Part shown: one piece after another, positions 1-64,000 of the stretch
Layout: each line of letters starts with the position of its first letter
How positions within the stretch are numbered: the stretch's first letter is position 1
Source: a virus
Virus record (IMG/VR): IMGVR_UViG_3300017917_003565
Location: 1 to 64,000 of that record
Length of the DNA stretch: 64,000 bases
Strand: one strand, 5' to 3'
Notes under the pieces: generated by a model
Database searches by the model: none
The model's input: only the letters and a program-made list of their open reading frames with translations
What the model was told of the DNA's origin: nothing
Made by a program: the position numbers and the translations under genes

Positions 1-389
1 CCACGACGTTTTGCACCTTCAATTGTTCTGGCTGCAAATTGACCACCCTGCACTTGATCTGTGTAGATCATGTAAGGGCCGCCATCGTCCATTGGAGTTA
101 CTTCGGTTCTGCCATACCCAGGCTGACTTTGTACGTGAGCAGTGTATAAAGAAATCATATTTTCTAGTTTACGAATTTCAGCTACAATTTTGGCACGGGC
201 CGGACGATTAAGTCCATCACGACCTAGTTCTTTCTTTAATAAATGAATTTTTCTCAATGCCATTGTGGGATTAAAATCAGCTGGCAATTCTGGGATTACA
301 TCACCAACTTCGGAGCTAATGTCGTCTCCGTAGTTCCAATCTTGTCCAAACCCATATGGTGCTTCCGTTATAAACTCTTTAGATCTCAT
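1..389 (-). CDS. Partial hypothetical protein with MRSKEFITE N-terminus (runs off left edge)
   Basis: Manual translation: ATG at 389 after AAGGA RBS, MRSKEFITEAPYGFGQDW..., open to position 1; absent from the ORF track. Confidence 0.8.
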   Translation of the reverse strand, partial: MRSKEFITEAPYGFGQDWNYGDDISSEVGDVIPELPADFNPTMALRKIHLLKKELGRDGLNRPARAKIVAEIRKLENMISLYTAHVQSQPGYGRTEVTPMDDGGPYMIYTDQVQGGQFAARTIEGAKRR

Positions 390-409
390 GTTATTTCCTT
401 AAATTTATA

Positions 410-1501
410 TTACTTATTCTTTTTGCGACCGCTTTTCATATTGGCACACCAGTGATACATCCGGCCTTTTTCACCGCCGTACTTCTTGGCCCGGGCTCGC
501 AAGTCTGTTACTGATCCTTTACATGATGCTCCAGCACGTTTTACACGTCCAGGACGACTTTTGCCCTTGACCTTGCCATCAGCAAAGTTTTCAAACACGT
601 CAGGATCAAAGTCATCTGCTGAAATAAAGTATGAGGTGCCATCTCTGTGCTGTAGTTGCACAGCATCATCTTCAGACTCGACTTGTTGTATACTCCAACC
701 CATGCTGTTTAACACTGATTCAATCTGTGGCTGTTTTTCCGCGGCATTCCACCAACGATTGGCCAAGACAAAAATGGGATCCGGAACATCATCGTTGTCG
801 TCACGTCCAGGACTGGGTGCAAATTCCATAATACCAGTGCCACGACGCAATCTCAAATCGTAGTCTACATCGCTTTCATAACGTTCAATATAATCTTGAT
901 AATAACGTTGTGCATCAGCAGGAGTATCTGCTTCAAATCGATCCACTATCTTTGTGGGCTCGTTGGCACGGTATATTTCATAACCTTTGTTAAGACGTTG
1001 TCTAGCACGAGCCATGCGTTCTAGTCTGCTATCAACTCTCTTACCAGCACGATGTAAATAATCTTGCAATCTCTCATCACTAATTTCGTTTACTTTAGAT
1101 ACAGGCATCCATGCCATGATATAATCACGATTCAACAAGTATTTGGCTGCCCAGGCCCTGTGATTGCCGTCTATGATATAGCGATCTGCATCAATCACGA
1201 TGGGTTTCTTATCTATTAGATACTGGCTGACTTCACCAGCATGACCGGGTTCTATCATCATCACACGTCCGTAAGGGTCGCTCTCGGGCTCCGCGTCATC
1301 GTAGTCTACATCGTCGTATTCTTGATCAGGTATGTTGAGATTCAACAAAGGCACACGCTGTAGTTGCCAACGAGGATGAGCCATCACAGCCGCGTGCATT
1401 TTTTCTCCAGGTTGAAAAGGCTCGTGATGAGTCTTATTGATATAAGCCAAGACTTGTTGGGCTGTGGCTTGTTGTTCTTGTACGAATTCTCTAGCTCGCA
1501 T
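410..1501 (-). CDS. Mosaic protein with ParB/Srx-like domain and basic C-terminal module; putative virion internal protein
   Basis: MRAREFVQE start; PIVIDADRYIIDGNHRAWA ParB-like motif; C-terminal NFADGK...MYHWCANMKSG. Confidence 0.7.
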   Translation of the reverse strand: MRAREFVQEQQATAQQVLAYINKTHHEPFQPGEKMHAAVMAHPRWQLQRVPLLNLNIPDQEYDDVDYDDAEPESDPYGRVMMIEPGHAGEVSQYLIDKKPIVIDADRYIIDGNHRAWAAKYLLNRDYIMAWMPVSKVNEISDERLQDYLHRAGKRVDSRLERMARARQRLNKGYEIYRANEPTKIVDRFEADTPADAQRYYQDYIERYESDVDYDLRLRRGTGIMEFAPSPGRDDNDDVPDPIFVLANRWWNAAEKQPQIESVLNSMGWSIQQVESEDDAVQLQHRDGTSYFISADDFDPDVFENFADGKVKGKSRPGRVKRAGASCKGSVTDLRARAKKYGGEKGRMYHWCANMKSGRKKNK

Positions 1502-1682
1502 GATTGATTTTTTTGGTATAAGTCATAGAATATTCAGCCAATTTTAGTTTTAATTCTGTATCCAAATCCTGTAGAGATGGATCATCTCTACGCAGAACTC
1601 CAGATGGGCGTGCTACAGCGCCTCGCTTGGAAATTACAGCTACTACAGGAGAAATAGGATTGACTGTCATCTCAAGTTTCAC
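1491..1682 (-). CDS. Small hypothetical protein
   Basis: 63-aa ORF filling the gap between flanking genes. Confidence 0.45.
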   Translation of the reverse strand: MKLEMTVNPISPVVAVISKRGAVARPSGVLRRDDPSLQDLDTELKLKLAEYSMTYTKKINHAS

Positions 1683-1686
1683 ATGA

Positions 1687-4600
1687 TTATGTCATCTCTG
1701 GTACTACATTGAACGGACCTTGATTCTCTAGTCTATCTCCTTGACTGATCAGCCAGGTCTGTGCTGTGCGGTTGGCATCGCTTTGGTTGTTGCCTACACC
1801 GCTGAATCTATAAACTTCTTCGCCGGATCGATCCAACACACGCCAGGCACCTGTGAATTCTCCAGATGATTGTGCGGCACGCTGTCTTGCCAGATCCATT
1901 GTGGATCCGGGTATGGGTTCACCGCTGGACTGTGCTCGCTGGCGCCATGGAGGTGGTTCTTGTGGATTGGCTTCGATGCTGATCACATCACGACCTTGTG
2001 CTTGTAGGGCCGAGCGTATACGATCCATGGCCGCATTGGCGTTCTCAGCATCTATGTTTAGGCTGTCTTCTACTTCTTGTCCATTTCTGCGTTCGCGCCA
2101 GCGAACTTTGTAATGCCCGGTATCACGAACAGCACCTGCTGGCTGGGGCTCTCCTACACGGGCCCGTATCTGTGCCCGATCTTGTTCATTGTCGGCTTGC
2201 TGGTTGACCCAGTCTTCAATCTCTCTGTCAGTGGCCGGACGGATGTTTTCCACATAACTGCGATTGCGGGCGAAGAAATCATCTTGTTTTTCTGCCTGGG
2301 CCTTGGCTTCGGCTTTGTCTCGGGCCTGTACCAAGGTGCCTTTGCCCCCAAACTCCACTGCCCACCATATGGATCGTTGTTTGAGACGCTGGGCCACCTG
2401 TGCTCGCTGGCTGAGTTTCTTTTCGGGTTCGGGAGTCTCGTCGGGTCTACGGAACACTTGCCAATCATCGGACAGTCGATCTCCGTATTCTGCTTGGACT
2501 TTTTCGTTGGCGCTATCAATGTCCTTGGCTCTCACTGTGAGTATGATGTCACCGTAGGAATCTTTGACATCAAACCATGGATGTTTTATACGAACATCCA
2601 GACTGTTCCAGCGGGGGTCATCTTTGTATTTCTTTTTGTAAATATCGTTGGCGTCGTCGTAGTCTGTGGCATAGAACGTGTCAATCACACCATCGGGGCT
2701 CTTGGACTTGTTCATGTCGTAGACTTCGTATTCTATTTTACCAGTGCTGGGTATTTCTTTGCGTAGCACAGCATCGGCCCACTGTTTCTTGAGTTGTTCG
2801 GGAGAGATTGTGCCCGCCGCATATTCCGAGAACAGTTTCAAAGCATCATCCTGTGCGCCTGGACTGATCAACTTGTACAGCTTCTTGGCATACTCTCGGC
2901 GTTCCAGGGCTGGACTACCGGCGATCTGCATGGCACGTGCGAAACGCAACATGGTATTTTTGATATCATCATATTCGCCGCGACTTTCCATGCTCAAATA
3001 ATCACCACCGGGGCTTCGGAACTCGATGTAGCCATCCTTGATGTGTGCTGATGTGTACTTTGAATTCCCCACGCCTTGTTGAACATAACGAGACGCTAAC
3101 TCAATGAGATTCTTTTGCACCAACTCTAGCGCACCCATAGGGTCCAGCTTGGCTTCTGTGAGTTCACCTCGATTTCGAGCACCGGCTATGTTTTGGCGTA
3201 GTTTCTGCATGGCCGAGGCAGCATAGGTATTTGAAGCGCGACCGAACTTGTCCAGGATGTATTCGTCGCCCATGAACAGCACCAATTTGACGTAGTCAAC
3301 GTCACCGCCTACATAAGGGATGGATATGCCCATGTGTAGTCCGGTAGAATTATTGGTGTAGGCATCGGCTTCATCGTTGCCCCAGTCTATGACTGCTTTG
3401 AGTTTTTCCAGGGCCTGGGGCAATGGCATGGGTGGCGACACGATCTCTAGACCCATATCGTCATCATCATCGGGGTCCAAACTACCATCTGGTTCTATGA
3501 TCCAACGATCGTCTTTGCGAACGGTTGAGTGATAACCCGACCCCACTTTGACATCCATGCCCACTACGTCATGCAAACTCTCAGCAATACTATCCCAGTC
3601 TCTGCTACCACCGCCCGATGAACCACCGGTCCAGTAAGGCCAGTCCAGGCTGAAACTGTTGCCAATCTCGCTCATGTAACCATAACGATCACGCAGGAAA
3701 TCGCTTTCGTCATAGTCGCCACTGTCCGCCATCATGTCAGAGAAGTATTCTCGGGCCGAATCATAGTATTCGCCTTGGCTTTCAAATTCGCTGACGATTT
3801 CACTTTCAAATTCTTCGTAGGCCGCATCGTAGGCTTGTTTATACTTGGCATACAGATCATTTTCTTTCTCATAGGCTTCTTGATCACTGCTCTTAGTAAA
3901 ACGTGGAGCGGCGTTGCCGGCCTGCATGATGTCTTCAACATCGTCGTCGGGAAACAACTCATCTATCTTGTTGACTATACGGTTGTCGCGTTCTTCGTCA
4001 TCGCCCCAGACATTGGTCTCCATGTAGTCACGCACTTGATCTTCTGCATCGTTGTCCCACTGCTCTTGGATCTGCTCATCGCGCCATTCGACAAATTCTT
4101 CCATGAGGCTGTTACGTAGTTCTCTGGCACCGCGTGGACTCAATCCATACCCATAGTCATCATTGGAAAAGAAATCTACCACATGCTCGACGCTGTCGGG
4201 GCGCTCGTCATAGTCGTAATCAGGTTCTTGATCTTCATCATCTTCGTCACGCTTGGTATCACGGAAGATCATTTCTGCTTCAAACCCAGCACGGATGCCC
4301 TGGGCTTCGGGCGATCGTGCCCAGGATTCCAGAGCCGACGGACTCATTTTGACTTCATCTAAAGGTTGTTCTATGCTTTCGGCCACTTGTCGACGATACA
4401 ACTGATACATCTTAAGGAATTCTTGTTCTTGCCGGCTCAACACTCGCCCTAACTGTATTTTGCCCATGATGAACCGGTAATACTGTTCGGCGTCCTGGCT
4501 TTTGTTCACTGGAGCCTGTATAGTTTCATCCACATTATAGGTAGGATCGGTCTTGACGGCTTTGCCAACTCTCCGTTTAGGATCACGAGGATCTATGTCA

Positions 4601-6291
4601 GTGACATCTAGACCGGTGGCTCGGATCTGATCAATGAACTTGTGTTCGGTATCTTCGTCACCAAAACTGATGATACTGCTAGGAGGCCCGGCACCAAAAT
4701 CATGCTTGCCTAGGCCTTTCATATTGCTAATGTGTTGTCCTAGTTTGTACCAGTCATACACATCGCTGACATCCACACGCAGGGTGCCTGCGGGCATGGT
4801 AGGCTTGAATTCAGGACCGGGTGGATTGTCAGGGTTGTAATCTTCTTTGGCTCTATATCGTTTGTATTCTTTGTATAAGTTTTCAAAAAGGCCATTGGCC
4901 TGAGCAATCTGTGGATGGCCTTGACGATCTGTTTTTAATTTTAACTTGTTGGCTTCTTTGCCTACTTGTCCGGGCTTGATGTCCACTGTGAGTGCCATAC
5001 TGAAGCGTGGATCTTTGGCTTGTGCCCGGGTGGGAATATATCCACTTGCGCTTTCTTCCAGATCGTGTGCCTGTCCTGCATCAAAATGTTCGGGATGCAA
5101 TCTGGCCCAGTCACGCATGAGTACTCCGGCTCTGGCATTGGCTTCATTTTCATATTCGCTGCCAGTTTCGCCTGCTGAGGCAGGAACATCTTCACGCTCG
5201 TGTTGGCGCTTGTGTGTGAGTTCATGTGCTACCGTACGCAACACATCCATGATGTGTCGATTGCCCCAGGCCACTTCCAGGATCTTTGAATCATCTTGAT
5301 AACGACCAAAGGTTTTGTGCACCTTAGGCCACTGTGGATCTCTGCGCAACTTCACAGTTGGCATGTTTTGTATTTTGAGTTCTGCCGTACAAAACTTGAT
5401 AAAGTCTTTTAATATCTGTTCGTCGGTGACTCCTGCATCTTCTCTGATGCTTTCGCCGCCATCACCACCTGCATCACCACCTTCGGTGCCTGCTGGATGA
5501 TCTTGCCCAGCATAGGCTGTGCCCGGATACCAATAGGCTCCATAGCCATACTTTACTTTCTTTTTCTTTTTCTTCCGGCGCTCGTCTAGACTTAACAACT
5601 GATCTTTGGCCGCGTTACGTGCATCATATAACTTTTTGATCAGACCTTGTGTGCGCAGGATTTTGAATGCTAGATTCTCTGGCCCAAACTCACCGTGAGC
5701 ATCCAGCCCGGCCTGGCGGTATTCTTTGATCTTGTCAGCCATGGCTGAAATCTTTTCATAATCTTGGCTCGCAACAGCGGCTTCGATCCTGTGTCCTAGA
5801 TCCTCAAACTTTGATCGGACTGAAATATCATCTACGTCTGGTCTGCGTCTCTTTGGAACACTGACCCAGTCATTGTTGATGATGCTGTAGATACCTTGAC
5901 TGACATGTTTTTTATTCGCGTCCTGCACATACAGTTCAACATCATAACCGCCGATTTTTATATCGTGCTGATCATTATAGGCGTACTTTTTGGCATCAAA
6001 CAGTTCGCGATACACTTCGCTGGCATCGGCCTGAGGAAGATCCACCACTAGGTGCAGATCTATATCAGAATGGGGGGTATAGGTGTAAGCGGCGTTGGAA
6101 CCTGAAACAGTGATGTCTTTGACTTCAACGTTGATGCCCAAAAATTCTCGGAAATCGTCGGCAATTTTCAGCAGTTGTTCACGTACCTCGGGACGCATTT
6201 TTTCATCGGCGCCCCAGATACGCGGATTTAATCGATCGTTGAATTTGACAGCATCGCCAAGATCGTAGGAATCTAACTCATGGATGTTCAT
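1687..6291 (-). CDS. 1534-aa multidomain protein: pol-beta-type nucleotidyltransferase, zincin metallopeptidase, amidoligase (COOH-NH2 ligase type 2)
   Basis: GSNAAY...SDIDLH (NTase); AHELTH and E-NEANA (HExxH zincin); GFEAE, EPDGSL, GLEIVSP, STGLHM, YIEFRSPGG (amidoligase). Confidence 0.75.
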   Translation of the reverse strand: MNIHELDSYDLGDAVKFNDRLNPRIWGADEKMRPEVREQLLKIADDFREFLGINVEVKDITVSGSNAAYTYTPHSDIDLHLVVDLPQADASEVYRELFDAKKYAYNDQHDIKIGGYDVELYVQDANKKHVSQGIYSIINNDWVSVPKRRRPDVDDISVRSKFEDLGHRIEAAVASQDYEKISAMADKIKEYRQAGLDAHGEFGPENLAFKILRTQGLIKKLYDARNAAKDQLLSLDERRKKKKKKVKYGYGAYWYPGTAYAGQDHPAGTEGGDAGGDGGESIREDAGVTDEQILKDFIKFCTAELKIQNMPTVKLRRDPQWPKVHKTFGRYQDDSKILEVAWGNRHIMDVLRTVAHELTHKRQHEREDVPASAGETGSEYENEANARAGVLMRDWARLHPEHFDAGQAHDLEESASGYIPTRAQAKDPRFSMALTVDIKPGQVGKEANKLKLKTDRQGHPQIAQANGLFENLYKEYKRYRAKEDYNPDNPPGPEFKPTMPAGTLRVDVSDVYDWYKLGQHISNMKGLGKHDFGAGPPSSIISFGDEDTEHKFIDQIRATGLDVTDIDPRDPKRRVGKAVKTDPTYNVDETIQAPVNKSQDAEQYYRFIMGKIQLGRVLSRQEQEFLKMYQLYRRQVAESIEQPLDEVKMSPSALESWARSPEAQGIRAGFEAEMIFRDTKRDEDDEDQEPDYDYDERPDSVEHVVDFFSNDDYGYGLSPRGARELRNSLMEEFVEWRDEQIQEQWDNDAEDQVRDYMETNVWGDDEERDNRIVNKIDELFPDDDVEDIMQAGNAAPRFTKSSDQEAYEKENDLYAKYKQAYDAAYEEFESEIVSEFESQGEYYDSAREYFSDMMADSGDYDESDFLRDRYGYMSEIGNSFSLDWPYWTGGSSGGGSRDWDSIAESLHDVVGMDVKVGSGYHSTVRKDDRWIIEPDGSLDPDDDDDMGLEIVSPPMPLPQALEKLKAVIDWGNDEADAYTNNSTGLHMGISIPYVGGDVDYVKLVLFMGDEYILDKFGRASNTYAASAMQKLRQNIAGARNRGELTEAKLDPMGALELVQKNLIELASRYVQQGVGNSKYTSAHIKDGYIEFRSPGGDYLSMESRGEYDDIKNTMLRFARAMQIAGSPALERREYAKKLYKLISPGAQDDALKLFSEYAAGTISPEQLKKQWADAVLRKEIPSTGKIEYEVYDMNKSKSPDGVIDTFYATDYDDANDIYKKKYKDDPRWNSLDVRIKHPWFDVKDSYGDIILTVRAKDIDSANEKVQAEYGDRLSDDWQVFRRPDETPEPEKKLSQRAQVAQRLKQRSIWWAVEFGGKGTLVQARDKAEAKAQAEKQDDFFARNRSYVENIRPATDREIEDWVNQQADNEQDRAQIRARVGEPQPAGAVRDTGHYKVRWRERRNGQEVEDSLNIDAENANAAMDRIRSALQAQGRDVISIEANPQEPPPWRQRAQSSGEPIPGSTMDLARQRAAQSSGEFTGAWRVLDRSGEEVYRFSGVGNNQSDANRTAQTWLISQGDRLENQGPFNVVPEMT

Positions 6292-6309
6292 GAGTGTATT
6301 TACCGCTGG

Positions 6310-7197
6310 TTAGGCTTTGGCTTGTTTCTTGCTTTTTTTGCTAGAAGCGATGCTCTTGGCCACCACGGGTTTCTCGGGTTGTGCTGGTGGAGCATTCACT
6401 GGAGCTGCCTGGCCGTTGCTCTGGGCCATGGCATGCAGATCTCGATACAACTGATCCTGTGCGGCGTAATCAAACACATAGGTTCCGGTGTGTTTGAGCA
6501 ACACCCGCTTGTCCACCCAGACTTTGCCGCCTAGATCACGCCAGTTTTCACAGAATGTCCAGTCCTCACTGTAGTAACGATTTTCACGTACAGCAGTGTC
6601 GAAGTAGGTTTTCATGTAGGGGTTGAGTTCTACCGGAAGTCCGATGTCATTGATAAAAGGTTTCACAGCAGGATGTGCATCTAGTTTCTCAAACACATGA
6701 CGTTTGATCAACATAAAACCTGTACCGGTCTTGGAAACTTCTTGCAAGGTGCCGTCGGCACTGGTTTCCGCACCATCAAACCCGTTGACGCACCATTTTA
6801 CTGGCAACGATTTCATTGGATACAGACCACCTATGACATCTTTGTCGGCATTGAGCATGACCAAGAGATGCCAAGGTTCCCAACCAATGTCAGCATCAAT
6901 AAACATCAGGTGCGTTGACTCTTTGTTATGTAGGAACTTGGCTGTGAGTGTGTTTCTGGCGCGGCTGATCAATGATTCATTGGTCATGGTCTCCATGGTC
7001 CAATCAATGTTGAGCTGTCGGCAGGTATTGGCCCATTTGATATAGCTCATGAATGTTGATTCTGTGAGCTGGCCTCCATAACAGGGCATGCAGATATGCA
7101 CACGAGTGGTGCGCAAATAATCTATGTTTACCTGAATCTGTTGTTGACCAGCCGGAGCAGGTGATTGTGTAGTGGGTTGTGCTTGGTTTTCAGCCAT
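6310..7197 (-). CDS. Glycosyltransferase (GT-A fold)-like protein
   Basis: ICMPCYGG, RARN, HLMFIDADI (DxD), GTGFMLIKR, SEDWTFC. Confidence 0.7.
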   Translation of the reverse strand: MAENQAQPTTQSPAPAGQQQIQVNIDYLRTTRVHICMPCYGGQLTESTFMSYIKWANTCRQLNIDWTMETMTNESLISRARNTLTAKFLHNKESTHLMFIDADIGWEPWHLLVMLNADKDVIGGLYPMKSLPVKWCVNGFDGAETSADGTLQEVSKTGTGFMLIKRHVFEKLDAHPAVKPFINDIGLPVELNPYMKTYFDTAVRENRYYSEDWTFCENWRDLGGKVWVDKRVLLKHTGTYVFDYAAQDQLYRDLHAMAQSNGQAAPVNAPPAQPEKPVVAKSIASSKKSKKQAKA

Positions 7198-7244
7198 GAG
7201 TTCCTCTGTAAAATATCAGATATTTACTGCTATTGTACAGGGGA

Positions 7245-8090
7245 TTATTTTTTCTTGCGACCAGCGCAGTGGGCTTTTTGACTGAATCCACGCGGCCGGG
7301 AACAATCGATTGAACGCTTGTACTTTTGGCTCCATTTTTCATCAATGTAATCCAGGCTGTTCTTTAATTCAAACAGGCGTTGTTGCAAAGACTGTATGTT
7401 TTCACGTATGCGATTCATGCGTGATTCGCGCATGACGCTCACAGGATTTTCTCCGGCATAAATGCGTTCTTGCCCGTAGATAATGCCTTCTTGAGGTTGG
7501 TTCACACCCAGGCGTTGGTCAAACATGGCCTGTATTTCAGAGTCCGGAGCACCGTAAAGATCAGTTATTATTTGTGTGCGGTCCGCATCATTTCCGGACA
7601 CATAGAGCTTGCGTATCTGACTGGCACTGTTGGCGTCTTGCCCTCGCACACGGAAATTCACCGTGGGAGTTACTGTGATGTATCCATGCTGTGTCATTGG
7701 TTCCATGTTCTTTTCCTCTGGGGGCAAAGGCTGTAGATAAGACGGGGAACCATCGGCTCGAGGCTTGAAGTTGAATCTCTGGGCATCTTTGGCGCTGACA
7801 GCAAATATCAGTACAGTGTTGGCTTTTTCTTCATCTGACAGGCCGTCTGTTATTTCTGTGGCCTGGTAGGGATTTTTGACTTGCTTGATGTGCCCAGCAG
7901 GCACGCCCAGTTTGGTGACCATTTTTACCTTGTCGGCATAGGTAAAAGGACTATTTTCATCGTTTTGCTTGTCGCTGCTGACTATGTAGACCGCATTTTC
8001 ACCAAACTGCTGAGTTAGCCAATCATAGCTGGCTTTGTGACCTAGGTGAAATGGATGGAATCTGCCGGGATATATTACAAGATAGTTCAT
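7245..8090 (-). CDS. HIGH-motif cytidylyltransferase-like protein with basic C-terminal module
   Basis: YPGRFHPFHLGH; SASQIR; C-terminal KWSQKYKRSIDC...AHCAGRKKK. Confidence 0.7.
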   Translation of the reverse strand: MNYLVIYPGRFHPFHLGHKASYDWLTQQFGENAVYIVSSDKQNDENSPFTYADKVKMVTKLGVPAGHIKQVKNPYQATEITDGLSDEEKANTVLIFAVSAKDAQRFNFKPRADGSPSYLQPLPPEEKNMEPMTQHGYITVTPTVNFRVRGQDANSASQIRKLYVSGNDADRTQIITDLYGAPDSEIQAMFDQRLGVNQPQEGIIYGQERIYAGENPVSVMRESRMNRIRENIQSLQQRLFELKNSLDYIDEKWSQKYKRSIDCSRPRGFSQKAHCAGRKKK

Positions 8091-8106
8091 TGTAATATAT
8101 TTATGT

Positions 8107-8547
8107 TTACATGTTCTCCAACATCCACATGTACACAGGTGTAGTGAACTTTATGCTGACAGTACCATTGCACCCCATTTCACCAAAGAATTCGTGCAGA
8201 CTTTTTTCTGTGGAGCCATTAAAATCGTGTTCATACACAGCTTTTTCTGCCACGATGTTGCCCAGCTTGATGCCATCAAATGTTAGGTCTGTAACGGTCA
8301 ACCGTGCATCTTGCACGATATCGCCGATGTCATTGAGTACAGTATGTTCTTCGGTCTTGTTTTTCATGACCAATCTCAGCTCGTGTTCTAGTTCATCGTC
8401 GTCGGAGATTTCTGTGGACATCTGTTGTGGATCACGCACATGCTCGCTGTCAAAAAACTTAGTATCATCTATCCAGGCTTCAAATCCCAGAGGAATAGCA
8501 GGATCTGAGGTACTTACTACGCAGGAAATAATAACAGTGCTGGCCAT
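8107..8547 (-). CDS. Hypothetical protein
   Basis: 146-aa ORF, coupled to upstream gene. Confidence 0.6.
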   Translation of the reverse strand: MASTVIISCVVSTSDPAIPLGFEAWIDDTKFFDSEHVRDPQQMSTEISDDDELEHELRLVMKNKTEEHTVLNDIGDIVQDARLTVTDLTFDGIKLGNIVAEKAVYEHDFNGSTEKSLHEFFGEMGCNGTVSIKFTTPVYMWMLENM

Positions 8548-8912
8548 CAGTAACTCGCTGTGACAAAATCTATGGTGCCGGCATCAAACGCCGTGACATG
8601 TGCTCGTAACCATACAAAGTTTCCAGTCACATTGACTGGATGATAATCAGTGACTGCTGAACTAGCCGCATCATATTCGTCTACTTCAAACCATACAGCA
8701 GAATCTTTGTTGTCGTTTAGTGTGGCTTCAATGGTGATGATACCACTGAATCCGGTTAAACGATAAGTCAAGGTCTGTAAACTGCCTTGGCCACCATAGT
8801 AGTTGGCCGCTGGCACAGCGTCGCTGTAAAAGTCTTGGCTGCTGCCATCATAGTTGCCACTGGCAGTACCATAGACCACATTGTCCAAAAGAGTTTGTAC
8901 AGTTATAGTCAT
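8547..8912 (-). CDS. Hypothetical protein, probably structural
   Basis: 121 aa, T/S/G-rich beta-type composition. Confidence 0.55.
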   Translation of the reverse strand: MTITVQTLLDNVVYGTASGNYDGSSQDFYSDAVPAANYYGGQGSLQTLTYRLTGFSGIITIEATLNDNKDSAVWFEVDEYDAASSAVTDYHPVNVTGNFVWLRAHVTAFDAGTIDFVTASY

Positions 8913-9073
8913 GCCTGTTTGATTTCGACCAAGGTACCTGCGCCAGCCAGTTCAGCCACTACTGCTTCTAACTGAGTTACTACATCAGTGCTCAGCAGTT
9001 CTGTGGTTGGTGCATCGTCGCGCACCAGTTGGCTCACAGTTATGATCAGTGTTTGTTCGTTGATTTTAGCCAT
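8909..9073 (-). CDS. Small hypothetical protein (54 aa)
   Basis: Manual translation MAKINEQTLIITVSQLVRDD...; TAAATA 7 nt upstream; ATGA overlap with next gene. Confidence 0.65.
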   Translation of the reverse strand: MAKINEQTLIITVSQLVRDDAPTTELLSTDVVTQLEAVVAELAGAGTLVEIKQA

Positions 9074-9079
9074 AGTGAG

Positions 9080-9808
9080 TTATTTAGTTGTGACCACGAT
9101 GGGCATGGTTTTTCTTATGAGTCCTGGGTGTACGAGATTCAACATGGTTATCCAGCTGGAGTTGTTGTAGTCCACGAAAAAATAATCTTGGCTGCTTTTG
9201 AACTGGGCGTCACAGATCCATGATTTCAAAGATGGTGCCAAACGCACATGATCCAGTTGATTGTTCAAAAACTCAGTGAGACGTTGTTTTTGTTCGTCCG
9301 TGAGCTTGGCATATCTAAAATAGCTTCGTAGACTGTATTTTGATCGTTGCAGTCTCACAGTGTTTTTGGGTCGATCTATCTGGGCACGAGAATAGGTTTT
9401 GTTGGCAAGTTCGGGCATGCCATCTAACTGTTGCAACAGTGCCGGGTCGTTGCTGTAGATATGTCCTTGATGCAGACCCACTACCAGTTTGAAATCATGA
9501 TCAGTGTTCAGCAACACATCAGCCAAGGCATGCAGATCCTGTATGGTTTTGTCTGTGATGGGTCTCCAGAATCGATGCATGCTGGGTGTGGACCCATGCT
9601 GGGCCCAGCGTTGTTCAGCCATTTCTCGCCATTGGCAACGTCGATGTATGGTTCGATCTATCTCCTTGTGATTCAACACTCGTAGACTGTTGATCTCATC
9701 GAGATCGAAGGCCATGCAGTATTCAAAACGATCGTAGAACCAACGATCTTTGCATACTGTCTTAAATGGCAGAGTTGGGAGTGTCAAGTCTGATGTATCC
9801 ATCGGCAT
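9080..9808 (-). CDS. Hypothetical protein
   Basis: 242-aa ORF overlapping the clpA end. Confidence 0.6.
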   Translation of the reverse strand: MPMDTSDLTLPTLPFKTVCKDRWFYDRFEYCMAFDLDEINSLRVLNHKEIDRTIHRRCQWREMAEQRWAQHGSTPSMHRFWRPITDKTIQDLHALADVLLNTDHDFKLVVGLHQGHIYSNDPALLQQLDGMPELANKTYSRAQIDRPKNTVRLQRSKYSLRSYFRYAKLTDEQKQRLTEFLNNQLDHVRLAPSLKSWICDAQFKSSQDYFFVDYNNSSWITMLNLVHPGLIRKTMPIVVTTK

Positions 9809-12041
9809 CTACCATGGGCGACGCCTGTGGTAGGTCAATAGTGAAATCCACTGCTCCGTCTCGGAGATCTACATTGATCTGGCAGTTTTCCAGTTTGTCA
9901 AACAGTATACGCTTGCTCAAGGGCACGCGAATCAGCTCGTCGATTTTGCGTCCCAAAGGTCGTGCGCCCATTTTAGAATCATAGCCCTTGTCGGCCAGCA
10001 TGTCGATCACGGCCTCAGTTAATGACAGACGTATGTTCTTATTCAACAGGCTGTCTTTGAGCTCGTCTACAAACTTGAGCACCACTTTCTTCACTGCCAA
10101 GGTATCTAGTTTGTTGAACTTGCACACACAGTCTATCCTGTTGCGTAGTTCGGGTTTGAAAAACTCTTTCATGGCCCGGTCTTCGGATCCGGTTTTTTCC
10201 AAGCTCTGGCCAAAGCCAATGTTGTTGTTTTCATTGTCGCGAGCACCCAAGTTAGATGTCATGATGATGATGCAGTTTTTGAGATCCACGGTTTTGCCTG
10301 CGGTACCAGTGATTCGTGCTTCGTCTAACATCTGTAACATGATGTTAATCACATCTGGATGAGCTTTCTCTATCTCATCAAACAACAATATAGAGAAAGG
10401 ATGTTTGCTGACATCTGCAATGAGTTTGCCGCCACCTAGATTGCCATCTTCGAATCCTACATACCCAGGTGGTGCTCCAATCAGACCACTCACGGTGTGT
10501 CGTTCTTGATATTCACTCATGTCATATTTCAGCAGTTTCATATCAAGATTTTCTGCCAACAATCTGGCCAGTTCAGTTTTACCAGTGCCGGTGGGGCCCA
10601 GAAACAAAAAACTGGCTATAGGGCGACGGTTGTTGCCTATGCCGGAGAAGTTGATATACACCCGTTCCAGCACACGATCCACGGCATCATCTTGCCCATA
10701 GAGTCGTTGTTTGATGTTGCTTTCTAGCTCAGTGACTCTGGTGCTTCGCTCATTTTCTAAACGATCCAAAGGCACATCAGTCACGCGACTCAACTGTGCC
10801 ATGATCATGTCACGTGTGACTGTGATCAGGCCAGCATCCTTTACACGCTCTCTGGCGCAGGCACCATCCAACAAATCAATGCTCTTATCAGGATTCTTAC
10901 GATCATGCATGTAACGACCACTTAACTCTACTGCTGTGGTTATAGCTTCAGTATCGATTAGCACATTATGGAATGACTCCAGACGTGGACTCAATCCAAT
11001 CAGGATCTGTTCTGTAGTTGCGGCATCAGGTTCATCCACGCCCACTCTATGGAACCTGCGCATAAGTGCTCGATCCTTTTCAAAACTTTCATAAAACTCT
11101 TCCCAGGTAGTGTTGGCCACGACCTTGATGGCTCCACGTGTAATGGCTGGCTTCAACATATTGGCCATGTCTAGAGTGCTTTGACTGGAGCTTCCTGCAC
11201 CCTTGATAGTGTGCGCTTCGTCAATGAACAACACACAGTTTTTCTTGGTTTCCAGAGCGGTGATTACAGCCTTGAACTTTTCTTCAAACTCACCGCGATA
11301 TTTTGATCCGGCCAACAATGAGCCAACTTCTAGACTCCACACTTCGTGATCTTTCAAGAACTCTGGCACACGTCCAGCTGAGATTTCCTGTGCCAGACCT
11401 TCTACGATGGCAGTTTTGCCCACACCAGGATCTCCAACCATGAGCACATTGGCTTTGAACTTGCGTGCCAACACAGTGATTATTTCTTCTAACTCTGAGC
11501 TACGACCAATCATGGGTTCCAGGCGATCTTCTCGCGCCAACTGTGTGAGATTCACACAGTGCTCTGCAAGTATTTCTGTGGCCTGCTGATCGGTGAGTTG
11601 TACATCACTTTGTCTGTAGTTGCCCTGATAAAACTCCACAAACTCGGTTTTCTTTACTCCGTATTTGAGTAGGAAATAATGTGCGTGACTATTGGTCTCG
11701 GCCATCATGGCCAGGTAAAGATCAACAGTGCTGATGGTTCTACGACCCGTGAATAGAACCTGAGTAAGTGCTCGATTGAAACAGCGTTCTAATGCATTGG
11801 TCTTTTTGGGTTGAATGTCTTTGGTGGTGACCACCGAGGTCAGACCCGACAGGTATGCCAGCAGTTCGGAATCCAGCATGGCTACATCGGTGCCAAACTT
11901 CTCCAGCACACGGCGGAATGGTTCGTGACGTATCAGGGCCAACAACACATGTTCGGTCATGACATATTCGTGTCGTAGTTCTCGTGCCAGTTTGACCGCG
12001 GCATCAACTATCTGTTCGATTTCAGGATTGTTCTGCATCAT
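9762..12041 (-). CDS. clpA: ATP-dependent Clp protease ATPase subunit, ClpA-like
   Basis: Clp N domain; two AAA+ modules (GDPGVGKT/FIDEAH, GPTGTGKT/LFDEIEKAH); IGF loop; no ClpB middle domain. Confidence 0.9.
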   Translation of the reverse strand: MMQNNPEIEQIVDAAVKLARELRHEYVMTEHVLLALIRHEPFRRVLEKFGTDVAMLDSELLAYLSGLTSVVTTKDIQPKKTNALERCFNRALTQVLFTGRRTISTVDLYLAMMAETNSHAHYFLLKYGVKKTEFVEFYQGNYRQSDVQLTDQQATEILAEHCVNLTQLAREDRLEPMIGRSSELEEIITVLARKFKANVLMVGDPGVGKTAIVEGLAQEISAGRVPEFLKDHEVWSLEVGSLLAGSKYRGEFEEKFKAVITALETKKNCVLFIDEAHTIKGAGSSSQSTLDMANMLKPAITRGAIKVVANTTWEEFYESFEKDRALMRRFHRVGVDEPDAATTEQILIGLSPRLESFHNVLIDTEAITTAVELSGRYMHDRKNPDKSIDLLDGACARERVKDAGLITVTRDMIMAQLSRVTDVPLDRLENERSTRVTELESNIKQRLYGQDDAVDRVLERVYINFSGIGNNRRPIASFLFLGPTGTGKTELARLLAENLDMKLLKYDMSEYQERHTVSGLIGAPPGYVGFEDGNLGGGKLIADVSKHPFSILLFDEIEKAHPDVINIMLQMLDEARITGTAGKTVDLKNCIIIMTSNLGARDNENNNIGFGQSLEKTGSEDRAMKEFFKPELRNRIDCVCKFNKLDTLAVKKVVLKFVDELKDSLLNKNIRLSLTEAVIDMLADKGYDSKMGARPLGRKIDELIRVPLSKRILFDKLENCQINVDLRDGAVDFTIDLPQASPMVDADGYIRLDTPNSAI

Positions 12042-12109
12042 TTCCTTGTTGGTATAGGTACTTATGTATTGTACGATATCTCTGGAACATTCGCAAGCAC
12101 AATAGGTAT

Positions 12110-12868
12110 TTATTTTTGGTATTTGGACCGAATCAGTTCCAGTAGATCATTGGGTATGTCTTTGGGTACAGAGGTTTGTATGCGTACCAAAAGATCTCCT
12201 ACCTGTCCCGAACGAGCCAGTAAACCACGACCTCGTAAGCGGATCAGTGTACCAGGTTGTGTTCCTGCAGGTACACTCACGACCAAGGTATTTTTTAGGA
12301 TATCTTGTATTTCAATCTCTGTGCCCAAGATCAGATTCCATATATCCACGGTTCGTTCCATGGTGAGATTGAGCCCTTGGCGTTGAAATCTAGGATCCGG
12401 GTGTACGCGGAAGGTCACTATGAGATCCATGCCGCCGGGCCCAATACCAGGATATTGTACAGAATCTCCGTCATCTATACCCTGTGGTATTTCTATGTCA
12501 GCGGCCACAGTGCCATTGTTGCTGCCGATGCTGACAGTGCGCCGGCCTCCTTGAGCAGAATCAGTGAGTGTGATCCACAGACTCATGCGGGCCTGTTGCA
12601 TGCGTTGATGAGGTTGTTGGAACCTGGCACCAAACATGTTGAATATGTGATCAAAATCAAATCCGCCGGTGCCAAACGGTGAACCATGTTGTTGTGCCTG
12701 AGGTCTAGGATTGGTCAGAGCCTCATAGGCCGATTGTATCTCTTGGAAACGGCTGGTGTCTCCGCCCTTGTCAGGATGATGCTGGCTGGCCAGTCGTCGG
12801 TAAGCACGTTTGATTTCATCCGGAGTGGCGTTGCGATCCACGCCCAAAGTTTGATAAGGATTTTGCAT
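12110..12868 (-). CDS. DnaJ-family co-chaperone lacking zinc finger (CbpA-like)
   Basis: J domain with HPD, G/F-rich linker, DnaJ C-terminal domain. Confidence 0.9.
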   Translation of the reverse strand: MQNPYQTLGVDRNATPDEIKRAYRRLASQHHPDKGGDTSRFQEIQSAYEALTNPRPQAQQHGSPFGTGGFDFDHIFNMFGARFQQPHQRMQQARMSLWITLTDSAQGGRRTVSIGSNNGTVAADIEIPQGIDDGDSVQYPGIGPGGMDLIVTFRVHPDPRFQRQGLNLTMERTVDIWNLILGTEIEIQDILKNTLVVSVPAGTQPGTLIRLRGRGLLARSGQVGDLLVRIQTSVPKDIPNDLLELIRSKYQK

Positions 12869-12923
12869 AAAAAGAAACAGCAGACAACAAGTTAGTTATG
12901 CTGTCTGCTGGATCTAGATGCAA

Positions 12924-13115
12924 TTATTTTTTATTGCTTTTTTCTGGAACTGGAGTACCTTCCAGTTTTTTGTGTACCTTGATATTTTTGCAGACTTCTT
13001 TTTTGGTTTTTTCATCTATCTTGCAAACACGTTTGGTTTCTCCTGCAGCCGCGGCCACAGTAGCAATACCAAAAGTCATGACCACGGTCCAACAGATTCT
13101 TTTGATCAAACTCAT
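12924..13115 (-). CDS. Small secreted protein
   Basis: Signal peptide ending AAA; basic mature part with two Cys. Confidence 0.6.
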   Translation of the reverse strand: MSLIKRICWTVVMTFGIATVAAAAGETKRVCKIDEKTKKEVCKNIKVHKKLEGTPVPEKSNKK

Positions 13116-13127
13116 TTTTATTTCTCC

Positions 13128-13610
13128 TTAGATTTCAGGGTGCGGTGGTTGTACTGGTGCGCCAAAAGCTGGTGCTTTCTGTGGTACTGGTGCGCCAAAA
13201 CTAGGAGCGGTGCTCACACTGTTGCCGCCCAGCGGTGCTGACCCAAAGCTGGGTGCTGGTGCAACAGGTGCTCCGAAGCTGGGAGCTGAAGGTGCGCCTA
13301 GACCAGCTGTGTTTCCGGCCTTGTCATTGAGTTTTTCCTGGGTACGACCATATGCGGCGATACCAAGTATGGCACCCATGGCTATGTGGAATAAACCGGC
13401 ACCTTGCAGGGTGATAGGCACCCACTGTGCTTTGACTTCTCCGCCACCATGTACCTGTACAATACTCCATAAGATAGGAAATATCACAAAGTCGGCAGTA
13501 CACACTATCATGTACATCCAGCCCATCATGGGCCGCCACTTAGAATTCATCCAGTCTTCTTTTTTCTTTTCACTTTCCGACATCTTAGAATACTCTTCGG
13601 CTGTGGCCAT
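13128..13610 (-). CDS. Holin-like membrane protein (GTA 3TM holin-like)
   Basis: WRPMMGWMY motif, TM helices, GIAAYGRTQEK, Pro/Ala-rich tail. Confidence 0.6.
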   Translation of the reverse strand: MATAEEYSKMSESEKKKEDWMNSKWRPMMGWMYMIVCTADFVIFPILWSIVQVHGGGEVKAQWVPITLQGAGLFHIAMGAILGIAAYGRTQEKLNDKAGNTAGLGAPSAPSFGAPVAPAPSFGSAPLGGNSVSTAPSFGAPVPQKAPAFGAPVQPPHPEI

Positions 13611-13649
13611 GGCTCGCTCCTTTTATTATTATTATAGGCTGCTATTTTA

Positions 13650-13910
13650 TTATACTGCTGAGGCCAAGGTGACCAAAGCAGTTATGGCTGTATTTAACCT
13701 TTGTTTGGTCTCAAATTGTGACATGTTTTCGGTGATAGTAATCTGACGTTGTAGATCCTGTAACAGTTCTGAGTATTCAGACTGGCTGATGTTACCGGCA
13801 CGTAGTTCTTCAGTGTAGGCCGCGGTGGCCTGGGCTACCATTTTAGTGTTTTCATCATCTGGGTTGTTTAAGATATGTAGGACTTCCGTTTCCCATTGTT
13901 GCCAGCTCAT
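13650..13910 (-). CDS. Hypothetical protein
   Basis: 86-aa helical ORF. Confidence 0.6.
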   Translation of the reverse strand: MSWQQWETEVLHILNNPDDENTKMVAQATAAYTEELRAGNISQSEYSELLQDLQRQITITENMSQFETKQRLNTAITALVTLASAV

Positions 13911-14401
13911 TTAGTTCTCCTCGGGTGCATTTTTGCGTAGTCATACCAGCGATCCACAACTTCAAATCCTGGTCTAAAAAATATTGCAGCTGGAACAGCA
14001 CTTTGTCGCATGATGCCTACTCGTTGCCGGCCGGCAGGTGCTGGTTCCACTGTTTTTGTTTTTACATCCACAGGTTGCAACCATGCGTCGGGTTTTAATC
14101 GTACCAACCACACGTAAGGTTTGTCAGCGGCAAACAAAGATTCTTTGTTTTTGAGATAGTAGCGTAATGGATAAAACCACTGTGCTGGACGGCCAACACC
14201 ACGACCGATGTAGTCTATATCAAAGTCTGGATGGTCAACATCAGGACTACGACCAATGGCCTGTTTTGCGCTGTAACCCAACTTGTCTATGTCTGTGAGT
14301 CGCACAAAATAATCATCAAGATTGCCGCCACTGCGTTTGGCTGTGTTTAACAGTTCTTGTGTGACATCTATACCTTCGATCACAAAATCTTGAGCTCGCA
14401 T
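13907..14401 (-). CDS. Hypothetical protein, MRAQDF family
   Basis: N-terminus MRAQDFVIE; coupled to neighbours. Confidence 0.7.
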   Translation of the reverse strand: MRAQDFVIEGIDVTQELLNTAKRSGGNLDDYFVRLTDIDKLGYSAKQAIGRSPDVDHPDFDIDYIGRGVGRPAQWFYPLRYYLKNKESLFAADKPYVWLVRLKPDAWLQPVDVKTKTVEPAPAGRQRVGIMRQSAVPAAIFFRPGFEVVDRWYDYAKMHPRRTK

Positions 14402-14820
14402 CAGTAGGCTTCCCGATAAGGTTTACCCCAGTTTGCGGCCAACCTGTCTATGGTTTCTTTGTTCATGTTGGGCTGACCTAAATACTGGTCAAACTGTTTT
14501 TTGTTGTTGGCCAAAAATGCTATAGTGGCCTTGACATAGTTGTTCCAGTCTGAATCCGTGCCCAGGCTGGCACGCATGTTTGCCACAGCACCGTTATTGT
14601 CTCCGGCCATGGCCAACAACTGTCCAAGATGCCAAAACAAGGTAGATGGAAGCAACTGTCGTGATCCTTGGGGAGCATTGACAAATTGACCTTGACGCAC
14701 ATACTGACCAATGTAATCTTTCAAAGCGGCTATGGCTCGGGGTTGGCTCAAGCTACGCCAACCCTCTTGAGTCTGGTCAAAGGTCCAAGGATCTTGTGAT
14801 AAAAATTCTGTGGCTCTCAT
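14401..14820 (-). CDS. Helical (TPR-like) protein, MRATEF family
   Basis: N-terminus MRATEF; WHLGQLLAMAGD TPR-like segment. Confidence 0.6.
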   Translation of the reverse strand: MRATEFLSQDPWTFDQTQEGWRSLSQPRAIAALKDYIGQYVRQGQFVNAPQGSRQLLPSTLFWHLGQLLAMAGDNNGAVANMRASLGTDSDWNNYVKATIAFLANNKKQFDQYLGQPNMNKETIDRLAANWGKPYREAY

Positions 14821-15296
14821 AGATATCCCACCCAGGCAGGCCCAATGTAGCCTTGTGGGAATGCCTTTAATGCTTGTATGGTTCTATGACCGCCTTCCCA
14901 TAGTTCATAACCGTCGGGTCGTTTCAGCACGATAATAGGCTCTTTGCTAACACCTTGTTGTTGTATCCGGGCAGCCTGTGCGGCGTGTCGTTCGGCATCT
15001 CTAGGAACTTGATTGGGATTTTTTGAACCGCCTTCTCGCTTGCGAATCTGTTCTTGAGTTTGAGGTGTAAAGATATCCAGGGTGATTGGCAACTGTTCCA
15101 GGCGCCACTGGCGGACCGGATATTCTTGCAAAAGATGTTGTATGTGTTCTTTTTTATCTTCAAGTTCTAGGTTGTTGGGAATTCTGCCGTAGAGAGCATC
15201 TTTGACCACATAGTCAGGCCAATGCCGTGGCACCATGCTTCTGATCAGTCGCCATGCTCCTGCTTGAATTTCTGTTAAAAATTCTTGGGCTCTCAT
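14817..15296 (-). CDS. ParB/Srx-like domain protein, MRAQEF family
   Basis: MRAQEFLTE; EPIIV...YELWEGGHR. Confidence 0.65.
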   Translation of the reverse strand: MRAQEFLTEIQAGAWRLIRSMVPRHWPDYVVKDALYGRIPNNLELEDKKEHIQHLLQEYPVRQWRLEQLPITLDIFTPQTQEQIRKREGGSKNPNQVPRDAERHAAQAARIQQQGVSKEPIIVLKRPDGYELWEGGHRTIQALKAFPQGYIGPAWVGYL

Positions 15297-15871
15297 AGGC
15301 TGTAGGGATCCACTATTACAAGATGGCCGTTGTCTCTGCGGCCAAGGTTTTCCACGGCTGAAAGATCCAAGGGTGCTGTGCCGCCCAAGGACTGCATCAT
15401 GTGTTCAGTGGCCTGAAGTAGTCCTGCTAACTGCTTGACACCAATTTCATCTGGCACAGGATTTTTCTTAACATATTCTGCGCCCTGTCCACGATCCACA
15501 GCACTCATTAACTTTTCAATGTAGTCCAAGGTGGCTTCTTCGTTGGCCACATAGTTCACTCGTTCCATTTCATACACAAAGTAGGTTTCACCGTCCACTT
15601 CGAAGTCGCCGCTGTTGTAGATTCTAGGATAGAAAGGATTCTGTTGATTTTTTTTGAAGAATCGCACATACCGTTTAACAACCTGCTCACGCTCGTCTTC
15701 GCCTATTCCTAGCACTTTTAGTATGGTGCCACGTGGACTTTCAAAGGCCATCTGATCACGGCCTTCTCCGGCCAACTGATATCCACGCTGGTAGAAGTAA
15801 TCTTGTATGCGATCACTCACAGTGAGTTCATCAGGGTAGTTGACCTCAGCGAAAAATTCTCTAGCTCTCAT
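15293..15871 (-). CDS. Protein-kinase-like fold protein, MRAREF family
   Basis: Start moved to MRAREFFAE at 15871; GEGRDQMAF, ILKV, YEMERV, DLSAVENL, LVIVDP. Confidence 0.6.
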   Translation of the reverse strand: MRAREFFAEVNYPDELTVSDRIQDYFYQRGYQLAGEGRDQMAFESPRGTILKVLGIGEDEREQVVKRYVRFFKKNQQNPFYPRIYNSGDFEVDGETYFVYEMERVNYVANEEATLDYIEKLMSAVDRGQGAEYVKKNPVPDEIGVKQLAGLLQATEHMMQSLGGTAPLDLSAVENLGRRDNGHLVIVDPYSL

Positions 15872-15879
15872 ACTAGTAT

Positions 15880-16296
15880 TTAACGAGGTCTGCCGGCAGT
15901 TACCCGTTGTATGAGTTCGGCGCTGTGTTCTATGTTGTTGTATTTGAGTCGGCAAAAAGTAGCACTCACAGGACCTTTGCTATAGGCCGTGTTCAACCCT
16001 TGTGCTATTTCGTTGAGGGCACGCGAAGCTCGATACCCATTTTCGTTGCGTGGAATCAGCTCTGAATATTTTTCATACAGTTCTGTCTTGGCAGCAACAG
16101 TCTGAGCATTTTGTGGTGCCAACATAGGATTATCACATTGTCGTCGATATTGTATGGCCTGTGTGCGAATCTCTGTGATCAAGAGATATTCGTTGGCATC
16201 ATAAGGTGCCATGAAGTAGGCATCCCAGAGAGCACATCCACTGAGTGCGGTGGTCGTCACAGTTGCCAACAATAATCTACGCATATTTCTCATCAA
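15880..16296 (-). CDS. Lipoprotein
   Basis: Basic N-terminus, hydrophobic stretch, lipobox LSGC. Confidence 0.7.
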
Positions 16297-17579
16297 TGAA
16301 ATTGACCTTCCTCTGTGGAACCCTTCATAGCTGTGGTAGATGAATCACGCTCGATAGTAGTGGTCACTGCATCAAAATAGGTGGTGCCCACTTCGCGCTG
16401 ATGCTTGACAGCAGTGAATCCACGATCAGCCGCAGCAAATTCTTGTTCCTGCAGTTTCACAAAACTGGTCATTCCATCTCGTGCATAACCGTGTGCTAGA
16501 TCAAACATACCATAGTTGAGCTGATGGAACCCGGCCAAGGTGATGAACTGAAACTTGTAACCCATGGCACCTAGTTCGCGTTGGAACTTGGCGATGGTAG
16601 CGTCATCGAGATTTTTCTTCCAGTTAAAACTGGGTGAACAGTTGTAGCTCAACATCTTGCCAGGGAACTGTTTATGGATGGCTTCAGCAAAGGCCCGGGC
16701 AAATGCCAGATCTGGTACTCCGGTCTCGCACCATACCAAGTCAGCATAGGGCGCATAGGCTAATCCGCGGCTTATGGCTTGGTTAAGTCCGTTGGCAGTG
16801 CGGTAGAAGCCTTCAACGGTGCGCTCGCCAGTGAGGAATGGTTGGTCAATGGGGTCAACATCGGATGTCACTAGATCTGCGGCCTCAGCATCAGTTCTAG
16901 CAATAAGGACAGTAGGAACGCCAAGCACATCACTAGCAAGACGTGCAGCGATGAGTTTCGCCACTGCTTCTCGAGTCGGGACCAGTACCTTTCCTCCCAT
17001 GTGTCCGCACTTCTTGACCGAGGCAAGTTGATCTTCGAAGTGGACTCCTGCGGCTCCTGCATGTATCATTCCTTTCATCAATTCAAAAGCATTTAACACA
17101 CCACCAAAGCCGGCTTCGGCGTCGGCCACGATGGGAACAAAATAATCTACATCATCTATGCCTTCCATCCACTGTATCTCGTCCGCACGCTTGAAAGTGT
17201 TGTTGATGCGGCGTACCACTGCGGGCACTGAATTGACCGGATACAGGCTCTGGTCCGGGTACATTTCGGATCCGAGATTGGCGTCAGCGGCCACTTGCCA
17301 ACCCGACAGATATATGGCACGCAACCCGGCCTTGGCCTGTTGTAGTGCCTGCATGCCTGTGAGTGCGCCCAGGGCGTTGACATAGTCGGTGGTTGTAAGA
17401 TCTCGCCACAAGCGATCAGCACCACGTTTTGCCAGGGTACATTCTTCTTGCACGCTGCCTCGCAATCGCACTACATCTTCTGCGGTGTATTCTCTTTTGA
17501 TGCCGGCCCATCTAGGGTTATCGGTCCAGTCCATCTGCAGAGCATAGGCTTGATGATTGCGGTCTTTGTTGTGATCCAT
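16293..17579 (-). CDS. aceA: Isocitrate lyase
   Basis: KKCGHMGGK catalytic motif, [32 protein letters not shown]; start at MDHNK after AAGGAG. Confidence 0.97.
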
Positions 17580-17640
17580 TGTGGTTCTCCTTGTTGATAC
17601 GATATTTATTTGCAGTGCAACAAGATTCTCAGTTTTTGGG

Positions 17641-17979
17641 TCAAGCACTGTCTTTTTTATTGGCCATGTATTTGTCCATGATAGCGTTGCCCACCCAAAC
17701 AGCCATATAACCTACAAAATACCATTCTGGAAAGTTACTGGGATTGTTTACTAAAATATAGATAAACCCCCAGGTGCTGATGACCCAGGCACCAAATCTG
17801 GTGAACTTCTTTTCATCTAAATGACCATCAGTGGACACTAGATCAGTGAGATCCAGTTTGTCATTGGGGTTGCGTGTCATCTGGATCAAGGTAATAATAA
17901 TGATCAACACCAACAGGGCCAGCAACAGTTCCATGGTATTGGCAGATGTGAAATAATTCATGAATTTTTCAAAGGTCAT
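17641..17979 (-). CDS. Membrane protein, possible holin/antiholin
   Basis: Three hydrophobic segments; follows spanins. Confidence 0.5.
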
Positions 17980-18278
17980 TTTGATATGCTTTCGTAGATT
18001 TTTCTTTGATTATCATACCATTGCGACCAACCGTCAGCGCGATTCTTGCACTCGTAATACTGTGCATAGTTGGCTGTGACCACTTCCAGGAGACTACTTA
18101 GCTGGTGGTCTTGTGGGTTGACTTGTGCCAGGGGCGGGCAGGGTTCCTGGAGTTCCTTTGGCACCTCCGGAAACTTGATTTTTACTGGCGCTGTTGTGCA
18201 GGCTGATAGCAACATCAGGCACACGGCACTCACTATTAATCTTTTCTGCATTGGCCCTGACAGCGGCTTGATTTGCAT
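17976..18278 (-). CDS. o-spanin (Rz1-like lipoprotein)
   Basis: Lipobox LSAC, Pro-rich, overlaps the 3' part of the i-spanin gene in another frame. Confidence 0.75.
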   Translation of the reverse strand: MQIKPLSGPMQKRLIVSAVCLMLLSACTTAPVKIKFPEVPKELQEPCPPLAQVNPQDHQLSSLLEVVTANYAQYYECKNRADGWSQWYDNQRKIYESISK

Positions 18279-18624
18279 TTTTTACTTCCTGTGTTAAACG
18301 TTTATTTTGTGTGAGCTGATCTGTCAGCTTCTTGTTAGATTCTTGACTTTGTTGTTCTGCTACCGCTACCCGGGCTTCTAACTCTTTGACACGCTCACGC
18401 CAACTGCGTTCTACATCGGCACCACCTTTGAAATACACTCCCAGCACCAGGCAGATCACACCAATGGCCTGTATGGGCCCACGATAAAGATTAAAGTAAG
18501 GTACCCATCGAGCTATCCATGATGCACTTATTCCTACAAGACCAGCTATGATCAAGCCATTCACGAGAACGGTGATCAACCAGTCTGGTACCAGACTCCA
18601 AAGGACAGCCAACTGCCACATCAA
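18094..18624 (-). CDS. i-spanin (Rz-like)
   Basis: N-terminal TM helices then coiled coil; directly after endolysin. Confidence 0.7.
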   Translation of the reverse strand: MMWQLAVLWSLVPDWLITVLVNGLIIAGLVGISASWIARWVPYFNLYRGPIQAIGVICLVLGVYFKGGADVERSWRERVKELEARVAVAEQQSQESNKKLTDQLTQNKRLTQEVKNANQAAVRANAEKINSECRVPDVAISLHNSASKNQVSGGAKGTPGTLPAPGTSQPTRPPAK

Positions 18625-19247
18625 TGACCGCCAAATACTTCTAGGGCATGAGCATAGTGTTTCATTCTATCCTCAAGGCCAATGGTTCCCCCATTTATTC
18701 TTTTTGTCATTGTGAGAATGTCATTGTTGTCGGCATATTGATTCAAGTTGTTGGTTTCCCAGAACCAGCAGGCACTTTGTACAGCACCTTCAAAGGTTTC
18801 AAGATAAGCGGCAGCTTCTTCCACGGGTGTTTCTATTGAATCGGCAAAGTTAGTGTAGTTACTCTTGCCTGTGAGTTGTATGAGTCCACGTCCGCAATAG
18901 CGATATCCATCACCTGATTCTTCGGGGCCGTTGCCCATACGGTTGGCATAGATCCTGTTGGCTATGGCTTCAGCCTTGTTGGGCAGGCTGGCATACTGTT
19001 CAGCTAGGGCATCTGTGGGAAAATACTTGGGAAATATCTTTCTCAGGCTGGCAGCACGATAGTTTAAGTTTTCTTTCAAGAACATGAATCCACCTGATTC
19101 ATGAGCGCACTGTGCCAAAAAGGCAGCCACACGTTGCGGCGTGTCTATGCCGTAATCGGGCAGAAGTTTGTTCAAAGCCGAACACCACTGATCTATGTAG
19201 GGATTTCGAGGTATGATTTGGGCCAGTTGTTCGCGTGTGATTTCCAT
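18621..19247 (-). CDS. GH19 family endolysin
   Basis: FLAQCAHESG, ENLNY, YCGRGLIQLTG, TKRINGG. Confidence 0.9.
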   Translation of the reverse strand: MEITREQLAQIIPRNPYIDQWCSALNKLLPDYGIDTPQRVAAFLAQCAHESGGFMFLKENLNYRAASLRKIFPKYFPTDALAEQYASLPNKAEAIANRIYANRMGNGPEESGDGYRYCGRGLIQLTGKSNYTNFADSIETPVEEAAAYLETFEGAVQSACWFWETNNLNQYADNNDILTMTKRINGGTIGLEDRMKHYAHALEVFGGH

Positions 19248-19281
19248 GATATGTCCTTGTGATAAGGATATTTAGCGTTTT

Positions 19282-19971
19282 CTAGCCCGGTTTGTGATGG
19301 GAGTTTTCTAGGTATATTTTAGTCATGAGTTGCCCGGCGGCTTCATGTGCTTGTTCCAATGGGTGCCAAGCCGGAGATTCAGCATAGCCGTGAACGCGAC
19401 TCCAGTTCAGGAATGTCTGCTCTTCAAACATGGTCAGTCTGGGTTTCACATGATCCTGCAACAACTGTGTAGCCGAGGTAGAATGCCAGAGACGATCAAA
19501 CATCAGTTCGTCCATAACAGTCATCACAAATGGAATACCACGTTGGTCCAAGGTATCCATGGCCAACTTGATATAACCCAAGCTGGCAAACTTGTCACGA
19601 TATTCCGAATGCAGATGTTTATAGTAGGTCTGTGCCAGCGCGGTTTCGTCAATGGGCATGATGGTGCTCCAAGGTGTACGCTTGATCGCAGGATTGTAGT
19701 TGCTGTCATAGTGGTCAAATCGATCCATCCAGGTCCATCCGATCACAAATAGATCTGCACTGGTACTGGAATCAATCTGGTTCAACAGCCGTTCCAGTAT
19801 CTGCAGATTGCCCGATCCAGGGCGTGCATGGCATTCATATTCAAGATTGAGATTTTTGGCCAGGTGTGCTGGCCAGGTCAGCTGGCTGGGTGTGGCATAT
19901 AGTCCGTCACGCCCGTCATCGGCTAGATCTGTGCCAAAGATAAAACTACAACCAAAACTTTTGAGTTTCAT
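19282..19971 (-). CDS. SGNH-hydrolase-like protein
   Basis: FGCSFIFG block I, GSGN, WHP block V. Confidence 0.6.
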   Translation of the reverse strand: MKLKSFGCSFIFGTDLADDGRDGLYATPSQLTWPAHLAKNLNLEYECHARPGSGNLQILERLLNQIDSSTSADLFVIGWTWMDRFDHYDSNYNPAIKRTPWSTIMPIDETALAQTYYKHLHSEYRDKFASLGYIKLAMDTLDQRGIPFVMTVMDELMFDRLWHSTSATQLLQDHVKPRLTMFEEQTFLNWSRVHGYAESPAWHPLEQAHEAAGQLMTKIYLENSHHKPG

Positions 19972-20004
19972 AGGTAGTTATATACCTACAAAAAGAACAA
20001 AGCT

Positions 20005-20565
20005 CTAAATAATTCCTGCTGCGCTTTGGATAGTTTTTAGAGCTCGATCCTGAGGATCATATGTGGTCACCACCGGCAACCCAGCGGCAATACGCACTTC
20101 GTTGAGGTCCTTTTCATAACGATCACGATAGGCCTTTGGGGTCAGTGGCACGGTGCTGTCAAATGCATCGCGACTGAATGGTAGTTCTTTGTTTTTGTAG
20201 TGCATGGTCCAATCTTCGGCGCCGTCAAATTCGGTCAGGGTATTAAGATCATTCAGCAGAGTTTCCACATGTCCGCCTGCGGTGCTGCGTCGACGTATTT
20301 CTACAAACACCAGATATCTTCCGGGTTTGATCTCTCCCGGCGATCGATCAGCATCTAATACAAAGTCATAGCCCTTTTCAAACCAGTTCATGAGATCCCG
20401 GGCGGCCTGTTGGTCACGCACGAAGAAACTGATCACGATGATGTCATCGTCATCGCCCATCTTGCTGGCGAATTCATCCACATGAATGGTAGGCTTGAGC
20501 ATGCCCTCAAGATCTTTAAATCCCAGACTTTCAAATAACGGGTTGTTGGAGTTGTTGCTGTGCAT
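20005..20565 (-). CDS. Hypothetical phage protein
   Basis: 186-aa ORF, LFE near N-terminus, ends SAAGII. Confidence 0.65.
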   Translation of the reverse strand: MHSNNSNNPLFESLGFKDLEGMLKPTIHVDEFASKMGDDDDIIVISFFVRDQQAARDLMNWFEKGYDFVLDADRSPGEIKPGRYLVFVEIRRRSTAGGHVETLLNDLNTLTEFDGAEDWTMHYKNKELPFSRDAFDSTVPLTPKAYRDRYEKDLNEVRIAAGLPVVTTYDPQDRALKTIQSAAGII

Positions 20566-21112
20566 TTTGGGCCTGTTTCTCGTTTTGATAACTGTCTTTG
20601 TCTAGATCCTGCTGATAGGCATCATCTAGATCCTGTAGGTCTATGTCCTGATCTTCCAGTTCCACAGAGCCTGTGCGTATGTCGCTCATTAGACTCTTGG
20701 GCATGCTGATTTCTACCAGCCATATTTTTTTCTCGATCAGTTTGGCTTTGTGTGTGCCCGGGCGATAGTCCGAAGGATTATCAATCTTCATGGGCACTTT
20801 CATGGTGGTTTTTTTGTATTTGACTTCGCAATCAAACGGCAATAATCTACGTGCGCCACGTGGATCGGGCATGAGCTTTTCGGGCCACATGAAAATACAA
20901 TCCACACGATATTTGCTGATAACCGGGCCACTGACCAACTCACCAATCTGCCAGTTACGGAATGCGTATAAATCCAGCTCGTCTAGCACACGTTCAAAAT
21001 CTAGCAGGGTCAGCAAGCTGCCTTCGCTCATGTAGATGTCGCGGATGTTTTCAGCTACTTGCCAGTAGTCCTCGCCGTCGCGAAATATGGCTTGATCGAT
21101 GGTTTTGCTCAT
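20531..21112 (-). CDS. Hypothetical phage protein
   Basis: Start moved to MSKTID, 5 nt after TAAATA. Confidence 0.65.
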   Translation of the reverse strand: MSKTIDQAIFRDGEDYWQVAENIRDIYMSEGSLLTLLDFERVLDELDLYAFRNWQIGELVSGPVISKYRVDCIFMWPEKLMPDPRGARRLLPFDCEVKYKKTTMKVPMKIDNPSDYRPGTHKAKLIEKKIWLVEISMPKSLMSDIRTGSVELEDQDIDLQDLDDAYQQDLDKDSYQNEKQAQNAQQQLQQPVI

Positions 21113-21289
21113 GCAGTTATTTATGGTGATTTGCTGGCGACAGAGATTTGAGAAACATTCAGCCAAGCATAATACTTATCACGATTTTTAAGAAATAACT
21201 AACCACACTAAATTCTCGGATCTAACACCGTAAATATTCATGACAGCGGTCGCTGTCATTTCAACACTAACTTCTACGGAGATTTGCAC

Positions 21290-22036
21290 TTGAGTAGACA
21301 ACGAGCAGTAAAAGCACAAAGACGTCAGCAAATGACACATCAAGAAAATACCATAAGATTTGATCAGGCCCAACTACAAAAACCCAAACAACGCCCCATT
21401 GATATCGTGCCACGTACACGCAATCAAGAGCGTTTGGTTTTGGCTTTGCAGGATGCGGATCAACACATCGTGGTCACGGCGGGGCCAGCAGGAACAGGAA
21501 AAACATATCTGGCCATGCTATCTGCAGTGAAAGCGTTTAGAGCAGGTGAAGTAGATCGTATCGTGCTCACACGGCCAGCCGTGGGTGTAGAGGATGAAAA
21601 GCACGGTTTCTTGCCCGGTGATCTAAATCAAAAAATGGATCCCTGGGTACGTCCTCTGACTGATATCTTGCGTGAATATTATCGTGCGCAAGACATCGCA
21701 GAAATGATACAAGAGCAAAGAATTGAAATCGCGCCCTTGGCATTCATGCGAGGTAGGACTTTCAAAAATGCCTATATCATAGCAGATGAAATGCAGAATT
21801 CAACCCCTGGTCAGTGTTTGATGCTGATGACCCGCATTGGGTCGGGTAGCAAGATAGTGATAACTGGAGATGTCGAGCAGGCTGATCGTGCTCGTGGCCA
21901 AAATGGTCTGATTGACCTGTGCCAACGATTAGAGAAAGGGGGTGAATCAGGAATAGCAGTGTGTAACATGGATGGCCGCGATATACAGCGTCATCCTATC
22001 ATCACAAGGGTATTACATCTCTACAAAGATGTCTAG
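21290..22036 (+). CDS. phoH: PhoH-family ATPase
   Basis: GPAGTGKT, LTRPAV, GFLPG, RGRTF, DEMQN, GDVEQ, RH; probable TTG start after GGAG. Confidence 0.93.
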   Translation: MSRQRAVKAQRRQQMTHQENTIRFDQAQLQKPKQRPIDIVPRTRNQERLVLALQDADQHIVVTAGPAGTGKTYLAMLSAVKAFRAGEVDRIVLTRPAVGVEDEKHGFLPGDLNQKMDPWVRPLTDILREYYRAQDIAEMIQEQRIEIAPLAFMRGRTFKNAYIIADEMQNSTPGQCLMLMTRIGSGSKIVITGDVEQADRARGQNGLIDLCQRLEKGGESGIAVCNMDGRDIQRHPIITRVLHLYKDV

Positions 22037-22041
22037 ATAAA

Positions 22042-22689
22042 TCAAGGAGTAACCCCTGTGTCTTTCAGGGGTTCTACTGCTCGGCAAGACTGGCCTGTGA
22101 CCACTTGATAGATTTCTCTCCAGCTTTTGACTACCTGTATTCCAGGGTGATAATAGTTCATGTTGTGACCGTGCTCCAGCAACAGAGGTTTTAATCCCAC
22201 GCGATATCCGGCTTCGGCATTCTCGGGTTTGTCTTCGATCCACCAACAACCGGTGCCTTCGTATTCTTCCAGCACCTCGTCTTTGTGTGCTCCGGTGTCG
22301 ATGCACACGATACGTTCAAATGCAGTGGGCCCAAATAACTTCTGCAAGTTCATCTCGCGTAGTTTTTGGGCGTTAGGATCCAGGCTGAGACTGGTTATAG
22401 CATGAAAACGAAATCCAAATTCTTCGTGCAGGCGTTTGAGATAGTACATGGCATCACGCTGGGCCGGCAAAAAACCAATGGCAGCTGATTCATTGAATAC
22501 CTTGATCAACTTGCGTATCTGATCTTTGCTGACATTGTAGCGTAGACTCATGTCGTAACTGAGCTTGGAACCGGGTACTTCTTCAAAACCATGTTCTTGC
22601 ATCCATATATTGAACGCCCATTCCCAATCCAAGCACACTCCATCACAATCAGTGAGCACCAAACGATCTAGATTTTTCCATTTTTTCAT
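22042..22689 (-). CDS. HAD-superfamily 5'(3')-deoxyribonucleotidase-like protein
   Basis: DCDGV motif I, ITS, K, IEDK motif IV. Confidence 0.75.
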   Translation of the reverse strand: MKKWKNLDRLVLTDCDGVCLDWEWAFNIWMQEHGFEEVPGSKLSYDMSLRYNVSKDQIRKLIKVFNESAAIGFLPAQRDAMYYLKRLHEEFGFRFHAITSLSLDPNAQKLREMNLQKLFGPTAFERIVCIDTGAHKDEVLEEYEGTGCWWIEDKPENAEAGYRVGLKPLLLEHGHNMNYYHPGIQVVKSWREIYQVVTGQSCRAVEPLKDTGVTP

Positions 22690-22695
22690 ATAGAT

Positions 22696-22724
22696 ATTAT
22701 ACTGGCTAATGCTGTAGTTGTCAA
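22696..22724 (-). promoter_or_regulatory. Consensus sigma70 promoter
   Basis: TTGACA-N17-TATAAT, 6 nt before ATG at 22689. Confidence 0.85.
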
Positions 22725-23008
22725 CCGGCTGGTGCCGATTCAACTTTGATACTGACAGGATGTCCGTTTTCTTGGAACAGCCGTTCTATGGTGGCGCTGT
22801 AGTGTTGGTAATAGTAGCTCACGATACGATCCCAGTCCTTGGGTATCACTGTGCCATTCATGGTGGCCTGCAACACACGTTGGTCTTTGAAATCCAGTAT
22901 CACGCTGGCAGATTGATAGTCTTTTGTACGCAACCGTTTGGTCACAGTCATTACTTCATCAATCTTGCCAGAAGGCTTGGTAAGGTAGGTCATTATTAAA
23001 TATCTCAT
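22721..23008 (-). CDS. Hypothetical protein
   Basis: 95-aa ORF coupled to radical SAM gene. Confidence 0.6.
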   Translation of the reverse strand: MRYLIMTYLTKPSGKIDEVMTVTKRLRTKDYQSASVILDFKDQRVLQATMNGTVIPKDWDRIVSYYYQHYSATIERLFQENGHPVSIKVESAPAG

Positions 23009-24129
23009 AGTCGGTACTTTTTCATGATAGACTTGTATGTATCAAGATTTTTGGCCTTGGGAGCACAAAGTCCGCAAAAACAGTTGTATTTTTTGCACTG
23101 TATCACTGGAGCATCATCATGATCCAGTTGACGAGCCAATGTATCCAAAATACTCTGTGTGTCTGTGAGATATCCAATGGGCCCAACTGATCCTTCAAAA
23201 TTCATTTTGCAATCTTTGTTGACAAACACCTCGCCGGTGACTTGTTTGACATAAACAAAAAAATGATTTACACTACAATACCAATCCGGAAACTTGTTTT
23301 CTACATAGAAATGTCGTTGCTTGAGATTGCCATTGGTGCAAATCTGACGACCACCGCAACATGCTCGTCCTAGATCGGTAAGATTGCTGTGAGACTTATT
23401 TTGCAGTAAATCCTGGTCATGGCCATAGTTTTTGTCTTTGTACAGTTTACCAAACCACTGTACCTGTTGCTGATCATAGATTCTTTTTTCCAAGGTGCCT
23501 TGATGACCGTCTAACTGTCTTGGCAATACCGGTATGTTGTTTTGCTCTAGCCAGGTTATCATGCTGGTTGAATCTTCAAAAAGATCCTGTCGCTGATGCA
23601 TCAAAACCACACATTTCTGTCGGCGTCCCGCAGAAGCAATGGACAGGAGATTGCGTTTGAATTGTTGTTTTTGTTTGTCGCTGTTTTCAGAGTGATAACT
23701 CACAGTAAACTCATCAATCAAGGGCATGATCTTTTGTAGTTTTTTATCCGACACTATGGCATTGGTAGTAGTGGTCACAATCAGATTCCATCGATCAGCA
23801 TAGGGTATGTGACGTGCTCTTACCTGTTGCAGTATTTCCACGATGTAAGGATGATGCAGACTCTCGCCACCATAGACATTAAGAACCACATGGCGTATAC
23901 CTTTGGGCTTGGTGCGCATGTAAAGGTCCGCATAGGCAAACATAAAGTCCAGAGCGGACAAACATTGGCTCACATGAGGATGCTGGGTAGTGTTGTCATG
24001 TCCACCATAAAGACCGGTTTCACAGTAGCTGCAATCAAGATTGCATTTCATGGTCAACTCCCAATCCAGCAAAAACGTGATCCGATTGCCAGGATCTATT
24101 GCTGGTTCAAGTGCTTCAACCAAGGTCAT
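23005..24129 (-). CDS. Radical SAM enzyme with C-terminal Cys cluster
   Basis: CNLDCSYC, GGE, TTNA, SYH; C-terminal CKKYNCFCGLC. Confidence 0.85.
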   Translation of the reverse strand: MTLVEALEPAIDPGNRITFLLDWELTMKCNLDCSYCETGLYGGHDNTTQHPHVSQCLSALDFMFAYADLYMRTKPKGIRHVVLNVYGGESLHHPYIVEILQQVRARHIPYADRWNLIVTTTTNAIVSDKKLQKIMPLIDEFTVSYHSENSDKQKQQFKRNLLSIASAGRRQKCVVLMHQRQDLFEDSTSMITWLEQNNIPVLPRQLDGHQGTLEKRIYDQQQVQWFGKLYKDKNYGHDQDLLQNKSHSNLTDLGRACCGGRQICTNGNLKQRHFYVENKFPDWYCSVNHFFVYVKQVTGEVFVNKDCKMNFEGSVGPIGYLTDTQSILDTLARQLDHDDAPVIQCKKYNCFCGLCAPKAKNLDTYKSIMKKYRL

Positions 24130-25049
24130 TTGATATTGCTTAACTCACACAGCGTGGCGCTTAGATTGATTTCTTGATCAGCAACCATGGACACATTGAC
24201 CAAGCCGTTGCGTATGATAACAATGGCCTGATCCTGTTGTTCTGGATCTTTGGACCATAGATCTAGGTTATCATACATCCAACGGAATATGTCCTCGGAT
24301 TCTTCCGGGGTGCTACTCTGACACAACAAGGTACGTGCTTCACGCACTCGTCCTTCCTTGAACAGTTGCACACAGTCCAGTTTCCAGTCACCTACAGCTT
24401 TGTCAGCAGAACTAGGTGGCACCAGTTGCCCTGTGACACTGTTTTGTTGAGTCAGATTCAAACATTTCCGTAGATCTGGATAAGTGGCTCGGACATAACT
24501 GTCAAGGGTGTCAATGTCAAACTGCACACCTTCCTCTACCAATACCGTGGCCACTCGTGCAGTAAACTCCACTTGGTCAGTTTTTAAGATATGCAGTTGC
24601 TGGCACCGACTGTGTATAGGTGGAATGATCTTGTTAGGATAGTTACAGGTTAATATGAATCGCACACTGTGACTGTAGTCTTCCATGAGGTTACGCATGG
24701 CTGGTTGTACTGATTGCGGGTTCATGTAGTCGGCTTCGTCAATCAGCACAATCTTGAAATCACCATAGGGCATGGTCTGACAGAACGAAATCAACTTGTC
24801 TACCCACTCGATCTTACGAGCTTCTTTACTACCATTGGCATACATGACATCGTATTCATCTATGCCCAGTTCGTTGATTAGAACCTTGGCCAAGGTGGTT
24901 TTACCTGTGCCAGGCGATCCTGAAAACAACAAGTGCGGTATGGTTTTGTCTCGGATCCAGCTAGTGACTTGTTCGCGTTGCGCTTGATCCACGAACACAT
25001 ATTGATCGATGGTGTTTGGTCGGTATTTTTCTACCCAGAGTTGTTTCAT
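24126..25049 (-). CDS. Sliding clamp loader AAA+ subunit (RFC/T4 gp44-like)
   Basis: WVEKYRP, GSPGTGKT, IDEAD, SRC. Confidence 0.92.
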   Translation of the reverse strand: MKQLWVEKYRPNTIDQYVFVDQAQREQVTSWIRDKTIPHLLFSGSPGTGKTTLAKVLINELGIDEYDVMYANGSKEARKIEWVDKLISFCQTMPYGDFKIVLIDEADYMNPQSVQPAMRNLMEDYSHSVRFILTCNYPNKIIPPIHSRCQQLHILKTDQVEFTARVATVLVEEGVQFDIDTLDSYVRATYPDLRKCLNLTQQNSVTGQLVPPSSADKAVGDWKLDCVQLFKEGRVREARTLLCQSSTPEESEDIFRWMYDNLDLWSKDPEQQDQAIVIIRNGLVNVSMVADQEINLSATLCELSNIK

Positions 25050-25185
25050 TTTGACCTTTTGAAAAAGTTAAAGAAGTTTTTTATAACTACGAAATCAATG
25101 GCAGGATCTCGATGTGGACAACGGCCTTGGCGCCAATCGCAATCAGGTGTGGGCACTTGGTAACAGATGCTGCAACGAGACAGTT

Positions 25186-25407
25186 TTACTTTTTTAACAC
25201 TTCTATGATCCGATCCTGTTCCCATTTTTCCTCGTCTGCAAATTTTGGTAGTCTGTTGTAAGAGTCTTCTAACCAACATTTTAACTGATAAAGATCTTTT
25301 TTGCAATAGGAACTGGTCCAACCGTCGTTGTAGGGGCTGTGTATTTCGCCTAAAGTGTGCCGAATGGCTGAGTAGGCGTCATCGAGACAGGGTTTGCGGA
25401 ATCCCAT
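25186..25407 (-). CDS. Hypothetical protein
   Basis: 73-aa ORF, TGATG-coupled. Confidence 0.55.
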   Translation of the reverse strand: MGFRKPCLDDAYSAIRHTLGEIHSPYNDGWTSSYCKKDLYQLKCWLEDSYNRLPKFADEEKWEQDRIIEVLKK

Positions 25408-25556
25408 CAGCTTGGAATGATTTTTGGAAGATAAGGAACGTTCCTAGGACCGTGGCGTTGTTCCAGCAACATTCTAGCTTCGGCTAGATCTCGCGCCCAC
25501 ACACGATCCTTTTTCTCACCTTCGGGTGTTCGGACCGTGGCTTCATACATGGGCAC
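25407..25556 (-). CDS. Small hypothetical protein (49 aa)
   Basis: Manual translation (M)PMYEATVRTPEGEKKDRV...; fills the gap. Confidence 0.55.
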   Translation of the reverse strand: MPMYEATVRTPEGEKKDRVWARDLAEARMLLEQRHGPRNVPYLPKIIPS

Positions 25557-25558
25557 GA

Positions 25559-25960
25559 TCAATCTCGGCTTTGTTTGGGCACATGTACTGCTGTGCTCAT
25601 GGTATCGTCTTGAGGGCGATGTTCGCCATCTGATATCAAGAGTATGTCGTTGGGATCGATTTTTCTTATGGTGCGGCAGTGGTCAGTTTCGCCATCATCA
25701 ATGTCGACACCGCGAGTCCAACGTCCGTGCGCTACCAAAATCCATTGGCCTACCTGTACATCTTTCTGATCTTTGCCCACAGCATACACACGGCCCCATC
25801 TAGGGCGGATGCCCAGAGTGGTTCCATTGTCATTGGGCAACACCAGTCCAGATTGTGTGATACGAGTGTCGAACTCCATGTCAGAAATCAGCACATCCGA
25901 GTTGAGAGCACGGATCTGTTGCCTTGAGATTTGGTGCGGTGAGAAAGCTGGTCGATTCAT
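25559..25960 (-). CDS. GroES-like co-chaperonin
   Basis: ALNSDVLI, TQSGLVLP mobile loop, GRVYAVG, VQVG. Confidence 0.75.
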   Translation of the reverse strand: MNRPAFSPHQISRQQIRALNSDVLISDMEFDTRITQSGLVLPNDNGTTLGIRPRWGRVYAVGKDQKDVQVGQWILVAHGRWTRGVDIDDGETDHCRTIRKIDPNDILLISDGEHRPQDDTMSTAVHVPKQSRD

Positions 25961-25968
25961 GTGTGTCC

Positions 25969-26424
25969 TTAGATTTTACGTAGTCCCTGAGACTGTGCCT
26001 GCTGTCTCTGGGTTTTTTCCAGTTGTTGCTTGACTTCTCGGCTGCGGGCTATGGCTGCGGCCAAGCCACCCGGAGGAAGTTTGTCCGTAACCACCGGTGT
26101 CTGTTGCGGTGGCGCAGTACGTATCACTGGTTCTGGCTCAAACTCAACTCCGGTTTGTTCTGTGTTTTCAGGAGGATTTTTCTGCACCCTTTTGGCCTTG
26201 GTCACGCTGCTTTGTACCGGATCTGCGGACACATTGGTAGTGCGATTGAGTTGTCGTTGTATCTGGCGAGGTTTGCTTTCGATGACTCGATTTTCGCTGT
26301 CCAGTTTGTCGCCGCGTGCGTTCACGTTCATGTTTCCTACCGCACGCACATGCTCATTCTGCAACATGATTGTGCCTAGATCCACGCTTTTGCCTTGGGC
26401 ACTTTTGTAAACTTTGCTGGTCAT
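25969..26424 (-). CDS. Hypothetical protein
   Basis: 151-aa ORF with RBS and TAAATA upstream. Confidence 0.65.
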   Translation of the reverse strand: MTSKVYKSAQGKSVDLGTIMLQNEHVRAVGNMNVNARGDKLDSENRVIESKPRQIQRQLNRTTNVSADPVQSSVTKAKRVQKNPPENTEQTGVEFEPEPVIRTAPPQQTPVVTDKLPPGGLAAAIARSREVKQQLEKTQRQQAQSQGLRKI

Positions 26425-26453
26425 AATATGATTCCTTGTGATATATCTGGTAT

Positions 26454-26966
26454 TTAACGCAGAAATTCTGCGATATCTAAATTATAATATAGGCTGTTGA
26501 TACGATGTACTCCTATTTTGTACAGCACAAAACTGGCCACACTGGATCCACGTCCTACACCCCAGATTATGTTGTTGTTGGTCATGACATCCACTAGGTA
26601 TTTCATGTAGCGGAGGAGATCAAACAAGTCGCGTTCTTGATACAACAAAAGTTCTTGTCCACATCTTTGTAGTTCACTCTGTGATTCGCATTTGGACAAC
26701 ACATAGGCTGCGATGTCCAGGGTTTTGTATTCGTCGGGCATGTGCCAATGTTGTTGTTGTTGCGCATGGAACTCCGGCACCGAGCAGTTGTGGAATCGTT
26801 GTTGTACCAAGTCCGGAAGCTGATCGACAAAATCCGGCCATTTTGTGAAGTCCACGCTGTCGTCTACGATCATGCCCGACAGCGACAAAGGATCGCGTCC
26901 TTGCATGATTAGATCACAGACATCAGACTCTGAAAAAATCAACTCGCTGAACTTGTTCTGTTTCAT
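26454..26966 (-). CDS. Standalone DNA polymerase III alpha (DnaE)-like fragment
   Basis: WGVGRGSSVASFVLYKIGVHRIN matches DnaE GxGRGS segment; only 170 aa. Confidence 0.75.
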   Translation of the reverse strand: MKQNKFSELIFSESDVCDLIMQGRDPLSLSGMIVDDSVDFTKWPDFVDQLPDLVQQRFHNCSVPEFHAQQQQHWHMPDEYKTLDIAAYVLSKCESQSELQRCGQELLLYQERDLFDLLRYMKYLVDVMTNNNIIWGVGRGSSVASFVLYKIGVHRINSLYYNLDIAEFLR

Positions 26967-27562
26967 TGTTTGGGTTTGAAGTCAGCGAACACCACTATGT
27001 TACCATGTGCATCTGGCGGAGTTTCGTCGGTCCAGGATAGTTCTAGATCTCTCCAAGTAGGACCGGACTGCATGGCGACCACTTTTTCAGACTCAAACAA
27101 GTCTACATCGCTGTGTACCGAATCTGCGGTAGTCCACCAGGTGGGCCCACTGATATTCACTGTTTCTTCTGCTTCGCTGTGGAGGTAGACCATGTGCTCT
27201 CCATAGTTGCTAGATAGTTCAGTCTCTAACACTATGATCCGATCTTCCATGATAGCATTGAGTTTGTGGAACAACATTATACCAATGAGCTGATCAACTG
27301 GTTCTCCTGGTAAGGTAGTGATGTCCAGGCCAGCTTCGATTAGTTTCATGCATTGTTCCTGATTGGATCTATCAATGAATATGGTGTTGTCGATCTGAGT
27401 GTACACAAAATATTTTAATCGCTCAAATGCCACATTCTGATCTGCGGCATGTACGGTGTTGGTGTTCATCCACAGTCTTAGACTGTAGTTGCTCATGCGT
27501 AACTTTTCATCGCTGTAGAATCCAGCGGTAAAGTTCAGGTCATACTTGAGTCTAACATTCAT
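26963..27562 (-). CDS. Hypothetical protein
   Basis: 199-aa ORF coupled to the DnaE fragment. Confidence 0.65.
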   Translation of the reverse strand: MNVRLKYDLNFTAGFYSDEKLRMSNYSLRLWMNTNTVHAADQNVAFERLKYFVYTQIDNTIFIDRSNQEQCMKLIEAGLDITTLPGEPVDQLIGIMLFHKLNAIMEDRIIVLETELSSNYGEHMVYLHSEAEETVNISGPTWWTTADSVHSDVDLFESEKVVAMQSGPTWRDLELSWTDETPPDAHGNIVVFADFKPKQ

Positions 27563-27780
27563 GATATGTCAATAATGTCATCAAAGTTGTTGTCGGGATT
27601 TTTGCGTATCTTTTCTTGGTACTTGTTTTGATGGCTCTCTATGGCCATGCGTAACTGATTGCACAGATGATGATTGCCCATGCGCATGGCTATGTTCAAC
27701 TTGCGATTTAATTCAGTGATGGTCTCCAGCAGTTGCTCTGCTGTGCGATCGTCCAGATTGCCAATCAAAGGATGTTCCAT
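27559..27780 (-). CDS. Hypothetical protein
   Basis: 73-aa ORF behind a sigma70-like promoter. Confidence 0.6.
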   Translation of the reverse strand: MEHPLIGNLDDRTAEQLLETITELNRKLNIAMRMGNHHLCNQLRMAIESHQNKYQEKIRKNPDNNFDDIIDIS

Positions 27781-27826
27781 ATACAGTAAGTGTATATGAT
27801 CAAGACATCAAAGTCAATATCTTTGG

Positions 27827-28705
27827 TCAGGCAAAAGTGGCGCCGTTGTTACCAATACAGAACCATTTTGAGTTGATGTATTGGAGAGTGCAGGCTTGTC
27901 CAGTGGTAGTAAAGGTAATGGTTCCAGCGCCTCCCCAGCCCGGATTGGTCACTGTGATCACCATGTTGCCACCACTTAGATACATGGCAAATGTTTTGAT
28001 CTGTCCATTTACTCCGGCTGCCAAAGTGGCAGTCTCGCTGGCCACAGTAGTGAAGTAACTGGTGGTCAGTGCTAGATTGGCTGCTGTTGCAGAAGCCAGA
28101 TCTTCTGAGCTGTTGTTGAAAGGTTCCAGGCGTTTGTTGACTTCAACAACACGGACTGTAGCACCGCCGTTGCTGGTGGTAAACTCAAAGGTATATATAC
28201 CAGTGGTAGCAAAAGCAATCACGTTGGTCGAAGTATTGAGTCCTTGTATACCTTGTGCATTCACCGACACCGCTGCAGGCAGTGTAAGGGTATGGGCCAC
28301 GCTGGCCACGGTGACTTGTACTTGAACTGTGCCAGCGGTTCCTGCTGCTGGAAAGTTGGTAAATGCCAAGGACACTGAACCATTGGTGGTCAATGTCTGT
28401 ACACTGCCCAACTGATAGTTAATGGTAACGGAACCCGATACCGTGCCCAACGGAACCACTGTTTCGCTCATGTCCTGTAACTGAGCATTGTTCAGTATGG
28501 ACCCATTCATATCGTTGTTCAACGCTTCGCCGGTCAGTGCTGCTTTTAGCACAGCTTTGGCCTGTAGATCGCTGATCTCGTCGGCCGCATATTGGAAATT
28601 TGTGGCCGTGTTGGTAAAATTATCGCGGAATCCCTGCGAATTGTTGTCCTGTCCGGCAACCGGATAAGCGCCGTCGATGTTGTTGGGATTAATATTACTG
28701 GTCAT
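27827..28705 (-). CDS. Virion structural (tail/baseplate) protein
   Basis: YPVAGQDNNSQGFRDNF N-terminus; T/G/N-rich. Confidence 0.6.
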   Translation of the reverse strand: MTSNINPNNIDGAYPVAGQDNNSQGFRDNFTNTATNFQYAADEISDLQAKAVLKAALTGEALNNDMNGSILNNAQLQDMSETVVPLGTVSGSVTINYQLGSVQTLTTNGSVSLAFTNFPAAGTAGTVQVQVTVASVAHTLTLPAAVSVNAQGIQGLNTSTNVIAFATTGIYTFEFTTSNGGATVRVVEVNKRLEPFNNSSEDLASATAANLALTTSYFTTVASETATLAAGVNGQIKTFAMYLSGGNMVITVTNPGWGGAGTITFTTTGQACTLQYINSKWFCIGNNGATFA

Positions 28706-28756
28706 AGTTTATCCTGGGTTTACATGATTATTTATCACTAAAAATCATTGTCGTGA

Positions 28757-30733
28757 TTAAACAAAACTAATGGTCAAACCGGATCCTGATATAGAAAGTG
28801 CAGATCCTTGAAAAGACAATCTTTGTGATGGAACTGAGGAGTTGAAAATCACTCTTCTTGTGCTGCCCATACAGCTGACTAAATCTGCCCAATCTGCGCT
28901 GGTAGCGGTAGCAGGATCTGGTCCTTGGTAAAACGTGCTTGAGCTTTGTTCACCAAGGCTTTGTAGCCAGGTACGGATTTCTGGCCAACTCCAGCTTCGG
29001 TTGGTTTCTAATATCGTGGCTATCAACCCCACAGCCACTGGACATGCTGAACTGGTTCCGCTGAATCTAGTATCATAAGAAGTCAACCCGCCCGGAGTTT
29101 GATCATAACGAGGATAAGCGATTCCGTACGCACTTGTGCCCCATGCACTGGTCAAGGTGCCATCTCCTGGTGCATAGCAATCAATCTGATCGCCCATATC
29201 GCTGTAGTTGACCTTGCGCTCTTTGCCATCAGGCTGGGTGTCATCGTCTAAAGCACCTATGTTAATGGCAGGATACACAACCTGACCGCCCGATGAATAC
29301 TGTCCTAGGTGTTGTGGAAAACCTCTGCGACTGGTAGTATTGTAACAGGTGCTTCCAAACTCGTTGTGAGTAGCACTAGCCAAGGGAGTAGCCGCAGAAC
29401 TAGACCAATAGTTGTTGAAATCGGCGCTGTTGGATGCCACTTGTTTTTGATTGCTGTTGCCAGCGGCCACAACAAAAATAACACCACTGGCTACGAGCTC
29501 GTCTCCGGCTGTGGTCAGATTGTTGGTCAGCATTTCTCCTTTGGCGCGACCACCGTCGCCTGCACTGCCAAGATAGGCCATGAATGCAGGTTTAGATCCC
29601 GAATACGCAACTCCTCCGCTACCTGAAGTTCCTTGACGGAAGTAATAGTATCCGGTGCTAGGTATAGTAGCACGGAACCCCCAACTGTTGCTGCTTATGG
29701 TAGGATCCTTGGTACCATAGGTAGGATTTACTGGTTTGTTGACGTGGAATATCTTCATCACATCAAAATACAAATCAACATTTAGACCAAACCCATAAGA
29801 TCCATAGGCATCTATAAACCATTTGTTGGCATTGTAGGCCCAGCCATAGGTTCTTCCATAGGCCAACCCAGCGCAGGCAGTACCATGTTGTCCTTCAGCT
29901 GACACTGCACTATTGGTGCCATTGCAGTTGGCACGAGTATAGGTACCAGGTATTGTAACTGTACCTGCTGTGCTGAACTGACTGCTTCTGGCAGACGAGT
30001 TGCCCCACCATTCTCTGGCCACGCTTTCCACAGGTACTGTGGTACCGTCCCAACGTGTGGTCAATCGAGTACCTGGGTTGGCGTTAAACCAAGCCGGATC
30101 AATATAGTAAGGTCCTTCGAGCACCACATCTAACACTCCGCAGGTGCCACCGGCAGACAGTTTGTTGCCTGGAACATAATCAGTGGGGCCGGTACCGGTG
30201 TCATTGAACTCGGCATGACCAAACCAACAGCCTTCGTCACCTACTATGACATCGATATCTCTACCGGTATTGGTATTGGGGATGGTATTGGCCAGGATGG
30301 TACTGACCGCTTGCCCTTGCCAAGGATTGGCGCTTTGGGCGCTGCGCAACAGTTGATATCCGGCTCGATTTAGCTCTGTGCTAGTGGCAGGATTTGGCAA
30401 CAGTCCACTGAAGTTTCTATAGTTTTTTACTGTGCTGGTATAGCGTGTGGGATCGCATCGCAGTTGATCAGGACAAGGCGGAAACAGCTCTGGATATTTG
30501 GATTTGTCCAAGTCTACAAATTTAACATCCGAACACTGCCTTACTAAATCTGCTTCCTCATCGGTCATGAGATAAATGGCTCGAGTAGGGCTATGATCCA
30601 TTTCATCGGTACATTCTACAGACCTAGGTGGTATATTGTCATCCAAGGTCCCATCTTGTGTAAGAGCCGTGTGTACCTGGGTCCAAACTTCCGGAGCTGT
30701 TACTCCAACTACATAGTATTTTTTCTCACTCAT
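28757..30733 (-). CDS. Subtilisin-like S8 serine protease
   Basis: IVGDEG (Asp), HGTACAG (His), AAGN, SGTSSACP (Ser); N-terminal prodomain. Confidence 0.85.
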   Translation of the reverse strand: MSEKKYYVVGVTAPEVWTQVHTALTQDGTLDDNIPPRSVECTDEMDHSPTRAIYLMTDEEADLVRQCSDVKFVDLDKSKYPELFPPCPDQLRCDPTRYTSTVKNYRNFSGLLPNPATSTELNRAGYQLLRSAQSANPWQGQAVSTILANTIPNTNTGRDIDVIVGDEGCWFGHAEFNDTGTGPTDYVPGNKLSAGGTCGVLDVVLEGPYYIDPAWFNANPGTRLTTRWDGTTVPVESVAREWWGNSSARSSQFSTAGTVTIPGTYTRANCNGTNSAVSAEGQHGTACAGLAYGRTYGWAYNANKWFIDAYGSYGFGLNVDLYFDVMKIFHVNKPVNPTYGTKDPTISSNSWGFRATIPSTGYYYFRQGTSGSGGVAYSGSKPAFMAYLGSAGDGGRAKGEMLTNNLTTAGDELVASGVIFVVAAGNSNQKQVASNSADFNNYWSSSAATPLASATHNEFGSTCYNTTSRRGFPQHLGQYSSGGQVVYPAINIGALDDDTQPDGKERKVNYSDMGDQIDCYAPGDGTLTSAWGTSAYGIAYPRYDQTPGGLTSYDTRFSGTSSACPVAVGLIATILETNRSWSWPEIRTWLQSLGEQSSSTFYQGPDPATATSADWADLVSCMGSTRRVIFNSSVPSQRLSFQGSALSISGSGLTISFV

Positions 30734-30741
30734 GTCATACT

Positions 30742-32103
30742 TCAAAATAGGGTTACTGAGCCCCAACCAGAACTGTAGTAGATCTGTGGGTAGCCGGTAG
30801 TGGTGTTGTAGACCATGTCACCGAGCTGAGGAGAGAGAGCATTGATTTGAGATTGATTGAGATTAGGCAATCTAAACGGGCCGCCGCCAGTGGCACTGAC
30901 ACGCACCGGCGAGGACAGACTAAGATCAGTTGATGAGCTGATTGCAGGTGAACCTGCTCCGGCACCCACAAAGTTGCCGGCTATAACATTTCCTGACACG
31001 CTCAAACTGGTCAAAGTGCCCACAGATGTCAATGAACTGGTGACCACGTTGGAACTCAAAGTAGTGCCTGTGAGCAATGCGGCATTGCTGCTGGTAGACA
31101 CCCCAGTGAGCTGGCTACCATTGCCAATAAAATATGCACCAGTAACATTGCCTGTAGCACTTACTACCCCGACTGTTCTTAGGTTTCCGCCTGCGATGTT
31201 TCCACCAGTGATGTTGCCTGTGGCACTGATTAACCCACCGGTCAACAAGTTTCCGCCTGTGACGTTGCCAGCGGTAACTGTACCAGTGGTAGAAATAGTA
31301 TTGCTACCAAATGCGGACAATAACGTGACTACGTTGGCATTAGAATAGGTGGTTGGTAATCCTGTGAGTTGGCTACCATTGCCCAAGATATAACTGCCGC
31401 TGACATTGCCAGCGGCTGACACTACTCCAGCTGTAGTTATATTTCCGCCGGTGACGTTGCCTGTGGCTGTGACCTGTCCTGTGGTTCTTAGATTACCACC
31501 GGTGACATTACCGGTCGCGGTTAGGACACCACCAGTGAGCAAGTTACCACCAGTGATGTTGGACCCACTGGTAACAGTTGACGTCGCTGAGATCTGTCCA
31601 GCAGTAAACATGTTACCGCCTGTGACATCTCCAGTGGCCGAAATCACTCCAGTTGTGGTTAGATTACCGCCTGTGACGTTGCCTGTGGCTACTACACGTC
31701 CAGCAGTGTTGATATTGGCACCAGTGATGTTGCCGGTGGCTGTGACCAACCCTACAGTTCTTAAGTTGCCGCCCTGTATAGTGCTAGTGGCTGAGATCTG
31801 CCCAGCAGTTAATATATTTCCGCCTGTGACGTTGCCTGTGGCTGTAACGGAACTGACTGTGACATTTCCGCTGAGATTTCCGCTGACGTTGCCTACCACG
31901 TTGCCTAAAAAGTATGACGCTGTTACGTTACCAGTCACAGTAAGTGCTGTAAGTGTACCTACTGATGTTATATTGGGTTGAGAGCTACTGGTTACAAGAC
32001 CAGCTGTGGTTGCAAAAGCCTTGACATTGGCAAAATTTACATCAAGCTGACTTAAAGGAATCTGTCCAACTTCGTCGGCAAATATGTATGGTACTACTGG
32101 CAT
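30742..32103 (-). CDS. Tail-fibre-like repeat protein
   Basis: Many ~17-aa SATGNVTGGN repeats. Confidence 0.7.
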   Translation of the reverse strand: MPVVPYIFADEVGQIPLSQLDVNFANVKAFATTAGLVTSSSQPNITSVGTLTALTVTGNVTASYFLGNVVGNVSGNLSGNVTVSSVTATGNVTGGNILTAGQISATSTIQGGNLRTVGLVTATGNITGANINTAGRVVATGNVTGGNLTTTGVISATGDVTGGNMFTAGQISATSTVTSGSNITGGNLLTGGVLTATGNVTGGNLRTTGQVTATGNVTGGNITTAGVVSAAGNVSGSYILGNGSQLTGLPTTYSNANVVTLLSAFGSNTISTTGTVTAGNVTGGNLLTGGLISATGNITGGNIAGGNLRTVGVVSATGNVTGAYFIGNGSQLTGVSTSSNAALLTGTTLSSNVVTSSLTSVGTLTSLSVSGNVIAGNFVGAGAGSPAISSSTDLSLSSPVRVSATGGGPFRLPNLNQSQINALSPQLGDMVYNTTTGYPQIYYSSGWGSVTLF

Positions 32104-32143
32104 CTCTGTGGTCCTTTAAGTGATAAACTGATCATATTTAGAT

Positions 32144-34465
32144 TCATTCTAAAATGTTGCGCTTGGGGAATACCAAATATTTATCGTACTCATTGGTGTT
32201 AGAGTACATGTCAACTGGTGCTATAAACTGCAGGCTGCCATGATCGAAAATGGTTGCGTTTTCTCCAGTGTAACCACCAGATTCCCAATCAATCACATCG
32301 AGATTGCTGTTGATCCACTGCACTGTCTGTGGAACATCGTTTTGCCATGTCGCTATGCTTGATTTGATGTCAAATGTGGTCAAGGATGGCGGAGTTGGAT
32401 TCCATTGTTGGGTGTCACGGTCCCAGTTCTTGGTCAACAAGTTGTCAAGTTCATATCTATCAACTTCAAAGTCTACTAGATTTAACTGGCTGGTAAACTG
32501 AGTCTGTATGTTATAGGCTATTTGACCGCCAAATCCGGGCTTGGCGTAGGCTATGACCCAGGCTGGAGTAAATCCCAACACAGTGCCATTGGATTGACGC
32601 GACAGCATCCAGCGTGGTAGTACACGACTGACCTGGCCCACTGTGTCAATGACTTGATCGCGCATGTTTTCCAAACTGTTGGGATACACGCTGTCTATTT
32701 CTTGTGGTGTGTTAGCGTCTATAGGAAAGGCCAATGGCACTTCTTTGTCTACACTCTGCCCTTGATTGTTAACTAGATCGTCCTGTATGGCGCTGTAAAC
32801 CACTTCATAGATTACATTGCCTGCATCGTCTACGGCTCGGGCTGTGCGTATTTCTCCCAGTACAAGATTTTTCCAGTAGTGATTCAGATCAAGGCTGGCC
32901 ACATACTCGTCAAGAGTGGCCGCTACCAGGCCATAGGCATGATAATAGATCACGCGGCGAGATACACCAAAGTTAAGATCGTCTCCTCGATAGATCAATT
33001 CTGGAGGAAAGATTGTGGGATCTTGTAACAGGTTAGCCAAGAGATCTCGATCATCTTTAGGAGGCATAGCCTGTATGTATAGATTGTCAAAGGGCTCTTC
33101 ATAGCGTCTGACCACAGTTATGCTGAAAGTCTTGTTTACACTGACCAAACCGTTGATGCTGTAGGCGTTGACAGTGAACACGGCGGTCATATCAAACGTG
33201 GTGGGTTGATCTACGGTGTTGAGGCCCACATCAAACACTGTGGTACCACCATCCAGTGCAAAAGTATCAAAGCTCACACGCCCTGCTATGTTGCCAGATG
33301 GTAAAAGTTGTAATCCTTGCGGTAGTCGGCTGTCACTACCCGACAACAATCGATATTGCAATGGTATGCCGCTGACATTTTGCGCCTCTACATAGAATGT
33401 GCTAGTAGCACCATTGTCGATCAATCCTAGATCCGATGGAGTTAACCAGATCACATCCGAGCTTACAGGTCCTGCTATGGTCAGGCTATACTGATAGATA
33501 TTGCTGATGATGCTGGGGTTGTCCAGTAATCGTATGCGTATACCAAAGTTATAAGTGTCGGATAACACCCCACCGAAAGGAATGAATCCATAGATCCATC
33601 CCGAAAGAGGATCCAAGGTCAACCCCGGAGGCAACGCCGTAGCAGCCACAAACTCAACCGCATCTCCTGTGACATCTAGTCCTTGGAACTGGAATGCATA
33701 AAAGTTGTCACTGCGAGTAGTTCCGATACTGCCCGTTGGGGTGGTTATGATCGGTATCTGGTAAGGCATGATGTCAGCAGTGATAAAAGTATTATCAGCA
33801 GTAACATAAGTGTTGTCCGCAGTCATTGCAGCTCGAGCATAGACCTTGATGTTGAATGTGCGGACATCAGAACTAAATCCGTTGGTGATTGATAGAGTGA
33901 ATGAGTAGGTCACTGACGGAATCGTGGTGCTGGGATTGGGCAACAGATAACCATTAATCACCCCTGTGCTGGATATGGTCAGCCCGGGCGGGAGAGCGCC
34001 CGATACCAAGGTCACGACAATGACAGAGTTGGGATCTGGATCTGAATACTGTACTTGCAAATCAGTGATCTGCTCACCATCAAACGCTGTCAATATAGTG
34101 CCTGCTGATGTGGTCCAAGTCACTAAACTTTGTCCAGTGACTGTGAGAGTAAAAGTTCGATCGGCCAACCCGGTGATCACAGTCACTCCGTTTACCACAG
34201 TCTTGGTATAGGCTCGGACCGCAAACTTGCTAGTGGTATCCAAGACCACATTGGATGGAATACCTTGTATTTCAGTGACAGTAGACTGAGGATTCCCAGC
34301 CAGCATGCCTGCTTGATCTATCTGTATTCCCGGTGGCAGTCGACCGGCTATGAGAGAATAAAAGACCTGGCTGTCCGCTGTGGCTACCAATGGTGTGCTG
34401 TAAAAAACACCTTCGGGTATGGTTGCTAGTGCGCCTGCTGGCGTGACCCAAGTTGGGATTGACAT
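32144..34465 (-). CDS. Baseplate-type structural protein with putative Ig-like domains
   Basis: Repeated G-LPPGL...G-I-G Ig/He_PIG-like units; structural context. Confidence 0.65.
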   Translation of the reverse strand: MSIPTWVTPAGALATIPEGVFYSTPLVATADSQVFYSLIAGRLPPGIQIDQAGMLAGNPQSTVTEIQGIPSNVVLDTTSKFAVRAYTKTVVNGVTVITGLADRTFTLTVTGQSLVTWTTSAGTILTAFDGEQITDLQVQYSDPDPNSVIVVTLVSGALPPGLTISSTGVINGYLLPNPSTTIPSVTYSFTLSITNGFSSDVRTFNIKVYARAAMTADNTYVTADNTFITADIMPYQIPIITTPTGSIGTTRSDNFYAFQFQGLDVTGDAVEFVAATALPPGLTLDPLSGWIYGFIPFGGVLSDTYNFGIRIRLLDNPSIISNIYQYSLTIAGPVSSDVIWLTPSDLGLIDNGATSTFYVEAQNVSGIPLQYRLLSGSDSRLPQGLQLLPSGNIAGRVSFDTFALDGGTTVFDVGLNTVDQPTTFDMTAVFTVNAYSINGLVSVNKTFSITVVRRYEEPFDNLYIQAMPPKDDRDLLANLLQDPTIFPPELIYRGDDLNFGVSRRVIYYHAYGLVAATLDEYVASLDLNHYWKNLVLGEIRTARAVDDAGNVIYEVVYSAIQDDLVNNQGQSVDKEVPLAFPIDANTPQEIDSVYPNSLENMRDQVIDTVGQVSRVLPRWMLSRQSNGTVLGFTPAWVIAYAKPGFGGQIAYNIQTQFTSQLNLVDFEVDRYELDNLLTKNWDRDTQQWNPTPPSLTTFDIKSSIATWQNDVPQTVQWINSNLDVIDWESGGYTGENATIFDHGSLQFIAPVDMYSNTNEYDKYLVFPKRNILE

Positions 34466-34466
34466 A

Positions 34467-36527
34467 TCACAATATCACCGCTTCAATAATCTTTTGACCC
34501 GGATCAAGATTGGTTTCTAAAGATTTAGCAAACACTGCCTGTCCATAGGTACGATCCAATCCTATGCTCTTGGCACTACCAGGTATAGAATCCGTGACTA
34601 GACCATCGCCTTTGGTCACTGGTCCCATCACATTGACCTTCACACGCCCACGCAGGGCTACGGGTATACCGTCAGCCCCGGCATTCATTAAGTGTGCTGG
34701 TTTGTCACTGATAACTCCAGCTACTCTAGCATCAGCGAATTCTGTGCAGATGGTTATTTCGGCATCTCCGCCAAATATCACTACCACTCCTGGCGCATAG
34801 GCCTGATCTGGCAGATAGTTTTCTGCAAGGTCTGCATACACCGCACTGGTGGACTGCGCAAACACTGTGTTAAAATAGTTGGTATCACTACCTATGTTAC
34901 CAATGGCATTACCATTGGCATTGATAATGTTGCCCAGAGTCACTGTGCCAGTGCCTACATTGAGATTGCCCACAGTGGCATTGCCTGTGGCAGTGATAGA
35001 TCCGGAGGTTTCTAAGTTGCCCACAGTGGTATTGCCTGTGGCAGTGATAGATCCGGAGGTTTCTAAGTTGCCCACTGTAGCATTACCTGTGGCCGATAGG
35101 ATGGCCGACACTACGTTACCAGTCACTGACAACGAAGTACCAGTCATGATGCCACCCGACACTGATATTGCTGAGACTGCTCCAGTCACCAAAAGATTAC
35201 CAATCACATCTTGACCCAAAGGTGTGAACAAAGCAACAGGAGCGATGCCATTGACATTGACTGATATATTACCGGCACTGCCGCCGATCAATACATTGGA
35301 GTTGCCATTTTGCAAAGTAGATACATTGACATCGGTCAGTAGGCTACCGTTGCCTATGATGTAGTTTCCAATGATGTTGCCTGTGGCCGAAACACGACCT
35401 CCGGTGTTGATATTACCCCCGGTGATGTTGGCAGTGGCAGCCACTGTAACTCCGGTGTAGTTGGCAGCAGAAATGTCACCACCTACATTGACATCCTGTA
35501 TCACGTTTAAGAATCCAGTGGTGCGTATGTTGCCTGTGGCCGAAATCTGGCCACCAGTGATGATATTGCCGCCGGTGATGTTGCCAATAGCCACCACTCG
35601 AGCCAAACTGTTGATGTTGTTGCCTACCACATTGCCAGCAGCATAGACAATATCATTGGAGTTGACATTGCCAGCTACCACGTTGGCGGTAGTGAACACA
35701 AACCCTGTGGTTCGCAGATTGCCAGCGTCTACGTTGCCTGTGGCGCTGACTGCGCCCAGGATGTTGAGAACATTGGGTCCACTGTTGTCAAATACCAGAC
35801 CTGCGGTAGCAGCCACGTTGCCGGCTCCATCATTGAATACCACTGCACCACCAGGCCCAGGAATGTTGGTGATGTTGGCCACGATGTTGCCAGTGAAGTT
35901 ACCAACAAAAAATCCTGCAGTCACGATGTTGCCCGTGGCACTGACTGTGCCGACGGTATCTATGTTGGCACCATTGACATTGCCGGCTGAGATATTGCCG
36001 TTGGTAGAGATGGTGTTACTGCCAAACGAGGACAACAATGTGACTACGTTGGCATCAGTATAAGTAGCCGGTAACCCTGTGAGTTGGCTACCGTTGCCCA
36101 AGATATAGTCTCCGGTGACGTTGCCGGTGGCTGATACTACACCATCCACATACTGTCCAGTAGTACTCACCACTACCACGTTGCTTAGTCCGCCCACACT
36201 CATGGTAATAGGAGCACCAAGGTCATCAATGCTGACGTTGCTAGTACCCAATGATATACTGGTAACCGAGATGTTACCAGTCTGGGCCAGTTGCCCCCAG
36301 ATCACTGTGCTGCCGTCATAGTCAGCAAAACAATAGTAAAAAAAGCTGGAATCATAGGCATACATACCGGCGGTGTCACCAAAAGTACCCACTAACGAAA
36401 TCGGGGGATCTGTTTGTACACGGCTGTAGAGCTCGCTGAAGTTGCTGTTGCAATAGTTAAATGCAGTGGCTAGGGGTGTTCCGTCACCGGAATTTTGTGG
36501 TGTGGTTACGATGGTAAGTTGAGCCAT
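34467..36527 (-). CDS. Tail-fibre-like repeat protein with C-terminal chaperone-like domain
   Basis: GDGTPLATAF N-terminus; GN repeats; YADLAENY...VALRGRV. Confidence 0.7.
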   Translation of the reverse strand: MAQLTIVTTPQNSGDGTPLATAFNYCNSNFSELYSRVQTDPPISLVGTFGDTAGMYAYDSSFFYYCFADYDGSTVIWGQLAQTGNISVTSISLGTSNVSIDDLGAPITMSVGGLSNVVVVSTTGQYVDGVVSATGNVTGDYILGNGSQLTGLPATYTDANVVTLLSSFGSNTISTNGNISAGNVNGANIDTVGTVSATGNIVTAGFFVGNFTGNIVANITNIPGPGGAVVFNDGAGNVAATAGLVFDNSGPNVLNILGAVSATGNVDAGNLRTTGFVFTTANVVAGNVNSNDIVYAAGNVVGNNINSLARVVAIGNITGGNIITGGQISATGNIRTTGFLNVIQDVNVGGDISAANYTGVTVAATANITGGNINTGGRVSATGNIIGNYIIGNGSLLTDVNVSTLQNGNSNVLIGGSAGNISVNVNGIAPVALFTPLGQDVIGNLLVTGAVSAISVSGGIMTGTSLSVTGNVVSAILSATGNATVGNLETSGSITATGNTTVGNLETSGSITATGNATVGNLNVGTGTVTLGNIINANGNAIGNIGSDTNYFNTVFAQSTSAVYADLAENYLPDQAYAPGVVVIFGGDAEITICTEFADARVAGVISDKPAHLMNAGADGIPVALRGRVKVNVMGPVTKGDGLVTDSIPGSAKSIGLDRTYGQAVFAKSLETNLDPGQKIIEAVIL
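34966..35086. repeat. 51-bp (17-codon) near-perfect tandem duplication
   Basis: ttgcctgtggcagtgatagatccggaggtttctaagttgcccac occurs twice, 51 bp apart. Confidence 0.9.
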
Positions 36528-36583
36528 AGATCTATATCCTCTGGTATGTATTTACCAGAACCCTGGTTCAGGGAGATAACCGC

Positions 36584-36910
36584 TCAGTAAGGGCTAAAAC
36601 TTGATCCGCAACCGCAGGTGGTCTGCGCAGAGGGATTTCGTATGGTAAAACTGCTACCGTATTGGTCTTCTCGGTAGTCTACTTCAGCGCCTTGCAAATA
36701 GCCGCCGCTCATGGAATCTACCAATATTTTAACACCCGAGACTTCGAGATCCCAGTCGTCTTCGTTTTGTTGCTCGTCCAAGGTGAATCCATACTGAAAA
36801 CCGGAACAACCACCACCCTGCACGAACACGCGAAGTTTGAGCTCAGGGTTGTTTTCTTCTGCTAGGATGTCTTGCAGTTTGGCCACTGCGGATTCAGTCA
36901 CAGTGATCAT
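36584..36910 (-). CDS. erpA: Iron-sulfur cluster insertion protein (ErpA/IscA)
   Basis: [17 protein letters not shown]; start MITVT. Confidence 0.9.
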
Positions 36911-37467
36911 AGCCGCTCGTTGCAAACATCCCAATCAATGATTTTCCAGATGTTATCTAGGTAACGTTCTTTGTCGCTTTGATAATCTAGGGCCCAGGCA
37001 TGTTCCCACCAATCAATAAGCACGCATATATCTGTACGCACAGCATGGTTGCGTATAGTCTTGATTTCGCCCGTGGTCGAAAGATACACCCAACCTGACC
37101 CTTGGATCTTCATGGCCACATCCTTTATGGCTTCTTTGAAATCTTCATAGGTCTTGAATTTGCTTTCAATCAGTTCCAGCACAGCACCACGAGGTTTGTT
37201 AGCACCTTTTGGCGGTTTGAGCTGTGGGAAAAACTTGTTGTGCAAGAAACTGCCAGCGCGATTAAAATCAGGATCTCCTTCACCACTGTTGTATCTTTTT
37301 GCATAGCCCTTGGCCAAATGATCATAGTGATAGTCCATGGTTTCTTTTGACATCACAGGATATAGATCACCGGGTCCGTAGGGCAAAGGTGTGGTTTCCA
37401 GCTTGGCCGGACGAGTGGTAGCTTCTAAGAGATCGATATGTTCTCGCAGATGTGGTAAAAAATCCAT
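36907..37467 (-). CDS. Fe/Mn superoxide dismutase
   Basis: LPY, H and H ligands, GSGW, DWWEHAW. Confidence 0.85.
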
Positions 37468-37895
37468 TAGGTTTGCCTCACTACTAATCCACCGGAGTTG
37501 TTGTAATACACCTGTCCTATAGACACACCGCCTGCAGCGGCGGTGGAATCATTGCTGAAAGGTCCTGCAAAAGAGAATCCTGTACCTGTTTCAAAGTTGG
37601 CCACTGTATTGGCCACTGAGTCCAGAGCGGCCTGGACATTGGATACTGCTGTGGGCCAATCTCCTGGGTTGGTTTCGGTATAGCTTACAGTATTGGCGCT
37701 TACGTTTCCGCCAAAACTCACTGCTACTCCGTTGGCATAACGATAGCCATCAGTTAAAATATTGGCAGTGTTGATATTGCCACTGATGGTGATGGTGTTA
37801 AAACTTACTGCATCAAGGTCAGCATCACCAATACTACCTTCTAAGGGGTTTTTGATCGAACGGGCTTTGCCGTCGTTGCCTTTTACAAATCCCAT
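37467..37895 (-). CDS. Hypothetical structural-like protein
   Basis: Start moved to MGFVKG after TAAATA and AAGGA. Confidence 0.55.
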   Translation of the reverse strand: MGFVKGNDGKARSIKNPLEGSIGDADLDAVSFNTITISGNINTANILTDGYRYANGVAVSFGGNVSANTVSYTETNPGDWPTAVSNVQAALDSVANTVANFETGTGFSFAGPFSNDSTAAAGGVSIGQVYYNNSGGLVVRQT

Positions 37896-37914
37896 AAAAT
37901 ATCCTTTATGGTAT

Positions 37915-38133
37915 TTATCGGCGCCGGGTAATACGTCCGCGGGTGAGATCATACGGGCTGAACTCGATTTCTACAACATCGCCCAACAACACTCGTATAT
38001 GATTCATGCGCATGCGGCCAGAAAGGCTGGCTAAAACGGGTTTTTCAAACTGTTCAAGTTGCACACGGTACATGGTATTTGGTAACACGTCTGACACGAC
38101 GCCTTCCATTTTGATCACATCATCTTTGCTCAA
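37915..38133 (-). CDS. infA: Translation initiation factor IF-1
   Basis: KDDVIKMEGVV, LPN, SGRMR, GDVV, SPYDLTRGRI. Confidence 0.93.
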   Translation of the reverse strand: MSKDDVIKMEGVVSDVLPNTMYRVQLEQFEKPVLASLSGRMRMNHIRVLLGDVVEIEFSPYDLTRGRITRRR

Positions 38134-38142
38134 AGTATTGTA

Positions 38143-38547
38143 TTATCTCCTCATTTTACTTATATCTTGAGCTTCTTGATCAGAAAAGATTGGCACAGCA
38201 TTTGATTTGTGCATGGTACCAATGCCTTTGATTTTAGTACCGGTATAGACCTTGTCTGCAGGACGAGCCGCTACTGCACCTGGAGTATCTGGAATACTGG
38301 GAATATGTTGCTGAGGCTCACGCCCAGGCGGATACTGCGGGCTCAAACGCACGATTTTGGTCACAGCAGGTCTTGCTTTGTTTGATGAAAAATGTGGAGC
38401 CAGATCGGCCCATTCACGTTGGTGTTGTTCCCATTGGGCCTGTAGATCACGTGCCTTTCTTGCGGCATCAGCCGACGCATACTTGCGGCGTTTTGATTTT
38501 ACCTTGCCTGTGGTTGTTAACCAAGGGCCTTCGAGATGCATGGTCAT
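38143..38547 (-). CDS. Hypothetical phage protein
   Basis: YTG...GTMHKSNAVP motif recalled from T4-like phages. Confidence 0.65.
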   Translation of the reverse strand: MTMHLEGPWLTTTGKVKSKRRKYASADAARKARDLQAQWEQHQREWADLAPHFSSNKARPAVTKIVRLSPQYPPGREPQQHIPSIPDTPGAVAARPADKVYTGTKIKGIGTMHKSNAVPIFSDQEAQDISKMRR

Positions 38548-38548
38548 G

Positions 38549-38650
38549 TTATACGCTACCCATCATGTTGCCAATAAAAAAACATACTACGCCAACCAAT
38601 GCTATAAAACCCCACTTGATATATACCCATTTGGATTTGATATCTACCAT
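38549..38650 (-). CDS. 33-aa single-pass membrane peptide
   Basis: Manual translation MVDIKSKWVYIKWGFIALVGVVCFFIGNMMGSV; AAGGAG RBS. Confidence 0.5.
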   Translation of the reverse strand: MVDIKSKWVYIKWGFIALVGVVCFFIGNMMGSV

Positions 38651-38669
38651 ATTTTTCTCCTTTTGATTT

Positions 38670-38903
38670 TTATTGTGGTTGTTGCAGTTGTTCCCACATG
38701 TATTCCGAATCTTTGATCCAGGCTTCGGTAGAAATCCAACCTTTGCTTATGGCCAACTGAACAATCTTTTGCACATCAGCAGGGCACGATGATTCAATGG
38801 TGATGGCCGCACGTGGGTAATAGGCAAACCCTGAAACGATACAAAAGTCTTCGTCTTTGGCTGTTAGTCTACGCAACTGCGGATTGTCATATCTCAAGTT
38901 CAA
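38670..38903 (-). CDS. Hypothetical protein
   Basis: 77 aa, TTG start after AGGAG. Confidence 0.55.
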   Translation of the reverse strand: MNLRYDNPQLRRLTAKDEDFCIVSGFAYYPRAAITIESSCPADVQKIVQLAISKGWISTEAWIKDSEYMWEQLQQPQ

Positions 38904-38965
38904 AATAAAACTCCTATTTTACTATACCAATATTATAGCACGATAGGAGTTTTTGGTCAACCATA

Positions 38966-39280
38966 TTATTTGAACAGTATCATGGCCATGATCACGGCCT
39001 GTAGTATAAACCCAAGCCCAATAGTGATGACATTCAGCATGTCTTTGAGCACTACGGCCCGGAAAAACAACAGGATTAGGCCAGTCCACATGAACAACAC
39101 AATGTCCAGATTGGGTACCGTGTCGCTAAGTCCAGTCAACAGTGCAAGAAGCGTGGGCACGGTGGCACAGTGTATGACCACCACGGCCAACCAGCCCAGG
39201 GTTTCAGCACTTACTTTGGGCAAGTGTTGTTCTAACCAAGTTCTTGCAGATTTCAAATAAGCGTCTAATTTTTCGATCAT
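38966..39280 (-). CDS. Membrane protein (3 TM)
   Basis: Hydrophobic helices; coupled to hydrolase gene. Confidence 0.65.
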   Translation of the reverse strand: MIEKLDAYLKSARTWLEQHLPKVSAETLGWLAVVVIHCATVPTLLALLTGLSDTVPNLDIVLFMWTGLILLFFRAVVLKDMLNVITIGLGFILQAVIMAMILFK

Positions 39281-39837
39281 AGTTTTTCCGCATAAAAGAT
39301 GTGTCTCCCAAACTTGGCCACTTGAGGTTTACCCCATTGTGGTTTTATATAATCCGCATGGAAATACAGCGCATTCTTCACGCTGGGCAAGCGGAAGCCC
39401 TCTAGCAGGACTTTTTTGGCCACTTCTTCGGCTTCGCGCCAGTGAGCTGCATAAATGGGCCGGACACGGCTGGTGCCATCACAGAACCATGAGAACTGGC
39501 AGACCACTCGATCATAGACCACATTTTTTTGATACACAACGCCGCAGATGTCCGGAGCAAATCTGCCAGACTCCACGCGATTGATAGTGACCTGGGCCAC
39601 GGCTACTTTGCCTTCAAAGGGCTCAGTGGCGGCTTCCCAGTAGATGTTGCGTGTCAAACAGTCCAGTTGTTTGGTACGATCTGCCACGCTGATGAACCCT
39701 TGACGGGCGGCTTCATTGGTGCTTTTGAGGGCATCCAGTTTGGAATCAGTCACAGCGGTCACTGCGATGATCACGGCCAAGAAGCTGGCCAGTTTTACTG
39801 CTATGCTACCTAGATTGGACTTTGAAGAGATCTTCAA
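39277..39837 (-). CDS. SleB-like cell wall hydrolase
   Basis: CLTRNIYWEA, AVAQVTINRV, CQFSW, GRHIFY; TTG start after AAGGAG. Confidence 0.85.
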   Translation of the reverse strand: MKISSKSNLGSIAVKLASFLAVIIAVTAVTDSKLDALKSTNEAARQGFISVADRTKQLDCLTRNIYWEAATEPFEGKVAVAQVTINRVESGRFAPDICGVVYQKNVVYDRVVCQFSWFCDGTSRVRPIYAAHWREAEEVAKKVLLEGFRLPSVKNALYFHADYIKPQWGKPQVAKFGRHIFYAEKL

Positions 39838-39844
39838 TGTTTTC

Positions 39845-40125
39845 TCCTTCGGGCTCAAGTGGGCCGTTTCACCGGAGGTCCAGGATGGACACATTGACAG
39901 AAGCGTGGGCTAAAGAAAAGACCTCGGGCCTTCTTTGGCATACTGTCCTGGCGCGGTTTTGTCTTTCCCCGGGCCTGTACCATTTGTCAATGAAGAGGAT
40001 TTCCGAAGTCCTCTTGTAAAAGTGACCAGCTTCCCGGCACTGGTCGATCCGTTTTGGAGTAGATCTAGATTGTAATCTTCCGCTGATCGAATCAACGACA
40101 GCCGGATTGTTTTTTCTACTCTCTA
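39845..40125 (-). ncRNA. Candidate structured RNA upstream of sleB-like gene
   Basis: Several stems and two possible pseudoknots found by eye; TAAGTA late-type box just upstream. Confidence 0.55.
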
Positions 40126-40226
40126 AAATACTTAGTTTGTCATGAAAATCAGGCTCAAATAACCATGATTTTTCCAGCGTTTTTACCATAATATACAGCT
40201 ATTATAGCGCATCGCCGGTACGGTTG

Positions 40227-40751
40227 TCAATCCACATTGGGCGGAGGCATGGCCTTTAGTTTATCCCACACTGATTGTTTTTCTTTGATGTGTTTTTCCA
40301 AAGCTCGATAGCGATCACCCAGTTCTCGCAGTTCCTGCCATTCAGATTCCAGAGCTGGATTTACGGTCAACAGATTCAATCTTTCTCGAATTTCGCGTAT
40401 GGAGCCCATGAGACTTTCGCCATTGATTTCGATGTCAGCATCTTCACCGTTGACTTGTAGTTTGGCACCGGTGGGATTGCTGGTAATCCAGGGAGCCACG
40501 GTAGCTGTCCCTGTGTTGGTCCAAACATTGGGATAAGCATACCCGTTGGTCCCACTGACGTTATTGATCGCAGTAAGATCGCTGATGGTCAGAGTGGGCA
40601 CCGTGCCGCTGGCAGTGTAATAATCACCATCACCACTGTAGGAACCAATATGGCTGAAATCGAGCGTGATGCTGTTATTGTCATTGATGATGATGCTGTC
40701 ATCCATGGTTTGAGAGGCTGTGCCCGGAGGCACATTTATTGTAAGTGACAT
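40227..40751 (-). CDS. Hypothetical protein
   Basis: 174 aa, T/N-rich N-terminus, coiled-coil C-terminus. Confidence 0.6.
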   Translation of the reverse strand: MSLTINVPPGTASQTMDDSIIINDNNSITLDFSHIGSYSGDGDYYTASGTVPTLTISDLTAINNVSGTNGYAYPNVWTNTGTATVAPWITSNPTGAKLQVNGEDADIEINGESLMGSIREIRERLNLLTVNPALESEWQELRELGDRYRALEKHIKEKQSVWDKLKAMPPPNVD

Positions 40752-41839
40752 TAGGCTTTCCTTTCGAACTCACGCATGAATTCCACCAGTGCTTGTACGC
40801 CTGCCACAGGCATGGCGTTGTAGATGCAGGCACGCATACCGCCGGCCAGTTTGTGCCCACGCAGAGCTATCAGCCCTGCTTCGGTTGATTGGGTCAAAAA
40901 CTTTTCATTCAATCCTTCATCTTTGAGATAAAACGTCACATTGGCCCGAGAACGGCACTCCGGACTGACCCGATTTTCATACAGCGAACTGGAATCAATG
41001 TAGTCGTACAACAAAGATGACTTGATTTTGCCAAGCCGTTCCATTTCTGCCACTCCGCCTTGGCGTTTGAGCCATTTCAACACCAGTCCAGAAACATAGA
41101 TTGCAAAAGTAGGTGGAGTGTTTACCCAAGGCACAGTATTTTTGGCCCAGTCCCAAATGGTCGGAGTTATGGGCATGGCGTGTCCCAACAGATCCCGGCG
41201 AACTATGACCACAGTGACTCCGGCTGGCCCTATGTTTTTTTGTGCTGCAGCAAACAACACTCCGCACTTACTGACGTCCATGTGCCTTGATAGGATATTG
41301 CTAGAGACATCAGCCACTAATGGCACTCCCGCGGTATCAGGAAAATCTTCAAACTCCACTCCGCCTACAGTTTCGTTGGAACAGATATGCACATAAGCTG
41401 CATCTTGAGAGAGATTCCATTGATCGCGATCTGGAATGCTGGTAAACTGACCATTGGATGGACAAGCCACGATGTTTGCCTGCCCATATTTTTGTGCTTC
41501 TTGGGCCGACATCTCAGACCAGATACCAGTGACAACAAAATCAGCTGTGCGATTCTTGGACAATGGCAAGAGATTCATGGGTATGGCTGCATTTTGTCCA
41601 ATACCTCCTCCCTGCAACATCAATATTTCATAGTCATCGGGAATCGCCATCAACTCACGTAGGTCAGCCAATGTTTCATAATAGACTTCTAAGAACTCCT
41701 GGCTACGATGGTTGAGTTCCATCATGCTGGTGCCTACACCGTTCCAGTTCAACATTTCGTCGGCGACCTGTTGTAGGACTTCTTCAGGTAGAGCCGACGG
41801 TCCGGGAGTGAAGTTGTAAACCCGATGATCAAACTTCAT
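40751..41839 (-). CDS. serC: Phosphoserine aminotransferase
   Basis: YNFTPGPSALP, HRS, CSNETVGG, DVSS, AQKNIGPAG (PLP Lys), NTPP, GMRACIYN. Confidence 0.95.
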   Translation of the reverse strand: MKFDHRVYNFTPGPSALPEEVLQQVADEMLNWNGVGTSMMELNHRSQEFLEVYYETLADLRELMAIPDDYEILMLQGGGIGQNAAIPMNLLPLSKNRTADFVVTGIWSEMSAQEAQKYGQANIVACPSNGQFTSIPDRDQWNLSQDAAYVHICSNETVGGVEFEDFPDTAGVPLVADVSSNILSRHMDVSKCGVLFAAAQKNIGPAGVTVVIVRRDLLGHAMPITPTIWDWAKNTVPWVNTPPTFAIYVSGLVLKWLKRQGGVAEMERLGKIKSSLLYDYIDSSSLYENRVSPECRSRANVTFYLKDEGLNEKFLTQSTEAGLIALRGHKLAGGMRACIYNAMPVAGVQALVEFMREFERKA

Positions 41840-41844
41840 GATGA

Positions 41845-42033
41845 TTAGGTTTTTTGAGCCAGGGCTTCTTTTTCTGCGGTGATTTCTTTACGGCGTTCTT
41901 TGATGGCCTTGCTCATTTCTTGCAGAGCTTTGCGGGCGCGGGCAGCCGAGGCTTTGACGCCTTTGCCGGAGAACTTGTCATTTTCAGCCAAGTAGGTTTC
42001 GAATGCTGTTTTGATTGCTTCGTGATTGCTCAT
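41845..42033 (-). CDS. Hc1-like (histone H1-like) basic protein
   Basis: KGVKASAARARKALQE motif. Confidence 0.65.
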   Translation of the reverse strand: MSNHEAIKTAFETYLAENDKFSGKGVKASAARARKALQEMSKAIKERRKEITAEKEALAQKT

Positions 42034-42095
42034 TTGATTTCCTTAGGTTGGTGTGCAGAGCGCACCTATTAATTATACTGCACAAATCCCAGCTG

Positions 42096-42338
42096 TCAAA
42101 TATTTAGATGCCGTTTTAACCAAGGATCCCAAATCATCACATTGTCCCAATCATGGGGCCATGTCATGAGAAAAAGGTTGAATGTGTTGTGATCAAAGAT
42201 GTGCATACGGTTGTCCTCTACCTTGGCCTGTATGCTTTTGCTGGTGCTGGTCCAAGCGATCAAGCGTCCGCGGGCCGCGGGATCACGATGGATCACGGTA
42301 TACAAGGGTTCTGAGGTGCGATACTGGGGTATAGTCAT
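42096..42338 (-). CDS. Hypothetical protein
   Basis: 80-aa ORF. Confidence 0.55.
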   Translation of the reverse strand: MTIPQYRTSEPLYTVIHRDPAARGRLIAWTSTSKSIQAKVEDNRMHIFDHNTFNLFLMTWPHDWDNVMIWDPWLKRHLNI

Positions 42339-42575
42339 CTAGTGTAGAACTTGATCAACAGGTCTAGGCTCGTTGACTTGCTCTACATATTTAACGAATT
42401 CGTCGTCAATAATCAGTCTCTCGTCGTCGTGGGCCTGTGCCTGCTCGTCTGGCACTCCCAAAATCCTCATGAGGCCGCCAACATGAACTTCGGTTATACC
42501 ACAGTCATGCAATACCACGCAGAGATTTAGAATCGACAGGCGTATGGCCTGATCAACAGGAAGATCGTCCAGCAT
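42339..42575 (-). CDS. Hypothetical protein
   Basis: 78-aa ORF, TAAGTA 6 nt upstream. Confidence 0.6.
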   Translation of the reverse strand: MLDDLPVDQAIRLSILNLCVVLHDCGITEVHVGGLMRILGVPDEQAQAHDDERLIIDDEFVKYVEQVNEPRPVDQVLH

Positions 42576-42589
42576 AACACATACTTATG

Positions 42590-42868
42590 CTATCGGTATC
42601 GGCTTTCAATTTCTTGGGGTGATGATGGAACCACGCCTGTGGTCACTGTGTGTATTTTAACGATGCCGGATTCTTGGCACACAGGCTCGTCGGCAAATGC
42701 CCGGCTCACACGACAATCTTTGTTGTTTACGGCACTAACAGCATGGTCAGTTACTGTGCGTCCAGTAGTTTCACTCACAGCCACACTGCCTATGCCCAGT
42801 CCGGTGAGTACCATGGGAGTAGCACAACCCGACAATGCTACGGTACAGATCAACAGACAGCGGATCAT
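42590..42868 (-). CDS. Lipoprotein
   Basis: Lipobox LSGC; AGGAG RBS. Confidence 0.7.
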   Translation of the reverse strand: MIRCLLICTVALSGCATPMVLTGLGIGSVAVSETTGRTVTDHAVSAVNNKDCRVSRAFADEPVCQESGIVKIHTVTTGVVPSSPQEIESRYR

Positions 42869-42879
42869 GAGCTCTCCTA

Positions 42880-43190
42880 TGTAAGTGCCCGGCTACCTTA
42901 TGTCACAGGCCCCGGGCTGGAATAATACCAATTCGATGTGCTGTTTACTATCCCGCCGCAGTCGGTGTGGCCAAGTTTAAGGACTCACTACCACCAACCC
43001 GCACCACTAAGGCTGGTGCGCCGCCCTTCATTTGCCCCGAAGCCGGGTTGACATAGGTTTTGCTACTGGACTATTTGCTAGACCTCAACGGCTTTACTCG
43101 AGTTTACGGTTTATTGATCTAGTTAGTCAGGCTTGATCCGGTCCATCGCTTCCAATAGCAAAACCTATATCAGGGGGCGAACCCCCTGTG
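42880..43190 (-). ncRNA. Candidate structured RNA(s): 22-bp rod plus hairpin cluster
   Basis: Inverted repeat 43049-43070/43151-43172 whose two mismatches are G-U pairs on the minus strand; UUCG hairpins. Confidence 0.6.
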
Positions 43191-43193
43191 GTA

Positions 43194-43517
43194 TTAGGCT
43201 ACTTCTTTAACTGCAGATTTTGCAGATGCTTTAGTTGCCTTGACCTTGACTTCACCGCGCTTGGCGATCTTGGTCTTCTCAGCCAGTTTGTTGGCTACTG
43301 CATAGCCAGCGTCGCCAGTCATGCCCAAAGTCTGCAAGTGCTGGAGAGCTTCTAACTTGGTCATTGCCTTGGGCAATTCGATCAAGTTAATGTTGGTGCA
43401 ACCTGCTTTGTTGAGGATCTTGATACGAGCTACCAAGTCATTGGCGAAACGAGCTTTGACAGTACCGTTAGGGTTCTGTGCCGTACCTGCTACTGTGAAT
43501 AACTTTTCTGCTGCCAT
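43194..43517 (-). CDS. Basic hypothetical protein
   Basis: 107 aa, K/A-rich; sigma70 promoter near 43580-43610. Confidence 0.7.
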   Translation of the reverse strand: MAAEKLFTVAGTAQNPNGTVKARFANDLVARIKILNKAGCTNINLIELPKAMTKLEALQHLQTLGMTGDAGYAVANKLAEKTKIAKRGEVKVKATKASAKSAVKEVA

Positions 43518-43637
43518 TTTGTGTTGCCTTTCTAAGTTGCCTTACTAGTTGATAAAAGTTTACTGCTACTACAATGACCATTATACTTGAAATCGAAATC
43601 AATGTCAACCATAATAGTCATATCTGGTTTACCAAAA

Positions 43638-43769
43638 TCACTTGTTTTGGTCTAAGATATTGGTAACCACACTGTTGGTAGTGTCCACAGCCTGTGCCAA
43701 AAGACTCTTGGTCACGGCCGGGTGTAACACCGCCAGGGTCACTAGGATACCAAAAATAAATCCTTTCAT
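43638..43769 (-). CDS. Small membrane/secreted peptide (43 aa)
   Basis: Manual translation MKGFIFGILVTLAVLHP...; GGAGG RBS. Confidence 0.55.
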   Translation of the reverse strand: MKGFIFGILVTLAVLHPAVTKSLLAQAVDTTNSVVTNILDQNK

Positions 43770-43942
43770 CTGGAACCTCCAGTCATTTTGTCACGGGTCC
43801 ATTCTGACGCAGATGTCACGTCTTTGCCCAGACCGGCCACTGTGCCGCAACCCGTGATCATGAATACTGCTACCATGATCAAGGCCACCACACCCAGCGT
43901 AGGGCCATTCAGGGCCAACCATGCTACAAGTCGATCTTTCAT
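43766..43942 (-). CDS. Entericidin EcnA/B-like lipoprotein (58 aa)
   Basis: Manual translation ...ITGCGTVAGLGKDV...; AGGAGG RBS; below the ORF-track length cutoff. Confidence 0.7.
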   Translation of the reverse strand: MKDRLVAWLALNGPTLGVVALIMVAVFMITGCGTVAGLGKDVTSASEWTRDKMTGGSR

Positions 43943-44607
43943 GCTGCCTCCTGCTTGATGAGTTTGACACGACTGAGTTGGGTGGCTCGGTCAGCGTGTC
44001 GTTTGACACGGCCACTGAATCCTATGTTAGTGCCACAAGGCACAGCCTCACGATAGGCAAAAAACACCTGATGATTGCTGTCTGTAATCACTGTGACATA
44101 GAAAGTATTGTATTTGGCGCTGTAGTTGCATCGCACTACTTCACCCGATGTTGAAATCAGTTGATTGATTGGACCCAAGAGATCTGATTCGCAAAAGGCC
44201 AATCTGTTGTCAATTTTTTCACGATCCAAATTTTGTGCATGACTTTTAGGCATAGCCGCGATGACTGCGACCTCATATTCTGTGGTCACGGTTTCCAGAG
44301 AAGCCATCTTGGCTGACAGTAGATTCCATTCGCTGGCTTGCAGTTTCAGCGCCGCCATGGTAGCCGTGTTCAACAGATCTTGTCGGCATGCACGAGCCTG
44401 TTGATAGTCTGTTGCAGTGATAAACTGATGGCTAGAATCAGCCAGGTACAGTTGTACCAACTCGCGATTGCTGGGCCGAGTGATACGGCCTTCGGCTGAG
44501 ATCTCTGGGTATTTGAAATATCCGCCATTGATGCGATATGCGGCACTGGCCGCTGCCCAGACTAGATCTGCTGGATAGTTGAATTCAGATGGTTTACGCT
44601 TAGGCAT
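43939..44607 (-). CDS. Hypothetical protein, possible C-terminal OB fold
   Basis: 222 aa; beta-rich C-terminus ending TQLSRVK. Confidence 0.55.
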   Translation of the reverse strand: MPKRKPSEFNYPADLVWAAASAAYRINGGYFKYPEISAEGRITRPSNRELVQLYLADSSHQFITATDYQQARACRQDLLNTATMAALKLQASEWNLLSAKMASLETVTTEYEVAVIAAMPKSHAQNLDREKIDNRLAFCESDLLGPINQLISTSGEVVRCNYSAKYNTFYVTVITDSNHQVFFAYREAVPCGTNIGFSGRVKRHADRATQLSRVKLIKQEAA

Positions 44608-44794
44608 ATTTGGCCCGTTGATTAAAATCCTGCATAAGATCCAGTTTTTGATAATACTGGTTCATGATGTGCTCCAGGATACCAGTCTGATCCATGCGTC
44701 CGGCACGCTCGCGAAGTAGCTCTAACACTTCGCGATCGGCATCAGTAATAGTGATGCTGATGGTCACATCCGGGTTAGGATCGTGGATGCTCAT
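44600..44794 (-). CDS. Hypothetical protein
   Basis: 64-aa ORF. Confidence 0.5.
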   Translation of the reverse strand: MSIHDPNPDVTISITITDADREVLELLRERAGRMDQTGILEHIMNQYYQKLDLMQDFNQRAKYA

Positions 44795-45112
44795 TGTTGA
44801 GTTTCCTGAGATTGGAGTCGCAGATACTCTTGATTGAGTTCAGCGATGCGCCGCTCATTCTTTGCGTTGGTTTCAAGGTCTAGTTCACCCCGCACTTCGC
44901 ACAAGTAGATCAGTTCTTCAATGACATCGTTCAAGGTTCTCATTCTTCAGTCTCCTCGTCAAAATCAAAATAACCATTGCCTTCGCTCATGTCCTTGACA
45001 TCGTCTTCGCTCATGTAGTTCATGCAATCACGAGCGATCTGTTCCCAACACAACACACCTTGTTCGGCCAACTCAATGACCCGACGGGTGGCACGACGGC
45101 TTTCGTTGGCCA

Positions 45113-45451
45113 TTAGTCTAACCTCGAATCAGCGTAGGCGTCAATACCAAACTGTTTGAGCACCGCGGCGTAGGCCACAGCACCATGCTCGGCTGCGTCT
45201 ACACTCTGTCCGGGCCACCAACGGTTCCATAGTTGCAACCCACCACGGTATGATTTGCGGAATCCAACTTCTTTGAGAGAACGGCCCAGTTTGGTGTTGC
45301 CTTTTTCAAGCACCGTGACCCAAGCGAACCCACAAGGGCCACCGTCGCGGCCGTTGAAATGTTTGTCGGCAAAGTTCTTGGAAGCCTGTTGAGCGGCTTC
45401 CATAGCGGTATTGTGTATGCTTTGGATATTGTCTATGGCTAACATATTCAT
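45113..45451 (-). CDS. Early hypothetical protein
   Basis: CGFAWV, QS, SRLD C-terminus; own promoter and RBS. Confidence 0.7.
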   Translation of the reverse strand: MNMLAIDNIQSIHNTAMEAAQQASKNFADKHFNGRDGGPCGFAWVTVLEKGNTKLGRSLKEVGFRKSYRGGLQLWNRWWPGQSVDAAEHGAVAYAAVLKQFGIDAYADSRLD

Positions 45452-45480
45452 TTCTGCTCCTTATTTTTTACTATACCTAT

Positions 45481-45510
45481 ATTATAACCGAAAATGCCAT
45501 TTCTGGTCAA
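45481..45510 (-). promoter_or_regulatory. sigma70-type early promoter, repeat copy 1
   Basis: TTGACC-N18-TATAAT. Confidence 0.8.
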
Positions 45511-45541
45511 CCTGGGCGCAACCCGCTTGGTTAGTGCCCAC

Positions 45542-45808
45542 TTACCTAAAATACACCGCGAAACGGTCAGCATCTTGCTTCCATACAGTGCTCTGGCCGA
45601 TGTATCGATTTTTACGACCACGATACATAATGTAGGTCTTGAAGCCAGACAATCGTTCCATCCTGCGGATGGTTGCCCGAGCCTGCGGCAGTACGCTCAT
45701 GGGCACATCTTTGACTATGCTGGCTTCACCAGCCGGGCTGGCGAACGCTGTGAAGAACTGCTGATCTTCTCGACTGAGATTGAAATGTGTCCAACGATCC
45801 AGTTTCAT
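45542..45808 (-). CDS. Hypothetical protein
   Basis: 88-aa ORF. Confidence 0.6.
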   Translation of the reverse strand: MKLDRWTHFNLSREDQQFFTAFASPAGEASIVKDVPMSVLPQARATIRRMERLSGFKTYIMYRGRKNRYIGQSTVWKQDADRFAVYFR

Positions 45809-46086
45809 TACATGCTCCAGTAGGATTCGCTGGCTGGTGAGCAGAAGTTAGGTGTGTTCACATCTTCTTGATATTCTTTGCCCGACATTAAATTCTTACG
45901 AGTAACCATGCGTGGTCGATAATCTCGAGTGTGGGTGATCTCAAACTCGTTGCCCGTCCAACCGGCCTTTTTGATCAGTCGAGTGATGGTAGCCTTGGCG
46001 GCACTTTCGGTGCGATAGGCACGGGTGCGATTTGGACCATCTGACATGATGAGTCCGGTGGCTTTGACTATGATGTAGTATGACAT
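45808..46086 (-). CDS. Hypothetical protein
   Basis: 92 aa ending TPNFCSPASESYWSM; AAGGAG RBS. Confidence 0.7.
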   Translation of the reverse strand: MSYYIIVKATGLIMSDGPNRTRAYRTESAAKATITRLIKKAGWTGNEFEITHTRDYRPRMVTRKNLMSGKEYQEDVNTPNFCSPASESYWSM

Positions 46087-46112
46087 ATCTGCTCCTTTTT
46101 TTTAATATTGGG

Positions 46113-46186
46113 TGGGGTGTAGAGTTGGCCTGCACTTAGTTGACTCTACATTAAGGCGTTTACCGGTATTGCCAGTCGCCGCCCCA
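46113..46186 (-). ncRNA. Candidate three-way-junction 5'-leader RNA
   Basis: UGGGG/CCCCA enclosing GGCG-ACUGG/CCGGU-CGCC and UGUAGAGU/ACUCUACA. Confidence 0.5.
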
Positions 46187-46201
46187 TAAACTTAACTATA
46201 A

Positions 46202-46237
46202 CTATATTATAACCGAAATGGGTATTTCTGGTCAACC
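46202..46237 (-). promoter_or_regulatory. sigma70-type early promoter, repeat copy 2
   Basis: TTGACC-N18-TATAAT; 36 bp identical to 46795-46830. Confidence 0.85.
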
Positions 46238-46265
46238 ACTGCTAAACTGCGTGGTTGGCATGCAC

Positions 46266-46496
46266 TTACCTAGTGAAAAATAGCCCTACCAAGTAGATGC
46301 ACAGTAAACCCAGATTTACAGTAATCATGGCCAGTTCACGAATACGCAAGGCCCAGATCACGAACACCAAACTGCCCAGGTTCAAGAGATACACATTGAG
46401 TGGATCGATCCTTAGGCTAGTACACAAGGCACCAGCCAAGGTGATGATAGTGCCGGCCCATTTCAGGGCCCAGGTCAGTCTATCGTTGCGGTTCAA
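46266..46496 (-). CDS. Small 3-TM membrane protein
   Basis: Hydrophobic; resembles 55262-55492. Confidence 0.6.
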   Translation of the reverse strand: MNRNDRLTWALKWAGTIITLAGALCTSLRIDPLNVYLLNLGSLVFVIWALRIRELAMITVNLGLLCIYLVGLFFTR

Positions 46497-46771
46497 ACAA
46501 CCTCCAAGAGATTGGCCGGAACACGATACACACCTCGCTGGGTGCTGACTGTGATGTTCTTGATCTTGACATCTTTGACCGGCCCCTGCAAATCTAGGCC
46601 CAGTTTAGGATGATAGAACTTAACGGTATCGCCTACACGGATCGACCGTTTGACTTCTTGACCGATCTGTCTGCGCCGAAACTGTATGGCCTGGGCGATG
46701 GCATTGAGTTGATCATTGGTAAAGTTACCTTGCATGATCTCATGGTTGATTTCTGAAATCGTGGGCATCAT
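46493..46771 (-). CDS. Hypothetical SH3-like protein
   Basis: IRVGDTVKF, YRVPANLL; start after AAGGAG. Confidence 0.6.
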   Translation of the reverse strand: MMPTISEINHEIMQGNFTNDQLNAIAQAIQFRRRQIGQEVKRSIRVGDTVKFYHPKLGLDLQGPVKDVKIKNITVSTQRGVYRVPANLLEVV

Positions 46772-46794
46772 TGCTCCTTGATTGTTTATGATAT

Positions 46795-46830
46795 CTATAT
46801 TATAACCGAAATGGGTATTTCTGGTCAACC
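46795..46830 (-). promoter_or_regulatory. sigma70-type early promoter, repeat copy 3
   Basis: Identical to 46202-46237. Confidence 0.85.
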
Positions 46831-46854
46831 TTTGAAGTTAGTGCGCACTTATCA

Positions 46855-46885
46855 ATAAAAAACCCTACTAGGAGTAGGGTTTTTG
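46855..46885 (-). terminator. Intrinsic terminator after ahpD
   Basis: AAAACCCTAC/GTAGGGTTTT hairpin flanked by A/T tracts. Confidence 0.75.
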
Positions 46886-46908
46886 GTGTGGTTTTTAGAC
46901 AACAGTGT

Positions 46909-47430
46909 TTAGCTGTTGAGTATTTTAGCCACGGAGTTGATCACCGAAGCAATACGTCCAATATCACGAAGTTGCTCCACAGTGTATCCTTCTTTTTTCA
47001 GTGTGTCATAGTGAGCTTTCACACAGAAATGACATTTGCCCACGATGCTGGCTGCCAGGCTGTAGGCTTCAAAACGTGCTTTGGTGGTGCCACCGTGAGT
47101 GGTGATGGCATTCATGCGCAGTTGTGCAGGCAAGCCACTTAGATTGGCATCGTCAGCCATTTCCACAAATGGATACCAAGTGTTGGTCATGGTCATCAGA
47201 CTTGATGCTGTCATGGCTGCATCACGTTCGGTCACGTGTCCTTCGGATTCTAAGTTGCCCGAGATAAACGTAATCAGTTTGCCATTGCCGGTGCTCATGG
47301 CGGCTGCCAATGCGCAGGCCTGTGCTTCTACTGGATCCAGCGTGGATCGTTTAATCACTGCCTCGATGTTAAGACGTGTATCCTTAGCATAGTCCGGAAT
47401 ACTTTCTTTGAGTTGGTCTACCCATTGCAT
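46909..47430 (-). CDS. ahpD: Alkyl hydroperoxide reductase AhpD
   Basis: PDYAKD, GKCHFCVKAH (CxxC). Confidence 0.9.
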   Translation of the reverse strand: MQWVDQLKESIPDYAKDTRLNIEAVIKRSTLDPVEAQACALAAAMSTGNGKLITFISGNLESEGHVTERDAAMTASSLMTMTNTWYPFVEMADDANLSGLPAQLRMNAITTHGGTTKARFEAYSLAASIVGKCHFCVKAHYDTLKKEGYTVEQLRDIGRIASVINSVAKILNS

Positions 47431-47572
47431 GTTGATTGTTCCTCTAATGTTTGATAAGCGCCAGGTGCAGGGAGATCACTATAGTGATCCCACTCTGAAT
47501 GGTCAACTGTAGTTTCAAAAAATTCTTGTTGGGTCACGGCAAATACTTGGTCCCAGATTTTTTCAAAACTGT

Positions 47573-48106
47573 TCACAGTGTCTCACCGCCCACAGCACGA
47601 TTACATGCACACTTCTCACCGGTCTGCAGGGCATCCAATATACGAAGAGTTTCATCGGAACTGCGACCAACGTTCAAGTTGTTGACTGTAACGTGCTGGA
47701 TAACACCTTCTGGATCCACAATGAATGTTGCACGGAGTGCAGCGCCTGCTGGTGAGTAGAACACACCCAGTTGATCAATCAAGCTCAACTCACCACGTTG
47801 GGTGTCAGCGAACTGGATGTGGCGGATCTTCTTGAGATCTTCATGTGCGGATTGCCATGCCAACTTACAGAACTCATTGTCTGTTGACCCTGTGAGCAGA
47901 ACGGCGTCGCGGTCCGCAAAATCCTGGAATAACTTGTCGTAGGCCACGATCTCTGTGGGGCATACGAATGTAAAGTCCTTGGGGTAGTACACAATGACTT
48001 TCCACTTGCCAGCGAACGATTCGTCGGTGATGGTAAAGAAATCGTCTTTGCCTGGATTCACGCCGGTCACGGCAAACTTGGTGATTTTATCTCCTACTGT
48101 TTTCAT
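47573..48106 (-). CDS. ahpC: 2-Cys peroxiredoxin AhpC
   Basis: YPKDFTFVCPTE, RATFIVDP, resolving CACN. Confidence 0.95.
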   Translation of the reverse strand: MKTVGDKITKFAVTGVNPGKDDFFTITDESFAGKWKVIVYYPKDFTFVCPTEIVAYDKLFQDFADRDAVLLTGSTDNEFCKLAWQSAHEDLKKIRHIQFADTQRGELSLIDQLGVFYSPAGAALRATFIVDPEGVIQHVTVNNLNVGRSSDETLRILDALQTGEKCACNRAVGGETL

Positions 48107-48161
48107 GCTTTCTCCTTGAAGTTTAGAAATGGTACTCAGTGTTTTTACTGAGCATGTGCAT

Positions 48162-48250
48162 ATTATATATCCTAAAAAAACCTATTGTCAACAGATTTTC
48201 ATAGGTTTTTTCTATTGTATTTTTTAATGACTGATATTAGGAAAATCTAT
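48162..48250 (-). promoter_or_regulatory. ahpC sigma70 promoter with OxyR-like box
   Basis: TTGACA-N18-TATAAT preceded by ATAG-N7-CTAT and ATAG-N7-TAAT-N7-ATTA-N7-CAAT. Confidence 0.7.
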
Positions 48251-48263
48251 AAGTCTCAAGAGA

Positions 48264-49706
48264 TCAAAACTTGGGTCGAGGATTAGGTCGGTAGAGATCC
48301 ATCTTGCCTTCGACCAGTTCGGACAAGATATTCATAACTTTGAAACTGATGGCAGTGTGAGAAGTGATGCCCTGTTGATGCATCTTGCCCAACACATATT
48401 GATGCCAAGCTGGACCATCGGGGTGATGATTTAAGTTGTTGGGGATCTTGAGTATTTCTGGATTGATTTTGTCTGCATGGAACATAACCGAACTCAAATC
48501 ATCGGCTTCGCGTCCATCAAATGTGATGAATTCATCCAGCTCGGTCCCTACATTGATGTGCATGATATCTCGTGCCAGCTTGGCATCCAGTAAATATTCC
48601 CATCCGATGTCACGCCAGTGCAATCTGCGCATGTCTTCAGACGTGTCTTCGTCCATGAGAGGATGATAAAATTTTACCGGCCGCTGATTCAGAGCAAATC
48701 GATTCCTTGCTATATGGTGTTTGTAATCCAAAGGAACTCTGGGTCTTTCTAGACTGATTTCCGGTCTCCACTGCTCGGTAACATGCTCTCGAGCATAGAT
48801 TGGATAGCGAGTCATTTCTTCAAACTCTGCATAGTCATGTCCGGCCAACAATAGGTCATCCATGAACAAAATCCAATGCAACAGGCTTTCATTGCCTAGG
48901 TGTCCGCCAATGTGTGCTCCGTCTGGATATTTGACCAACATGTCAGCTGTGCTGTAGCACTGAACAAACTCGAACTCATAATGGTTAAACAATCGAAGAT
49001 AATCTTCAAGAGTTACAGTTTCTTCAATGATGCCTCCTACTCTACCGGCCATGTGTTTCCATAAAGCTTCACGTGCTTGTATTTTTTCTGGATTCAAAAA
49101 TGCCTGATTAGGACGCCACAATGGTGAAACTTCTGGTAGGTTTCTAAAATACAACAGAGTGGTCTTTTTTTCGTAGCCCAGTTTCATAATAAAACTCAAG
49201 CATACCAAGCTGTCAATGCCGCCGCTGTAGTGCAGATACACTTTGTCATGCATGGCATATATCTTGTGAAACTCCTCGATACAGCGTTTGTACATCCGCT
49301 CAGTGTATTCGTCTAGGCTGAGATTTTTTTCAATCAAACTGACTTCGATGTGTTCATGTGTGACTAAGAATCTATAGCTGGCTGTGGGTATAACCCAGTC
49401 TCTAAAAACAGTGCCAGTGCGGTAGTCAAACGACACTATCAGTGGAAAGTTGGCTGCGCTGAAATACATGCATCTTTCAATGCGCTCGTTCTTTAACTTG
49501 CGGAAATCGTTGGTGAGATACAGATCATCTCCATCTACTCGAGCAAAAATCTTGTCACCACGTGTCAGATCATAGTTCTGGTACAGACCAGGTGGAACAT
49601 TGGCTGCATTACGATATTTTTGCAGTTTGAGTGCTTGGTGCCGCATGGGTTTTGGCGGCCGACATTTAGGCTTCCATTGGTAGCTTGGATCGATTAAATC
49701 AGACAC
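48264..49706 (-). CDS. PP-loop ATP pyrophosphatase (asparagine-synthase C-domain-like)
   Basis: YSGGIDS; GHLGNE; no N-terminal Cys glutaminase. Confidence 0.6.
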   Translation of the reverse strand: MSDLIDPSYQWKPKCRPPKPMRHQALKLQKYRNAANVPPGLYQNYDLTRGDKIFARVDGDDLYLTNDFRKLKNERIERCMYFSAANFPLIVSFDYRTGTVFRDWVIPTASYRFLVTHEHIEVSLIEKNLSLDEYTERMYKRCIEEFHKIYAMHDKVYLHYSGGIDSLVCLSFIMKLGYEKKTTLLYFRNLPEVSPLWRPNQAFLNPEKIQAREALWKHMAGRVGGIIEETVTLEDYLRLFNHYEFEFVQCYSTADMLVKYPDGAHIGGHLGNESLLHWILFMDDLLLAGHDYAEFEEMTRYPIYAREHVTEQWRPEISLERPRVPLDYKHHIARNRFALNQRPVKFYHPLMDEDTSEDMRRLHWRDIGWEYLLDAKLARDIMHINVGTELDEFITFDGREADDLSSVMFHADKINPEILKIPNNLNHHPDGPAWHQYVLGKMHQQGITSHTAISFKVMNILSELVEGKMDLYRPNPRPKF

Positions 49707-49764
49707 AGTGGGGGATTCTCCGGATTGCGTTGGTATTTAACTTTTGTTGCCGCCCGGACAAAAA

Positions 49765-50832
49765 TTACTGTTTGGGTCGGCCAATGTATTCGTGGCTATA
49801 GCACACTCGATGAGCATCACGAGCCGTAGTGGTGCCACCATAGCCGGGCATGGCTCGTACAGTGCCGTCTTTTTTGATGTAACTGGCTGCACGGCTTTTA
49901 CGATTGGTCGAAGTCGGCCGCCATAGAGGTGAATGCTCTCGGTGCTCGCCAAAGCTGGGATGAGCAGTTTTTGAAAAATATCTAAGGCCACGATCCACAT
50001 ATATCTGAGCAATGGCATCACTGAAAGCAGTACCTATTCCCATACCTTGGAACTCAGGTAGCACAACTGTTCTATGACCGCGCCAGTATGAGTGTATGTC
50101 TCTGTTGGTGGAATGTATGGCAGCATGGAAGGCCACAGGTTTGTCGCCAATAAGTCCCACATAGCAATGGACTGATCGACTCATTCTAGTATCTAGATAG
50201 TGATATTTTGAGAAATATCGCCAATAGTCCGGAGTTGTGCTTCGGATGGTGAGTGTGATCTTTGGTCGCCCCAATCGAAGAAGTGACCTCCGATTATCTA
50301 ATACCTGTAGGTCGGTATCATACACCCAGTCTGGATCCAGCCAGTCTATTATGTCTCTGTGACAACTAGCGATATACAACACGCCAGGATTGCGGTCAAA
50401 ATACTTACGAACGCTTAATGCCAAACTTTTGGCAGTATCACGATCAACCACCGATGTAAACTCGTCAATGATCGTGTGTCCTTGATCCAGGCCCATGGCG
50501 ATTTCAAATCTATGAAACTCACCATTGCTCAGAGTACTGGGTTTACGGAACCAAGCAGGTATGGTTCTCAGACCACAAGCAAGTAACAGTTCTTCGCCAC
50601 GTTCAGGTGTACTAAAGTTTTCAATAACTGTTTTATCATAATCAATATCAAAGTCAACATCAAAAGGCTTTGGATTATCTACAGTTCGAAGAATTGTAGT
50701 CTTGCCTGACCCCGAAGTTCCTACGATCAACACAATGCCTTGGGTAGGTAACTTGGGAATGACTATGTTGGGTTCAACATAGTCCTTGATATCATAGCGT
50801 TGTTTGATTTCGTCAAGATAGTTGCCAGGCAT
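49765..50832 (-). CDS. ABC-type ATPase fused to GNAT acetyltransferase
   Basis: GTSGSGKT, LSNGE, IIDEF, SCH; RTVVLPEFQGMGIG acetyl-CoA motif. Confidence 0.85.
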   Translation of the reverse strand: MPGNYLDEIKQRYDIKDYVEPNIVIPKLPTQGIVLIVGTSGSGKTTILRTVDNPKPFDVDFDIDYDKTVIENFSTPERGEELLLACGLRTIPAWFRKPSTLSNGEFHRFEIAMGLDQGHTIIDEFTSVVDRDTAKSLALSVRKYFDRNPGVLYIASCHRDIIDWLDPDWVYDTDLQVLDNRRSLLRLGRPKITLTIRSTTPDYWRYFSKYHYLDTRMSRSVHCYVGLIGDKPVAFHAAIHSTNRDIHSYWRGHRTVVLPEFQGMGIGTAFSDAIAQIYVDRGLRYFSKTAHPSFGEHREHSPLWRPTSTNRKSRAASYIKKDGTVRAMPGYGGTTTARDAHRVCYSHEYIGRPKQ

Positions 50833-51766
50833 CCGAATATTCCATTATGCTGTCAAAGGTGTTTTTGGGAGTGGGCATGATGCTGGGACTATACAACAAA
50901 ATTTCTTGTGCGGACTTGGCGGTGCGCACTGTTTTATCATCTTTCTCTTCCGTGGCTCTGCGTCCAGCAGTGTACTTGATGTCGTAGTAGTTGATTGATA
51001 AATGCCCTCGGTTGGAGGTATAAAACGTGTCGGTGTCTCCGGCCATGCGATTGCAATACATGACCAGGTGTCCGGCTAAATCTGCTGATTTGCAAAAATC
51101 TATGAGCTTGACATGTGCCGTGTCATCAAACGTGGTACCGTACTGTGTGAAACTGTCTCGATATGGTGGATCAAAAAAGTAAAACGCACGGCCTGGAACT
51201 TGATCCACACAACTTTCCCAGGATCCGCTGTGTATAGTCACTCGTTGCAAGAAAGCATGCCATTCCATGACATTGGCTCGATCATACACTGATCCGCGAT
51301 GATTCAACAGGCCCGATGGGGTACAGAAACGACCTTTGGCTTCTTTGGTGCTTTGCCATATGCCGTTGAATGCTGTTTTCATAAGGAAGTATAAACATGC
51401 GCTCTGGCGAGTGGGCGACCAGCTGGCCCAGTCAGTGATGTATTCTTTGCGTATCTGATAGTAGTAGGCCTTGCGGGCGTTGGCATCCATGGGCAGATAG
51501 GTGTTGCAATAGGCATCACATTCTTGTAGGAACACAGCCACATCGTTGCGTATGGCACGATACAGACCCACAATCTCTTCATTGATGTCATTGAGAACAA
51601 AGTTTTGAACCGTGGGATTGTTTTCATATACATGGATCATCATGGCACCGCCGCCAAAGAATGGTTCCACGTAGGTGTCGTATCCGCTGAGAGGTAGCCC
51701 TGGGGCTTCCTGATACTTGGGTATCATTTTGCTCTTGCCGCCGGCCCACATGTACAATGGTTTCAT
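50813..51766 (-). CDS. Dam-family (D12) DNA adenine methyltransferase
   Basis: WAGGK, EPFFGGGA, NDIN, FNG, DPPY. Confidence 0.92.
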   Translation of the reverse strand: MKPLYMWAGGKSKMIPKYQEAPGLPLSGYDTYVEPFFGGGAMMIHVYENNPTVQNFVLNDINEEIVGLYRAIRNDVAVFLQECDAYCNTYLPMDANARKAYYYQIRKEYITDWASWSPTRQSACLYFLMKTAFNGIWQSTKEAKGRFCTPSGLLNHRGSVYDRANVMEWHAFLQRVTIHSGSWESCVDQVPGRAFYFFDPPYRDSFTQYGTTFDDTAHVKLIDFCKSADLAGHLVMYCNRMAGDTDTFYTSNRGHLSINYYDIKYTAGRRATEEKDDKTVRTAKSAQEILLYSPSIMPTPKNTFDSIMEYSDAWQLS

Positions 51767-52647
51767 TAGGTATTTAATCTAGGGTTTACTGTGAGAATAA
51801 AATTGCTTTCATAGGCCTCGGCTATGTCTTTGGTAGAGTAGGCATTGGCCAACATGTCAAGAGCTAGATCCTTGGCTTCTGGCTTGTCCTCTCTACTGAC
51901 TCGCACCCAGGCCTGTGCCAATGGATCACGCTTGTTTTGCAAGATTTCCATGAATTGATCATCGATGCTGTTGAGCTTTTGTTTGACCAGAATATCTGCC
52001 ATGATCTGCTCAGGAGTGAGAGTTTCTTCAAACAGTGACAAGAAATGATTGGTGCGAACCTTGCTGTCAAGATAGGGCTTGATATCATTGAATTTGAGAT
52101 CGTCTAGTTTCAGTGTGGACCTCATGATTTCAAAGATTTGTTCTTGACTGAATCCGTCGGGTGCATAATGCCATTTGACATTTGAGCCATGGATGATTTC
52201 CATGTTGGTACCATGTCTGTGCAACACTTCTCCTTGGGCCGCACCAGCACCGGTGGCAAAGGTCACATATTCGCAATCAGGGTTGATCGCGGTACAAATG
52301 TCATGATTGGTGCCCCAGCGTTCAATAGCATTGCCACCGGTGCCTTGATGCTTGGCTTCAAACACACATTTGAGTCGACGGTTTTTCACTGTTCTATCAC
52401 CATCAAACCACATGCCGCCGTCGGGCACACAGCCTAACGTGATGCCCATGGACACCAGTTCTGGCAATCCAGCACGATCTCTCACGCTTTCGCTGATACG
52501 GTCACTGGTGAGATTCCTATGACCTTGTTCATAATGATATCGTTTTTGGGCCAAGGCAATGGCCTGCGAAACCACTCGGACATCGCCGTCGAGTTTTTTG
52601 GATTCTGCGCTGCCTGCTTCGGTACCTTTTTGTATGCCACCTGCCAT
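51766..52647 (-). CDS. EcoRI-like type II restriction endonuclease
   Basis: PDGG, EAKHQG, GNAIER: the EcoRI catalytic and recognition motifs in order. Confidence 0.75.
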   Translation of the reverse strand: MAGGIQKGTEAGSAESKKLDGDVRVVSQAIALAQKRYHYEQGHRNLTSDRISESVRDRAGLPELVSMGITLGCVPDGGMWFDGDRTVKNRRLKCVFEAKHQGTGGNAIERWGTNHDICTAINPDCEYVTFATGAGAAQGEVLHRHGTNMEIIHGSNVKWHYAPDGFSQEQIFEIMRSTLKLDDLKFNDIKPYLDSKVRTNHFLSLFEETLTPEQIMADILVKQKLNSIDDQFMEILQNKRDPLAQAWVRVSREDKPEAKDLALDMLANAYSTKDIAEAYESNFILTVNPRLNT

Positions 52648-52698
52648 AAATCACCCTTTATAGTCTTTCTGCTAGTTTAACACAGAGTGATTTTTTGG

Positions 52699-52944
52699 TC
52701 AACCACCATATTTCAGCAGACACAACGTGTATTTCTGGGAATCAATGATTTCGGGTTCCCCAGTAATACCACCATCCTCGTCATAGATCGGTCGGAATCC
52801 ATGTTGAGCTTCGCACCAATCCCAAAAGTTCCAATCAGTAGGATGATCTAACATGACCTTGCCTAGCATAGCCCAGTAGGCTTTACTATCGCCCACTACG
52901 GTGTCTAATCGTGCCGCCCGGTCTCGATAGAGATCATCGTTCAT
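52699..52944 (-). CDS. Small hypothetical protein (LKY-ending family)
   Basis: 81 aa. Confidence 0.6.
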   Translation of the reverse strand: MNDDLYRDRAARLDTVVGDSKAYWAMLGKVMLDHPTDWNFWDWCEAQHGFRPIYDEDGGITGEPEIIDSQKYTLCLLKYGG

Positions 52945-53263
52945 TGGGCCACCTTAGTTGAAAGAAGTTGAGTTCCTTGTCGGTGGCCAAGAAAAAATAA
53001 AATAGGTTATATTTGCTAGGATTGTCCCATGCCCAGTGTGGGTTTACTGTGTAACCATGATGTTCTAGGTAACCATGGTAACGTGCCTCGCAACTGTGTC
53101 CCCAGGTATCTGTGCACCAATTTTTCATGCGACGATACAGGTCTATCTTGGCAGGAAAATCTCGTAACTCGCCATCGTTGATGTGTATGCGATACCGAGC
53201 AAAATGACTTCCTGTGTATCTGCGATCTATAAGTTTGATATCGTAGTTTTTCATTTTGTTCAC
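52934..53263 (-). CDS. Small hypothetical protein (FxLRW family)
   Basis: WCxxxWG, FFQLRW. Confidence 0.6.
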   Translation of the reverse strand: MNKMKNYDIKLIDRRYTGSHFARYRIHINDGELRDFPAKIDLYRRMKNWCTDTWGHSCEARYHGYLEHHGYTVNPHWAWDNPSKYNLFYFFLATDKELNFFQLRWPNER

Positions 53264-53500
53264 ATGCTCTGCCAGGGCCGGCGGTTACTATAGAAGCAAT
53301 CTGTGCCACAACCAGTTGGTGGCACGTCTTGGTTGCCCGATGGGGCTCAGCAAGACAGGATTAACAACCTCGCCATCCGCTTCACGGCGCCCTGCGTTAT
53401 CGTATTGCCAACGCCAGTTGGGTTTGACTGGGACCACCCGTAGTTCGCTAAAACCACTATCATGCGGGTCACACTAGACAGGCGCTACCTGTCACGAACC
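53258..53500 (-). ncRNA. Candidate multi-hairpin structured RNA
   Basis: About eight abutting hairpins and a long-range CAGGGC/GCCCUG pair in a gap without a credible ORF. Confidence 0.55.
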
Positions 53501-53501
53501 A

Positions 53502-53696
53502 TTAGTGGAGAGTGTCTCCACCATCCACACCCCAAAATACCGATCCACCAGCATCATGAAGATCCTGCATTTTTTTGTTCATTACGGCTTCCTGTACTCT
53601 TAGTAATACTTCATCTATCTCGTCCTGTGTCAACATGCTTTCCGGCAACTTGCCTTCTAACACTGCCCAAATAATCATTTCTCTATCTTCGGTCAT
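53502..53696 (-). CDS. Hypothetical protein
   Basis: 64-aa ORF. Confidence 0.55.
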   Translation of the reverse strand: MTEDREMIIWAVLEGKLPESMLTQDEIDEVLLRVQEAVMNKKMQDLHDAGGSVFWGVDGGDTLH

Positions 53697-53704
53697 GCCA
53701 GTTC

Positions 53705-54121
53705 CTATCTACAATCACATTTCATCAATCGTTGGTCTCGATGTCTGCGCCAGACAGCATCCAGATCATCTGCACGGAATATCTTGTCAAACAATCGGTC
53801 AGTAATGCCTTCTACACCAGCATAGACGATTTCTTGTGTGCCTTCCCACCATTCGTAGTCAAGATTCCACTTTGGTATCAGAGACCCACGGGCGTCGCTG
53901 TCATGCATGGGCACTATGTTGCGCCACTGTAGCATGAGGCGGTCCAAGGTTTCCTGCCAATACCAACGGCTCCATTCCGAACTAGCACGGCCCAGAGCTT
54001 CTCGGGCCGCATCCAATCTCAAACCAAGATTTTCCATTTCCAAGCCTATCATGCGCCAGTTACGCAGATCTGCTTGCACAGCCACAAACTCTATAGGGGT
54101 TGACTTGGCAAATAGGTTCAT
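53705..54121 (-). CDS. Hypothetical protein
   Basis: 138 aa, sigma70-like promoter upstream. Confidence 0.6.
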   Translation of the reverse strand: MNLFAKSTPIEFVAVQADLRNWRMIGLEMENLGLRLDAAREALGRASSEWSRWYWQETLDRLMLQWRNIVPMHDSDARGSLIPKWNLDYEWWEGTQEIVYAGVEGITDRLFDKIFRADDLDAVWRRHRDQRLMKCDCR

Positions 54122-54157
54122 GATTTTAGTTTACTATACACAGTGGTTCCTGGTCAA

Positions 54158-54424
54158 TCAAGACCATTTCATTACGAATGCCAGACAATCTCTTTCATCG
54201 TCAAAGAAAAAACAGTAGCGTCCGGGTTTGATGTCTGAACTCATTTCTATCAACTGCCAGCGCCATTCACCAATGATTTCGCTTTTGCACCAGCTCAGCA
54301 CAGTTTCTATCGCGCCAAAAGGTTTGATGATTTCTTGTGCATAGCGGAAACTGTCACGATCTCTGACCCAATCCATCGGTGGCATCTGTGGATCGGGCTT
54401 GACTTTGCTTTTAAGCTGGGTCAT
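54158..54424 (-). CDS. Small hypothetical protein (FxMKW family)
   Basis: WC, FFFDDERDCLAFVMKW. Confidence 0.65.
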   Translation of the reverse strand: MTQLKSKVKPDPQMPPMDWVRDRDSFRYAQEIIKPFGAIETVLSWCKSEIIGEWRWQLIEMSSDIKPGRYCFFFDDERDCLAFVMKWS

Positions 54425-54812
54425 AGATCAATCTATTGACGTGTTGCTTGGGTATACCCCAGAAATCATAGCTGTCTATGATGTCACGCACATAACCAGA
54501 ACTAGGTGTGCCAGTTTTTGGATCATTCATTTCATAGAAGAAAAACTGTATGCCATCTTGTATCCAGGTACGTTTAACATAATAATATGGAAAACCTTCA
54601 AAATGATCCAGAGACTGTTCACAATCACGAGTAAGGCTCCACAACACACCCGGGCATTCGGCACCTGGCCGAGGTTCAATGGTGGCATGGCAGTAAAACT
54701 TCAGTTCCCAATCACGCAACATAAACGCACCCTTGGCTTGAGCTTGTGGGCATCTCCAATGCATCTGTCCTGGATGCATGTTAGCACCATAGGCAAAATA
54801 TAAGTTTTCCAT
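54411..54812 (-). CDS. Gamma-glutamylcyclotransferase (AIG2-like)
   Basis: YFAYGANM, GVLWSL, LDHFEG, PSSGY. Confidence 0.85.
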   Translation of the reverse strand: MENLYFAYGANMHPGQMHWRCPQAQAKGAFMLRDWELKFYCHATIEPRPGAECPGVLWSLTRDCEQSLDHFEGFPYYYVKRTWIQDGIQFFFYEMNDPKTGTPSSGYVRDIIDSYDFWGIPKQHVNRLIYDPA

Positions 54813-55051
54813 CAGCGTACGACCTCTCCAAACTTCAATCTAAAAAGCACAGCATCACGATCAGATCTGAAACTATAGATCATGCGATGTTCATCTATGT
54901 CAGTGATGTACCTGTCGCCAGGTAAACCAAACAACTCCAGGGCCTGGGCAGTCATTTCATTCCAGTTGTGCCAAGTTGTGCTCCAAGGCACGCAACAATG
55001 ATGAACATATTCAGGATCGCGCAAGATATGTTTTTTTGATATAGTCATCAC
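54812..55051 (-). CDS. Small hypothetical protein (FRLKF family)
   Basis: FGLPGDRY, FRSDRDAVLFRLKF. Confidence 0.65.
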   Translation of the reverse strand: MMTISKKHILRDPEYVHHCCVPWSTTWHNWNEMTAQALELFGLPGDRYITDIDEHRMIYSFRSDRDAVLFRLKFGEVVR

Positions 55052-55262
55052 ACCAATCTATTCCCCCCGGAGCATAATACAGATGATTGTCAGTGATGTT
55101 GAAATGATTGCAAAAGCTCTGTCCGTATCTAATGCCATGCAGGGCTTCCCAGGTGTAATCCTTCTTCCACTGCTCAAAGTCTTCAAGATCTATGGGCGCA
55201 CGTGGTACACCTGATCGATCGGAAAAGGCCACAAACTGTTCAAAAACTTTTGCTCCGGTCAT
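55011..55262 (-). CDS. Hypothetical protein
   Basis: RYGQSFCN; start moved to MTGAK (TAATG coupling). Confidence 0.6.
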   Translation of the reverse strand: MTGAKVFEQFVAFSDRSGVPRAPIDLEDFEQWKKDYTWEALHGIRYGQSFCNHFNITDNHLYYAPGGIDWCDDYIKKTYLARS

Positions 55263-55492
55263 TACAATATCCTTAGTAAACCATAAAAGTATGCCAACAA
55301 CAATCCAGCATTGACTACGACCAAACTCCATTCACGCCATACTATAGCGGTGATCAGCCAACACACTAGTCCAAGATTCCACAGATAAATGCTGGCAGGA
55401 TACAAGCCCTCCACAATGGTCAATGCTGCCATCAGTGTTACAGCAGTACTGAACCATTTCATTTTTTCTGTCACAGACAGATCTGTATTCAT
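55262..55492 (-). CDS. Small 3-TM membrane protein
   Basis: Hydrophobic; resembles 46266-46496. Confidence 0.6.
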   Translation of the reverse strand: MNTDLSVTEKMKWFSTAVTLMAALTIVEGLYPASIYLWNLGLVCWLITAIVWREWSLVVVNAGLLLAYFYGLLRIL

Positions 55493-55983
55493 TATACTAC
55501 AGGATCCCCATTGTTGTCAACTTCAATCCAAGTGTAATCTCCCAACCATTTGACCCTAGCTATGTATTGATAGTGATCCGGGGCACCTGTGCTCCATTGT
55601 GTAGGACCAAGATGCGTGAGTATAGTCGCTCCTAGTTTGTTGTCGTATGCCAACCAATAGATCTGATTATGATATACCTGGAACTGGTATCGAGCGGCAT
55701 GGACAGCATCAGTTATCTCAAGCCTGCGCCGTATACTATTGGCCTGTTTTTGCAAAACAGCCACCAAAGACATGATCCTATCGTATTCTTGCTGAGCGTG
55801 TAAACGGGCCACGTTAAGCATGATGTCTTTTTGTTTTTCAACTGGTACCAGATCAAAAGCCGGAGCACCAACCTCCACAGGATAAGGCGTAGATGTACGG
55901 TTGATGAACTCCACCAGACTATTGCCCATGGTGGCATCGAAACTGGTGCGACCTTTGGCACGATTGCTAGATTCTTCACTCAA
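55492..55983 (-). CDS. Hypothetical protein (DUF2452-like)
   Basis: YP, coiled coil, IYWL, P-QW, DYTW pattern. Confidence 0.6.
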   Translation of the reverse strand: MSEESSNRAKGRTSFDATMGNSLVEFINRTSTPYPVEVGAPAFDLVPVEKQKDIMLNVARLHAQQEYDRIMSLVAVLQKQANSIRRRLEITDAVHAARYQFQVYHNQIYWLAYDNKLGATILTHLGPTQWSTGAPDHYQYIARVKWLGDYTWIEVDNNGDPVV

Positions 55984-56680
55984 AAGTCAACTCCGGTCGA
56001 ACCACCTTCCAGAAATAAAAGTCATTCTGGCGATCATGCCCCAGTAGCCATTGCCCATTAAGCCGTAGTGTAGATTTAGTGTCCCACACATGTTCTACTA
56101 CGCTACGCAAGGGATTGTCGTAGGCCACAGACCACTGCACAGGATGTCCTGATGTTTCATCATGGAACCAATATTCCATGACTTCTCGACCTCGTCGGCT
56201 GTGGAAGATACGGCTGTGTTTACGGAGTTGTTTGGTGTGCCCTTCACGTAGGATAGACGGCGTGGCATCATTCAGTGTGGGTTGGATCAAGGTCTGTTCG
56301 ATCAAGGTAATCCGCTGAATATCTTCTACATAGAAGTAAGGCAAGCGATAGATCATGCCACGATGGCATTCTCTCATGATACCACCGTTGCAGATGTCAT
56401 AAAGATCACGACTAAACTGGCTAGGCTCGGTGTTGGATTTCAGTGCTCGTACGGCCAACTTGTTGCGATAATATTTACGAGTTGCATCAGCCATTTCTCG
56501 ATCATGATCATGAGCTTCAATATCAGACCAGTCTACCCAACGCCGGTTGGGAAACTTGGTCCACACATGATATGCCGCCCACGACAACGCCAAGGGATCG
56601 GCTTTTTCAGTCAAGGGCCTGCGATCTTGTGCTCGTTGCTGTATCTCGTATTCTTCCAAAAAAGTTTCTGTATCTGCCAT
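55976..56680 (-). CDS. Hypothetical protein
   Basis: Start moved to MADTE; LPYFY motif. Confidence 0.6.
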   Translation of the reverse strand: MADTETFLEEYEIQQRAQDRRPLTEKADPLALSWAAYHVWTKFPNRRWVDWSDIEAHDHDREMADATRKYYRNKLAVRALKSNTEPSQFSRDLYDICNGGIMRECHRGMIYRLPYFYVEDIQRITLIEQTLIQPTLNDATPSILREGHTKQLRKHSRIFHSRRGREVMEYWFHDETSGHPVQWSVAYDNPLRSVVEHVWDTKSTLRLNGQWLLGHDRQNDFYFWKVVRPELTFE

Positions 56681-56681
56681 A

Positions 56682-57407
56682 TCAGTCCCACAATCCTTCG
56701 TAGTATTTGCCAAACAGTCGGAATCCGTTAGAGATGCGTTTTTGCACAGCCTCCATGCCTTCACGATCCCAATAACTGGTGTCGTTTGGACCTCGCTTCA
56801 TTTCGTAATACTTGTGTTCGCCCTTGGGCACTTCGTTGCCATCCTTGTCCACCGGAATCCACAGCAGGTCGATTTCACCTGAATGGAATTCGCTTTGCCA
56901 GTCGTCCTCGTTTTTCTTTTCAAAGGCAAAAATCATTTCGTCCAGGACCCAGTCCCAGCGCAGGAAGTGATTATCATCTGTGTCGTATTCGTTTTCCTTG
57001 GGTGGCGCGGCTGTGCTACGCAAGTGTTCGGGCACATCCTCGTCGTCTACCATAGGAGCGCCATGCTTGGTCGCTTTGAGTTGTCGCAACATGGGCAACA
57101 CGATGGAAGCCAAGGTCGAATCCATTGACCAGGTATCCCAGCGATCGATACGGACATATTCGACACGAGGATGGATCGTGTCTAGAACGCGGTTGATAAA
57201 CCCAGATACGGGCGTTAACCGGTCGGCCCAGCGATCTACCCACTCAGGATGATCCACCCATTGGCTTTTTTCTCGCTTTTCATCTTCTAGAGTTTGTGTC
57301 AAAGTCCATCGACCGCACTTGCTCCAGTCTGTCCAAAAGAATACGCATTCGATGATCTTATAAGGCGAGATCCAGTGATTGCGGTAGTTTGATTTATAAA
57401 CTTTCAT
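56682..57407 (-). CDS. Hypothetical phage protein
   Basis: WDTWSMD, WDWVLDEMIFAF, LFGKYYEGLWD. Confidence 0.7.
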   Translation of the reverse strand: MKVYKSNYRNHWISPYKIIECVFFWTDWSKCGRWTLTQTLEDEKREKSQWVDHPEWVDRWADRLTPVSGFINRVLDTIHPRVEYVRIDRWDTWSMDSTLASIVLPMLRQLKATKHGAPMVDDEDVPEHLRSTAAPPKENEYDTDDNHFLRWDWVLDEMIFAFEKKNEDDWQSEFHSGEIDLLWIPVDKDGNEVPKGEHKYYEMKRGPNDTSYWDREGMEAVQKRISNGFRLFGKYYEGLWD

Positions 57408-57787
57408 TGTAATCCTTTTTGTTCTAGGCCTTGTTGATACCACTCGATGAATCTATTGCCTTCGGTCTGTTTCAAATCTATCATGCAACCATCTTTAAAC
57501 AAGGCTTCATACTCAATCCAGGCATTGGCTGAATAGCCACCTTGTTCCTGATTTTCTCTATAAAATCTTAGAGATCCAGAAAAATCATCGCACCACTTCC
57601 AGTGATGATTCTTTGTATCTAAATACATGCCAAATAAATGGCTAGCATCATTGATCCATTCTGCATCATATTCTTCAACCCACAAACGTCCTAACTCATC
57701 TATTTTGTATTGATCCAACATCTGACGAGGAGTGTCTTTGCTTTGATACTTGTTGCCTTCAAACTCTACCCAGTCAAACATACCCAT
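57404..57787 (-). CDS. Hypothetical protein
   Basis: MGMFD...YQSKD. Confidence 0.65.
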   Translation of the reverse strand: MGMFDWVEFEGNKYQSKDTPRQMLDQYKIDELGRLWVEEYDAEWINDASHLFGMYLDTKNHHWKWCDDFSGSLRFYRENQEQGGYSANAWIEYEALFKDGCMIDLKQTEGNRFIEWYQQGLEQKGLQ

Positions 57788-58020
57788 TACTTGATTCCTA
57801 AAGTCAGAGGACTATGATCAAGATCACAAATATCTCGACCATTGATTGTGCCTTCGTAAAAATGTGCATCGGCGTCAATGATCTTGATTCTCATGTCACA
57901 ATGTTTGATGTCGTAGTCTGTGAAGTTGTATTGTGCATCATAGACTCTAAACACAAATTTATTCGAGGCATGGCAATAGATCAAATCTCCAACTTCACCA
58001 TTAGCAGTTCGGCTCTTCAT
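57787..58020 (-). CDS. Hypothetical protein
   Basis: Start moved to MKSRT (TAATG coupling). Confidence 0.6.
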   Translation of the reverse strand: MKSRTANGEVGDLIYCHASNKFVFRVYDAQYNFTDYDIKHCDMRIKIIDADAHFYEGTINGRDICDLDHSPLTLGIK

Positions 58021-58202
58021 TACCACGATCCATCGTCCTTCCATATTCGTATTGTCAAAAACAACCAACCCAGGCTCACAGTCTGTGAGTGTGGGCCAGC
58101 CCATTCATCTTGGTAACGGTTGATCCAGGGTATCCATCGCCAATGCAAAGGATTCACAGTCACGATCAAGGACAGGCCGCTATACCGTAACCAGTTAAAC
58201 AC
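58020..58202 (-). CDS. Small hypothetical protein
   Basis: 60 aa, Trp-rich. Confidence 0.55.
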   Translation of the reverse strand: MFNWLRYSGLSLIVTVNPLHWRWIPWINRYQDEWAGPHSQTVSLGWLFLTIRIWKDDGSW

Positions 58203-58566
58203 TTTTGACTCCTTGTTCCACCCATTGTGCTAGAGCGTCATATTGCAGAGTGTCCCACTTGGTGTGCTCATCCATTATGTCGATCTGGATGTCTCGTTCT
58301 TTGGCCTGACACAACAAGTTGTTTAACACGGCCTGTCCATACCCATTGGTACCATATCCACCGTGACGACAACGATACACTGATCCTGAAGAACCATCAA
58401 AATCCCAAAATGAATCCTGCCACGTGGCACGCACTATGCCCGAGTTCAGTTTCCATGCGTCAGAACCTGTGTAACCTCCGGACCATGACGCAAATACCTT
58501 GTAGATGATTTCTTTGGGGGTGTGTATGCGCAACACCATCCAGCGATCTGGAACATACTCACTCAT
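58195..58566 (-). CDS. Hypothetical phage protein
   Basis: PDRW, WSGGY, WKLNSG, SGSVYRC. Confidence 0.7.
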   Translation of the reverse strand: MSEYVPDRWMVLRIHTPKEIIYKVFASWSGGYTGSDAWKLNSGIVRATWQDSFWDFDGSSGSVYRCRHGGYGTNGYGQAVLNNLLCQAKERDIQIDIMDEHTKWDTLQYDALAQWVEQGVKSV

Positions 58567-58772
58567 CAGCTACCTCCTCCGACATAGACATGATGCATCA
58601 AATAGTTGATCACTTGATCAGACCCCAGTACCCACTGTTGTTCTGGTGTGCGTCCATCAAAAGCACGATTAGGACTGCACCACCATTTTGGTGCCAAATC
58701 TGATCCTACCATGGCTGTGACCAAACGATCGGCAATGTACCGGAATTCTTTTTGAGTATCAACAGAGCTCAT
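58566..58772 (-). CDS. Xre/MbcA/ParS antitoxin C-terminal-like protein
   Basis: KWWCSPNRAFDGRTP...V-NYL. Confidence 0.6.
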   Translation of the reverse strand: MSSVDTQKEFRYIADRLVTAMVGSDLAPKWWCSPNRAFDGRTPEQQWVLGSDQVINYLMHHVYVGGGS

Positions 58773-58803
58773 ATGCATATTATAACTGATCTATGATTTT
58801 TGA

Positions 58804-59622
58804 TCAATCGAGATCTAAGTACTGTAACTCAAAATGATTGGCTTGAGACTCATGCCCTACGTAACCTCTAGGGTTGCATACCACACGAGTGGTTCCAATA
58901 TGGTAGTCACTATTGTTGTGCATGTGACCATGACAAACCAGTTTGATCTGTGGACGGTCCAACAAAAACTCCGAAAGATCGGTGTAGAAGTTACCGTTCA
59001 TCAAAGTATCAGATTTGTAGCATTCGGCCACACTGAGCTCAGATGGTGCATGATGCACTACCAACACAAACTTTTCATCCGGTCGGCCTTCGGTCACGAT
59101 ACGGATATAATCCAGCATGGCCCGATGATCGGCCAAGGTATCTTCGGGTTGTAATCGGCTGGCATAACCGCCACCGCTGACACCGCGCCCGCTGTTACGA
59201 CACACTCGGTAATCATTCATGCTCTTGCTGGCATTCCACATGGTCAAAGGATCTTCGTTGTTAAAGTCAGTCCAGAGTGTTCCGCCTACAAAGGTCACAC
59301 CTTTGATGTCAATGGTGTTCTTGTCCAGCATGTGCAAGTTGGAACACTTCTGATTGTCTAGCATGGCCCGGAGGCGATGACGACTACGGGCAAAATCACC
59401 GCTGTAGTGTTCGTGGTTGCCTAGCACATATACAACCTTTTCAAACCGATCGCATACACGACGGAAAAAGGTCTGTACCCTACGACCCATAGGAGTGTCG
59501 TTGGTGGCATCTACCGCTTGGCAGATATCTCCAGCCAACACTAACACATCAGCTGCCTGTTCATTGAACAGCTCGATATCACCGAACTCTAGATGGATGT
59601 CAGACGCCAACGCCAGTTTCAT
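58804..59622 (-). CDS. Calcineurin-like metallophosphoesterase
   Basis: SDIH, AGD, GNHE, HHAP, HGHMH, NPRGY. Confidence 0.9.
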   Translation of the reverse strand: MKLALASDIHLEFGDIELFNEQAADVLVLAGDICQAVDATNDTPMGRRVQTFFRRVCDRFEKVVYVLGNHEHYSGDFARSRHRLRAMLDNQKCSNLHMLDKNTIDIKGVTFVGGTLWTDFNNEDPLTMWNASKSMNDYRVCRNSGRGVSGGGYASRLQPEDTLADHRAMLDYIRIVTEGRPDEKFVLVVHHAPSELSVAECYKSDTLMNGNFYTDLSEFLLDRPQIKLVCHGHMHNNSDYHIGTTRVVCNPRGYVGHESQANHFELQYLDLD

Positions 59623-59992
59623 TTGTTTCCTGTTTTTTAAGATTAGCCAGTTCGGCCTTGAGTCGCTCGATTAGATCTGGATCGCCACCACTGAGATATG
59701 CAATCTTGTCAGGATACAGTTCAGCGAATCGTTTGCGTATTTCGGCTAGGTCAGATCCTTGACACAGGAACTGACGATCGTTTTCACGATAAAAATACAG
59801 TTGTCCATTGTGTTCTTCTACCAACACACCCAACATCTGTTTTTCTACCTCTTGGGCAGCTTCACGTGCTAGATCACGGATCTGCACTTCAAACCGCCCA
59901 ATGGCGCGGCGCACCAGATAAACCAGCAACAACACGCTGATGCCCATGCCGATCATGATACCAGCTATAAGATTTAGAGTACTACTTTCCAT
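59600..59992 (-). CDS. Membrane-anchored hypothetical protein
   Basis: N-terminal TM helix. Confidence 0.65.
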   Translation of the reverse strand: MESSTLNLIAGIMIGMGISVLLLVYLVRRAIGRFEVQIRDLAREAAQEVEKQMLGVLVEEHNGQLYFYRENDRQFLCQGSDLAEIRKRFAELYPDKIAYLSGGDPDLIERLKAELANLKKQETNETGVGV

Positions 59993-60021
59993 GTTTCACT
60001 CCAGGTTGATTAACACAGTGT

Positions 60022-60540
60022 TTATTTTAGTCCTTTGGCTTCTACACCTTCTTTGTACCACTCAGTCAAAGGTTCTGGTTCTTCATCTTCAACATAGCCA
60101 AACGCTTCTTCGGCCATGGCCAGATACCCTTCACGATCAGAATTTGCGTCACGATGATCATCATCCAGGTATTCGCCATCCCAGATTACCCGGCCCACAA
60201 AGGCCATTCCGGGTTCCCAATATTCCAAGGTAAACTGCATCTGACTGTTTTGTTGCGCCCAGGTGTAAAAGGCTTCCACACAAGGACCCCAGGCCGTACT
60301 GAACTCAAATGTGACAGAATCTTCTTCGGGTTGATGCTCAAAATACACATCCGATATTTCCCATTTGGTACCCCAGTTGGCCACACGCCACGAATACCAA
60401 TCTTGGTCAGTTTCGTACTTGGGCTCGGGCACCATCCAGGCCAGCAACGGTGTGTCTTCATGATTGAGGATTTCAGTGATTTCCTGGATCACCGACGCAG
60501 GACCTGAAATAGTTGCACGGTTGGAACACCAGTTGGGCAT
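60022..60540 (-). CDS. YubB/Api92-like ferredoxin-fold protein
   Basis: MPNWC, WYSWR..NWGTKW, FSTAW, YWEPG. Confidence 0.7.
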   Translation of the reverse strand: MPNWCSNRATISGPASVIQEITEILNHEDTPLLAWMVPEPKYETDQDWYSWRVANWGTKWEISDVYFEHQPEEDSVTFEFSTAWGPCVEAFYTWAQQNSQMQFTLEYWEPGMAFVGRVIWDGEYLDDDHRDANSDREGYLAMAEEAFGYVEDEEPEPLTEWYKEGVEAKGLK

Positions 60541-60569
60541 GATATACCTTTATTTACTGTAAAACTACA

Positions 60570-60598
60570 TTATACAGCAAATGCCATTATTGGTCAAC
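60570..60598 (-). promoter_or_regulatory. sigma70-type early promoter
   Basis: TTGACC...TATAAT related to the 45-47 kb copies. Confidence 0.7.
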
Positions 60599-60600
60599 CA

Positions 60601-60631
60601 AAGAAAAAGCCCTGGTATTGCGCCAGGGCTT
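60601..60631 (-). terminator. Intrinsic terminator
   Basis: AAGCCCTGG/CCAGGGCTT hairpin followed by U tract on minus strand. Confidence 0.75.
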
Positions 60632-60670
60632 GGGCTCAGTGCTCGGTCTGAATCGAGCAGCGGGTGGGTA

Positions 60671-60934
60671 TTAGATACCCAATGCAAGAGCACGGTAGCC
60701 AGCGGCTACCAACTTACGGCTGGGTTTGCCAAGCACATATTCTGTGACTTGTACGCCATTGCCTGCTTTGCGGCTGTTGGTGTAAACGGCAAAACCGTGG
60801 TTACGGATGCGGCTTACTTCAGCTGACAAATTCTTAACACCCATCTTTGATGCTTGGCTGGCTGTTAAGGCTTTACCACTTTGCAGTGCTTGGAAGACGC
60901 GGAAGGTCTTGGTTTCTGGATTGATAAACTTCAT
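60671..60934 (-). CDS. Small winged-HTH DNA-binding protein
   Basis: LTASQA...GVKNLSAEVSRIR..G. Confidence 0.6.
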   Translation of the reverse strand: MKFINPETKTFRVFQALQSGKALTASQASKMGVKNLSAEVSRIRNHGFAVYTNSRKAGNGVQVTEYVLGKPSRKLVAAGYRALALGI

Positions 60935-61063
60935 TTGTGTTACCTTTCATGATAGTTCACTGTTTTTACACAGCGTAGGCTTAGTATAGCATGCGCTGAC
61001 TTGCTAAACAACCTTGTTTGGTAAGCATTTAGCCATAAATAACAAAAAAGGCTGAATCCACAC

Positions 61064-64000
61064 ATGACCCAATATGTTATCAACATCGGAGCCTTGCCCA
61101 ATGATGGCACGGGCGATCCGCTTAGAACCGCTTTTAACGAAGTAAATCTCAACTTTGACCAGGTTTTCGCCGCGGGTCCGGTACTGAGCAATATTCGGAT
61201 AGCCAACAACACCATACTCACTACCAACACCAATGGAAACTTGGTTTTGGCACCCAATGGCATAGGCCTAGTGCAATCCAATGTCAGCATCGTGCCTAAC
61301 TCGGCCAACATACGCAATCTAGGAAGCGCAGATCGTCGTTGGAGCACGGTGTACACACAGTATCTGGACGTTTCGGCCAATCTCACCATCAGCGGAAACA
61401 TCATCTACAACGGCGACCTAAATGTGGCCGGAAATCTCACAGTCAATGGCGATCTTATCGAAGTCGGCAACATCGTCACAGACAGTAAAACCATACAGTT
61501 AGCCAACACCGCAGGTACTACCGCCGCTGCCAACGGGTCGGGTATCACTGTGGGGGCCAACGATCTTATAGCCACTTACCTTTTTGACAGCTCAGCTGAT
61601 GCCTGGACCACCAATATCGGCATTACGGCCGTGGGCAATATAGCAGCACCTTATTTCTTGGGCAACGGTAGCCAGCTTTCCGGCGTACGAGCAGATACCT
61701 TGGTCGGCAACACCCTGAGTTCCAATGTGTTGTTCTCCAGCCTAACTTCCGTGGGCACCTTGACTGCGCTAAATGTAACTGGCAATGTTTCAGCCACGGG
61801 CAACATCATTGGTGGCAATGTTGAAACCACAGGACTGATCACAGCCACGGGCAACATTATTGGCGGCAACATCACTACCACAGGCAATGTGTCTGCAGAT
61901 TATGTCATAGTAGCCGGAGGAATCGTAGCCGAAGCATCGGCCAGTCCGGCTCCTAGCTTATCAGGATTTGGCAATATCACTAGCGGTAATCTTATCACCA
62001 CAGGGATGGTAACAGCCACTGGCAATGTCACAGGTGGCAATGTTGCCAGCGGTAACCTGATCACTGGTGTAACTCTGCAGGTGTCTGATGCCACTGTGTA
62101 TGGCAACGTTGACAGTGTCATGGTCAATGCCACGGGCAACGTAGTCGCAGGACAATATTTTATTGGTGACGGTAGTTTACTCACAGGCATTGGTGCCAGC
62201 TACAACGATGCTGACGTAGCCAACTTGTTGGCGGCATTCGGTGCTAATATTATCAACAGCACTGGCAACATCACCACCACTGCCAATGTGTCCGGCGGTT
62301 ACATACTAGGAGATGGTAGCCAGCTTACCAACTTGCCAGTACAACCCGGCACTTATGGTGACTCCAACGTAGTCACATTGTTGGGTGCATTTGGCAGCAA
62401 CAATGTATCGACCACGGGCAACATCACAGCCGGATTGTTGATAGGCAATGGATCGGTTCTAACTGACATCACTGGAGCCAACGTCACAGGAACTGTGGCA
62501 AATGCGTCCTACGCCACTTCGGCAGGTTCCGCGACTACTGCCACTTCGGCCACTACTGCTAACACAGTGACTGACGCAGCACAACCCAATATCACAAGTG
62601 TAGGCACATTGACCAGTGTGACCAGCTCGGGTAACGTACAAGGCGGTAACTTGTTGACTGGCGGACTAATTTCGGCCGCTGGTAATGTTACAGGTGCTTA
62701 TATATTTGGTAACGGTAGCCAACTCACTGACATCAATGCCGTCACGATAGATATAACCGATACCAACGGGTTGACCACCGTATACTACCCAACTTTTGTA
62801 GAGAACAGAAGCACAGGACAGATCGCCCGTGCCGATGTGGACCTTTCATATCGCACAGACACCAATACGTTGACCGTGGGCAATCTATCAGCCACTGGCA
62901 ACGTCACAGGCACATTTATACTTGGCAACGGATCACAACTTACTGGCATCATTAGTAGCTATGGCGATTCCAATGTGGCCACATTGTTGGCCAACTTTGG
63001 TTCCAACGCAGTATCAACCACAGGCAACGTGACCAGTGGTAATCTAACAACTTCTGGTACTGTGTCAGCCACAGGCAATGTCAACAGCAACGAAATCAAT
63101 GCCAATCGAGCGGTACTAGGAAACATTGGTGGTAGTAGTATTTCTGCCGATGGTCGTATTTTCACCAGCGGCAATGTGGTTGCAGGAAACGTAAACTCAA
63201 ACGGTATACTTTTTTCCACAGGCAACATCGTTGGTCCACATGTCAATGTCACTGGAAATGTAGTAGCTGGCAATGTCAACTCCAATGGCTTGTTGTTTGC
63301 TGTCGGCAACATCGTTGGTGCTAACTTAGATTCTTATGGTATTATCACAGCGATTGGTAATGTCACTACCAATGCCAACGTCAATGCCAACAACTTGCAT
63401 GCATCAAATCGACTCAGTGTTACCGGTAACATAGTAGCCGGCAATGTCAACTCCAATGGCTTGTTGTTTGCTACAGGTAACGTAGTGGGCGGCAATGTCA
63501 ACTCCAATGGTAGAATTTTTGCGTCAGGCAATATACAAGGTGCTAACATTGACACCACTGGATCAATTTCAGCTGTGGGTAATGTGATTGGTGATTACTT
63601 CTTTGGTAACGGTAGCCAACTTACTGGCATTGTAGTTTCTGGAGGAACTTCCATAGACAATGGCATATCAAATGTGAGCATAGCTTCTGCTAATGGTCCA
63701 ATCACTGTGTCATACAATGGCAGCGGCAATACCTGGACATTTGGCAATACAAGTGTTCCACAAGCTCTGTATTGGCCGGATGGATCATTCCAGGCCACAG
63801 CCTTTGTGGGCCAGGCCACAGACTTGGTCAGTACAGGTAATGCCACAATCACCAGCGATGCGCTTGGTGTATCATATGTATGGACCTTTGACGATATTGG
63901 AAATCTCACTCTGCCTACCAACGGTAGTATTGTTGTAGATGGCGGCGATGGTGCGATTGGCCCGGTCAGCGACGACTTAGTTATCTCATGGGACAACGAG
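61064..64000 (+). CDS. Large tail-fibre/baseplate repeat protein, partial (runs off right edge)
   Basis: Manual translation MTQYVINIGALPNDGTGDPLRTAF (T4 gp9/gp10-like N-terminus); SATGNV repeats; same frame at 64000; TAAATA at 61036; absent from ORF track. Confidence 0.85.
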   Translation, partial: MTQYVINIGALPNDGTGDPLRTAFNEVNLNFDQVFAAGPVLSNIRIANNTILTTNTNGNLVLAPNGIGLVQSNVSIVPNSANIRNLGSADRRWSTVYTQYLDVSANLTISGNIIYNGDLNVAGNLTVNGDLIEVGNIVTDSKTIQLANTAGTTAAANGSGITVGANDLIATYLFDSSADAWTTNIGITAVGNIAAPYFLGNGSQLSGVRADTLVGNTLSSNVLFSSLTSVGTLTALNVTGNVSATGNIIGGNVETTGLITATGNIIGGNITTTGNVSADYVIVAGGIVAEASASPAPSLSGFGNITSGNLITTGMVTATGNVTGGNVASGNLITGVTLQVSDATVYGNVDSVMVNATGNVVAGQYFIGDGSLLTGIGASYNDADVANLLAAFGANIINSTGNITTTANVSGGYILGDGSQLTNLPVQPGTYGDSNVVTLLGAFGSNNVSTTGNITAGLLIGNGSVLTDITGANVTGTVANASYATSAGSATTATSATTANTVTDAAQPNITSVGTLTSVTSSGNVQGGNLLTGGLISAAGNVTGAYIFGNGSQLTDINAVTIDITDTNGLTTVYYPTFVENRSTGQIARADVDLSYRTDTNTLTVGNLSATGNVTGTFILGNGSQLTGIISSYGDSNVATLLANFGSNAVSTTGNVTSGNLTTSGTVSATGNVNSNEINANRAVLGNIGGSSISADGRIFTSGNVVAGNVNSNGILFSTGNIVGPHVNVTGNVVAGNVNSNGLLFAVGNIVGANLDSYGIITAIGNVTTNANVNANNLHASNRLSVTGNIVAGNVNSNGLLFATGNVVGGNVNSNGRIFASGNIQGANIDTTGSISAVGNVIGDYFFGNGSQLTGIVVSGGTSIDNGISNVSIASANGPITVSYNGSGNTWTFGNTSVPQALYWPDGSFQATAFVGQATDLVSTGNATITSDALGVSYVWTFDDIGNLTLPTNGSIVVDGGDGAIGPVSDDLVISWDNE

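Follow-up and report, generated by a model that had tools for sequence, protein, structure and literature searches.

The window analyzed here is a stretch of 64,000 nt from a virus contig of the IMG/VR collection (IMGVR_UViG_3300017917_003565). The contig belongs to an uncultured, T4-related jumbo phage of ~340 kb. A single ORF, termed P0001, runs from position 6291 to 1687 on the minus strand; it starts with ATG and encodes 1534 aa plus a stop. At least three enzymes and ~7 further modules are contained in these 1534 aa. The features of the locus, with window positions, strand and evidence, are as follows.

1687-6291, minus strand: whole ORF P0001, putative cargo polyprotein (ORF call, comparison with homologues)
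6297-6302, minus strand: promoter-like TAAATA box, 5 nt before the P0001 ATG
6277-6291, minus strand: possible short propeptide MNIHE, residues 1-5, ending in I-x-E (I-x-E conservation, T4 Alt precedent)
5581-6276, minus strand: Pol-beta nucleotidyltransferase (NTase) with helical C-terminal subdomain, residues 6-237, ending in LDE 235-237 (profiles, fold, motifs)
5440-5580, minus strand: linker with a Lys run, Gly/aromatic-rich, residues 238-284, ending in IRE 282-284 (predicted disordered, pLDDT 26-39)
5053-5439, minus strand: minimal zincin metallopeptidase, residues 285-413, ending in LEE 411-413 (HELTH 356-360, fold)
4882-5052, minus strand: basic 57-aa segment, residues 414-470, ending in LFE 468-470 (pLDDT 32-40, no confident fold)
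4525-4881, minus strand: small alpha/beta module D3, residues 471-589, ending in VDE 587-589 (structure model, tagged counterpart)
4354-4524, minus strand: helical hairpin module, residues 590-646, with VAE 636-638 and LDE 644-646 (structure model)
2755-4353, minus strand: amidoligase with glutamine-synthetase (GS) fold (Amidoligase_2), residues 647-1179 (Pfam, fold)
1690-2754, minus strand: variable tail made up of ~5 small alpha/beta modules, residues 1180-1534 (fold model, homologue coverage)
410-1501, minus strand: downstream gene of the same putative cargo locus, 363 aa, tag MRAREFVQE (N-terminal tag, module homology)

The preliminary description had pointed to a TAAATA box 5 nt before the ATG, and the box is indeed found there. 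No other hexamer is as common as TAAATA in the 45 nt before minus-strand genes; of its 22 copies, 12 lie ≤40 nt from a gene start (p about 6e-10). The same hexamer precedes the orthologous ATG in all 55 distinct related loci, with a spacing of 4-8 nt in 51 of them. No Shine-Dalgarno sequence was found in the 5-nt gap; an mRNA made from a promoter so near to the ATG would have little or no leader. By its likeness to T4 the box may be a late one.

The NTase scores marginally with Pfam NTP_transf_2 (PF01909; 21.1 bits, cut-off 21), and it matches PHROG 36119 over residues 15-234 (E 4e-40). Foldseek relates it to the ANT/AadA (AAD(9)) enzymes and to CdnE (E about 2e-3). The homologue alignment shows as invariant GS(64-65), D76-x-D78 and E119, i.e. 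the hG[GS]...DxD pattern with a third carboxylate. Homologues of the NTase occur as standalone phage proteins (S-CRM01 g125 and Molly_26), which end exactly at the position of LDE 235-237. For the zincin, Pfam gave no match above cut-off and only sub-threshold similarity to Tox-MPTase3 (E 0.016) and Peptidase_M78 (E 0.11). Its AF2 model has a pLDDT of about 90 over residues 287-405; the 50 best rows of a fold search with residues 286-414 (VIA) are all zincins, and Foldseek matches jannalysin and abylysin with probability 1.0. The closest structure is Wss1 (5xbn; Z 8.8, rmsd 3.0, 99 aligned residues), followed by SPRTN (Z 8.4), selecase (8.3) and IrrE (8.0); with scores of 8.0-8.8 for all four, the modelled fold alone would not tell which of them suits the zincin. 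HELTH at 356-360 and the downstream E381/E383-A-N helix are invariant. The basic segment at residues 414-470 is highly conserved in close homologues despite its low pLDDT.

The amidoligase matches Amidoligase_2 (PF12224) with 31.3 bits (cut-off 22), as do 22 of 24 homologues of P0001. Its best fold match, over model residues 1-481, is glutamine synthetase (2ojw; Z 8.9, 179 aligned). The first strand is GFEAEMIF (residues 668-675), and an acidic helical insert of 216 aa (~680-895, pI 4.05) is confidently folded in the model. The domain ends in [IL]-x-x-E-[VIL]-P (E1179), a motif whose spacing is not canonical. In the model of the tail the modules occupy about residues 1186-1235, 1239-1281, 1308-1352, 1392-1443 and 1483-1531; the one at 1392-1445 is like PurS/L31e-type folds (Z 7.6). 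Homologue coverage drops across the tail from 119/119 to 22/119. The only canonical site here is VGE 1379-1381, so that the C-terminal modules mostly have no canonical separators. The catalytic residues of NTase, zincin and amidoligase are invariant in homologues. Pfam/PHROG matches, motifs and folds confirm the three enzyme domains that had been recognized from the sequence.

The tripeptides proposed as cleavage sites in the preliminary description are all present, namely LDE, IRE, LEE, VDE, VAE and LDE at the positions listed above and LTE at 1044-1046; IHE 3-5 and LFE 468-470 can be added to them. A comparison with the predicted domains places the named sites at domain edges or in low-confidence linkers. 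The number of [LIVMF]xE motifs in P0001 is not enriched (26 observed, 26.8 expected), and the bias of these motifs toward low-confidence segments (8/26, Fisher p 0.21) is not significant by itself. Since the count in P0001 equals chance, any significance of the sites comes from the comparison with relatives. Close homologues keep entire linkers, and site conservation is therefore informative only in a divergent set, for which we used 147 representatives clustered at 50% identity.

In this set 81-97% of the relatives keep P3 and P1 of the sites at 3, 235, 587 and 644, while P2 varies. The entropy of P2 at these four junctions is 2.4-3.2 bits; that of P3 and P1 is low, and the alignment is gap-rich directly past P1. 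Of 93 divergent relatives, 97% have the L-x-E at 644 (0.77, 2.63 and 0.09 bits of entropy at P3, P2 and P1, respectively); the V-x-E at 587 is present in 81% of relatives, and the I-x-E at residues 3-5, again with a free P2, in 81% of 117. The IRE at 282-284 is retained in 49% of divergent relatives, in a stretch where the alignment is poor. Inside domains the motif rarely persists: its copies are retained in only 3-21%. LTE 1044-1046 is situated within a loop insertion that just 31 of 120 close homologues have, which bears out the earlier caution against taking it for a boundary. Cleavage after MNIHE is possible; in T4, a propeptide of 7 residues is removed from Alt (PMC9026906).

The genes beside P0001, and modules that are split off from related polyproteins, carry an N-terminal tag, MRAxEF..E, which resembles the capsid-targeting sequence (CTS) of T4. 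Five tagged genes are present in the window and none elsewhere in the 112-kb contig. Among 49 distinct loci, 45 have one to six tagged genes ≤6 kb downstream of the polyprotein gene, and in 37 a tagged gene follows within 600 nt. Homologues inside polyproteins were found for 90 of the 148 tagged ORFs that adjoin polyprotein genes. In the case of the 363-aa gene, polyvalent proteins from other phages contain its modules and share 87-89% identity at their C-termini with its final 61 aa. Conversely, D3 exists as a separate tagged protein of 240 aa in locus L042 (MRAQEFISE/KWS..., the slash following the last Glu of the tag), which is 70% identical and ends ...NVAE, and the amidoligase likewise in locus L076 (MRYREF...LVE/VAMSP) and as Atu_ph07 gp196 and RsoM2USA_26. 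In polyprotein P0144 an SLT+LysM insert is bounded by INE and VNE.

In both settings the homology begins right after the Glu. The motif is located exactly at the tag end of the standalone protein in 62% of 130 distinct internal junctions, compared with a background of 1.8%, and the residues upstream of it are unrelated to the standalone tags. The fact that only P3 and P1 are retained, while the former tag is otherwise replaced, indicates that selection acts on the motif itself. P0001 does not carry the MRAxEF..E tag. It starts with MNIHELDSY, and this M-x-I-x-E-L type of start is found in 223 of 267 homologues; it has only the pattern M-x-x-x-E-hydrophobic in common with the tag.

The core of NTase, zincin and amidoligase is conserved throughout the family (7315 representatives at E≤1e-3), and the homologues vary in length from 1346 to 2661 aa. 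Their inserts, at about 410, at about 590-650 and after 1175, include ART-PolyVal (E 2e-59), SLT, LysM, ParB_N, GNAT, deaminase and sigma70_r4. Together with the zincin and the NTase, the ART-PolyVal, SLT+LysM, ParB_N and GNAT inserts of relatives, hallmarks of such proteins, support the polyvalent-protein character that had been suggested. Neither a prohead protease nor a capsid gene was found on the contig of P0001, which is 33% complete. Peptidase_S77, the T4 gp21-type prohead protease, is above cut-off in 5/5 complete relatives that bear the orthologous gene. The upstream neighbours of P0001 encode ClpA/B-like and DnaJ-like proteins and a cytidylyltransferase; they are not structural.

The cultured phage records searched contain no full-length homologue of P0001. 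Two cultured Rak2-related jumbo phages encode proteins, Atu_ph07 gp196 and RsoM2USA_26, that are homologous to residues ~900-1174 and start ...L-x-E/(L/V)KM. Unlike P0001 they consist of one module (500-523 aa) without the NTase/zincin fusion, and they are annotated only as hypothetical. Gp196 (AUZ94978.1) is 33% identical to P0001 residues 910-1142; it starts MRWQDISSKKLTE/LKMN, and its computed mass of 57.93 kDa matches gp196 in the virion table (57.94 kDa). ESI-MS/MS detected it in virions through 14 unique peptides, which cover 30.2% of it (PMC6102473, Table S5); these virions were PEG-purified only, and the homologue spans the amidoligase alone.

The joints of P0001 fit the motif of a head-maturation protease, which suggests that P0001 probably enters the capsid, is cut into pieces and is delivered with the DNA. 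We assign a probability of roughly 60% to the reading in which P0001 is a cargo polyprotein expressed late, then packaged and processed by the phage's prohead protease; this largely supports the packaged, proteolytically split enzyme kit envisaged in the preliminary description. Against it speak the N-terminus, which differs from the tag, the chance-level motif count, the non-canonical end of the amidoligase and the C-terminal modules that mostly lack sites. It is unlikely that its own zincin processes the polyprotein in cis or in trans; the zincin would then recognize both the hydrophobic-x-Glu junctions and the neighbours' tags, with no prohead protease involved. In favour of this, the family has an invariant zincin in which HExxH and the downstream Glu helix are conserved, the tagged genes are always accompanied by a polyprotein gene, and processing of polyvalent proteins by their MPTase was predicted by Iyer et al. 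2017 (PMC5512222). However, the motif equals the known specificity of T4 gp21 and the tag is similar to the T4 CTS (PMC9026906), and a gp21 homologue is encoded by all five complete relatives. Furthermore, the standalone amidoligases of Atu_ph07 and RsoM2USA keep ...L-x-E/LKM in phages in which the zincin of P0001 is not detectable by BLAST; this speaks for cutting by the prohead protease.

We consider it less probable still that P0001 acts as a multi-enzyme protein in the cytoplasm and never enters virions, its motifs being scars of fusions with tagged genes, or favoured linker ends, that have no function today. The untagged N-terminus, the chance-level motif count, the chaperone and enzyme genes upstream and the evident fusion and fission of modules would all agree with this; the retention of P3 and P1 alone, with the rest of the tag replaced, would not. 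SLT+LysM and ART-PolyVal inserts, as present in relatives, are also typical of ejected virion proteins, and the amidoligase homologue was found in Atu_ph07 virions. The least probable reading is that P0001 is packaged and cut for the sake of head assembly, as a scaffold- or core-like precursor whose fragments are mostly expelled or stay as inert internal proteins; the enzymes would then work inside the prohead or on phage components. T4 core proteins are cut at the same motifs and partly expelled (PMC9026906), and the linkers of P0001 are charged and disordered, next to which it has a Lys run and the acidic 216-aa insert; its core is universally conserved, unlike typical fast-evolving anti-defence effectors. 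Nevertheless, the variable inserts of relatives are classic host-directed effector domains, none of the three enzymes varies in its catalytic residues, and profile searches found no similarity to known scaffold proteins.

P0001 resembles the polyvalent proteins of phages and conjugative elements, for which delivery with the DNA was predicted (PMC5512222), in being a very large multidomain phage protein with zincin and Pol-beta NTase and in the variable architectures of its relatives, with ART-PolyVal, SLT, ParB and GNAT modules. That P0001, too, would be packaged into virions and injected with the DNA has indirect support from gp196 in the virion proteome of Atu_ph07. It differs from them in that the invariant core of its family includes a GS-fold amidoligase, which PMC5512222 does not mention, in that its junctions are T4 prohead-protease motifs rather than implying autoprocessing by the zincin, in that its gene leads an array of CTS-like tagged putative cargo genes with which it swaps modules, and in its ~340-kb T4-related jumbo phage hosts. 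In T4, P3 and P1 are the determinants for processing of the CTS by gp21, which cleaves after Glu, and the packaged enzyme Alt is trimmed at both ends (PMC9026906). As with T4 IPI-III and Alt, the lineage has a gp21-type protease, and the short N-terminal tags of the neighbouring genes end in hydrophobic-x-Glu. The likeness of P0001 itself to such cargo would lie in the presence and conservation of the motif at module boundaries. T4 cargo consists of separate single-module proteins, whereas up to ~ten modules are joined here in one precursor with internal sites, and the N-terminus of the P0001-type precursor differs from the tag. The heads of the giant phages phiKZ and SPN3US contain many multiply cleaved ejection proteins, which a gp21-related protease cuts after Glu (PMC5694885, PMC10052503). 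The cutting predicted for P0001, after Glu in a short motif and by a gp21-type protease, would be similar; however, phiKZ and SPN3US belong to another lineage and use (S/A/G)-x-E or A-x-E, and no NTase-zincin-amidoligase precursor is described for them in these papers.

We infer the following course for P0001. Transcription would start from the promoter-like TAAATA box, with P0001 as the first gene in an operon of further cargo genes, and the precursor would enter the prohead. There a prohead serine protease of the gp21 type would cleave after Glu at the hydrophobic-x-Glu motifs in the linkers. The predicted products comprise an NTase (~26 kDa), a Wss1/SprT-like zinc peptidase (~15 kDa) and the amidoligase with the small C-terminal modules attached (~100 kDa), besides two small modules and two short basic peptides. 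These fragments would be retained in the head and pass into the host along with the DNA, and the enzymes may then modify components of the host or of its defence. In the family the NTase-zincin-amidoligase core doubles as a carrier: relatives have additional effector modules inserted between the same junctions, among them ADP-ribosyltransferase, transglycosylase, ParB and GNAT, and these modules also occur elsewhere as separate genes with a T4-CTS-like tag.

P0001, the 1534-aa polyprotein, is encoded by one ATG-initiated ORF of 1534 codons. The window covers the initial 64 kb of an IMG/VR virus contig that is 112 kb long and has an estimated completeness of 33%. Homologues sit on contigs of ~340 kb, several of which have direct terminal repeats and a completeness of 95-100%. 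A word-indexed search identified 1961 proteins of the polyprotein family among 8000 scored candidates. HMMER, run exhaustively with residues 1-1180 as query, returned 7315 representatives (50% identity clusters) at E≤1e-3 and 2375 at E≤1e-30. Among cultured phage records a nucleotide search for P0001 found nothing, and tblastn found separate nucleotidyltransferase (NTase) or amidoligase homologues only, without the full-length architecture. A search of NCBIfam with P0001 gave no family. In the homologous polyproteins P0232, P0233, P0237, P0241 and P0257 other domains precede the NTase module, which lies 330-1055 residues from the N-terminus; therefore the module order in the family is not fixed.

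Features in the window
410-1501, minus strand: tagged 363-aa gene
1491-1682, minus strand: possible 63-codon gene with a GTG start, situated between the stop of the polyprotein gene and the tagged gene, which it overlaps by 11 nt; no tag, no family match
1687-6291, minus strand: P0001
9762-12041, minus strand: 759-aa ClpA/ClpB-type double-AAA+ protein; its gene is upstream of that of P0001
12110-12868, minus strand: DnaJ-like protein, 252 aa, upstream of the polyprotein gene
6297-6302, 8098-8103, 9081-9086, 15877-15882, 21118-21123, 51771-51776: TAAATA boxes

The domain map of P0001 was constructed from profile searches and two AlphaFold2 models (residues 1-650 and 656-1534), each on 41-sequence alignments. 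The domain assignments rest on VIA second looks. With the two multi-domain models Foldseek found no match at E≤1e-3; alignment A1, run as a profile against solved structures, had no hit at E≤1. The preliminary description had claimed a nucleotidyltransferase, a zincin and an amidoligase; all three of these catalytic assignments hold on this map.

Domain map of P0001 (residues)
6-237: Pol-beta nucleotidyltransferase; Pfam NTP_transf_2 barely above cut-off, PHROG 36119 at E 4e-40
238-284: disordered Lys/Gly-rich linker
285-413: compact zincin; pLDDT ~90, HELTH at 356-360
414-470 (window 4882-5052): basic conserved segment without a confident fold
471-589: D3, small alpha/beta module
590-646: helical hairpin
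647-1179: amidoligase; Pfam Amidoligase_2 31.3 bits, first strand 668-675
1180-1534: tail of about five small alpha/beta modules, variable among homologues

The NTase has an invariant GS...DxD and E119, and Foldseek places it near aminoglycoside NTases and CdnE. The top 50 matches in the VIA fold comparison of the zincin are zincins throughout (Wss1, Z 8.8; SPRTN, 8.4; selecase, 8.3; IrrE, 8.0). The fold that the amidoligase matches best is that of glutamine synthetase (Z 8.9, 179 residues); an acidic stretch in this domain (pI 4.05), low-complexity in appearance, was modelled as a confident helical insert with pLDDT >90. The 57 residues of the basic segment are nearly invariant in close homologues, though their pLDDT is 32-40, and they match no family. 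The homologous polyprotein P0144 keeps this segment although it is without D3 and D4. Pfam and PHROGs searches with the isolated 414-470 segment, D3, D4, the acidic insert and the C-terminal modules gave sub-threshold noise only.

The candidate junctions have the form hydrophobic (P3)-x (P2)-Glu (P1) and are numbered here by the residue at P3. P0001 contains 26 [LIVMF]xE tripeptides where 26.8 are expected; enrichment within this protein alone is not significant, and the excess in low-confidence segments has p 0.21. Site conservation in the 120 nearest homologues is uninformative because the linkers are conserved entire. Conservation was scored on 147 more divergent representatives, clustered at 50% identity. 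Of these, 81-97% retain a hydrophobic residue at P3 together with the Glu at P1 for sites 3, 235, 587 and 644; P2 is free (2.4-3.2 bits), and the sequence directly after P1 is variable and gapped. Retention is 60-65% for sites 411 and 636 and 39-49% for sites 282 and 468, where the linkers align poorly. Motif copies within folded domains are mostly lost (retained in 3-21%); the exceptions are the catalytic Glu at 933, which is P1 of IIE 931-933, and FRE 47-49 of the NTase, retained in 76%. LTE 1044-1046 falls in a loop insertion that a minority of homologues have. An independent check comes from cyanophage S-CRM01 and Maribacter phage Molly: their standalone NTases stop exactly at residue ~235, in agreement with the site boundaries of P0001. 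The C-terminal end of the amidoligase reads [IL]-x-x-E-[VIL]-P, a spacing that is not canonical. Since most of the C-terminal modules lack hydrophobic-x-Glu sites, a C-terminal product of ~100 kDa may remain uncut.

The same motif recurs in genes that carry a tag resembling the T4 capsid-targeting sequence. Five ORFs, all inside the window and none elsewhere on the contig, start with MRAx(E/D)F, and four of the five have hydrophobic-x-E at residues 7-9. In 45 of 49 distinct related loci the polyprotein gene is followed within 6 kb by one to six tagged genes; in 37 of the 49 a tagged gene starts ≤600 nt downstream, frequently overlapping the polyprotein stop codon. Homologues of 90 of the 148 distinct tagged ORFs were found inside the polyproteins of other phages. 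The homology starts exactly after the tag Glu, and the aligned polyprotein position carries hydrophobic-x-Glu: the tagged ...VTE/NFADG (slash, junction) corresponds to internal ...VNE/NFADG, ...MAE/NFADG and ...VDE/NFADG, with unrelated residues upstream. The motif is exactly in register at 62% of 130 distinct internal junctions (background 1.8%). The 363-aa tagged gene is itself a mosaic of polyprotein modules: residues 139-324 and 301-361 have counterparts among the internal and C-terminal modules of polyproteins in other phages, and its last 61 aa (the 'NFADG...' module) also occur as standalone 66-aa tagged proteins. Units of P0001 have counterparts in a tagged 240-aa protein (D3, locus L042), a tagged 860-aa protein (amidoligase plus tail, locus L076) and several further split forms, e.g. 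MRY...LDE/LRMNP. In P0144 an SLT+LysM insert is flanked by INE and VNE. Intact tags (R-A-x-E-F-x-x-E) are not enriched inside polyproteins (12 seen, 21 in shuffles); therefore the fusions retain the P3/P1 motif only. Selection thus preserves P3 and P1 alone, which speaks for a functional cleavage motif and not for a fusion scar.

Among hexamers in the 45 nt that precede the window's minus-strand genes, TAAATA is the commonest; 12 of its 22 copies lie ≤40 nt from a gene start (p ~6e-10). It precedes the orthologous ATG in all 55 distinct loci, with a spacing of 4-8 nt in 51 of them; a terminator-like hairpin often stands before it, and there is no Shine-Dalgarno. Across the window boxes and the upstream regions in the related loci L004-L083, the spacing to the start codon falls into two classes, one of 4-10 nt without a Shine-Dalgarno and one of 21-31 nt with an AGGA-like site. 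The box fits a T4-late-like promoter with leaderless or near-leaderless mRNA. By analogy only, we infer late timing of TAAATA-driven expression, and the short-spacing class would likewise imply leaderless late mRNAs. In most of 80 related loci the AAA+ gene (N-terminus MQNNPEIE) is located upstream of the polyprotein gene at a distance of a few kb; it and the DnaJ-like gene are conceivably tied to cargo unfolding or loading.

These data bear on the reading of P0001 as late cargo, packaged into the head and cut by a gp21-type prohead protease (probability about 0.6). T4 gp21 cleaves after Glu; in the capsid-targeting sequence of 10 residues, processing is determined by residues 8 and 10, and a 7-residue propeptide is removed from T4 Alt (PMC9026906). 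A homologue of this protease (Peptidase_S77) scored above cut-off in five of five complete relatives searched; among cultured phages its closest kin belong to Rak2-like and related jumbo phages. On the 33%-complete contig that holds the window, searches for the prohead protease and gp23 families had no hit. The polyproteins of relatives hold ART-PolyVal (E 2e-59), SLT+LysM, ParB_N and GNAT modules, all typical of injected polyvalent proteins (PMC5512222). A weak point is that the N-terminus of P0001 (M-N-I-x-E-L) differs from the T4-type tag of the neighbouring genes, so that the tag does not account for its route into the prohead; we infer its packaging and cleavage.

One piece of experimental support for packaging comes from Atu_ph07, a cultured Rak2-related jumbo phage. 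Its standalone amidoligase AUZ94978.1 (computed mass 57.93 kDa; N-terminus MRWQDISSKKLTE/LKMN) equals gp196 of the virion ESI-MS/MS table (57.94 kDa, 14 unique peptides, 30.2% coverage; PMC6102473). In this locus (L090, 154929-160068) gp196 lies beside gp195, annotated as a nucleotidyltransferase and without BLAST similarity to the P0001 NTase; gp197 on the other side (87 kDa) was also detected in the virion, with 15 peptides. The counterpart in the related phage RsoM2USA, RsoM2USA_26, starts with MKLIQKLSE/LKMD; the virion analysis of that phage, of 10 bands only, does not list ORF26. Less probably, P0001 is processed by its own embedded zincin. BLAST detected no copy of a P0001-type zincin in Atu_ph07 or RsoM2USA, which favours the prohead protease over autoprocessing.

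It is very improbable that the amidoligase works like Pup ligase, joining peptides that end in Glu to lysine residues of phage or host proteins. The head protease would then give each released piece, including the conserved and unstructured basic peptides 238-284 and 414-470, a C-terminal Glu, and the GS-fold ligase from the same precursor would attach those peptides, forming a phage-delivered peptide-tagging system. The basis of this idea is that a GS-fold COOH-NH2 ligase and peptides with a protease-made C-terminal Glu occur together, and nothing further; PafA is absent among the amidoligase fold matches listed.

P0001 works like the polyvalent proteins of Iyer et al. and shows their testable features; it differs from them in its invariant amidoligase core, its junctions of a T4-type protease and its module exchange with the tagged cargo genes arrayed next to it. 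If the prohead-protease reading is true, a very large, wholly uncharacterised family (at least 7315 clusters at 50% identity, E≤1e-3) would be the main capsid enzyme loader of a jumbo-phage lineage that is widespread and has genomes of roughly 340 kb. Delivery of effectors would then be modular: any module would become cargo once it is inserted between two hydrophobic-x-Glu joints of the carrier or fitted with the 9-residue tag. Sequence alone would then give the domain boundaries of hundreds of unknown modules, with predictions testable in the cultured Atu_ph07 and RsoM2USA. The polyvalent-protein concept would be widened to prohead-protease processing and to an amidoligase.

Follow-up and report, generated by a model that had tools for sequence, protein, structure and literature searches.

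A large structured leader RNA upstream of SleB-like endolysin genes in giant freshwater phages

Gene content, promoter and extent of the leader

The stretch of DNA analysed here (the window) comprises positions 1 to 64,000 of an IMG/VR virus record of 112 kb. The record is estimated to be one third complete, and its source is therefore a giant phage. On the minus strand, the window carries a gene for a SleB-like cell-wall hydrolase with an N-terminal signal-anchor (Table 1). Alignments with its homologues begin at residue 1 of the form that starts at TTG. The gene overlaps at its stop codon (ATGA) with the next one, which encodes a hydrophobic, membrane-like protein of 104 amino acids. This protein is likely a holin-type partner of the hydrolase, and together the two genes look like a lysis cassette. 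Upstream of the hydrolase gene lies a leader RNA of ~360 nt with its promoter, and just upstream of these is a gene for a protein of 174 amino acids.

Several other features are found around the cassette. An IF-1 homologue encoded by the phage (37915-38133, minus strand; PF01176, E = 4e-21) lies 1.7 kb downstream of it and could matter for initiation at the TTG or at the near-leaderless AUG of the leader. A homologue of the chlamydial-type histone-like protein Hc1 (41845-42033, minus strand; PF07432, E = 2e-11) adjoins an ORF (40751-41839, minus strand) that by eye resembles phosphoserine aminotransferase (SerC). Both are unusual auxiliary genes in a phage. An intergenic block of ~310 nt (42880-43190, minus strand) ahead of a lipoprotein gene is a candidate structured RNA.

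The leader is preceded by a sigma70-type promoter, whose -10 spacing predicts a transcript start at about A40194. A first-pass annotation of this DNA had called the RNA late. The promoter is instead a perfect copy of the host-type sigma70 consensus and probably acts early. TTGACn-17/18-(TGn)TATAAT is retained at the same place in 59 of the 80 family members that have enough upstream DNA. Sigma70-like promoters are over-represented in the 64-kb window (7 observed vs 0.7 expected). Three near-identical ones (TTGACCAGAAAT...TTCGGTTATAAT) are found inside 1.4 kb on the minus strand (45481-45510, 46206-46235, and 46799-46828) and look like a repeated promoter module.

The first-pass annotation had proposed an RNA of ~280 nt (39845-40135) that begins just after a TAAGTA box. 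The element is real but longer, extending from about 40194 to the TTG at 39837, and the box, CUAAGUA in the transcript, is itself an invariant part of the RNA. This motif is also retained in divergent subfamilies. It was considered as a phage promoter and rejected, since the 64-kb window has a single CTAAGTAT and the motif does not vary within the RNA. No minus-strand terminator-like site is listed between the leader RNA and the SleB-like gene. We infer that the leader is not processed and that it regulates the SleB-like gene.

The RNA matches no family in Rfam 15, as the first-pass annotation had supposed. Nothing in the 64-kb window reaches a gathering score, 39700-40300 has no match at E<=10, and the element has none in six homologous loci (E<=1). 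The families covered include ydaO/c-di-AMP, glmS, T-box, preQ1, SAM-II/V, GOLLD, ROOL, tmRNA, and RNase P. ARAGORN finds no tRNA or tmRNA in 39000-41000, and a literature search found no description of the leader RNA.

Table 1. Features of the leader RNA locus in the window (helices are given as 5' arm / 3' arm)
Feature	Position	Strand	Evidence or remarks
174-aa gene	3' end 40227	-	just upstream of promoter and leader
Sigma70-type promoter	40201..40230 (TTGACA 40230-40225, 18-nt spacer, TATAAT 40206-40201)	-	12/12 consensus match
Whole leader RNA, ~360 nt, predicted transcript start to TTG start of SleB-like gene	39835..40194	-	nhmmer and covariance-model homologues span all of it
106-codon open frame	39869..40189 (AUG 40189-40187, UGA 39871-39869 inside PK2a)	-	
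CUAAGUA motif, single-stranded, invariant	40129..40135	-	TAAGTA identical in 83/83, preceding C nearly so
P2 domain (P2 enclosing P2a)	40057..40121	-	covariation
P2, GAGUAGA/UCUACUC	40121-40115 / 40063-40057	-	98.6% paired; two-sided changes at 6/7 pairs
P2a, GCUG-UCG / CGA-(U)-CAGC	40102-40096 / 40089-40082	-	4 covarying pairs
PK1 + P3, H-type pseudoknot	40025..40051	-	covariation
PK1, CGG / CCG in P3 loop	40051-40049 / 40037-40035	-	99.6% paired
P3, GACCAG/CUGGUC	40044-40039 / 40030-40025	-	93% paired, 4 covarying pairs
P4 hairpin, AAGAGGA/UCCUCUU; C(UUCG)G-like tetraloop, AAA bulge	40015-40009 / 39999-39993	-	100% paired, 2 covarying pairs
Core closed by P5 (P6, invariant GAGUAUGSCA stretch, P8)	39892..39992	-	
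P5 long-range helix, CAUUGACA/UGUCAAUG	39992-39985 / 39899-39892	-	86% paired
P6	39977-39969 / 39956-39948	-	every pair covaries
P8 hairpin, AGGC / GUCU	39931-39928 / 39922-39919	-	invariant
P9 hairpin, GUCCA-UCC-UGGAC	39890-39886 / 39882-39878 (39878..39890)	-	97.8% paired, 3 covarying pairs in alignment A3
Expression platform (P10 enclosing PK2)	39844..39877	-	
P10, anti-SD CUCC / SD GGAG	39877-39874 / 39847-39844	-	97% paired, one-sided changes only
PK2a, GGUG / CACU	39873-39870 / 39861-39858	-	99.7% paired; G-C to C-G swap, 26 vs 57 sequences
PK2b	39866-39862 / 39855-39851	-	91% paired; 5/5 pairs covary
SleB-like cell-wall hydrolase (Hydrolase_2), N-terminal signal-anchor, TTG start	39277..39837	-	PF07486, E = 2e-24; PHROG endolysin families
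104-aa hydrophobic, membrane-like protein gene, overlaps SleB stop (ATGA)	38966..39280	-	ORF list

Homologues and covariation of the leader RNA

The first homologous loci were retrieved through homologues of the SleB protein. Upstream of the SleB-like gene, the dozen nearest phage contigs share 74-83% identity with the window. A motif scan finds the leader in 40 viral contigs, one 2.4-kb contig of a Dehalococcoidia MAG, and more than 120 contigs from freshwater-lake metagenomes. With nhmmer, 107 full-length copies are obtained, 83 of which are unique. A second scan with a different conserved stretch adds 17 more divergent copies, which form two subfamilies, and a covariance model of the 3' core recovers all the divergent copies full length. 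The total exceeds 120 copies (83 unique full-length) from giant-phage contigs and freshwater metagenomes, and the contigs that carry the RNA reach 300-350 kb. More distant SleB loci (L014-L081) have no leader copy by nhmmer or covariance model. Hits of 15 bits in L058 and L060 (two) are far from the gene and were taken as noise. In the 112-kb record the leader RNA is single-copy. Against cultured phages, blastn with the region gives no match and tblastn with SleB finds only relatives below 60% identity; there is thus no cultured host system.

Of 82 genes downstream of the leader, all 82 are SleB-like, and so are those in the subfamilies that were recovered by another motif. The pair of SleB-like and membrane-like genes is found 3' of the leader RNA in every subfamily. 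Among the 83 members, the SleB-like gene starts with TTG in 57, ATG in 24, and GTG in 2, so that its start codon is a weak one (TTG) in most. Two loci (L003 and L012) have a different upstream gene, indicating that the leader RNA travels with SleB. Mean nucleotide identity is 76.9% in the leader and 75.8% in the adjacent coding sequence; by this measure, the leader is conserved as strongly as coding sequence.

A comparison of the window with L084, L088, L099, L111, L113, and other loci shows that the hydrolase behind the leader RNA comes in two forms. The first, found in the window, has 186 amino acids and a signal-anchor-like N-terminus. The second has 213-228 amino acids and an apparent cleavable signal peptide. 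As both forms are exported, tight control of their translation would make sense. The sole match in the prokaryote genome collection is the 2370-bp contig of the Dehalococcoidia MAG from lake sediment (L122, CAITCX010000170.1). It has the full leader with a score equal to those of the phage copies, and is probably a mis-binned phage fragment and no evidence of a host.

The window sequence by itself folds no better than shuffled sequence (z = -0.95 for 39845-40135 and -1.24 for 39838-40200). The fold of the window sequence alone could therefore be chance, and its support rests on the relatives. For this reason 78 proposed pairs in 15 helices were tested on a MAFFT alignment (A3) of the 83 unique sequences, which was made with no structural information. 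As many as 90.5% of the cells pair in standard fashion, vs 34-43% when the partners are slid by 1-3 columns. Two-sided changes occur at 43 pairs (13-27 for slid partners) and in 563 cells (56-152 for slid partners), and none of 500 shuffles reaches the observed value. An unbiased scan over all column pairs ranks the same helices top. In a second alignment (A5) of 44 sequences, which includes the two divergent subfamilies and is model-fitted and so leans towards the model, 92.9% are paired and 22 of 40 pairs covary. Taken together, the alignments support at least ten covarying helices and two pseudoknots in the leader. The first-pass annotation had proposed covariation among homologues upstream of sleB as a check on the RNA, and the 83 unique copies with compensatory changes at 43 pairs answer it in the positive. 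Judged from sequence comparison, the RNA family is real and well supported. Structured cis-regulatory leaders are a known kind of RNA, and what is new here is the architecture.

All the stems read from the window by the first-pass annotation are indeed present in its sequence, and the alignment keeps some and contradicts others. GAGUAGA/UCUACUC, GACCAG/CUGGUC, AAGAGGA/UCCUCUU, and the 8-bp long-range stem reappear as P2, P3, P4, and P5, respectively. P4 gains further covarying pairs in divergent members, with changes from G-C/A-U to A-U/C-G or U-A in copies that were located without using the P4 motif. In P5, one A-U pair switches to G-C in ~21 sequences and to G-U in 9, and A.C never occurs. 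The proposed hairpin CGUUGAU/AUCAGCG was in the wrong register, and the helix that covaries at this place is P2a. The pairing GGC..GGGGAAAGAC / GUCUUUUCUU..GCC enclosed by P5 is broken by AAAC in most members. A nested stem of GAAAGAC with GUCUUUUC was likewise rejected, being contradicted by the alignment.

The description of the RNA as pseudoknot-rich holds, since PK1 and PK2 are pseudoknots. Their partners differ from those in both loop-loop pairings that had been proposed. In the first of these, AUCCG with CGGAU, the loop reads ACCAG in most members and CGGA stays fixed. In the second, CCAGGA with UCCUGG, CCAGG is the 3' arm of P6 and CCUGG an arm of P9. PK1 has compensated changes to CAG/CUG in L236 and to GGG/CCC in L193 and L242. 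PK2 (39873-39851) is an H-type knot inside the anti-SD:SD helix P10.

P9 covaries at 5 of 5 pairs in the alignment that includes the divergent subfamilies. P8 is invariant, and P10 has no two-sided changes because the SD is fixed. P1 is 65% paired as drawn and its register is uncertain. The P2 domain is absent from L084, L090, L104, L094, and L002, and both P2 and P3 are absent in some members, so that these are peripheral domains. The minimal core consists of a 5' AUGG-AAAAA motif, the invariant CUAAGUA, P4, P5, P6, P8, P9, and PK2. Note that subfamily C is without CUCC and PK2b.

Some further complementarities are found. Between 40166 and 40138 on the minus strand, CCUGA can pair downstream (P1) or, in the 5' direction, with A-rich sequence (in the window, GAAAAAUCA with UGAUUUUC), a possible alternative close to the leader AUG. 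The 5' UGGUA with UGCCG of the P3 loop, CGCA with UGCG, and UUUUAG with CUGAGG are complementary without clean compensatory support. The same is true of UCCU in the P9 loop with the SD, and of CGGAG in the P2 domain, which would be an anti-anti-SD for CUCCG.

An open reading frame within the leader

An open frame of 106 codons begins ~5 nt 3' of the predicted transcript start with an AUG that has no SD, and it ends inside PK2a. The first-pass annotation had named coding conservation of this ORF as evidence that would speak against an RNA element. Such conservation is not seen. In 50 members, the entropies at codon positions 1/2/3 are 0.57/0.59/0.54 over the first 50 codons of the leader ORF, vs 0.39/0.26/1.08 in SleB, and pN/pS of the same 50 codons is 0.90. 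Past the P3 region, the same invariant nucleotides are read in two or three frames by different members, and one-base indels occur in the leader between close relatives. The flat entropy, the pN/pS value, and the shifting frame indicate that this is not a conventional gene. The encoded protein of 106 amino acids has no Pfam or PHROG match, and tblastn finds no relatives.

The openness of the frame is a different matter. The ATG is present in 62 of the 83 members and absent in 21. At least 93 codons are kept in 50 of the 62, and in 47 of the 62 its end falls within the last 35 nt upstream of the SleB start or the first 8 nt beyond it, the stops clustering on PK2 or on the start itself. Counted over all frames, stop triplets match the shuffled sequences in frequency, and it is the ATG frame that they avoid, with a mean of 1.1 vs 6.6 and 6.3 in the others. 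At variable columns there are 0.04 stops in the ATG frame vs 3.0 per other frame, and all nine conserved stop triplets are out of the ATG frame. In shuffles, the probability of an open frame is at most 0.007 per sequence. A test that counts events over all ATG-bearing members gives a marginal P = 0.046. In the very divergent subfamily B, 110 codons are kept in 6 of 8 members. A long open frame is found in 54 of the 59 members with the promoter vs 1 of the 21 without it, an association that may reflect a few evolutionary events only. Since the sequences are related, all these statistics represent few independent events. Within this limit of kinship, they argue that the openness of the upstream frame, which ends at the masking structure, is maintained by selection. 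The fold is kept without a long frame in 26 of the 83 members and in subfamily C.

Probable translational control of the lysis enzyme

The first-pass annotation had suggested a novel ncRNA or cis-regulator. The strong covariation, the strict position upstream of SleB, and the continuation to the RBS without a terminator agree with this, and a cis-regulator fits better than a free-standing ncRNA. Our main reading is that the structured 5' leader of the endolysin mRNA is a cis-acting translational gate, possibly opened by ribosomes that transit the leader (probability roughly 0.7). The leader RNA probably gates the timing of lysis enzyme synthesis. The transcript from the sigma70 promoter would run without a terminator into the RBS of the exported SleB-like hydrolase. 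In the folded state, the SD GGAG would be sequestered by the 16S-like CUCC in P10, stacked on the compact H-type PK2. Predicted pairing of the SD is 0.78, only slightly higher than the 0.68 of shuffled sequences, and in the window CUC is also able to pair with a nearby GAG. An early, strong transcript would thus leave the lysis enzyme untranslated until the fold opens. A ribosome that gets through the leader frame would melt P10 and PK2 and hand over the SleB site. The conserved core (CUAAGUA, the P5/P6/P8 junction, and the loops) would set the frequency of opening, or bind a factor.

For the window and most members we favour the ribosome itself as the opener, at somewhat less than even odds. 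It would have to start on an AUG that lacks an SD, and only 5 nt lie ahead of this codon, which is unfavourable for leaderless initiation. Transit of a translating ribosome would also destroy the conserved fold. A narrower version, which we put forward tentatively and would not bet on, is an RNA lock threaded by the ribosome. Here selection would act on the openness of a ~110-codon frame and not on its peptide, the frame would end on the knot that hides the SD, and lysis would be timed by a contest of RNA folding with a (near-)leaderless ribosome. The phage IF-1 homologue might tune such a lock. A literature search did not find this combination described. Ribosome transit of an upstream frame is known to unmask the start of the next gene in the ermC and cat leaders, secM-secA, and mgtL-mgtA, and in MS2 a long-range structure ties downstream initiation to translation of the coat gene. 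As in these switches, the frame here ends on a masking structure. Known leader ORFs are short or peptide-specific (e.g., with an arrest motif), whereas the putatively translated frame of the present family has 105-140 codons, no peptide conservation, and a shifting reading frame, and it threads an elaborately conserved fold.

The translational gate could also be operated in other ways. In one alternative, P10 and PK2 are switched solely by what the conserved core binds, be it a small molecule, an ion, or a protein of phage or host origin, as a signal of late infection; the long frame would then be incidental, or would merely shield the leader, e.g., from Rho or RNases. The many invariant unpaired nucleotides and loops (CUAAGUA, GUGCCGYAAAG, GAAACAAAG, GAGUAUGSCA, and AGGCCCGAGGUCU) are typical of ligand- or protein-binding RNAs, the P2 domain is dispensable as peripheral domains are in large riboswitches, and the fold persists in the members without a long frame. 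An H-type pseudoknot at or next to the RBS controls initiation in preQ1-II, SAM-II/SAM-V, T4 gene 32, and the E. coli rpsO/S15 operators as well. Unlike these, the leader is several times larger and PK2 is almost without conserved unpaired (pocket) nucleotides. The ydaO riboswitch for c-di-AMP is likewise a large pseudoknotted leader, often with cell-wall hydrolase genes downstream, but the absence of any match to RF00379 or another family at E<=10 means that our RNA is not a member. Moreover, ~330 nt is large for a riboswitch, the gene content points to no candidate ligand or binding protein, and the avoidance of stops in one specific frame is left unexplained. This alternative ranks second and is on the whole unlikely. 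Passive masking is improbable. In T4, the start of the gene e lysozyme is masked by RNA structure on early transcripts (PMC3014915), and the soc, 49, and I-TevI mRNAs have inhibitory structures too (McPheeters et al. 1986, as reviewed in PMC3014915). The leader here would similarly keep an early sigma70 transcript of a lysis enzyme untranslatable and prevent premature synthesis, and a late phage promoter inside or after it would give a short, open mRNA. The host-type, probably early promoter agrees with this. The T4 structure is, however, a single hairpin, and escape from it depends on late promoters inside the structure (PMC3014915); no sequence relation to it is seen. One hairpin would suffice for masking, vs the ~360 nt, at least ten covarying helices, two pseudoknots, and conserved loops that are found. 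No internal promoter motif is conserved in the 3' third of the leader, whose last 60 nt vary freely with pairing kept, and the uniqueness of CTAAGTAT in the window argues against a general phage promoter.

The remaining two explanations dispense with a gate. A stand-alone or processed RNA that acts in trans (as a sponge, scaffold, or ribozyme) and is merely co-transcribed with SleB would be in keeping with the strong promoter of its own and with a size and complexity that resemble large bacterial and phage ncRNAs. We consider it very improbable, given that there is no terminator before the gene, that the 3' helices include the SD, and that the RNA is never found apart from a SleB-like gene, with no other covariance-model copy in the loci searched. 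An ordinary gene for a protein of 106 amino acids would account for the long ATG-initiated frame in most members and for the lack of stops in that frame only. It is hardly credible in view of codon positions and pN/pS that differ from the coding pattern in SleB, differences in frame among members, one-base indels among close relatives, the missing ATG in 21 of 83 members, the lack of Pfam, PHROG or tblastn relatives, and substitutions that are compensatory in RNA helices.

The burst size of a phage is set by the timing of lysis, and an exported endolysin that is made early is dangerous. To our knowledge, documented RNA-level control of phage lysis enzymes is confined to simple hairpins (T4 gene e) and to RNA phages. 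The leader described here represents a large RNA class without a catalogue entry, with more than 120 natural variants, that serves solely the lysis gene in giant phages of fresh water, none of them cultured. The consensus sigma70 promoter makes it directly testable in E. coli, and structural studies would gain from it a regulatory RNA fold that is new. Should the open frame prove functional, translation would be coupled to RNA unfolding in a new way.

What the first reader, a model, noticed from the sequence alone, without database searches (positions are those of the whole stretch)
43049..43190. 124-nt rod-shaped RNA with a 22-bp closing stem and strand-specific G-U pairs
Seen: arms 43151-72 and 43049-70 differ at two positions, both U-G wobbles on the minus strand but C-A mismatches on plus, which argues for RNA-level selection. 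Inside are a ~20-nt one-sided bulge and a GACUA-CUAGAUC/GGUCUAG-UAGUC stem. Upstream is a CAGGGGG-UUCG-CCCCCUG hairpin with no U tract. Inference: a stable small RNA such as a 6S-like polymerase decoy, an RNase III-processed sRNA, or a decoy for a defence sensor.
Basis: partly seen in the sequence, partly recalled or inferred. Interest (0 to 1): 0.7.

Follow-up and report, generated by a model that had tools for sequence, protein, structure and literature searches.

The report
New self-pairing phage small RNA
The flagged inverted repeat is a real folded RNA of about 124 bases from an uncatalogued family carried by large freshwater phages, usually inside their tRNA gene arrays, and its hairpin loops always hold self-complementary sequences, which suggests that the RNA pairs with copies of itself.

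Summary
The 22-nt arms, two strand-specific U-G wobbles and the upstream GC hairpin are all at the stated coordinates.

The element is not a simple rod. It is a three-way junction: a 22-bp closing stalk (P1), a hairpin (P2) and a bent arm (P3-P4).

More than 120 distinct relatives exist in viral and lake-metagenome contigs. They support 33 of 41 base pairs with compensatory changes. G-U pairs outnumber A-C by 345 to 64, so selection acts on the gene-sense RNA.

Nearly all relatives sit inside phage tRNA arrays, flush between two tRNAs, with one copy per genome. In this window's lineage the cassette follows a 107-aa gene that has a conserved consensus sigma-70 promoter.

The P4 loop hexamer occurs in eight types in canonical members. 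Every type is a perfect palindrome (124 of 124 sequences in the scan that did not select on it). The P2 loop is usually palindromic too. The best reading is homodimers or oligomers joined by kissing loops.

No match was found in Rfam 15, 50,697 cultured phage records, 6S, SRP, Y RNA, retron RNA or T4 rnaC/rnaD. Function is unknown.

This scan had noted stem-closed RNA cassettes in phage tRNA arrays on other DNA. As far as I can tell it had not noted this family or its palindromic loops.

The parts
43049..43172 (-). Whole structured RNA (about 124 nt), a member of the new family captured by covariance model R1
   Evidence: Model R1 hits 43043-43174 on the minus strand at 113.4 bits, E 7e-24. 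It is the only hit in the window. The inverted repeat is and the fold.
43151..43172 (-). P1, 5' strand of the 22-bp closing stalk
   Evidence: In alignment A2, 20 of 21 P1 pairs show changes on both sides.
43049..43070 (-). P1, 3' strand of the closing stalk
   Evidence: The U-G wobble at 43155/43066 falls on a position where U-G is the family's commonest pair (columns 23/122).
43148..43150 (-). J1/2 junction strand. Together with the last P1 nucleotide it forms an invariant 4-nt motif.
   Evidence: Invariant columns 28-31 in A2. Still invariant or nearly so in A4.
43126..43147 (-). P2 hairpin. Its loop holds a 4-nt palindrome at 43135-43138.
   Evidence: The closing pair covaries between C-G and G-C, and inner pairs covary too. 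24 of 32 distinct P2 loops hold a palindrome of 4 nt or more, against 6.75 expected from shuffling. The window copy has one A-C mismatch in this stem.
43123..43125 (-). J2/3 junction strand, invariant
   Evidence: Invariant columns 59-61.
43116..43122 (-). P3, 5' strand
   Evidence: Perfect 7-bp helix in the window. 6 of 7 pairs show compensatory change in the family.
43078..43084 (-). P3, 3' strand
43087..43111 (-). P4 hairpin: stem at 43111-43106 with 43092-43087, and a 13-nt loop at 43105-43093
   Evidence: The stem covaries. The window copy has one C-C mismatch. The loop flanks are invariant.
43097..43102 (-). Self-complementary hexamer in the P4 loop, the proposed kissing-loop contact
   Evidence: In 124 of 124 distinct sequences found without selecting on the four inner bases, the hexamer is a perfect palindrome, in 7 types. 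An eighth type appears in A4. The symmetric positions are 100% Watson-Crick against 63% when shuffled, 0 of 500 shuffles as high.
43071..43077 (-). J3/1 junction strand, largely invariant
43171..43188 (-). GC hairpin with a UUCG loop, directly abutting P1. It is the 3' hairpin of the upstream gene.
   Evidence: The same hairpin follows the gene in relatives that lack the RNA, such as L002, L005 and L008.
43194..43517 (-). Upstream 107-aa gene (P0001). The RNA lies in its 3' untranslated region.
   Evidence: 137 relatives were found in viral contigs. No Pfam, PHROG or PDB-fold match.
43580..43608 (-). Consensus sigma-70 promoter, 12 of 12 matches with a 17-nt spacer. It is the likely driver of the gene plus the RNA.
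   Evidence: Both hexamers are conserved while the spacer varies, across about 24 relatives checked.

Best explanation
The element is a gene for a stable, structured non-coding RNA of about 124 nt. It belongs to an uncatalogued family carried as a single-copy accessory cassette by large freshwater phages of about 200-370 kb.

Shown: the fold is a three-way junction. A closing stalk of about 22 bp (P1) carries a short hairpin (P2) and a bent arm (P3, internal loop, P4). The junction strands and the loop flanks are invariant.

Shown: the usual home of the cassette is a phage tRNA operon. There the 5' strand of P1 overlaps the 3' CCA end of the preceding tRNA by 3-5 nt, and the next tRNA starts within about 12 nt after P1.

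Inferred: the tRNA-processing nucleases release the RNA. RNase P cuts downstream. A cut at the tRNA 3' end, possibly by RNase III in the stalk, frees the upstream side.

Shown: in this window's lineage the genomes carry few or no tRNAs. The cassette sits instead behind a conserved 107-aa gene driven by a consensus sigma-70 promoter.

Inferred: here the RNA is made as the 3' UTR of an abundant transcript and then cut out.

Shown: the P4 loop hexamer is always a perfect palindrome, although its sequence switches among at least eight types. The P2 loop centre is usually palindromic as well.

Inferred: the RNA works as a homodimer, or as a ring or chain, joined by loop-loop 'kissing' helices. The variable palindromes keep assembly specific to each phage's own RNA.

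Unknown: what the assembly does. My best guess is an RNA-only or RNA-protein scaffold or decoy acting on host RNA or tRNA machinery during infection.
For: The structure is real.
- RNAalifold on a MAFFT alignment of 34 sequences predicts 35 pairs, 29 of them with compensatory change.
- For the curated four-helix structure, 92% of cells are paired against 34-40% in slid controls. 33 of 41 pairs change on both sides. 0 of 500 shuffles reach the observed value.

It acts as RNA on the sense strand.
- G-U pairs outnumber A-C by 345 to 64.
- The RNA is co-oriented with every tRNA in all the arrays examined by ARAGORN.

Context.
- The upstream tRNA, mostly Glu-UUC, overlaps P1 by 3-5 nt in about 22 of 40 located members.
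- The downstream tRNA starts between -4 and +12 nt in about 27 of 40.

Copy number and distribution.
- There is one copy per genome in each of the five RNA-bearing records searched, three of them 100% complete.
- It is absent from complete close relatives.
- The window holds a single hit of 113 bits.

Expression.
- The consensus promoter is conserved.
- Terminators or U runs follow P1 in relatives L009, L012, L013 and L007.

Self-pairing.
- 124 of 124 loop hexamers are palindromic, in 7 types, in a scan that fixed only the outer C and G. An eighth type is in A4.
- The symmetric positions, including two adjacent nucleotides that cannot pair within one loop, are 100% complementary. The covariation score is 0.86 against 0.16 when shuffled.
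- Palindrome types recur in separate clades.
- P2 loops are palindromic in 24 of 32 distinct loop types, against 6.75 expected.

Precedent: ROOL and GOLLD RNAs lie near phage tRNA islands and form homo-oligomers through kissing loops (PMC12286853; PMC12990946).
Against: There are no expression or end-mapping data for any member. Dimerisation is inferred from sequence symmetry alone.

The palindromes contain no G-U-type symmetric pairs. That would also fit a strict DNA-level palindrome, although the number of independent types is small.

Some divergent members have odd quasi-palindromes with a central G, and several have non-palindromic P2 loops.

The window copy carries one mismatch each in P2 and P4, so it could be slightly degenerate.

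At the same locus, relatives L003 and L004 have only a plain hairpin with the same stem ends. The stalk alone may therefore serve the mRNA there.

No partner protein was found, and the function remains a guess.
Confidence: 0.7

Rival explanations
1. The element is mainly a cis-acting 3'-end element of the 107-aa gene's mRNA. It would be an RNase III processing site, a stabiliser or a terminator stem, and not a trans-acting RNA.
For: It lies in the 3' UTR, directly after the gene's own hairpin. The stalk is about 22 bp. Relatives L003 and L004 keep only a plain hairpin with the same stem ends at this locus. In L013 and L007 a U run follows P1.
Against: The same RNA, with its invariant junction and loop features, occurs in dozens of tRNA arrays where there is no mRNA to stabilise. 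The conserved interior and the palindromic loops are not needed for processing or termination. The window has no U tract after P1. The two roles can coexist.
Confidence: 0.12
2. It is a DNA-level element: a cruciform, a binding site for a dimeric protein, a restriction or methylation-site decoy, or a MITE-like mobile inverted repeat.
For: The loop hexamers are strict Watson-Crick palindromes of the kind type II enzymes recognise, with no G-U-type symmetry. Presence and absence vary between close relatives. Interiors appear to be swapped between similar stalks.
Against: Helices tolerate G-U but not A-C, by 345 to 64, which is strand-specific. Stalk sequences diverge freely with compensation, so they are not conserved transposase ends. 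There is one copy per genome. The element always shares the tRNAs' strand. The palindrome flanks are direct repeats, not inverted ones.
Confidence: 0.04
3. It is a monomeric decoy or inhibitor RNA that binds a host protein, such as RNA polymerase (as 6S does), Ro/Rsr (as Y RNA does) or a tRNA-targeting defence nuclease. On this view the palindromes are protein-recognition features.
For: It sits among phage tRNAs, which are known to counter tRNA-targeting defences (background: PMC11464382, listed). Its junction nucleotides are invariant.
Against: There is no 6S, Y RNA or other Rfam match. No TROVE/Rsr gene is present in five RNA-bearing genomes. A protein site would not be expected to switch among eight sequences while staying perfectly self-complementary. 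A decoy role for a dimer is not excluded.
Confidence: 0.1
4. It is a retron-like msr-msd RNA, a template for reverse transcription. The closing inverted repeat is followed by a conserved AGC, as in retrons.
For: It has a long terminal inverted repeat, and the invariant motif right after the 5' strand contains AGC. The likeness to retrons is recalled from memory.
Against: No reverse transcriptase (PF00078) was found in five RNA-bearing genomes, three of them complete. There is no Rfam msr match. The RNA is embedded between tRNAs.
Confidence: 0.01

Closest known systems
ROOL (RF03087) and GOLLD (RF02032) RNAs
   Same: They are phage or prophage non-coding RNAs of unknown function that lie in or near tRNA arrays. 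They form homo-oligomers held partly by kissing loops whose intermolecular pairs covary (PMC12286853; PMC12990946).
   Different: They are about 580 to more than 800 nt long, with ornate multi-pseudoknot folds. There is no sequence or covariance-model similarity. The present RNA is about 124 nt, a simple three-way junction, and its oligomerisation is so far only inferred.
Phage T4 small stable RNAs rnaC and rnaD (species 1 and 2; AF158101 70908-71171)
   Same: They are small RNAs of 139 and 119 nt with unknown function, encoded flush with the last tRNA of a phage tRNA cluster on the same strand.
   Different: Model R1 finds nothing at rnaC or rnaD; the best score in the 10-kb region is 10 bits, elsewhere. 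rnaC folds like a tRNA with a T arm, and rnaD has no significant fold. Neither has a long closing stalk or palindromic loops.
HIV-1 dimerisation initiation site and other kissing-loop RNA dimers
   Same: A six-base self-complementary sequence, flanked by unpaired adenines, sits in a hairpin loop. Variants keep the palindrome while changing its sequence (own knowledge; review PMC7357161, listed).
   Different: The system is unrelated: a viral genomic RNA against a small phage-encoded RNA. Here the loop is 13 nt, and a second palindromic loop exists on the same molecule.
phi29 prohead RNA (pRNA, RF00044)
   Same: It is about 120 nt long. A long helix formed by the paired 5' and 3' ends joins a three-way junction, and two hairpin loops make intermolecular pairs to build a ring (own knowledge; mentioned in PMC12990946).
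   Different: There is no model match. The pRNA loops are complementary to each other, whereas here each loop is complementary to itself. pRNA phages are small podoviruses, and nothing links the present RNA to DNA packaging.
Stem-closed RNA cassettes in phage tRNA arrays
   Same: A closing stem of about 20 bp starts at the preceding tRNA's CCA end and encloses a folded interior. I confirmed that other such cassettes occur in the same arrays. Interiors look swappable: L007 and L012 against the window, L006, L009 and L013.
   Different: Those notes describe many different interiors. This report defines one interior family, shows its copy outside a tRNA array, and adds the palindromic-loop signature.

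Membership tests
New family defined here (covariance model R1) | Full-length match to the four-helix model, with the invariant junction strands and the P4 loop flanks | tested here: met
   The window scores 113.4 bits, E 7e-24, over model positions 1-136. All invariant columns are present.
New family defined here (covariance model R1) | Perfect 6-nt palindrome in the P4 loop | tested here: met
   43097-43102 reads the same on both strands. This is the commonest of the eight types.
6S RNA (RF00013 and clan) | Covariance-model match; rod of about 180 nt with a large central bubble that mimics an open promoter | tested here: not met
   No Rfam hit at gathering score in the window, and none at E<=10 in 42800-43300. 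The fold is a 124-nt three-way junction.
Bacterial SRP (4.5S) RNA (RF00169) | Covariance-model match with the domain IV loops | tested here: not met
Bacterial Y RNA (YrlA) with Rsr | A Ro60/Rsr (TROVE, PF05731) gene in the same genome, and a Y RNA model match | tested here: not met
   No TROVE match in the window's own record or in five RNA-bearing genomes, three of them complete, with positive controls working. No Rfam match.
Retron msr-msd RNA | An associated reverse transcriptase gene | tested here: not met
   No PF00078 match in five RNA-bearing genomes.
ROOL / GOLLD | Covariance-model match | tested here: not met
ROOL / GOLLD | Location in or near phage tRNA arrays | tested here: met
   Met for the family. 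Not met for the window copy, whose record has no tRNA.
ROOL / GOLLD | Homo-oligomer formation through kissing loops | not testable with these tools
   Only the sequence signature is available.
T4 rnaC / rnaD | Sequence and structure homology | tested here: not met
   Model R1, run with filters off on AF158101 66000-76000, gives no hit at 70908-71171.
Intrinsic (Rho-independent) terminator | GC-rich stem followed by a U tract | tested here: not met
   No terminator-like site was found on the minus strand in 42400-43900. No U run follows either the GC hairpin or P1.
MITE or dispersed palindromic repeat | Multiple copies per genome with conserved terminal inverted repeats | tested here: not met
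   There is a single copy in the own record and in complete genomes. The arms diverge with compensation.
RNase III substrate | Uninterrupted double helix of about 20 bp or more | tested here: met
   P1 is 22 bp in the window and 20-27 bp across the family. Cleavage itself cannot be tested here. No phage-encoded RNase III was found.

The most novel reading that the evidence does not exclude
This may be the smallest natural RNA that builds a defined RNA-only quaternary assembly. Each 124-nt monomer carries two orthogonal self-complementary loops, so copies could join alternately through P4-P4 and P2-P2 kissing helices into closed dimers, even-numbered rings or filaments. The fast-switching palindromes would act as assembly 'barcodes' that stop RNAs of co-infecting phages from mixing. 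Such an assembly, made in bulk from a tRNA operon or a consensus promoter, could trap or scaffold host tRNA or RNA-processing factors.
Probability: 0.3. Interest if true: 0.9.

Novelty: new variant of a known kind. Interest (0 to 1): 0.78.

Why it matters
Natural RNAs with a defined quaternary structure are rare. The striking recent examples, ROOL and GOLLD, are large, hard to handle and of unknown function.

A 124-nt RNA from the same genomic niche carries a clean evolutionary signature of self-pairing. That would give a small, tractable system for asking why phages put self-assembling RNAs next to their tRNAs. Gels, SAXS, crystallography and cryo-EM would all be practical at this size.

The finding also adds to a picture in which phage tRNA operons carry stem-closed 'passenger' RNAs released by tRNA processing. 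That layer of phage biology is barely catalogued.

The window copy shows that such a passenger can leave the tRNA array. It survives behind a strongly promoted protein gene in genomes with few or no tRNAs.

Tried and rejected
- **Rfam 15.** Searched at gathering scores over the whole window and at E<=10 over 42800-43300. Nothing was found.
- **tRNA/tmRNA scan of the window.** None found.
- **blastn against 50,697 cultured phage records.** Queried with the window region and with two array members. No match.
- **Representative genomes of 185,579 prokaryote species.** 34 pattern hits, none confirmed by the model, so no host or prophage copy was seen.
- **T4 rnaC/rnaD homology.** Rejected.
- **Y RNA with Rsr, retron RT, phage RtcB (a circularisation idea) and phage RNase III.** All absent from RNA-bearing genomes.
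- **The 107-aa neighbour as an RNA partner.**
  - No Pfam or PHROG family.
  - The AlphaFold model has mean pLDDT 70 and no PDB fold match with E<=0.001.
  - The protein occurs in complete genomes without the RNA. It is missing from one complete genome that has the RNA. It is therefore not an obligate partner.
- **Downstream lipoprotein-like gene.** No relatives found by the pattern method.
- **AT-rich pattern scan.** It returned mostly chance hits and had to be sifted with the model.
- **An apparent non-palindromic loop in L263 and L234.** This was an artefact of my keep-length alignment. The realignment shows a normal palindrome.
- **Fremin et al. 2023 (PMC10690425).** This paper lists thousands of unnamed IMG/VR RNA candidates and may include this family. 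Its supplements are not held, so I could not check.

Full report
**The observation**

The window is the first 64 kb of a 112-kb viral contig. CheckV rates it 33% complete, so the phage is large. Relatives reach 315-367 kb. All genes around the finding lie on the minus strand.

The arms are 43049-43070 and 43151-43172, 22 nt each, 20 of 22 complementary and 80 nt apart. On the minus strand both exceptions are U-G wobbles. On the plus strand they would be A-C mismatches.

The minus strand folds to -54.1 kcal/mol with z -4.4. The plus strand folds to -48.9 kcal/mol with z -2.1. The GC hairpin with a UUCG loop sits at 43188-43171, directly against the stalk, and has no U tract.

**Relatives and structure**

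The upstream 107-aa gene has 137 relatives in viral contigs. In six of the closest, a homologous element follows the gene.

A conserved loop motif then pulled out dozens more. Three scans that did not use the loop sequence added further members. Two were of viral contigs and one was of metagenome contigs. Together they gave more than 120 distinct sequences. Contig names such as a Trout Bog Lake hypolimnion assembly point to freshwater lakes.

A MAFFT alignment of 34 members (A2) gives a consensus of four helices. RNAalifold predicts 35 pairs, 29 of them with compensatory change.

For my curated 41-pair structure:
- 92% of cells are paired, against 34-40% when partners are slid.
- 33 pairs change on both sides.
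- No shuffle out of 500 reaches the observed values.

The fold is a three-way junction with these parts:
- An internal loop, and then P4 with a 13-nt loop.

The junction strands and the loop flanks are invariant.

**RNA, not DNA**

Across 77 sequences the helices hold 345 G-U pairs and only 64 A-C. Selection therefore acts on the gene-sense strand. One of the window's two wobbles lies where U-G is the family's commonest pair.

The element is single-copy in the window, in its own record and in complete genomes. Its arms diverge freely with compensation. It is therefore not a transposon-like repeat.

**Genomic context**

Outside the window's lineage, nearly every member lies inside a phage tRNA array of 10-45 tRNAs, on the tRNAs' strand.
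- In about 22 of 40 located cases, the preceding tRNA overlaps the 5' strand of P1 by 3-5 nt. This tRNA is mostly Glu-UUC. Its CCA end is thus paired into the stalk.
- In about 27 of 40 cases, the next tRNA starts between -4 and +12 nt from the end of P1.

The same arrays hold other RNAs closed by stems of 20-30 bp that are flush with tRNAs. One is a separate family of about 250 nt that often precedes this one. This agrees with earlier notes of this scan on other genomes. I checked their claim only partly.

P1 is 20-27 bp long, mode 22. The stalk therefore looks like a generic clamp or processing stem for passenger RNAs of tRNA operons. The interior (P2-P4) is the specific cargo.

**The window's lineage**

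Here the cassette sits behind the 107-aa gene. Its promoter matches the sigma-70 consensus 12 of 12. Both hexamers are kept across relatives while the spacer drifts. In relatives, P1 is followed by a U run or by a canonical terminator. The RNA is therefore most likely made as the 3' UTR of an abundant transcript.

Genomes with this arrangement have few tRNAs: 6 in a complete genome, 0 in an 89% complete one, and 0 in the window's own record. Close relatives without the RNA have 29-30 tRNAs. A genome with the RNA in its array has 33.

The RNA is accessory, because two complete relatives lack it altogether (positive control).

At this one locus the interiors belong to two different subgroups, while the stalks are alike. 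In L003 and L004 only a plain hairpin with the same stem ends remains.

**The palindromic loops**

This is the most telling feature. In the scan that fixed only the outer C and G of the P4 loop hexamer, all 124 distinct sequences carry a perfect palindrome, in seven types. An eighth type appears in members with a 14-nt loop. The inner four bases are UCGA, ACGU, GAUC, AAUU, GGCC, AUAU, AGCU or UGCA.

On alignment A4 the symmetric positions are 100% Watson-Crick complementary, against 63% when shuffled. The covariation score is 0.86 against 0.16, and 0 of 500 shuffles reach it. One of these 'pairs' joins two adjacent nucleotides, which cannot pair within a loop.

The types recur in separate clades of a rough tree. 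Divergent members keep other palindromes, or odd quasi-palindromes with a central G.

The P2 loop centre is palindromic in 24 of 32 distinct loop types, against 6.75 expected and a maximum of 14 in 2000 shuffles.

Because the flanks of the P4 hexamer are direct repeats rather than inverted ones, the symmetry is confined to the loop core. The simplest reading is an intermolecular loop-loop helix between two copies of the RNA, as in retroviral dimerisation sites. With two orthogonal self-complementary loops, closed dimers, rings or chains all become possible.

A strict DNA palindrome for a dimeric protein is the main alternative. It fits the absence of G-U-type symmetry. It does not fit the free switching of the sequence or the RNA-type constraints all around it.

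**Comparison with known families**

- No Rfam 15 family matches, even at E<=10. This rules out 6S, SRP, Y RNA, pRNA, ROOL, GOLLD and the known ribozymes as homologues.
- No cultured phage record matches by blastn.
- No representative prokaryote genome holds a confirmed copy.
- T4 rnaC and rnaD share the context but not the fold.
- RNA-bearing genomes encode no Rsr, reverse transcriptase, RtcB or RNase III.

The closest parallels are functional rather than homologous. ROOL and GOLLD lie near phage tRNA islands and assemble through kissing loops (PMC12286853; PMC12990946). phi29 pRNA has a similar size and plan.

A 2023 survey of IMG/VR lists thousands of unnamed candidates and may include this family. 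I could not check that.

**Verdict**

- '6S-like' is wrong.
- RNase III processing and a decoy role remain open.

The element belongs to a new, well-supported RNA family. Its sequence signature predicts self-assembly, and a native gel can test that directly.

Noticed in passing
window 42869-43048 (minus strand): A 180-nt GC-rich, hairpin-rich non-coding stretch lies between the RNA and the lipoprotein-like gene (42868..42590). It is 87-89% identical in L003, L309 and L413. Its last 40 nt or so are conserved in more loci (L006, L008, L368, L409). It may be a separate leader RNA, and the scan has already flagged it as another finding.
   Followed up: partly
window 43580-43608 and 43194-43517 (minus strand): A very conserved 107-aa protein has a Lys/Ala-rich tail and a perfect consensus sigma-70 promoter, kept across about 24 relatives checked. 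It has no Pfam or PHROG family. The AlphaFold model has a confident N-terminal beta-beta-alpha-beta-alpha domain with no PDB match. It is probably an abundant early protein of unknown role.
   Followed up: partly
L121:211-469, L113:2758-3008, L083 (reverse strand) 640-889: A second conserved cassette of about 250 nt, closed by a stem of 27-31 bp, begins at the CCA of tRNA-Glu. It often sits directly upstream of the RNA studied here and elsewhere in other arrays. 25 blastn hits were found.
   Followed up: partly
L101:770-859 and L101:4572-4669; L105 (reverse strand) 3361-3445 and 4551-4643: Further cassettes of about 90-100 nt, closed by stems of 20-24 bp, lie flush between tRNAs in the same arrays. 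They support a general 'stem-closed passenger RNA' design.
   Followed up: no
L003:3103-3170 and L004:3352-3394: At the locus behind the 107-aa gene, these relatives carry only a plain hairpin whose outer stem matches the ends of P1. This suggests an internal deletion of the cargo or an independent role for the stalk.
   Followed up: no
L007 and L012 versus window, L006, L009 and L013: The genomic site and the stalk sequence are alike, but the interiors belong to two different subgroups of the family. This suggests cassette exchange by recombination.
   Followed up: no
L092:10655-10689 and L109:1818-1843 / L125:5454-5479: Isolated hairpins carry the P4 stem and the same loop sequence without the rest of the RNA. 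Model matches are partial, at 35.6 and 19.5 bits.
   Followed up: no
window 16293-17648, 9762-12041, 40751-41839, 28757-30766 and 1687-6291: The phage carries auxiliary genes: an isocitrate lyase, a ClpB-like double AAA+ ATPase, a class-V aminotransferase, a subtilase, and a 1534-aa protein with amidoligase and nucleotidyltransferase domains.
   Followed up: no
L122:11618-11990; L102:2618-2694: One array-bearing contig encodes a tmRNA. Another encodes a tRNA with a CUA anticodon (an amber suppressor, called Pyl by ARAGORN).
   Followed up: no

Follow-up and report, generated by a model that had tools for sequence, protein, structure and literature searches.

A predicted gene for a previously undescribed structured non-coding RNA in an uncultured clade of jumbo phages

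Introduction

Among the complex RNAs borne by phages, GOLLD and ROOL (RF01998 and RF03087) are ornate, covariation-supported non-coding RNAs that are still functional orphans. They are 580–800 nt long and contain many multistem junctions and pseudoknots. Phage T4 has the stable RNAs C and D (species 1 and 2; about 120–140 nt), also of unknown function, which are encoded in its tRNA cluster and mature from precursors shared with the tRNAs. Further non-coding RNAs found near phage tRNA genes are the bacterial Y RNA-like YrlA (RF02553) and phage tmRNAs, which act in trans in RNA quality control or translation, and T-box leaders carry the motif GGGUGGNACCGCG. RNAs with a complex fold, invariant unpaired bases and heavy covariation have repeatedly proved to be ribozymes, riboswitches or cores of ribonucleoproteins (RNPs), and jumbo phages use tRNA arrays for translation control and for evasion of tRNA-directed defences.

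The stretch of DNA analysed here, referred to as the window, comprises the first 64 kb (64,000 nucleotides) of the 112-kb IMG/VR record IMGVR_UViG_3300017917_003565, for which CheckV gives a completeness of 33%. Judged from the sequence, positions 53264–53501 on the minus strand are a putative gene for a previously undescribed, intricately folded, discrete structured non-coding RNA. Among the orphan structured RNAs of phages, which are a known kind, it is classed as a new family.

With a family length of about 200–260 nt (about 230 nt in the window), the RNA is much smaller than GOLLD and ROOL, it has no sequence or structure match to them by cmscan, it is confined to one clade of jumbo phages, and only the genomic context is shared. 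It resembles T4 RNAs C and D in being a small RNA encoded, in some relatives, within a phage tRNA cluster. However, these are shorter, and blastn against 50,697 phage records revealed no similarity. The YrlA model did not match the element, and its weak, chance-level matches fell on true tRNAs elsewhere in the loci. ARAGORN found no tRNA or tmRNA in the window and none on the element in the relatives, the Rfam tRNA and tmRNA models also miss it, and it lacks a 5'–3' terminal stem, a T-arm and an acceptor mimic; a tRNA, tmRNA or tRNA-like identity was ruled out on these grounds. A T-box was considered, as GGGUGG and ACCGCC are both present and invariant and the RNA can lie among tRNA genes. However, about 150 nt separate the two motifs, the RNA lacks a specifier stem and a terminator, RF00230 gave no match, and ACCGCC pairs with GCGG and not with GGUGG, as can be deduced from a compensatory change to GAGG/CCUC in one relative (L116).

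More generally, none of the 4227 models of Rfam 15 matched any part of the window at the gathering score, nor positions 53100–53650 at E≤10. At eight loci of relatives, Rfam returned only tRNAs and chance matches elsewhere and none on the element, and no description of the RNA was found in the literature. The first-pass annotation of this DNA had proposed an undescribed multi-hairpin phage RNA of no recognisable family, and this proposal is supported by the empty Rfam results as well as by the homologues and the covariation presented below.

The locus and its coding potential

The genes around the RNA locus lie on the minus strand. A gap of 238 bases separates the TAA stop codon of a 64-aa open reading frame (53504–53502) from the ATG of a 106-aa open reading frame (53254–53252). 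The GC content is 0.56–0.59 within the gap and 0.40–0.50 in the flanks, which agrees with the enrichment described in the first-pass annotation, and the complementary segments listed there were all located on the minus strand where it had placed them.

The same annotation saw no credible reading frame here, and this was borne out. The reading frames of the gap reach at most 73 aa and have no Pfam or PHROG family. Between three close homologues, the 33 substitution columns are distributed 11/8/14 over the codon positions, so that 3-periodicity is absent, two single-base insertions or deletions shift every frame, and stop codons occur in each of the six frames in at least one of the three sequences. 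A small protein-coding reading frame was therefore ruled out.

A scan of the window for promoters and terminators found none on the minus strand, and the RNA is not followed by a terminator. This missing terminator counts against a discrete stable RNA.

The 64-aa reading frame is the final gene of a block of small genes and is conserved in relatives in which the RNA occurs in that context. The neighbouring proteins have no Pfam or PHROG family, except for a gamma-glutamyl cyclotransferase-like (GGCT-like) gene further upstream. In the window, the block (53705–54812 and 53502–53696, minus strand) encodes the GGCT-like protein of 133 aa, a protein of 88 aa with EWRWQLIEMSSDIKPGRY, a protein of 138 aa and the 64-aa MTEDREM protein; its synteny extends across many relatives, and the RNA marks its end. 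The 106-aa protein on the other side also lacks a Pfam or PHROG family; the motifs DRRYxGSHFA and WGHSCExRYHxYL, with many Cys and His residues, are invariant in it. It has five clusters of homologues (P0002–P0006) at 64–69% identity; the gene is absent from G001/G002.

Homologues and distribution

Two metagenome contigs that encode a homologue of the 106-aa protein (L002 and L003) both carry the RNA. Together with the window, they define a sharply bounded conserved block of about 214 nt (window 53264–53477) upstream of the 106-aa gene. The element is 87–93% identical at the nucleotide level, the adjacent coding sequence 66–72%, and the sequence 5' of the block is unrelated (about 45% identity). 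With a 22-mer from the block, the element was also located in L004 and L005, two IMG/VR contigs (mutually 99.9% identical) that belong to a single further phage. The exact 22-mer GTGAAGCGG... gave no match. The virion protein of the window (773 aa) is only 38% identical to its homologue in this phage, which is thus a distant relative, and the 5' domain of the RNA is almost identical despite this divergence.

With an alignment of the two virion proteins, 80 related viral contigs were obtained, among them complete genomes of 337–353 kb with terminal repeats. The three close sequences served to build a covariance model (R1), which was run on 45 of these 80 as whole records and yielded 13 more copies with E values of 1e-17 to 1e-47, each covering the full length of the model and always one per record. 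A single copy is also present in the window's own record, where R1 matches 53261–53494 with 284.6 bits, and in the records of L004 and L005. A second model (R2), restricted to the 5' domain and built from 14 diverse members, matches the window at 53395–53502 and recovered the same set without anything new. In total, two metagenome contigs and 14 IMG/VR records, 16 further sources, provided 15 distinct homologues, so that the search for homologues suggested with the first-pass annotation had a clearly positive outcome.

The RNA belongs, as a single copy, to the core features of an uncultured clade of jumbo phages with genomes of about 340 kb and is present in five of the six records that are at least 90% complete. 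In the sixth, IMGVR_UViG_3300042473_001265 (G021; 340 kb, 98% complete), no copy was detectable even with R2. Thus, the RNA is not indispensable. A diverged copy was also sought with filters off at the syntenic site in this genome and in G012 and G025, and none was found. G021 is the sole near-complete relative without a detectable RNA; a 111-aa gene of the small-gene block is still present there.

Outside the clade, blastn against the 50,697 phage records (cultured phages), with the window and a member from a tRNA array as queries, gave no match. Two scans of 185,579 prokaryote species genomes revealed no host or prophage copy at the stringency used, and searches of viral contigs with either flanking protein alone or with alignment A1 returned nothing. 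The nearest cultured phages are Atu_ph07 and Phosso, with a virion protein that is 28% identical.

Secondary structure and covariation

The free energy of folding does not single out the sequence. The minimum for the minus strand alone is -86.5 kcal/mol, compared with -84.7 ± 5.2 kcal/mol in dinucleotide shuffles (z -0.35), and the plus strand gives a z of -0.93. A fold no better than shuffled controls had been named in the first-pass annotation as something that would refute its candidate, and the candidate did not pass this control. Such an ordinary fold energy counts against the reading as a structured RNA. However, the shuffle control is a weak test for a GC-rich sequence and is overridden by the covariation, another check that had been put forward there, which turned out strongly supportive.

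Covariation was assessed in a structure-blind MAFFT alignment of the 5' domain of 14 distinct members (A11), in which 23 pairs of five hairpins were counted. Base pairing was found in 96.0% of the cells, compared with 71.7 ± 1.7% in shuffles; 18 of the 23 pairs had changed on both sides (10.8 in shuffles), as had 65 cells (18.3 in shuffles), and the covariation score was 0.67 versus 0.22, with none of 500 shuffles reaching the observed value. When the 3' partners were slid by 1–3 columns, only 30–40% of the cells paired. In a count over the full length of four sequences, 98.2% were paired and 15 pairs were compensatory. In the long closing stem (alignment A10), all cells of the 12 pairs were paired and seven of the 12 pairs had changed on both sides. 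Two caveats apply: alignments A7 and A10 were fitted to the model and are biased towards its structure, and shuffle counts overstate significance because the sequences are related. The robust evidence consists of the structure-blind alignment A11, the controls with slid partners, and the occurrence of three or four pair types at single positions.

G.U pairs occur in Pa, P2, P3 and P5 and are frequent in Pa, P3 and P5. As they would be A.C on the opposite strand, the RNA was read on the gene-sense (minus) strand, an assignment that is also supported by its co-orientation with tRNAs in relatives. With compensatory changes beyond the controls and no coding signal, the general criterion for a conserved structured non-coding RNA is met, and there is very little doubt that the element is a real conserved structured RNA.

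The fold begins with five successive hairpins in the 5' part (P0, Pa, P2, P3 and P4), followed by a bulged closing stem, the apical domain that this stem encloses, and a single-stranded tail (Table 1). The invariant bases lie in loops and joints, namely in the ACC triloop, GGGUGG, AACC, UGGCAAU, CUGA/AAC and the tail.

Table 1. Predicted features at the RNA locus (positions in the window)
Feature	Position	Strand	Basis or remark
Predicted RNA gene: short leader, P0 to P8, 3' tail	53264–53501	-	Matches of R1 and R2; conservation block in alignment A2
Upstream 64-aa open reading frame (MTEDREM...)	53502–53696	-	Synteny in L003, L105, L107, L108, L109, L115, L116
Downstream 106-aa Cys/His-rich open reading frame	52934–53254	-	3' of the RNA only in the window, L002 and L003
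P0 hairpin, GACAGG-UAGCG-CCUGUC, immediately 3' of the upstream gene	53477–53493	-	
Pa hairpin, GUGUG-ACC-CGCAU	53462–53474	-	100% of cells paired
P2 hairpin, GUGGUU-UUAGCG-AACUAC	53440–53457	-	Sequence and loop variable
J2, GGGUGGUC	53432–53439	-	Alignment A11
P3 hairpin, CCAGU-CAAACCCA-ACUGG	53414–53431	-	100% paired
P4 hairpin, CGU-UGGCAAU-ACG	53401–53413	-	100% paired
Long closing stem, 5' strand with two bulges	53377–53394	-	12 pairs, 6+2+4 bp
Parts of this 5' strand: P5 CAGGGC, bulge GC, step CG, bulge UGAA, P5b GCGG	53389–53394 (P5), 53385–53386 (step), 53377–53380 (P5b)		
Long closing stem, 3' strand CCGC-CG-GCCCUG, 12 continuous paired bases	53273–53284	-	
P6–P7 module: GUCUUG, CUGA, GCCC-CAUC-GGGC, AAC, CAAGAC	53326–53356	-	
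P8 hairpin, GUGCCAC-CAACUGGUU-GUGGCAC, lineage-specific	53303–53325	-	7/14 members
Conserved single-stranded 3' tail, GCAGAGCAU	53264–53272	-	Consensus G-N-AGAGCA-Y, all members

In P0, all five pairs counted vary on both sides among the 14 members, and 91% of the cells are paired. Pa is a new hairpin that was not part of the first-pass annotation. Its ACC triloop is invariant in 13 of 14 members, while its stem appears in relatives as GUCCG/CGGAC, GUGUG/CACAC, CUGUG/CACAG or GUCUG/CAGAC, with variation at pairs 1 (G.U/G-C/C-G), 3 (G-C/C-G) and 4 (U.G/U-A/C-G). The stem of P2 differs in nearly every member, and pairing is always kept. The joint J2 has the near-invariant, single-stranded core GGGUGG(U) and is possibly paired with the loop of Pa. 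In P3, the loop core AACC is invariant and the stem varies (CCAGU/ACUGG, GUCUU/AAGGC, CCCGA/UCGGG, CCCGU/ACGGG), and in P4 a conserved loop U(G/A)GCA(A/G)N is closed by CGU/ACG, CGC/GCG, CCC/GGG or CGG/CCG. An insertion of about 55 nt with two extra hairpins was observed between the GGGUGGU joint and P3 in L117 (about 1640–1700, minus strand), which indicates that this junction tolerates insertions.

CAGGGC/GCCCUG forms the outer part of the long closing stem. Its inner GCGG/CCGC is invariant except in L116, which has GAGG/CCUC instead. The apical domain varies between lineages and consists in the window of P6-CUGA-P7-AAC and P8. The P6–P7 module is found in nine of 14 members, with covarying stems and an invariant internal loop CUGA/AAC, and in P8 a C-G pair is replaced by U-A in L002 and L003. 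The members from tRNA arrays, L115 and L116 have other hairpins in this domain.

When the nine pairings of the first-pass annotation are compared with this fold, six covary: GACAGG/CCUGUC, CCAGU/ACUGG, CAGGGC/GCCCUG, GUCUUG/CAAGAC, GCCC/GGGC (P7) and GUGCCAC/GUGGCAC. The helix CAGGGC/GCCCUG, proposed there to close a multibranch domain, is the best-covarying long-range helix. Two others, GCGUU/AACGC and CGCCGU/AUGGCG, are not conserved in the homologues and have to be abandoned, the former being replaced by the 3-bp P4 (CGU/ACG); the 3-bp pairing AGG/CCU is also unconserved. ACCCG/CGGGU remains ambiguous. It overlaps the better-supported Pa and its sole support is one compensatory event, a joint change of ACC to AUC and of GGGU to GGAU in L108, which was matched by 32 of 500 shuffles. 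ACCC/GGGU may represent a contact between loop and joint or an alternative conformer, and as Pa and ACCC/GGGU cannot both form fully, the fold of this region is unresolved.

Three further pairings were considered and rejected. A pseudoknot GGUGGU/ACCGCC is disrupted in L116, which shows covarying GAGG/CCUC instead; a pseudoknot between the P4 loop and J9 fits the window and L004 and fails in the members from tRNA arrays; and a hairpin GC-AGA-GC in the tail is not conserved.

Genomic contexts

The RNA was found in several settings. In the window and in L003, L105, L107, L108, L109, L115 and L116, it follows the small-gene block (GGCT-like, 88 aa, 138 aa, about 57 aa and the 64-aa MTEDREM protein, often with the 111-aa protein) and starts 6–14 nt past the last stop codon. 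Downstream of it lies either the 106-aa protein or a reading frame of 152, 178, 201, 350, 358 or 472 aa, starting 7–139 nt away.

In five other lineages (L106, L110/111, L112/113, L114 and L117), the RNA lies inside a tRNA array and on the strand of the tRNAs. In four of the five, it starts 5–6 nt past the encoded CCA of tRNA-Tyr or tRNA-Pro, and in L117 78 nt past tRNA-Asp. The next tRNA follows 67–240 nt later without a plausible intervening reading frame. A homologue of the 111-aa block gene in these genomes is more than 110 kb away from the RNA.

A third arrangement occurs in the phage of L004, in which a 306-aa reading frame and a radical SAM gene flank the RNA, and tRNAs follow after another 1.9 kb. 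The gene after the RNA, which here is not the 106-aa gene, encodes a B12-binding radical SAM enzyme of 572 aa (L004 1937–3655, minus strand). Several radical SAM enzymes are encoded by these phages, including one in the window at 23005–24129 (minus strand). The 4.8-kb metagenome contig L002 (1226–1345 and 329–1225) has the RNA and a 103-aa gene behind a promoter, and a divergent gene for a TctC-family periplasmic binding protein adjoins, a context unlike those in the jumbo phages. From these differing contexts it can be inferred that the RNA changes place as an autonomous unit, independently of the genes downstream of it.

Proposed role and alternative explanations

An autonomous stable RNA that acts in trans, and not a cis element, is regarded as the probable explanation, with only modest confidence. 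In particular, "stable" and "processed" are inferences from the genomic context in the absence of data on transcripts, end mapping and abundance.

An alternative is a cis-acting 5' leader, either riboswitch-like, protein-binding or controlling the translation of the following gene. The distance from the end of the tail to a start codon is only 7–10 nt in four members (the window, L002, L003 and L004) and 12 nt in a fifth, L107. In L002, a perfect consensus sigma-70 promoter (TTGACA-17-TATAAT) is situated directly upstream of the element, next to the divergent gene. Both observations would also fit a leader, and invariant joints combined with variable stems are typical of ligand-binding RNAs. 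However, no reading frame follows the RNA in the tRNA arrays of five lineages, and elsewhere the downstream genes are unrelated to each other and up to 139 nt away. Hand checks revealed no conserved alternative pairing that would mask a ribosome-binding site, there is no terminator, and no riboswitch family of Rfam matched. With downstream partners that are unrelated genes or tRNAs at distances from 7 to more than 200 nt, and without an expression platform, the criteria for a riboswitch or cis leader are not met, and this explanation appears unlikely.

It is similarly unlikely that the element is a self-cleaving ribozyme or a dedicated processing module which separates the upstream tRNA or cistron from whatever follows. 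The position between genes and within operons of phages would suit such an activity, as would the tight 5' edge, which lies 5–14 nt from the upstream gene in 13 of 15 members (the exceptions being L117 with 78 nt and the promoter-fed L002), and the complex core with the invariant unpaired bases CUGA/AAC and GGGUGG. However, the CUGA/AAC module is missing from the members in tRNA arrays, host RNase P and RNase E normally suffice for the maturation of such arrays, and 200–260 nt exceeds the size of most small self-cleavers. None of the Rfam ribozyme models (hammerhead, twister, twister-sister, pistol, hatchet, HDV-like, glmS, VS) matched, which does not exclude a new class.

A passive element, be it a stabiliser of mRNA or tRNA precursors, an insulator, or a DNA site for origin, packaging or recombination, would agree with a GC-rich, hairpin-rich, single-copy sequence between transcription units, yet this is very improbable given that conservation is higher in loops and joints than in stems, a feature not required of a simple stabiliser, that G.U pairs would turn into A.C mismatches on the opposite strand and G.T pairing in DNA is weak, that the genome position is not fixed, and that no repeats or iterons were seen.

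If the RNA is indeed an autonomous trans-acting species, it would be co-transcribed with whatever lies upstream, that is, with the small-gene block or with tRNAs. Its excision from the polycistronic precursor might then fall to the nucleases responsible for maturing the adjacent tRNAs and mRNAs, with release brought about by those which remove tRNA 3' trailers and cleave 5' of the following tRNA. The RNA would accumulate as a stable species whose invariant single-stranded motifs could mediate an action in trans. It would most plausibly do so as a component of an RNP or through contact with a conserved host RNA or protein from the sphere of tRNA and translation. The extreme conservation of the 5' domain across phages whose proteins have diverged to 38% identity points to a conserved partner, probably a host component, and the setting in tRNA arrays implies the tRNA and translation sphere. 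Any specific molecular target could be named only with low confidence at best.

More speculatively, the RNA might represent a new functional class with an active biochemical role in the tRNA biology of the phage, which is possible and, for the time being, doubtful. One option within this proposal is that GGGUGG and the ACC triloop bind or mimic tRNA 3' ends and thereby protect or redirect the large tRNA set of the phage, conceivably as a means of countering host defences that target tRNAs. The other option is a new class of ribozyme that matures the tRNA array.

The RNA is compact (about 230 nt), evolves more slowly than the surrounding proteins, is kept by most members of the clade of about 340-kb phages and is in several of them wired into tRNA arrays, which makes it a tractable candidate for in vitro work on structure and activity. 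Its use as a marker gene for the uncultured clade is also conceivable.

Further RNA candidates

The first-pass annotation had also suggested that the locus, together with other loci, belongs to a set of phage non-coding RNAs. This was not supported, as there is one copy per genome, no homology was detected, and the other candidate loci were not matched by the model. One weak match of R1 in the window (18349–18481, minus strand; 16.8 bits, E 0.002) is probably due to chance, since its position is within coding sequence and the search of whole genomes failed to retrieve it. In two of the tRNA arrays, stretches of about 230–240 nt between the RNA tail and the next tRNA (L110 1268–1500 and L112 1701–1941) are free of tRNAs and of any convincing reading frame and might contain another non-coding RNA.
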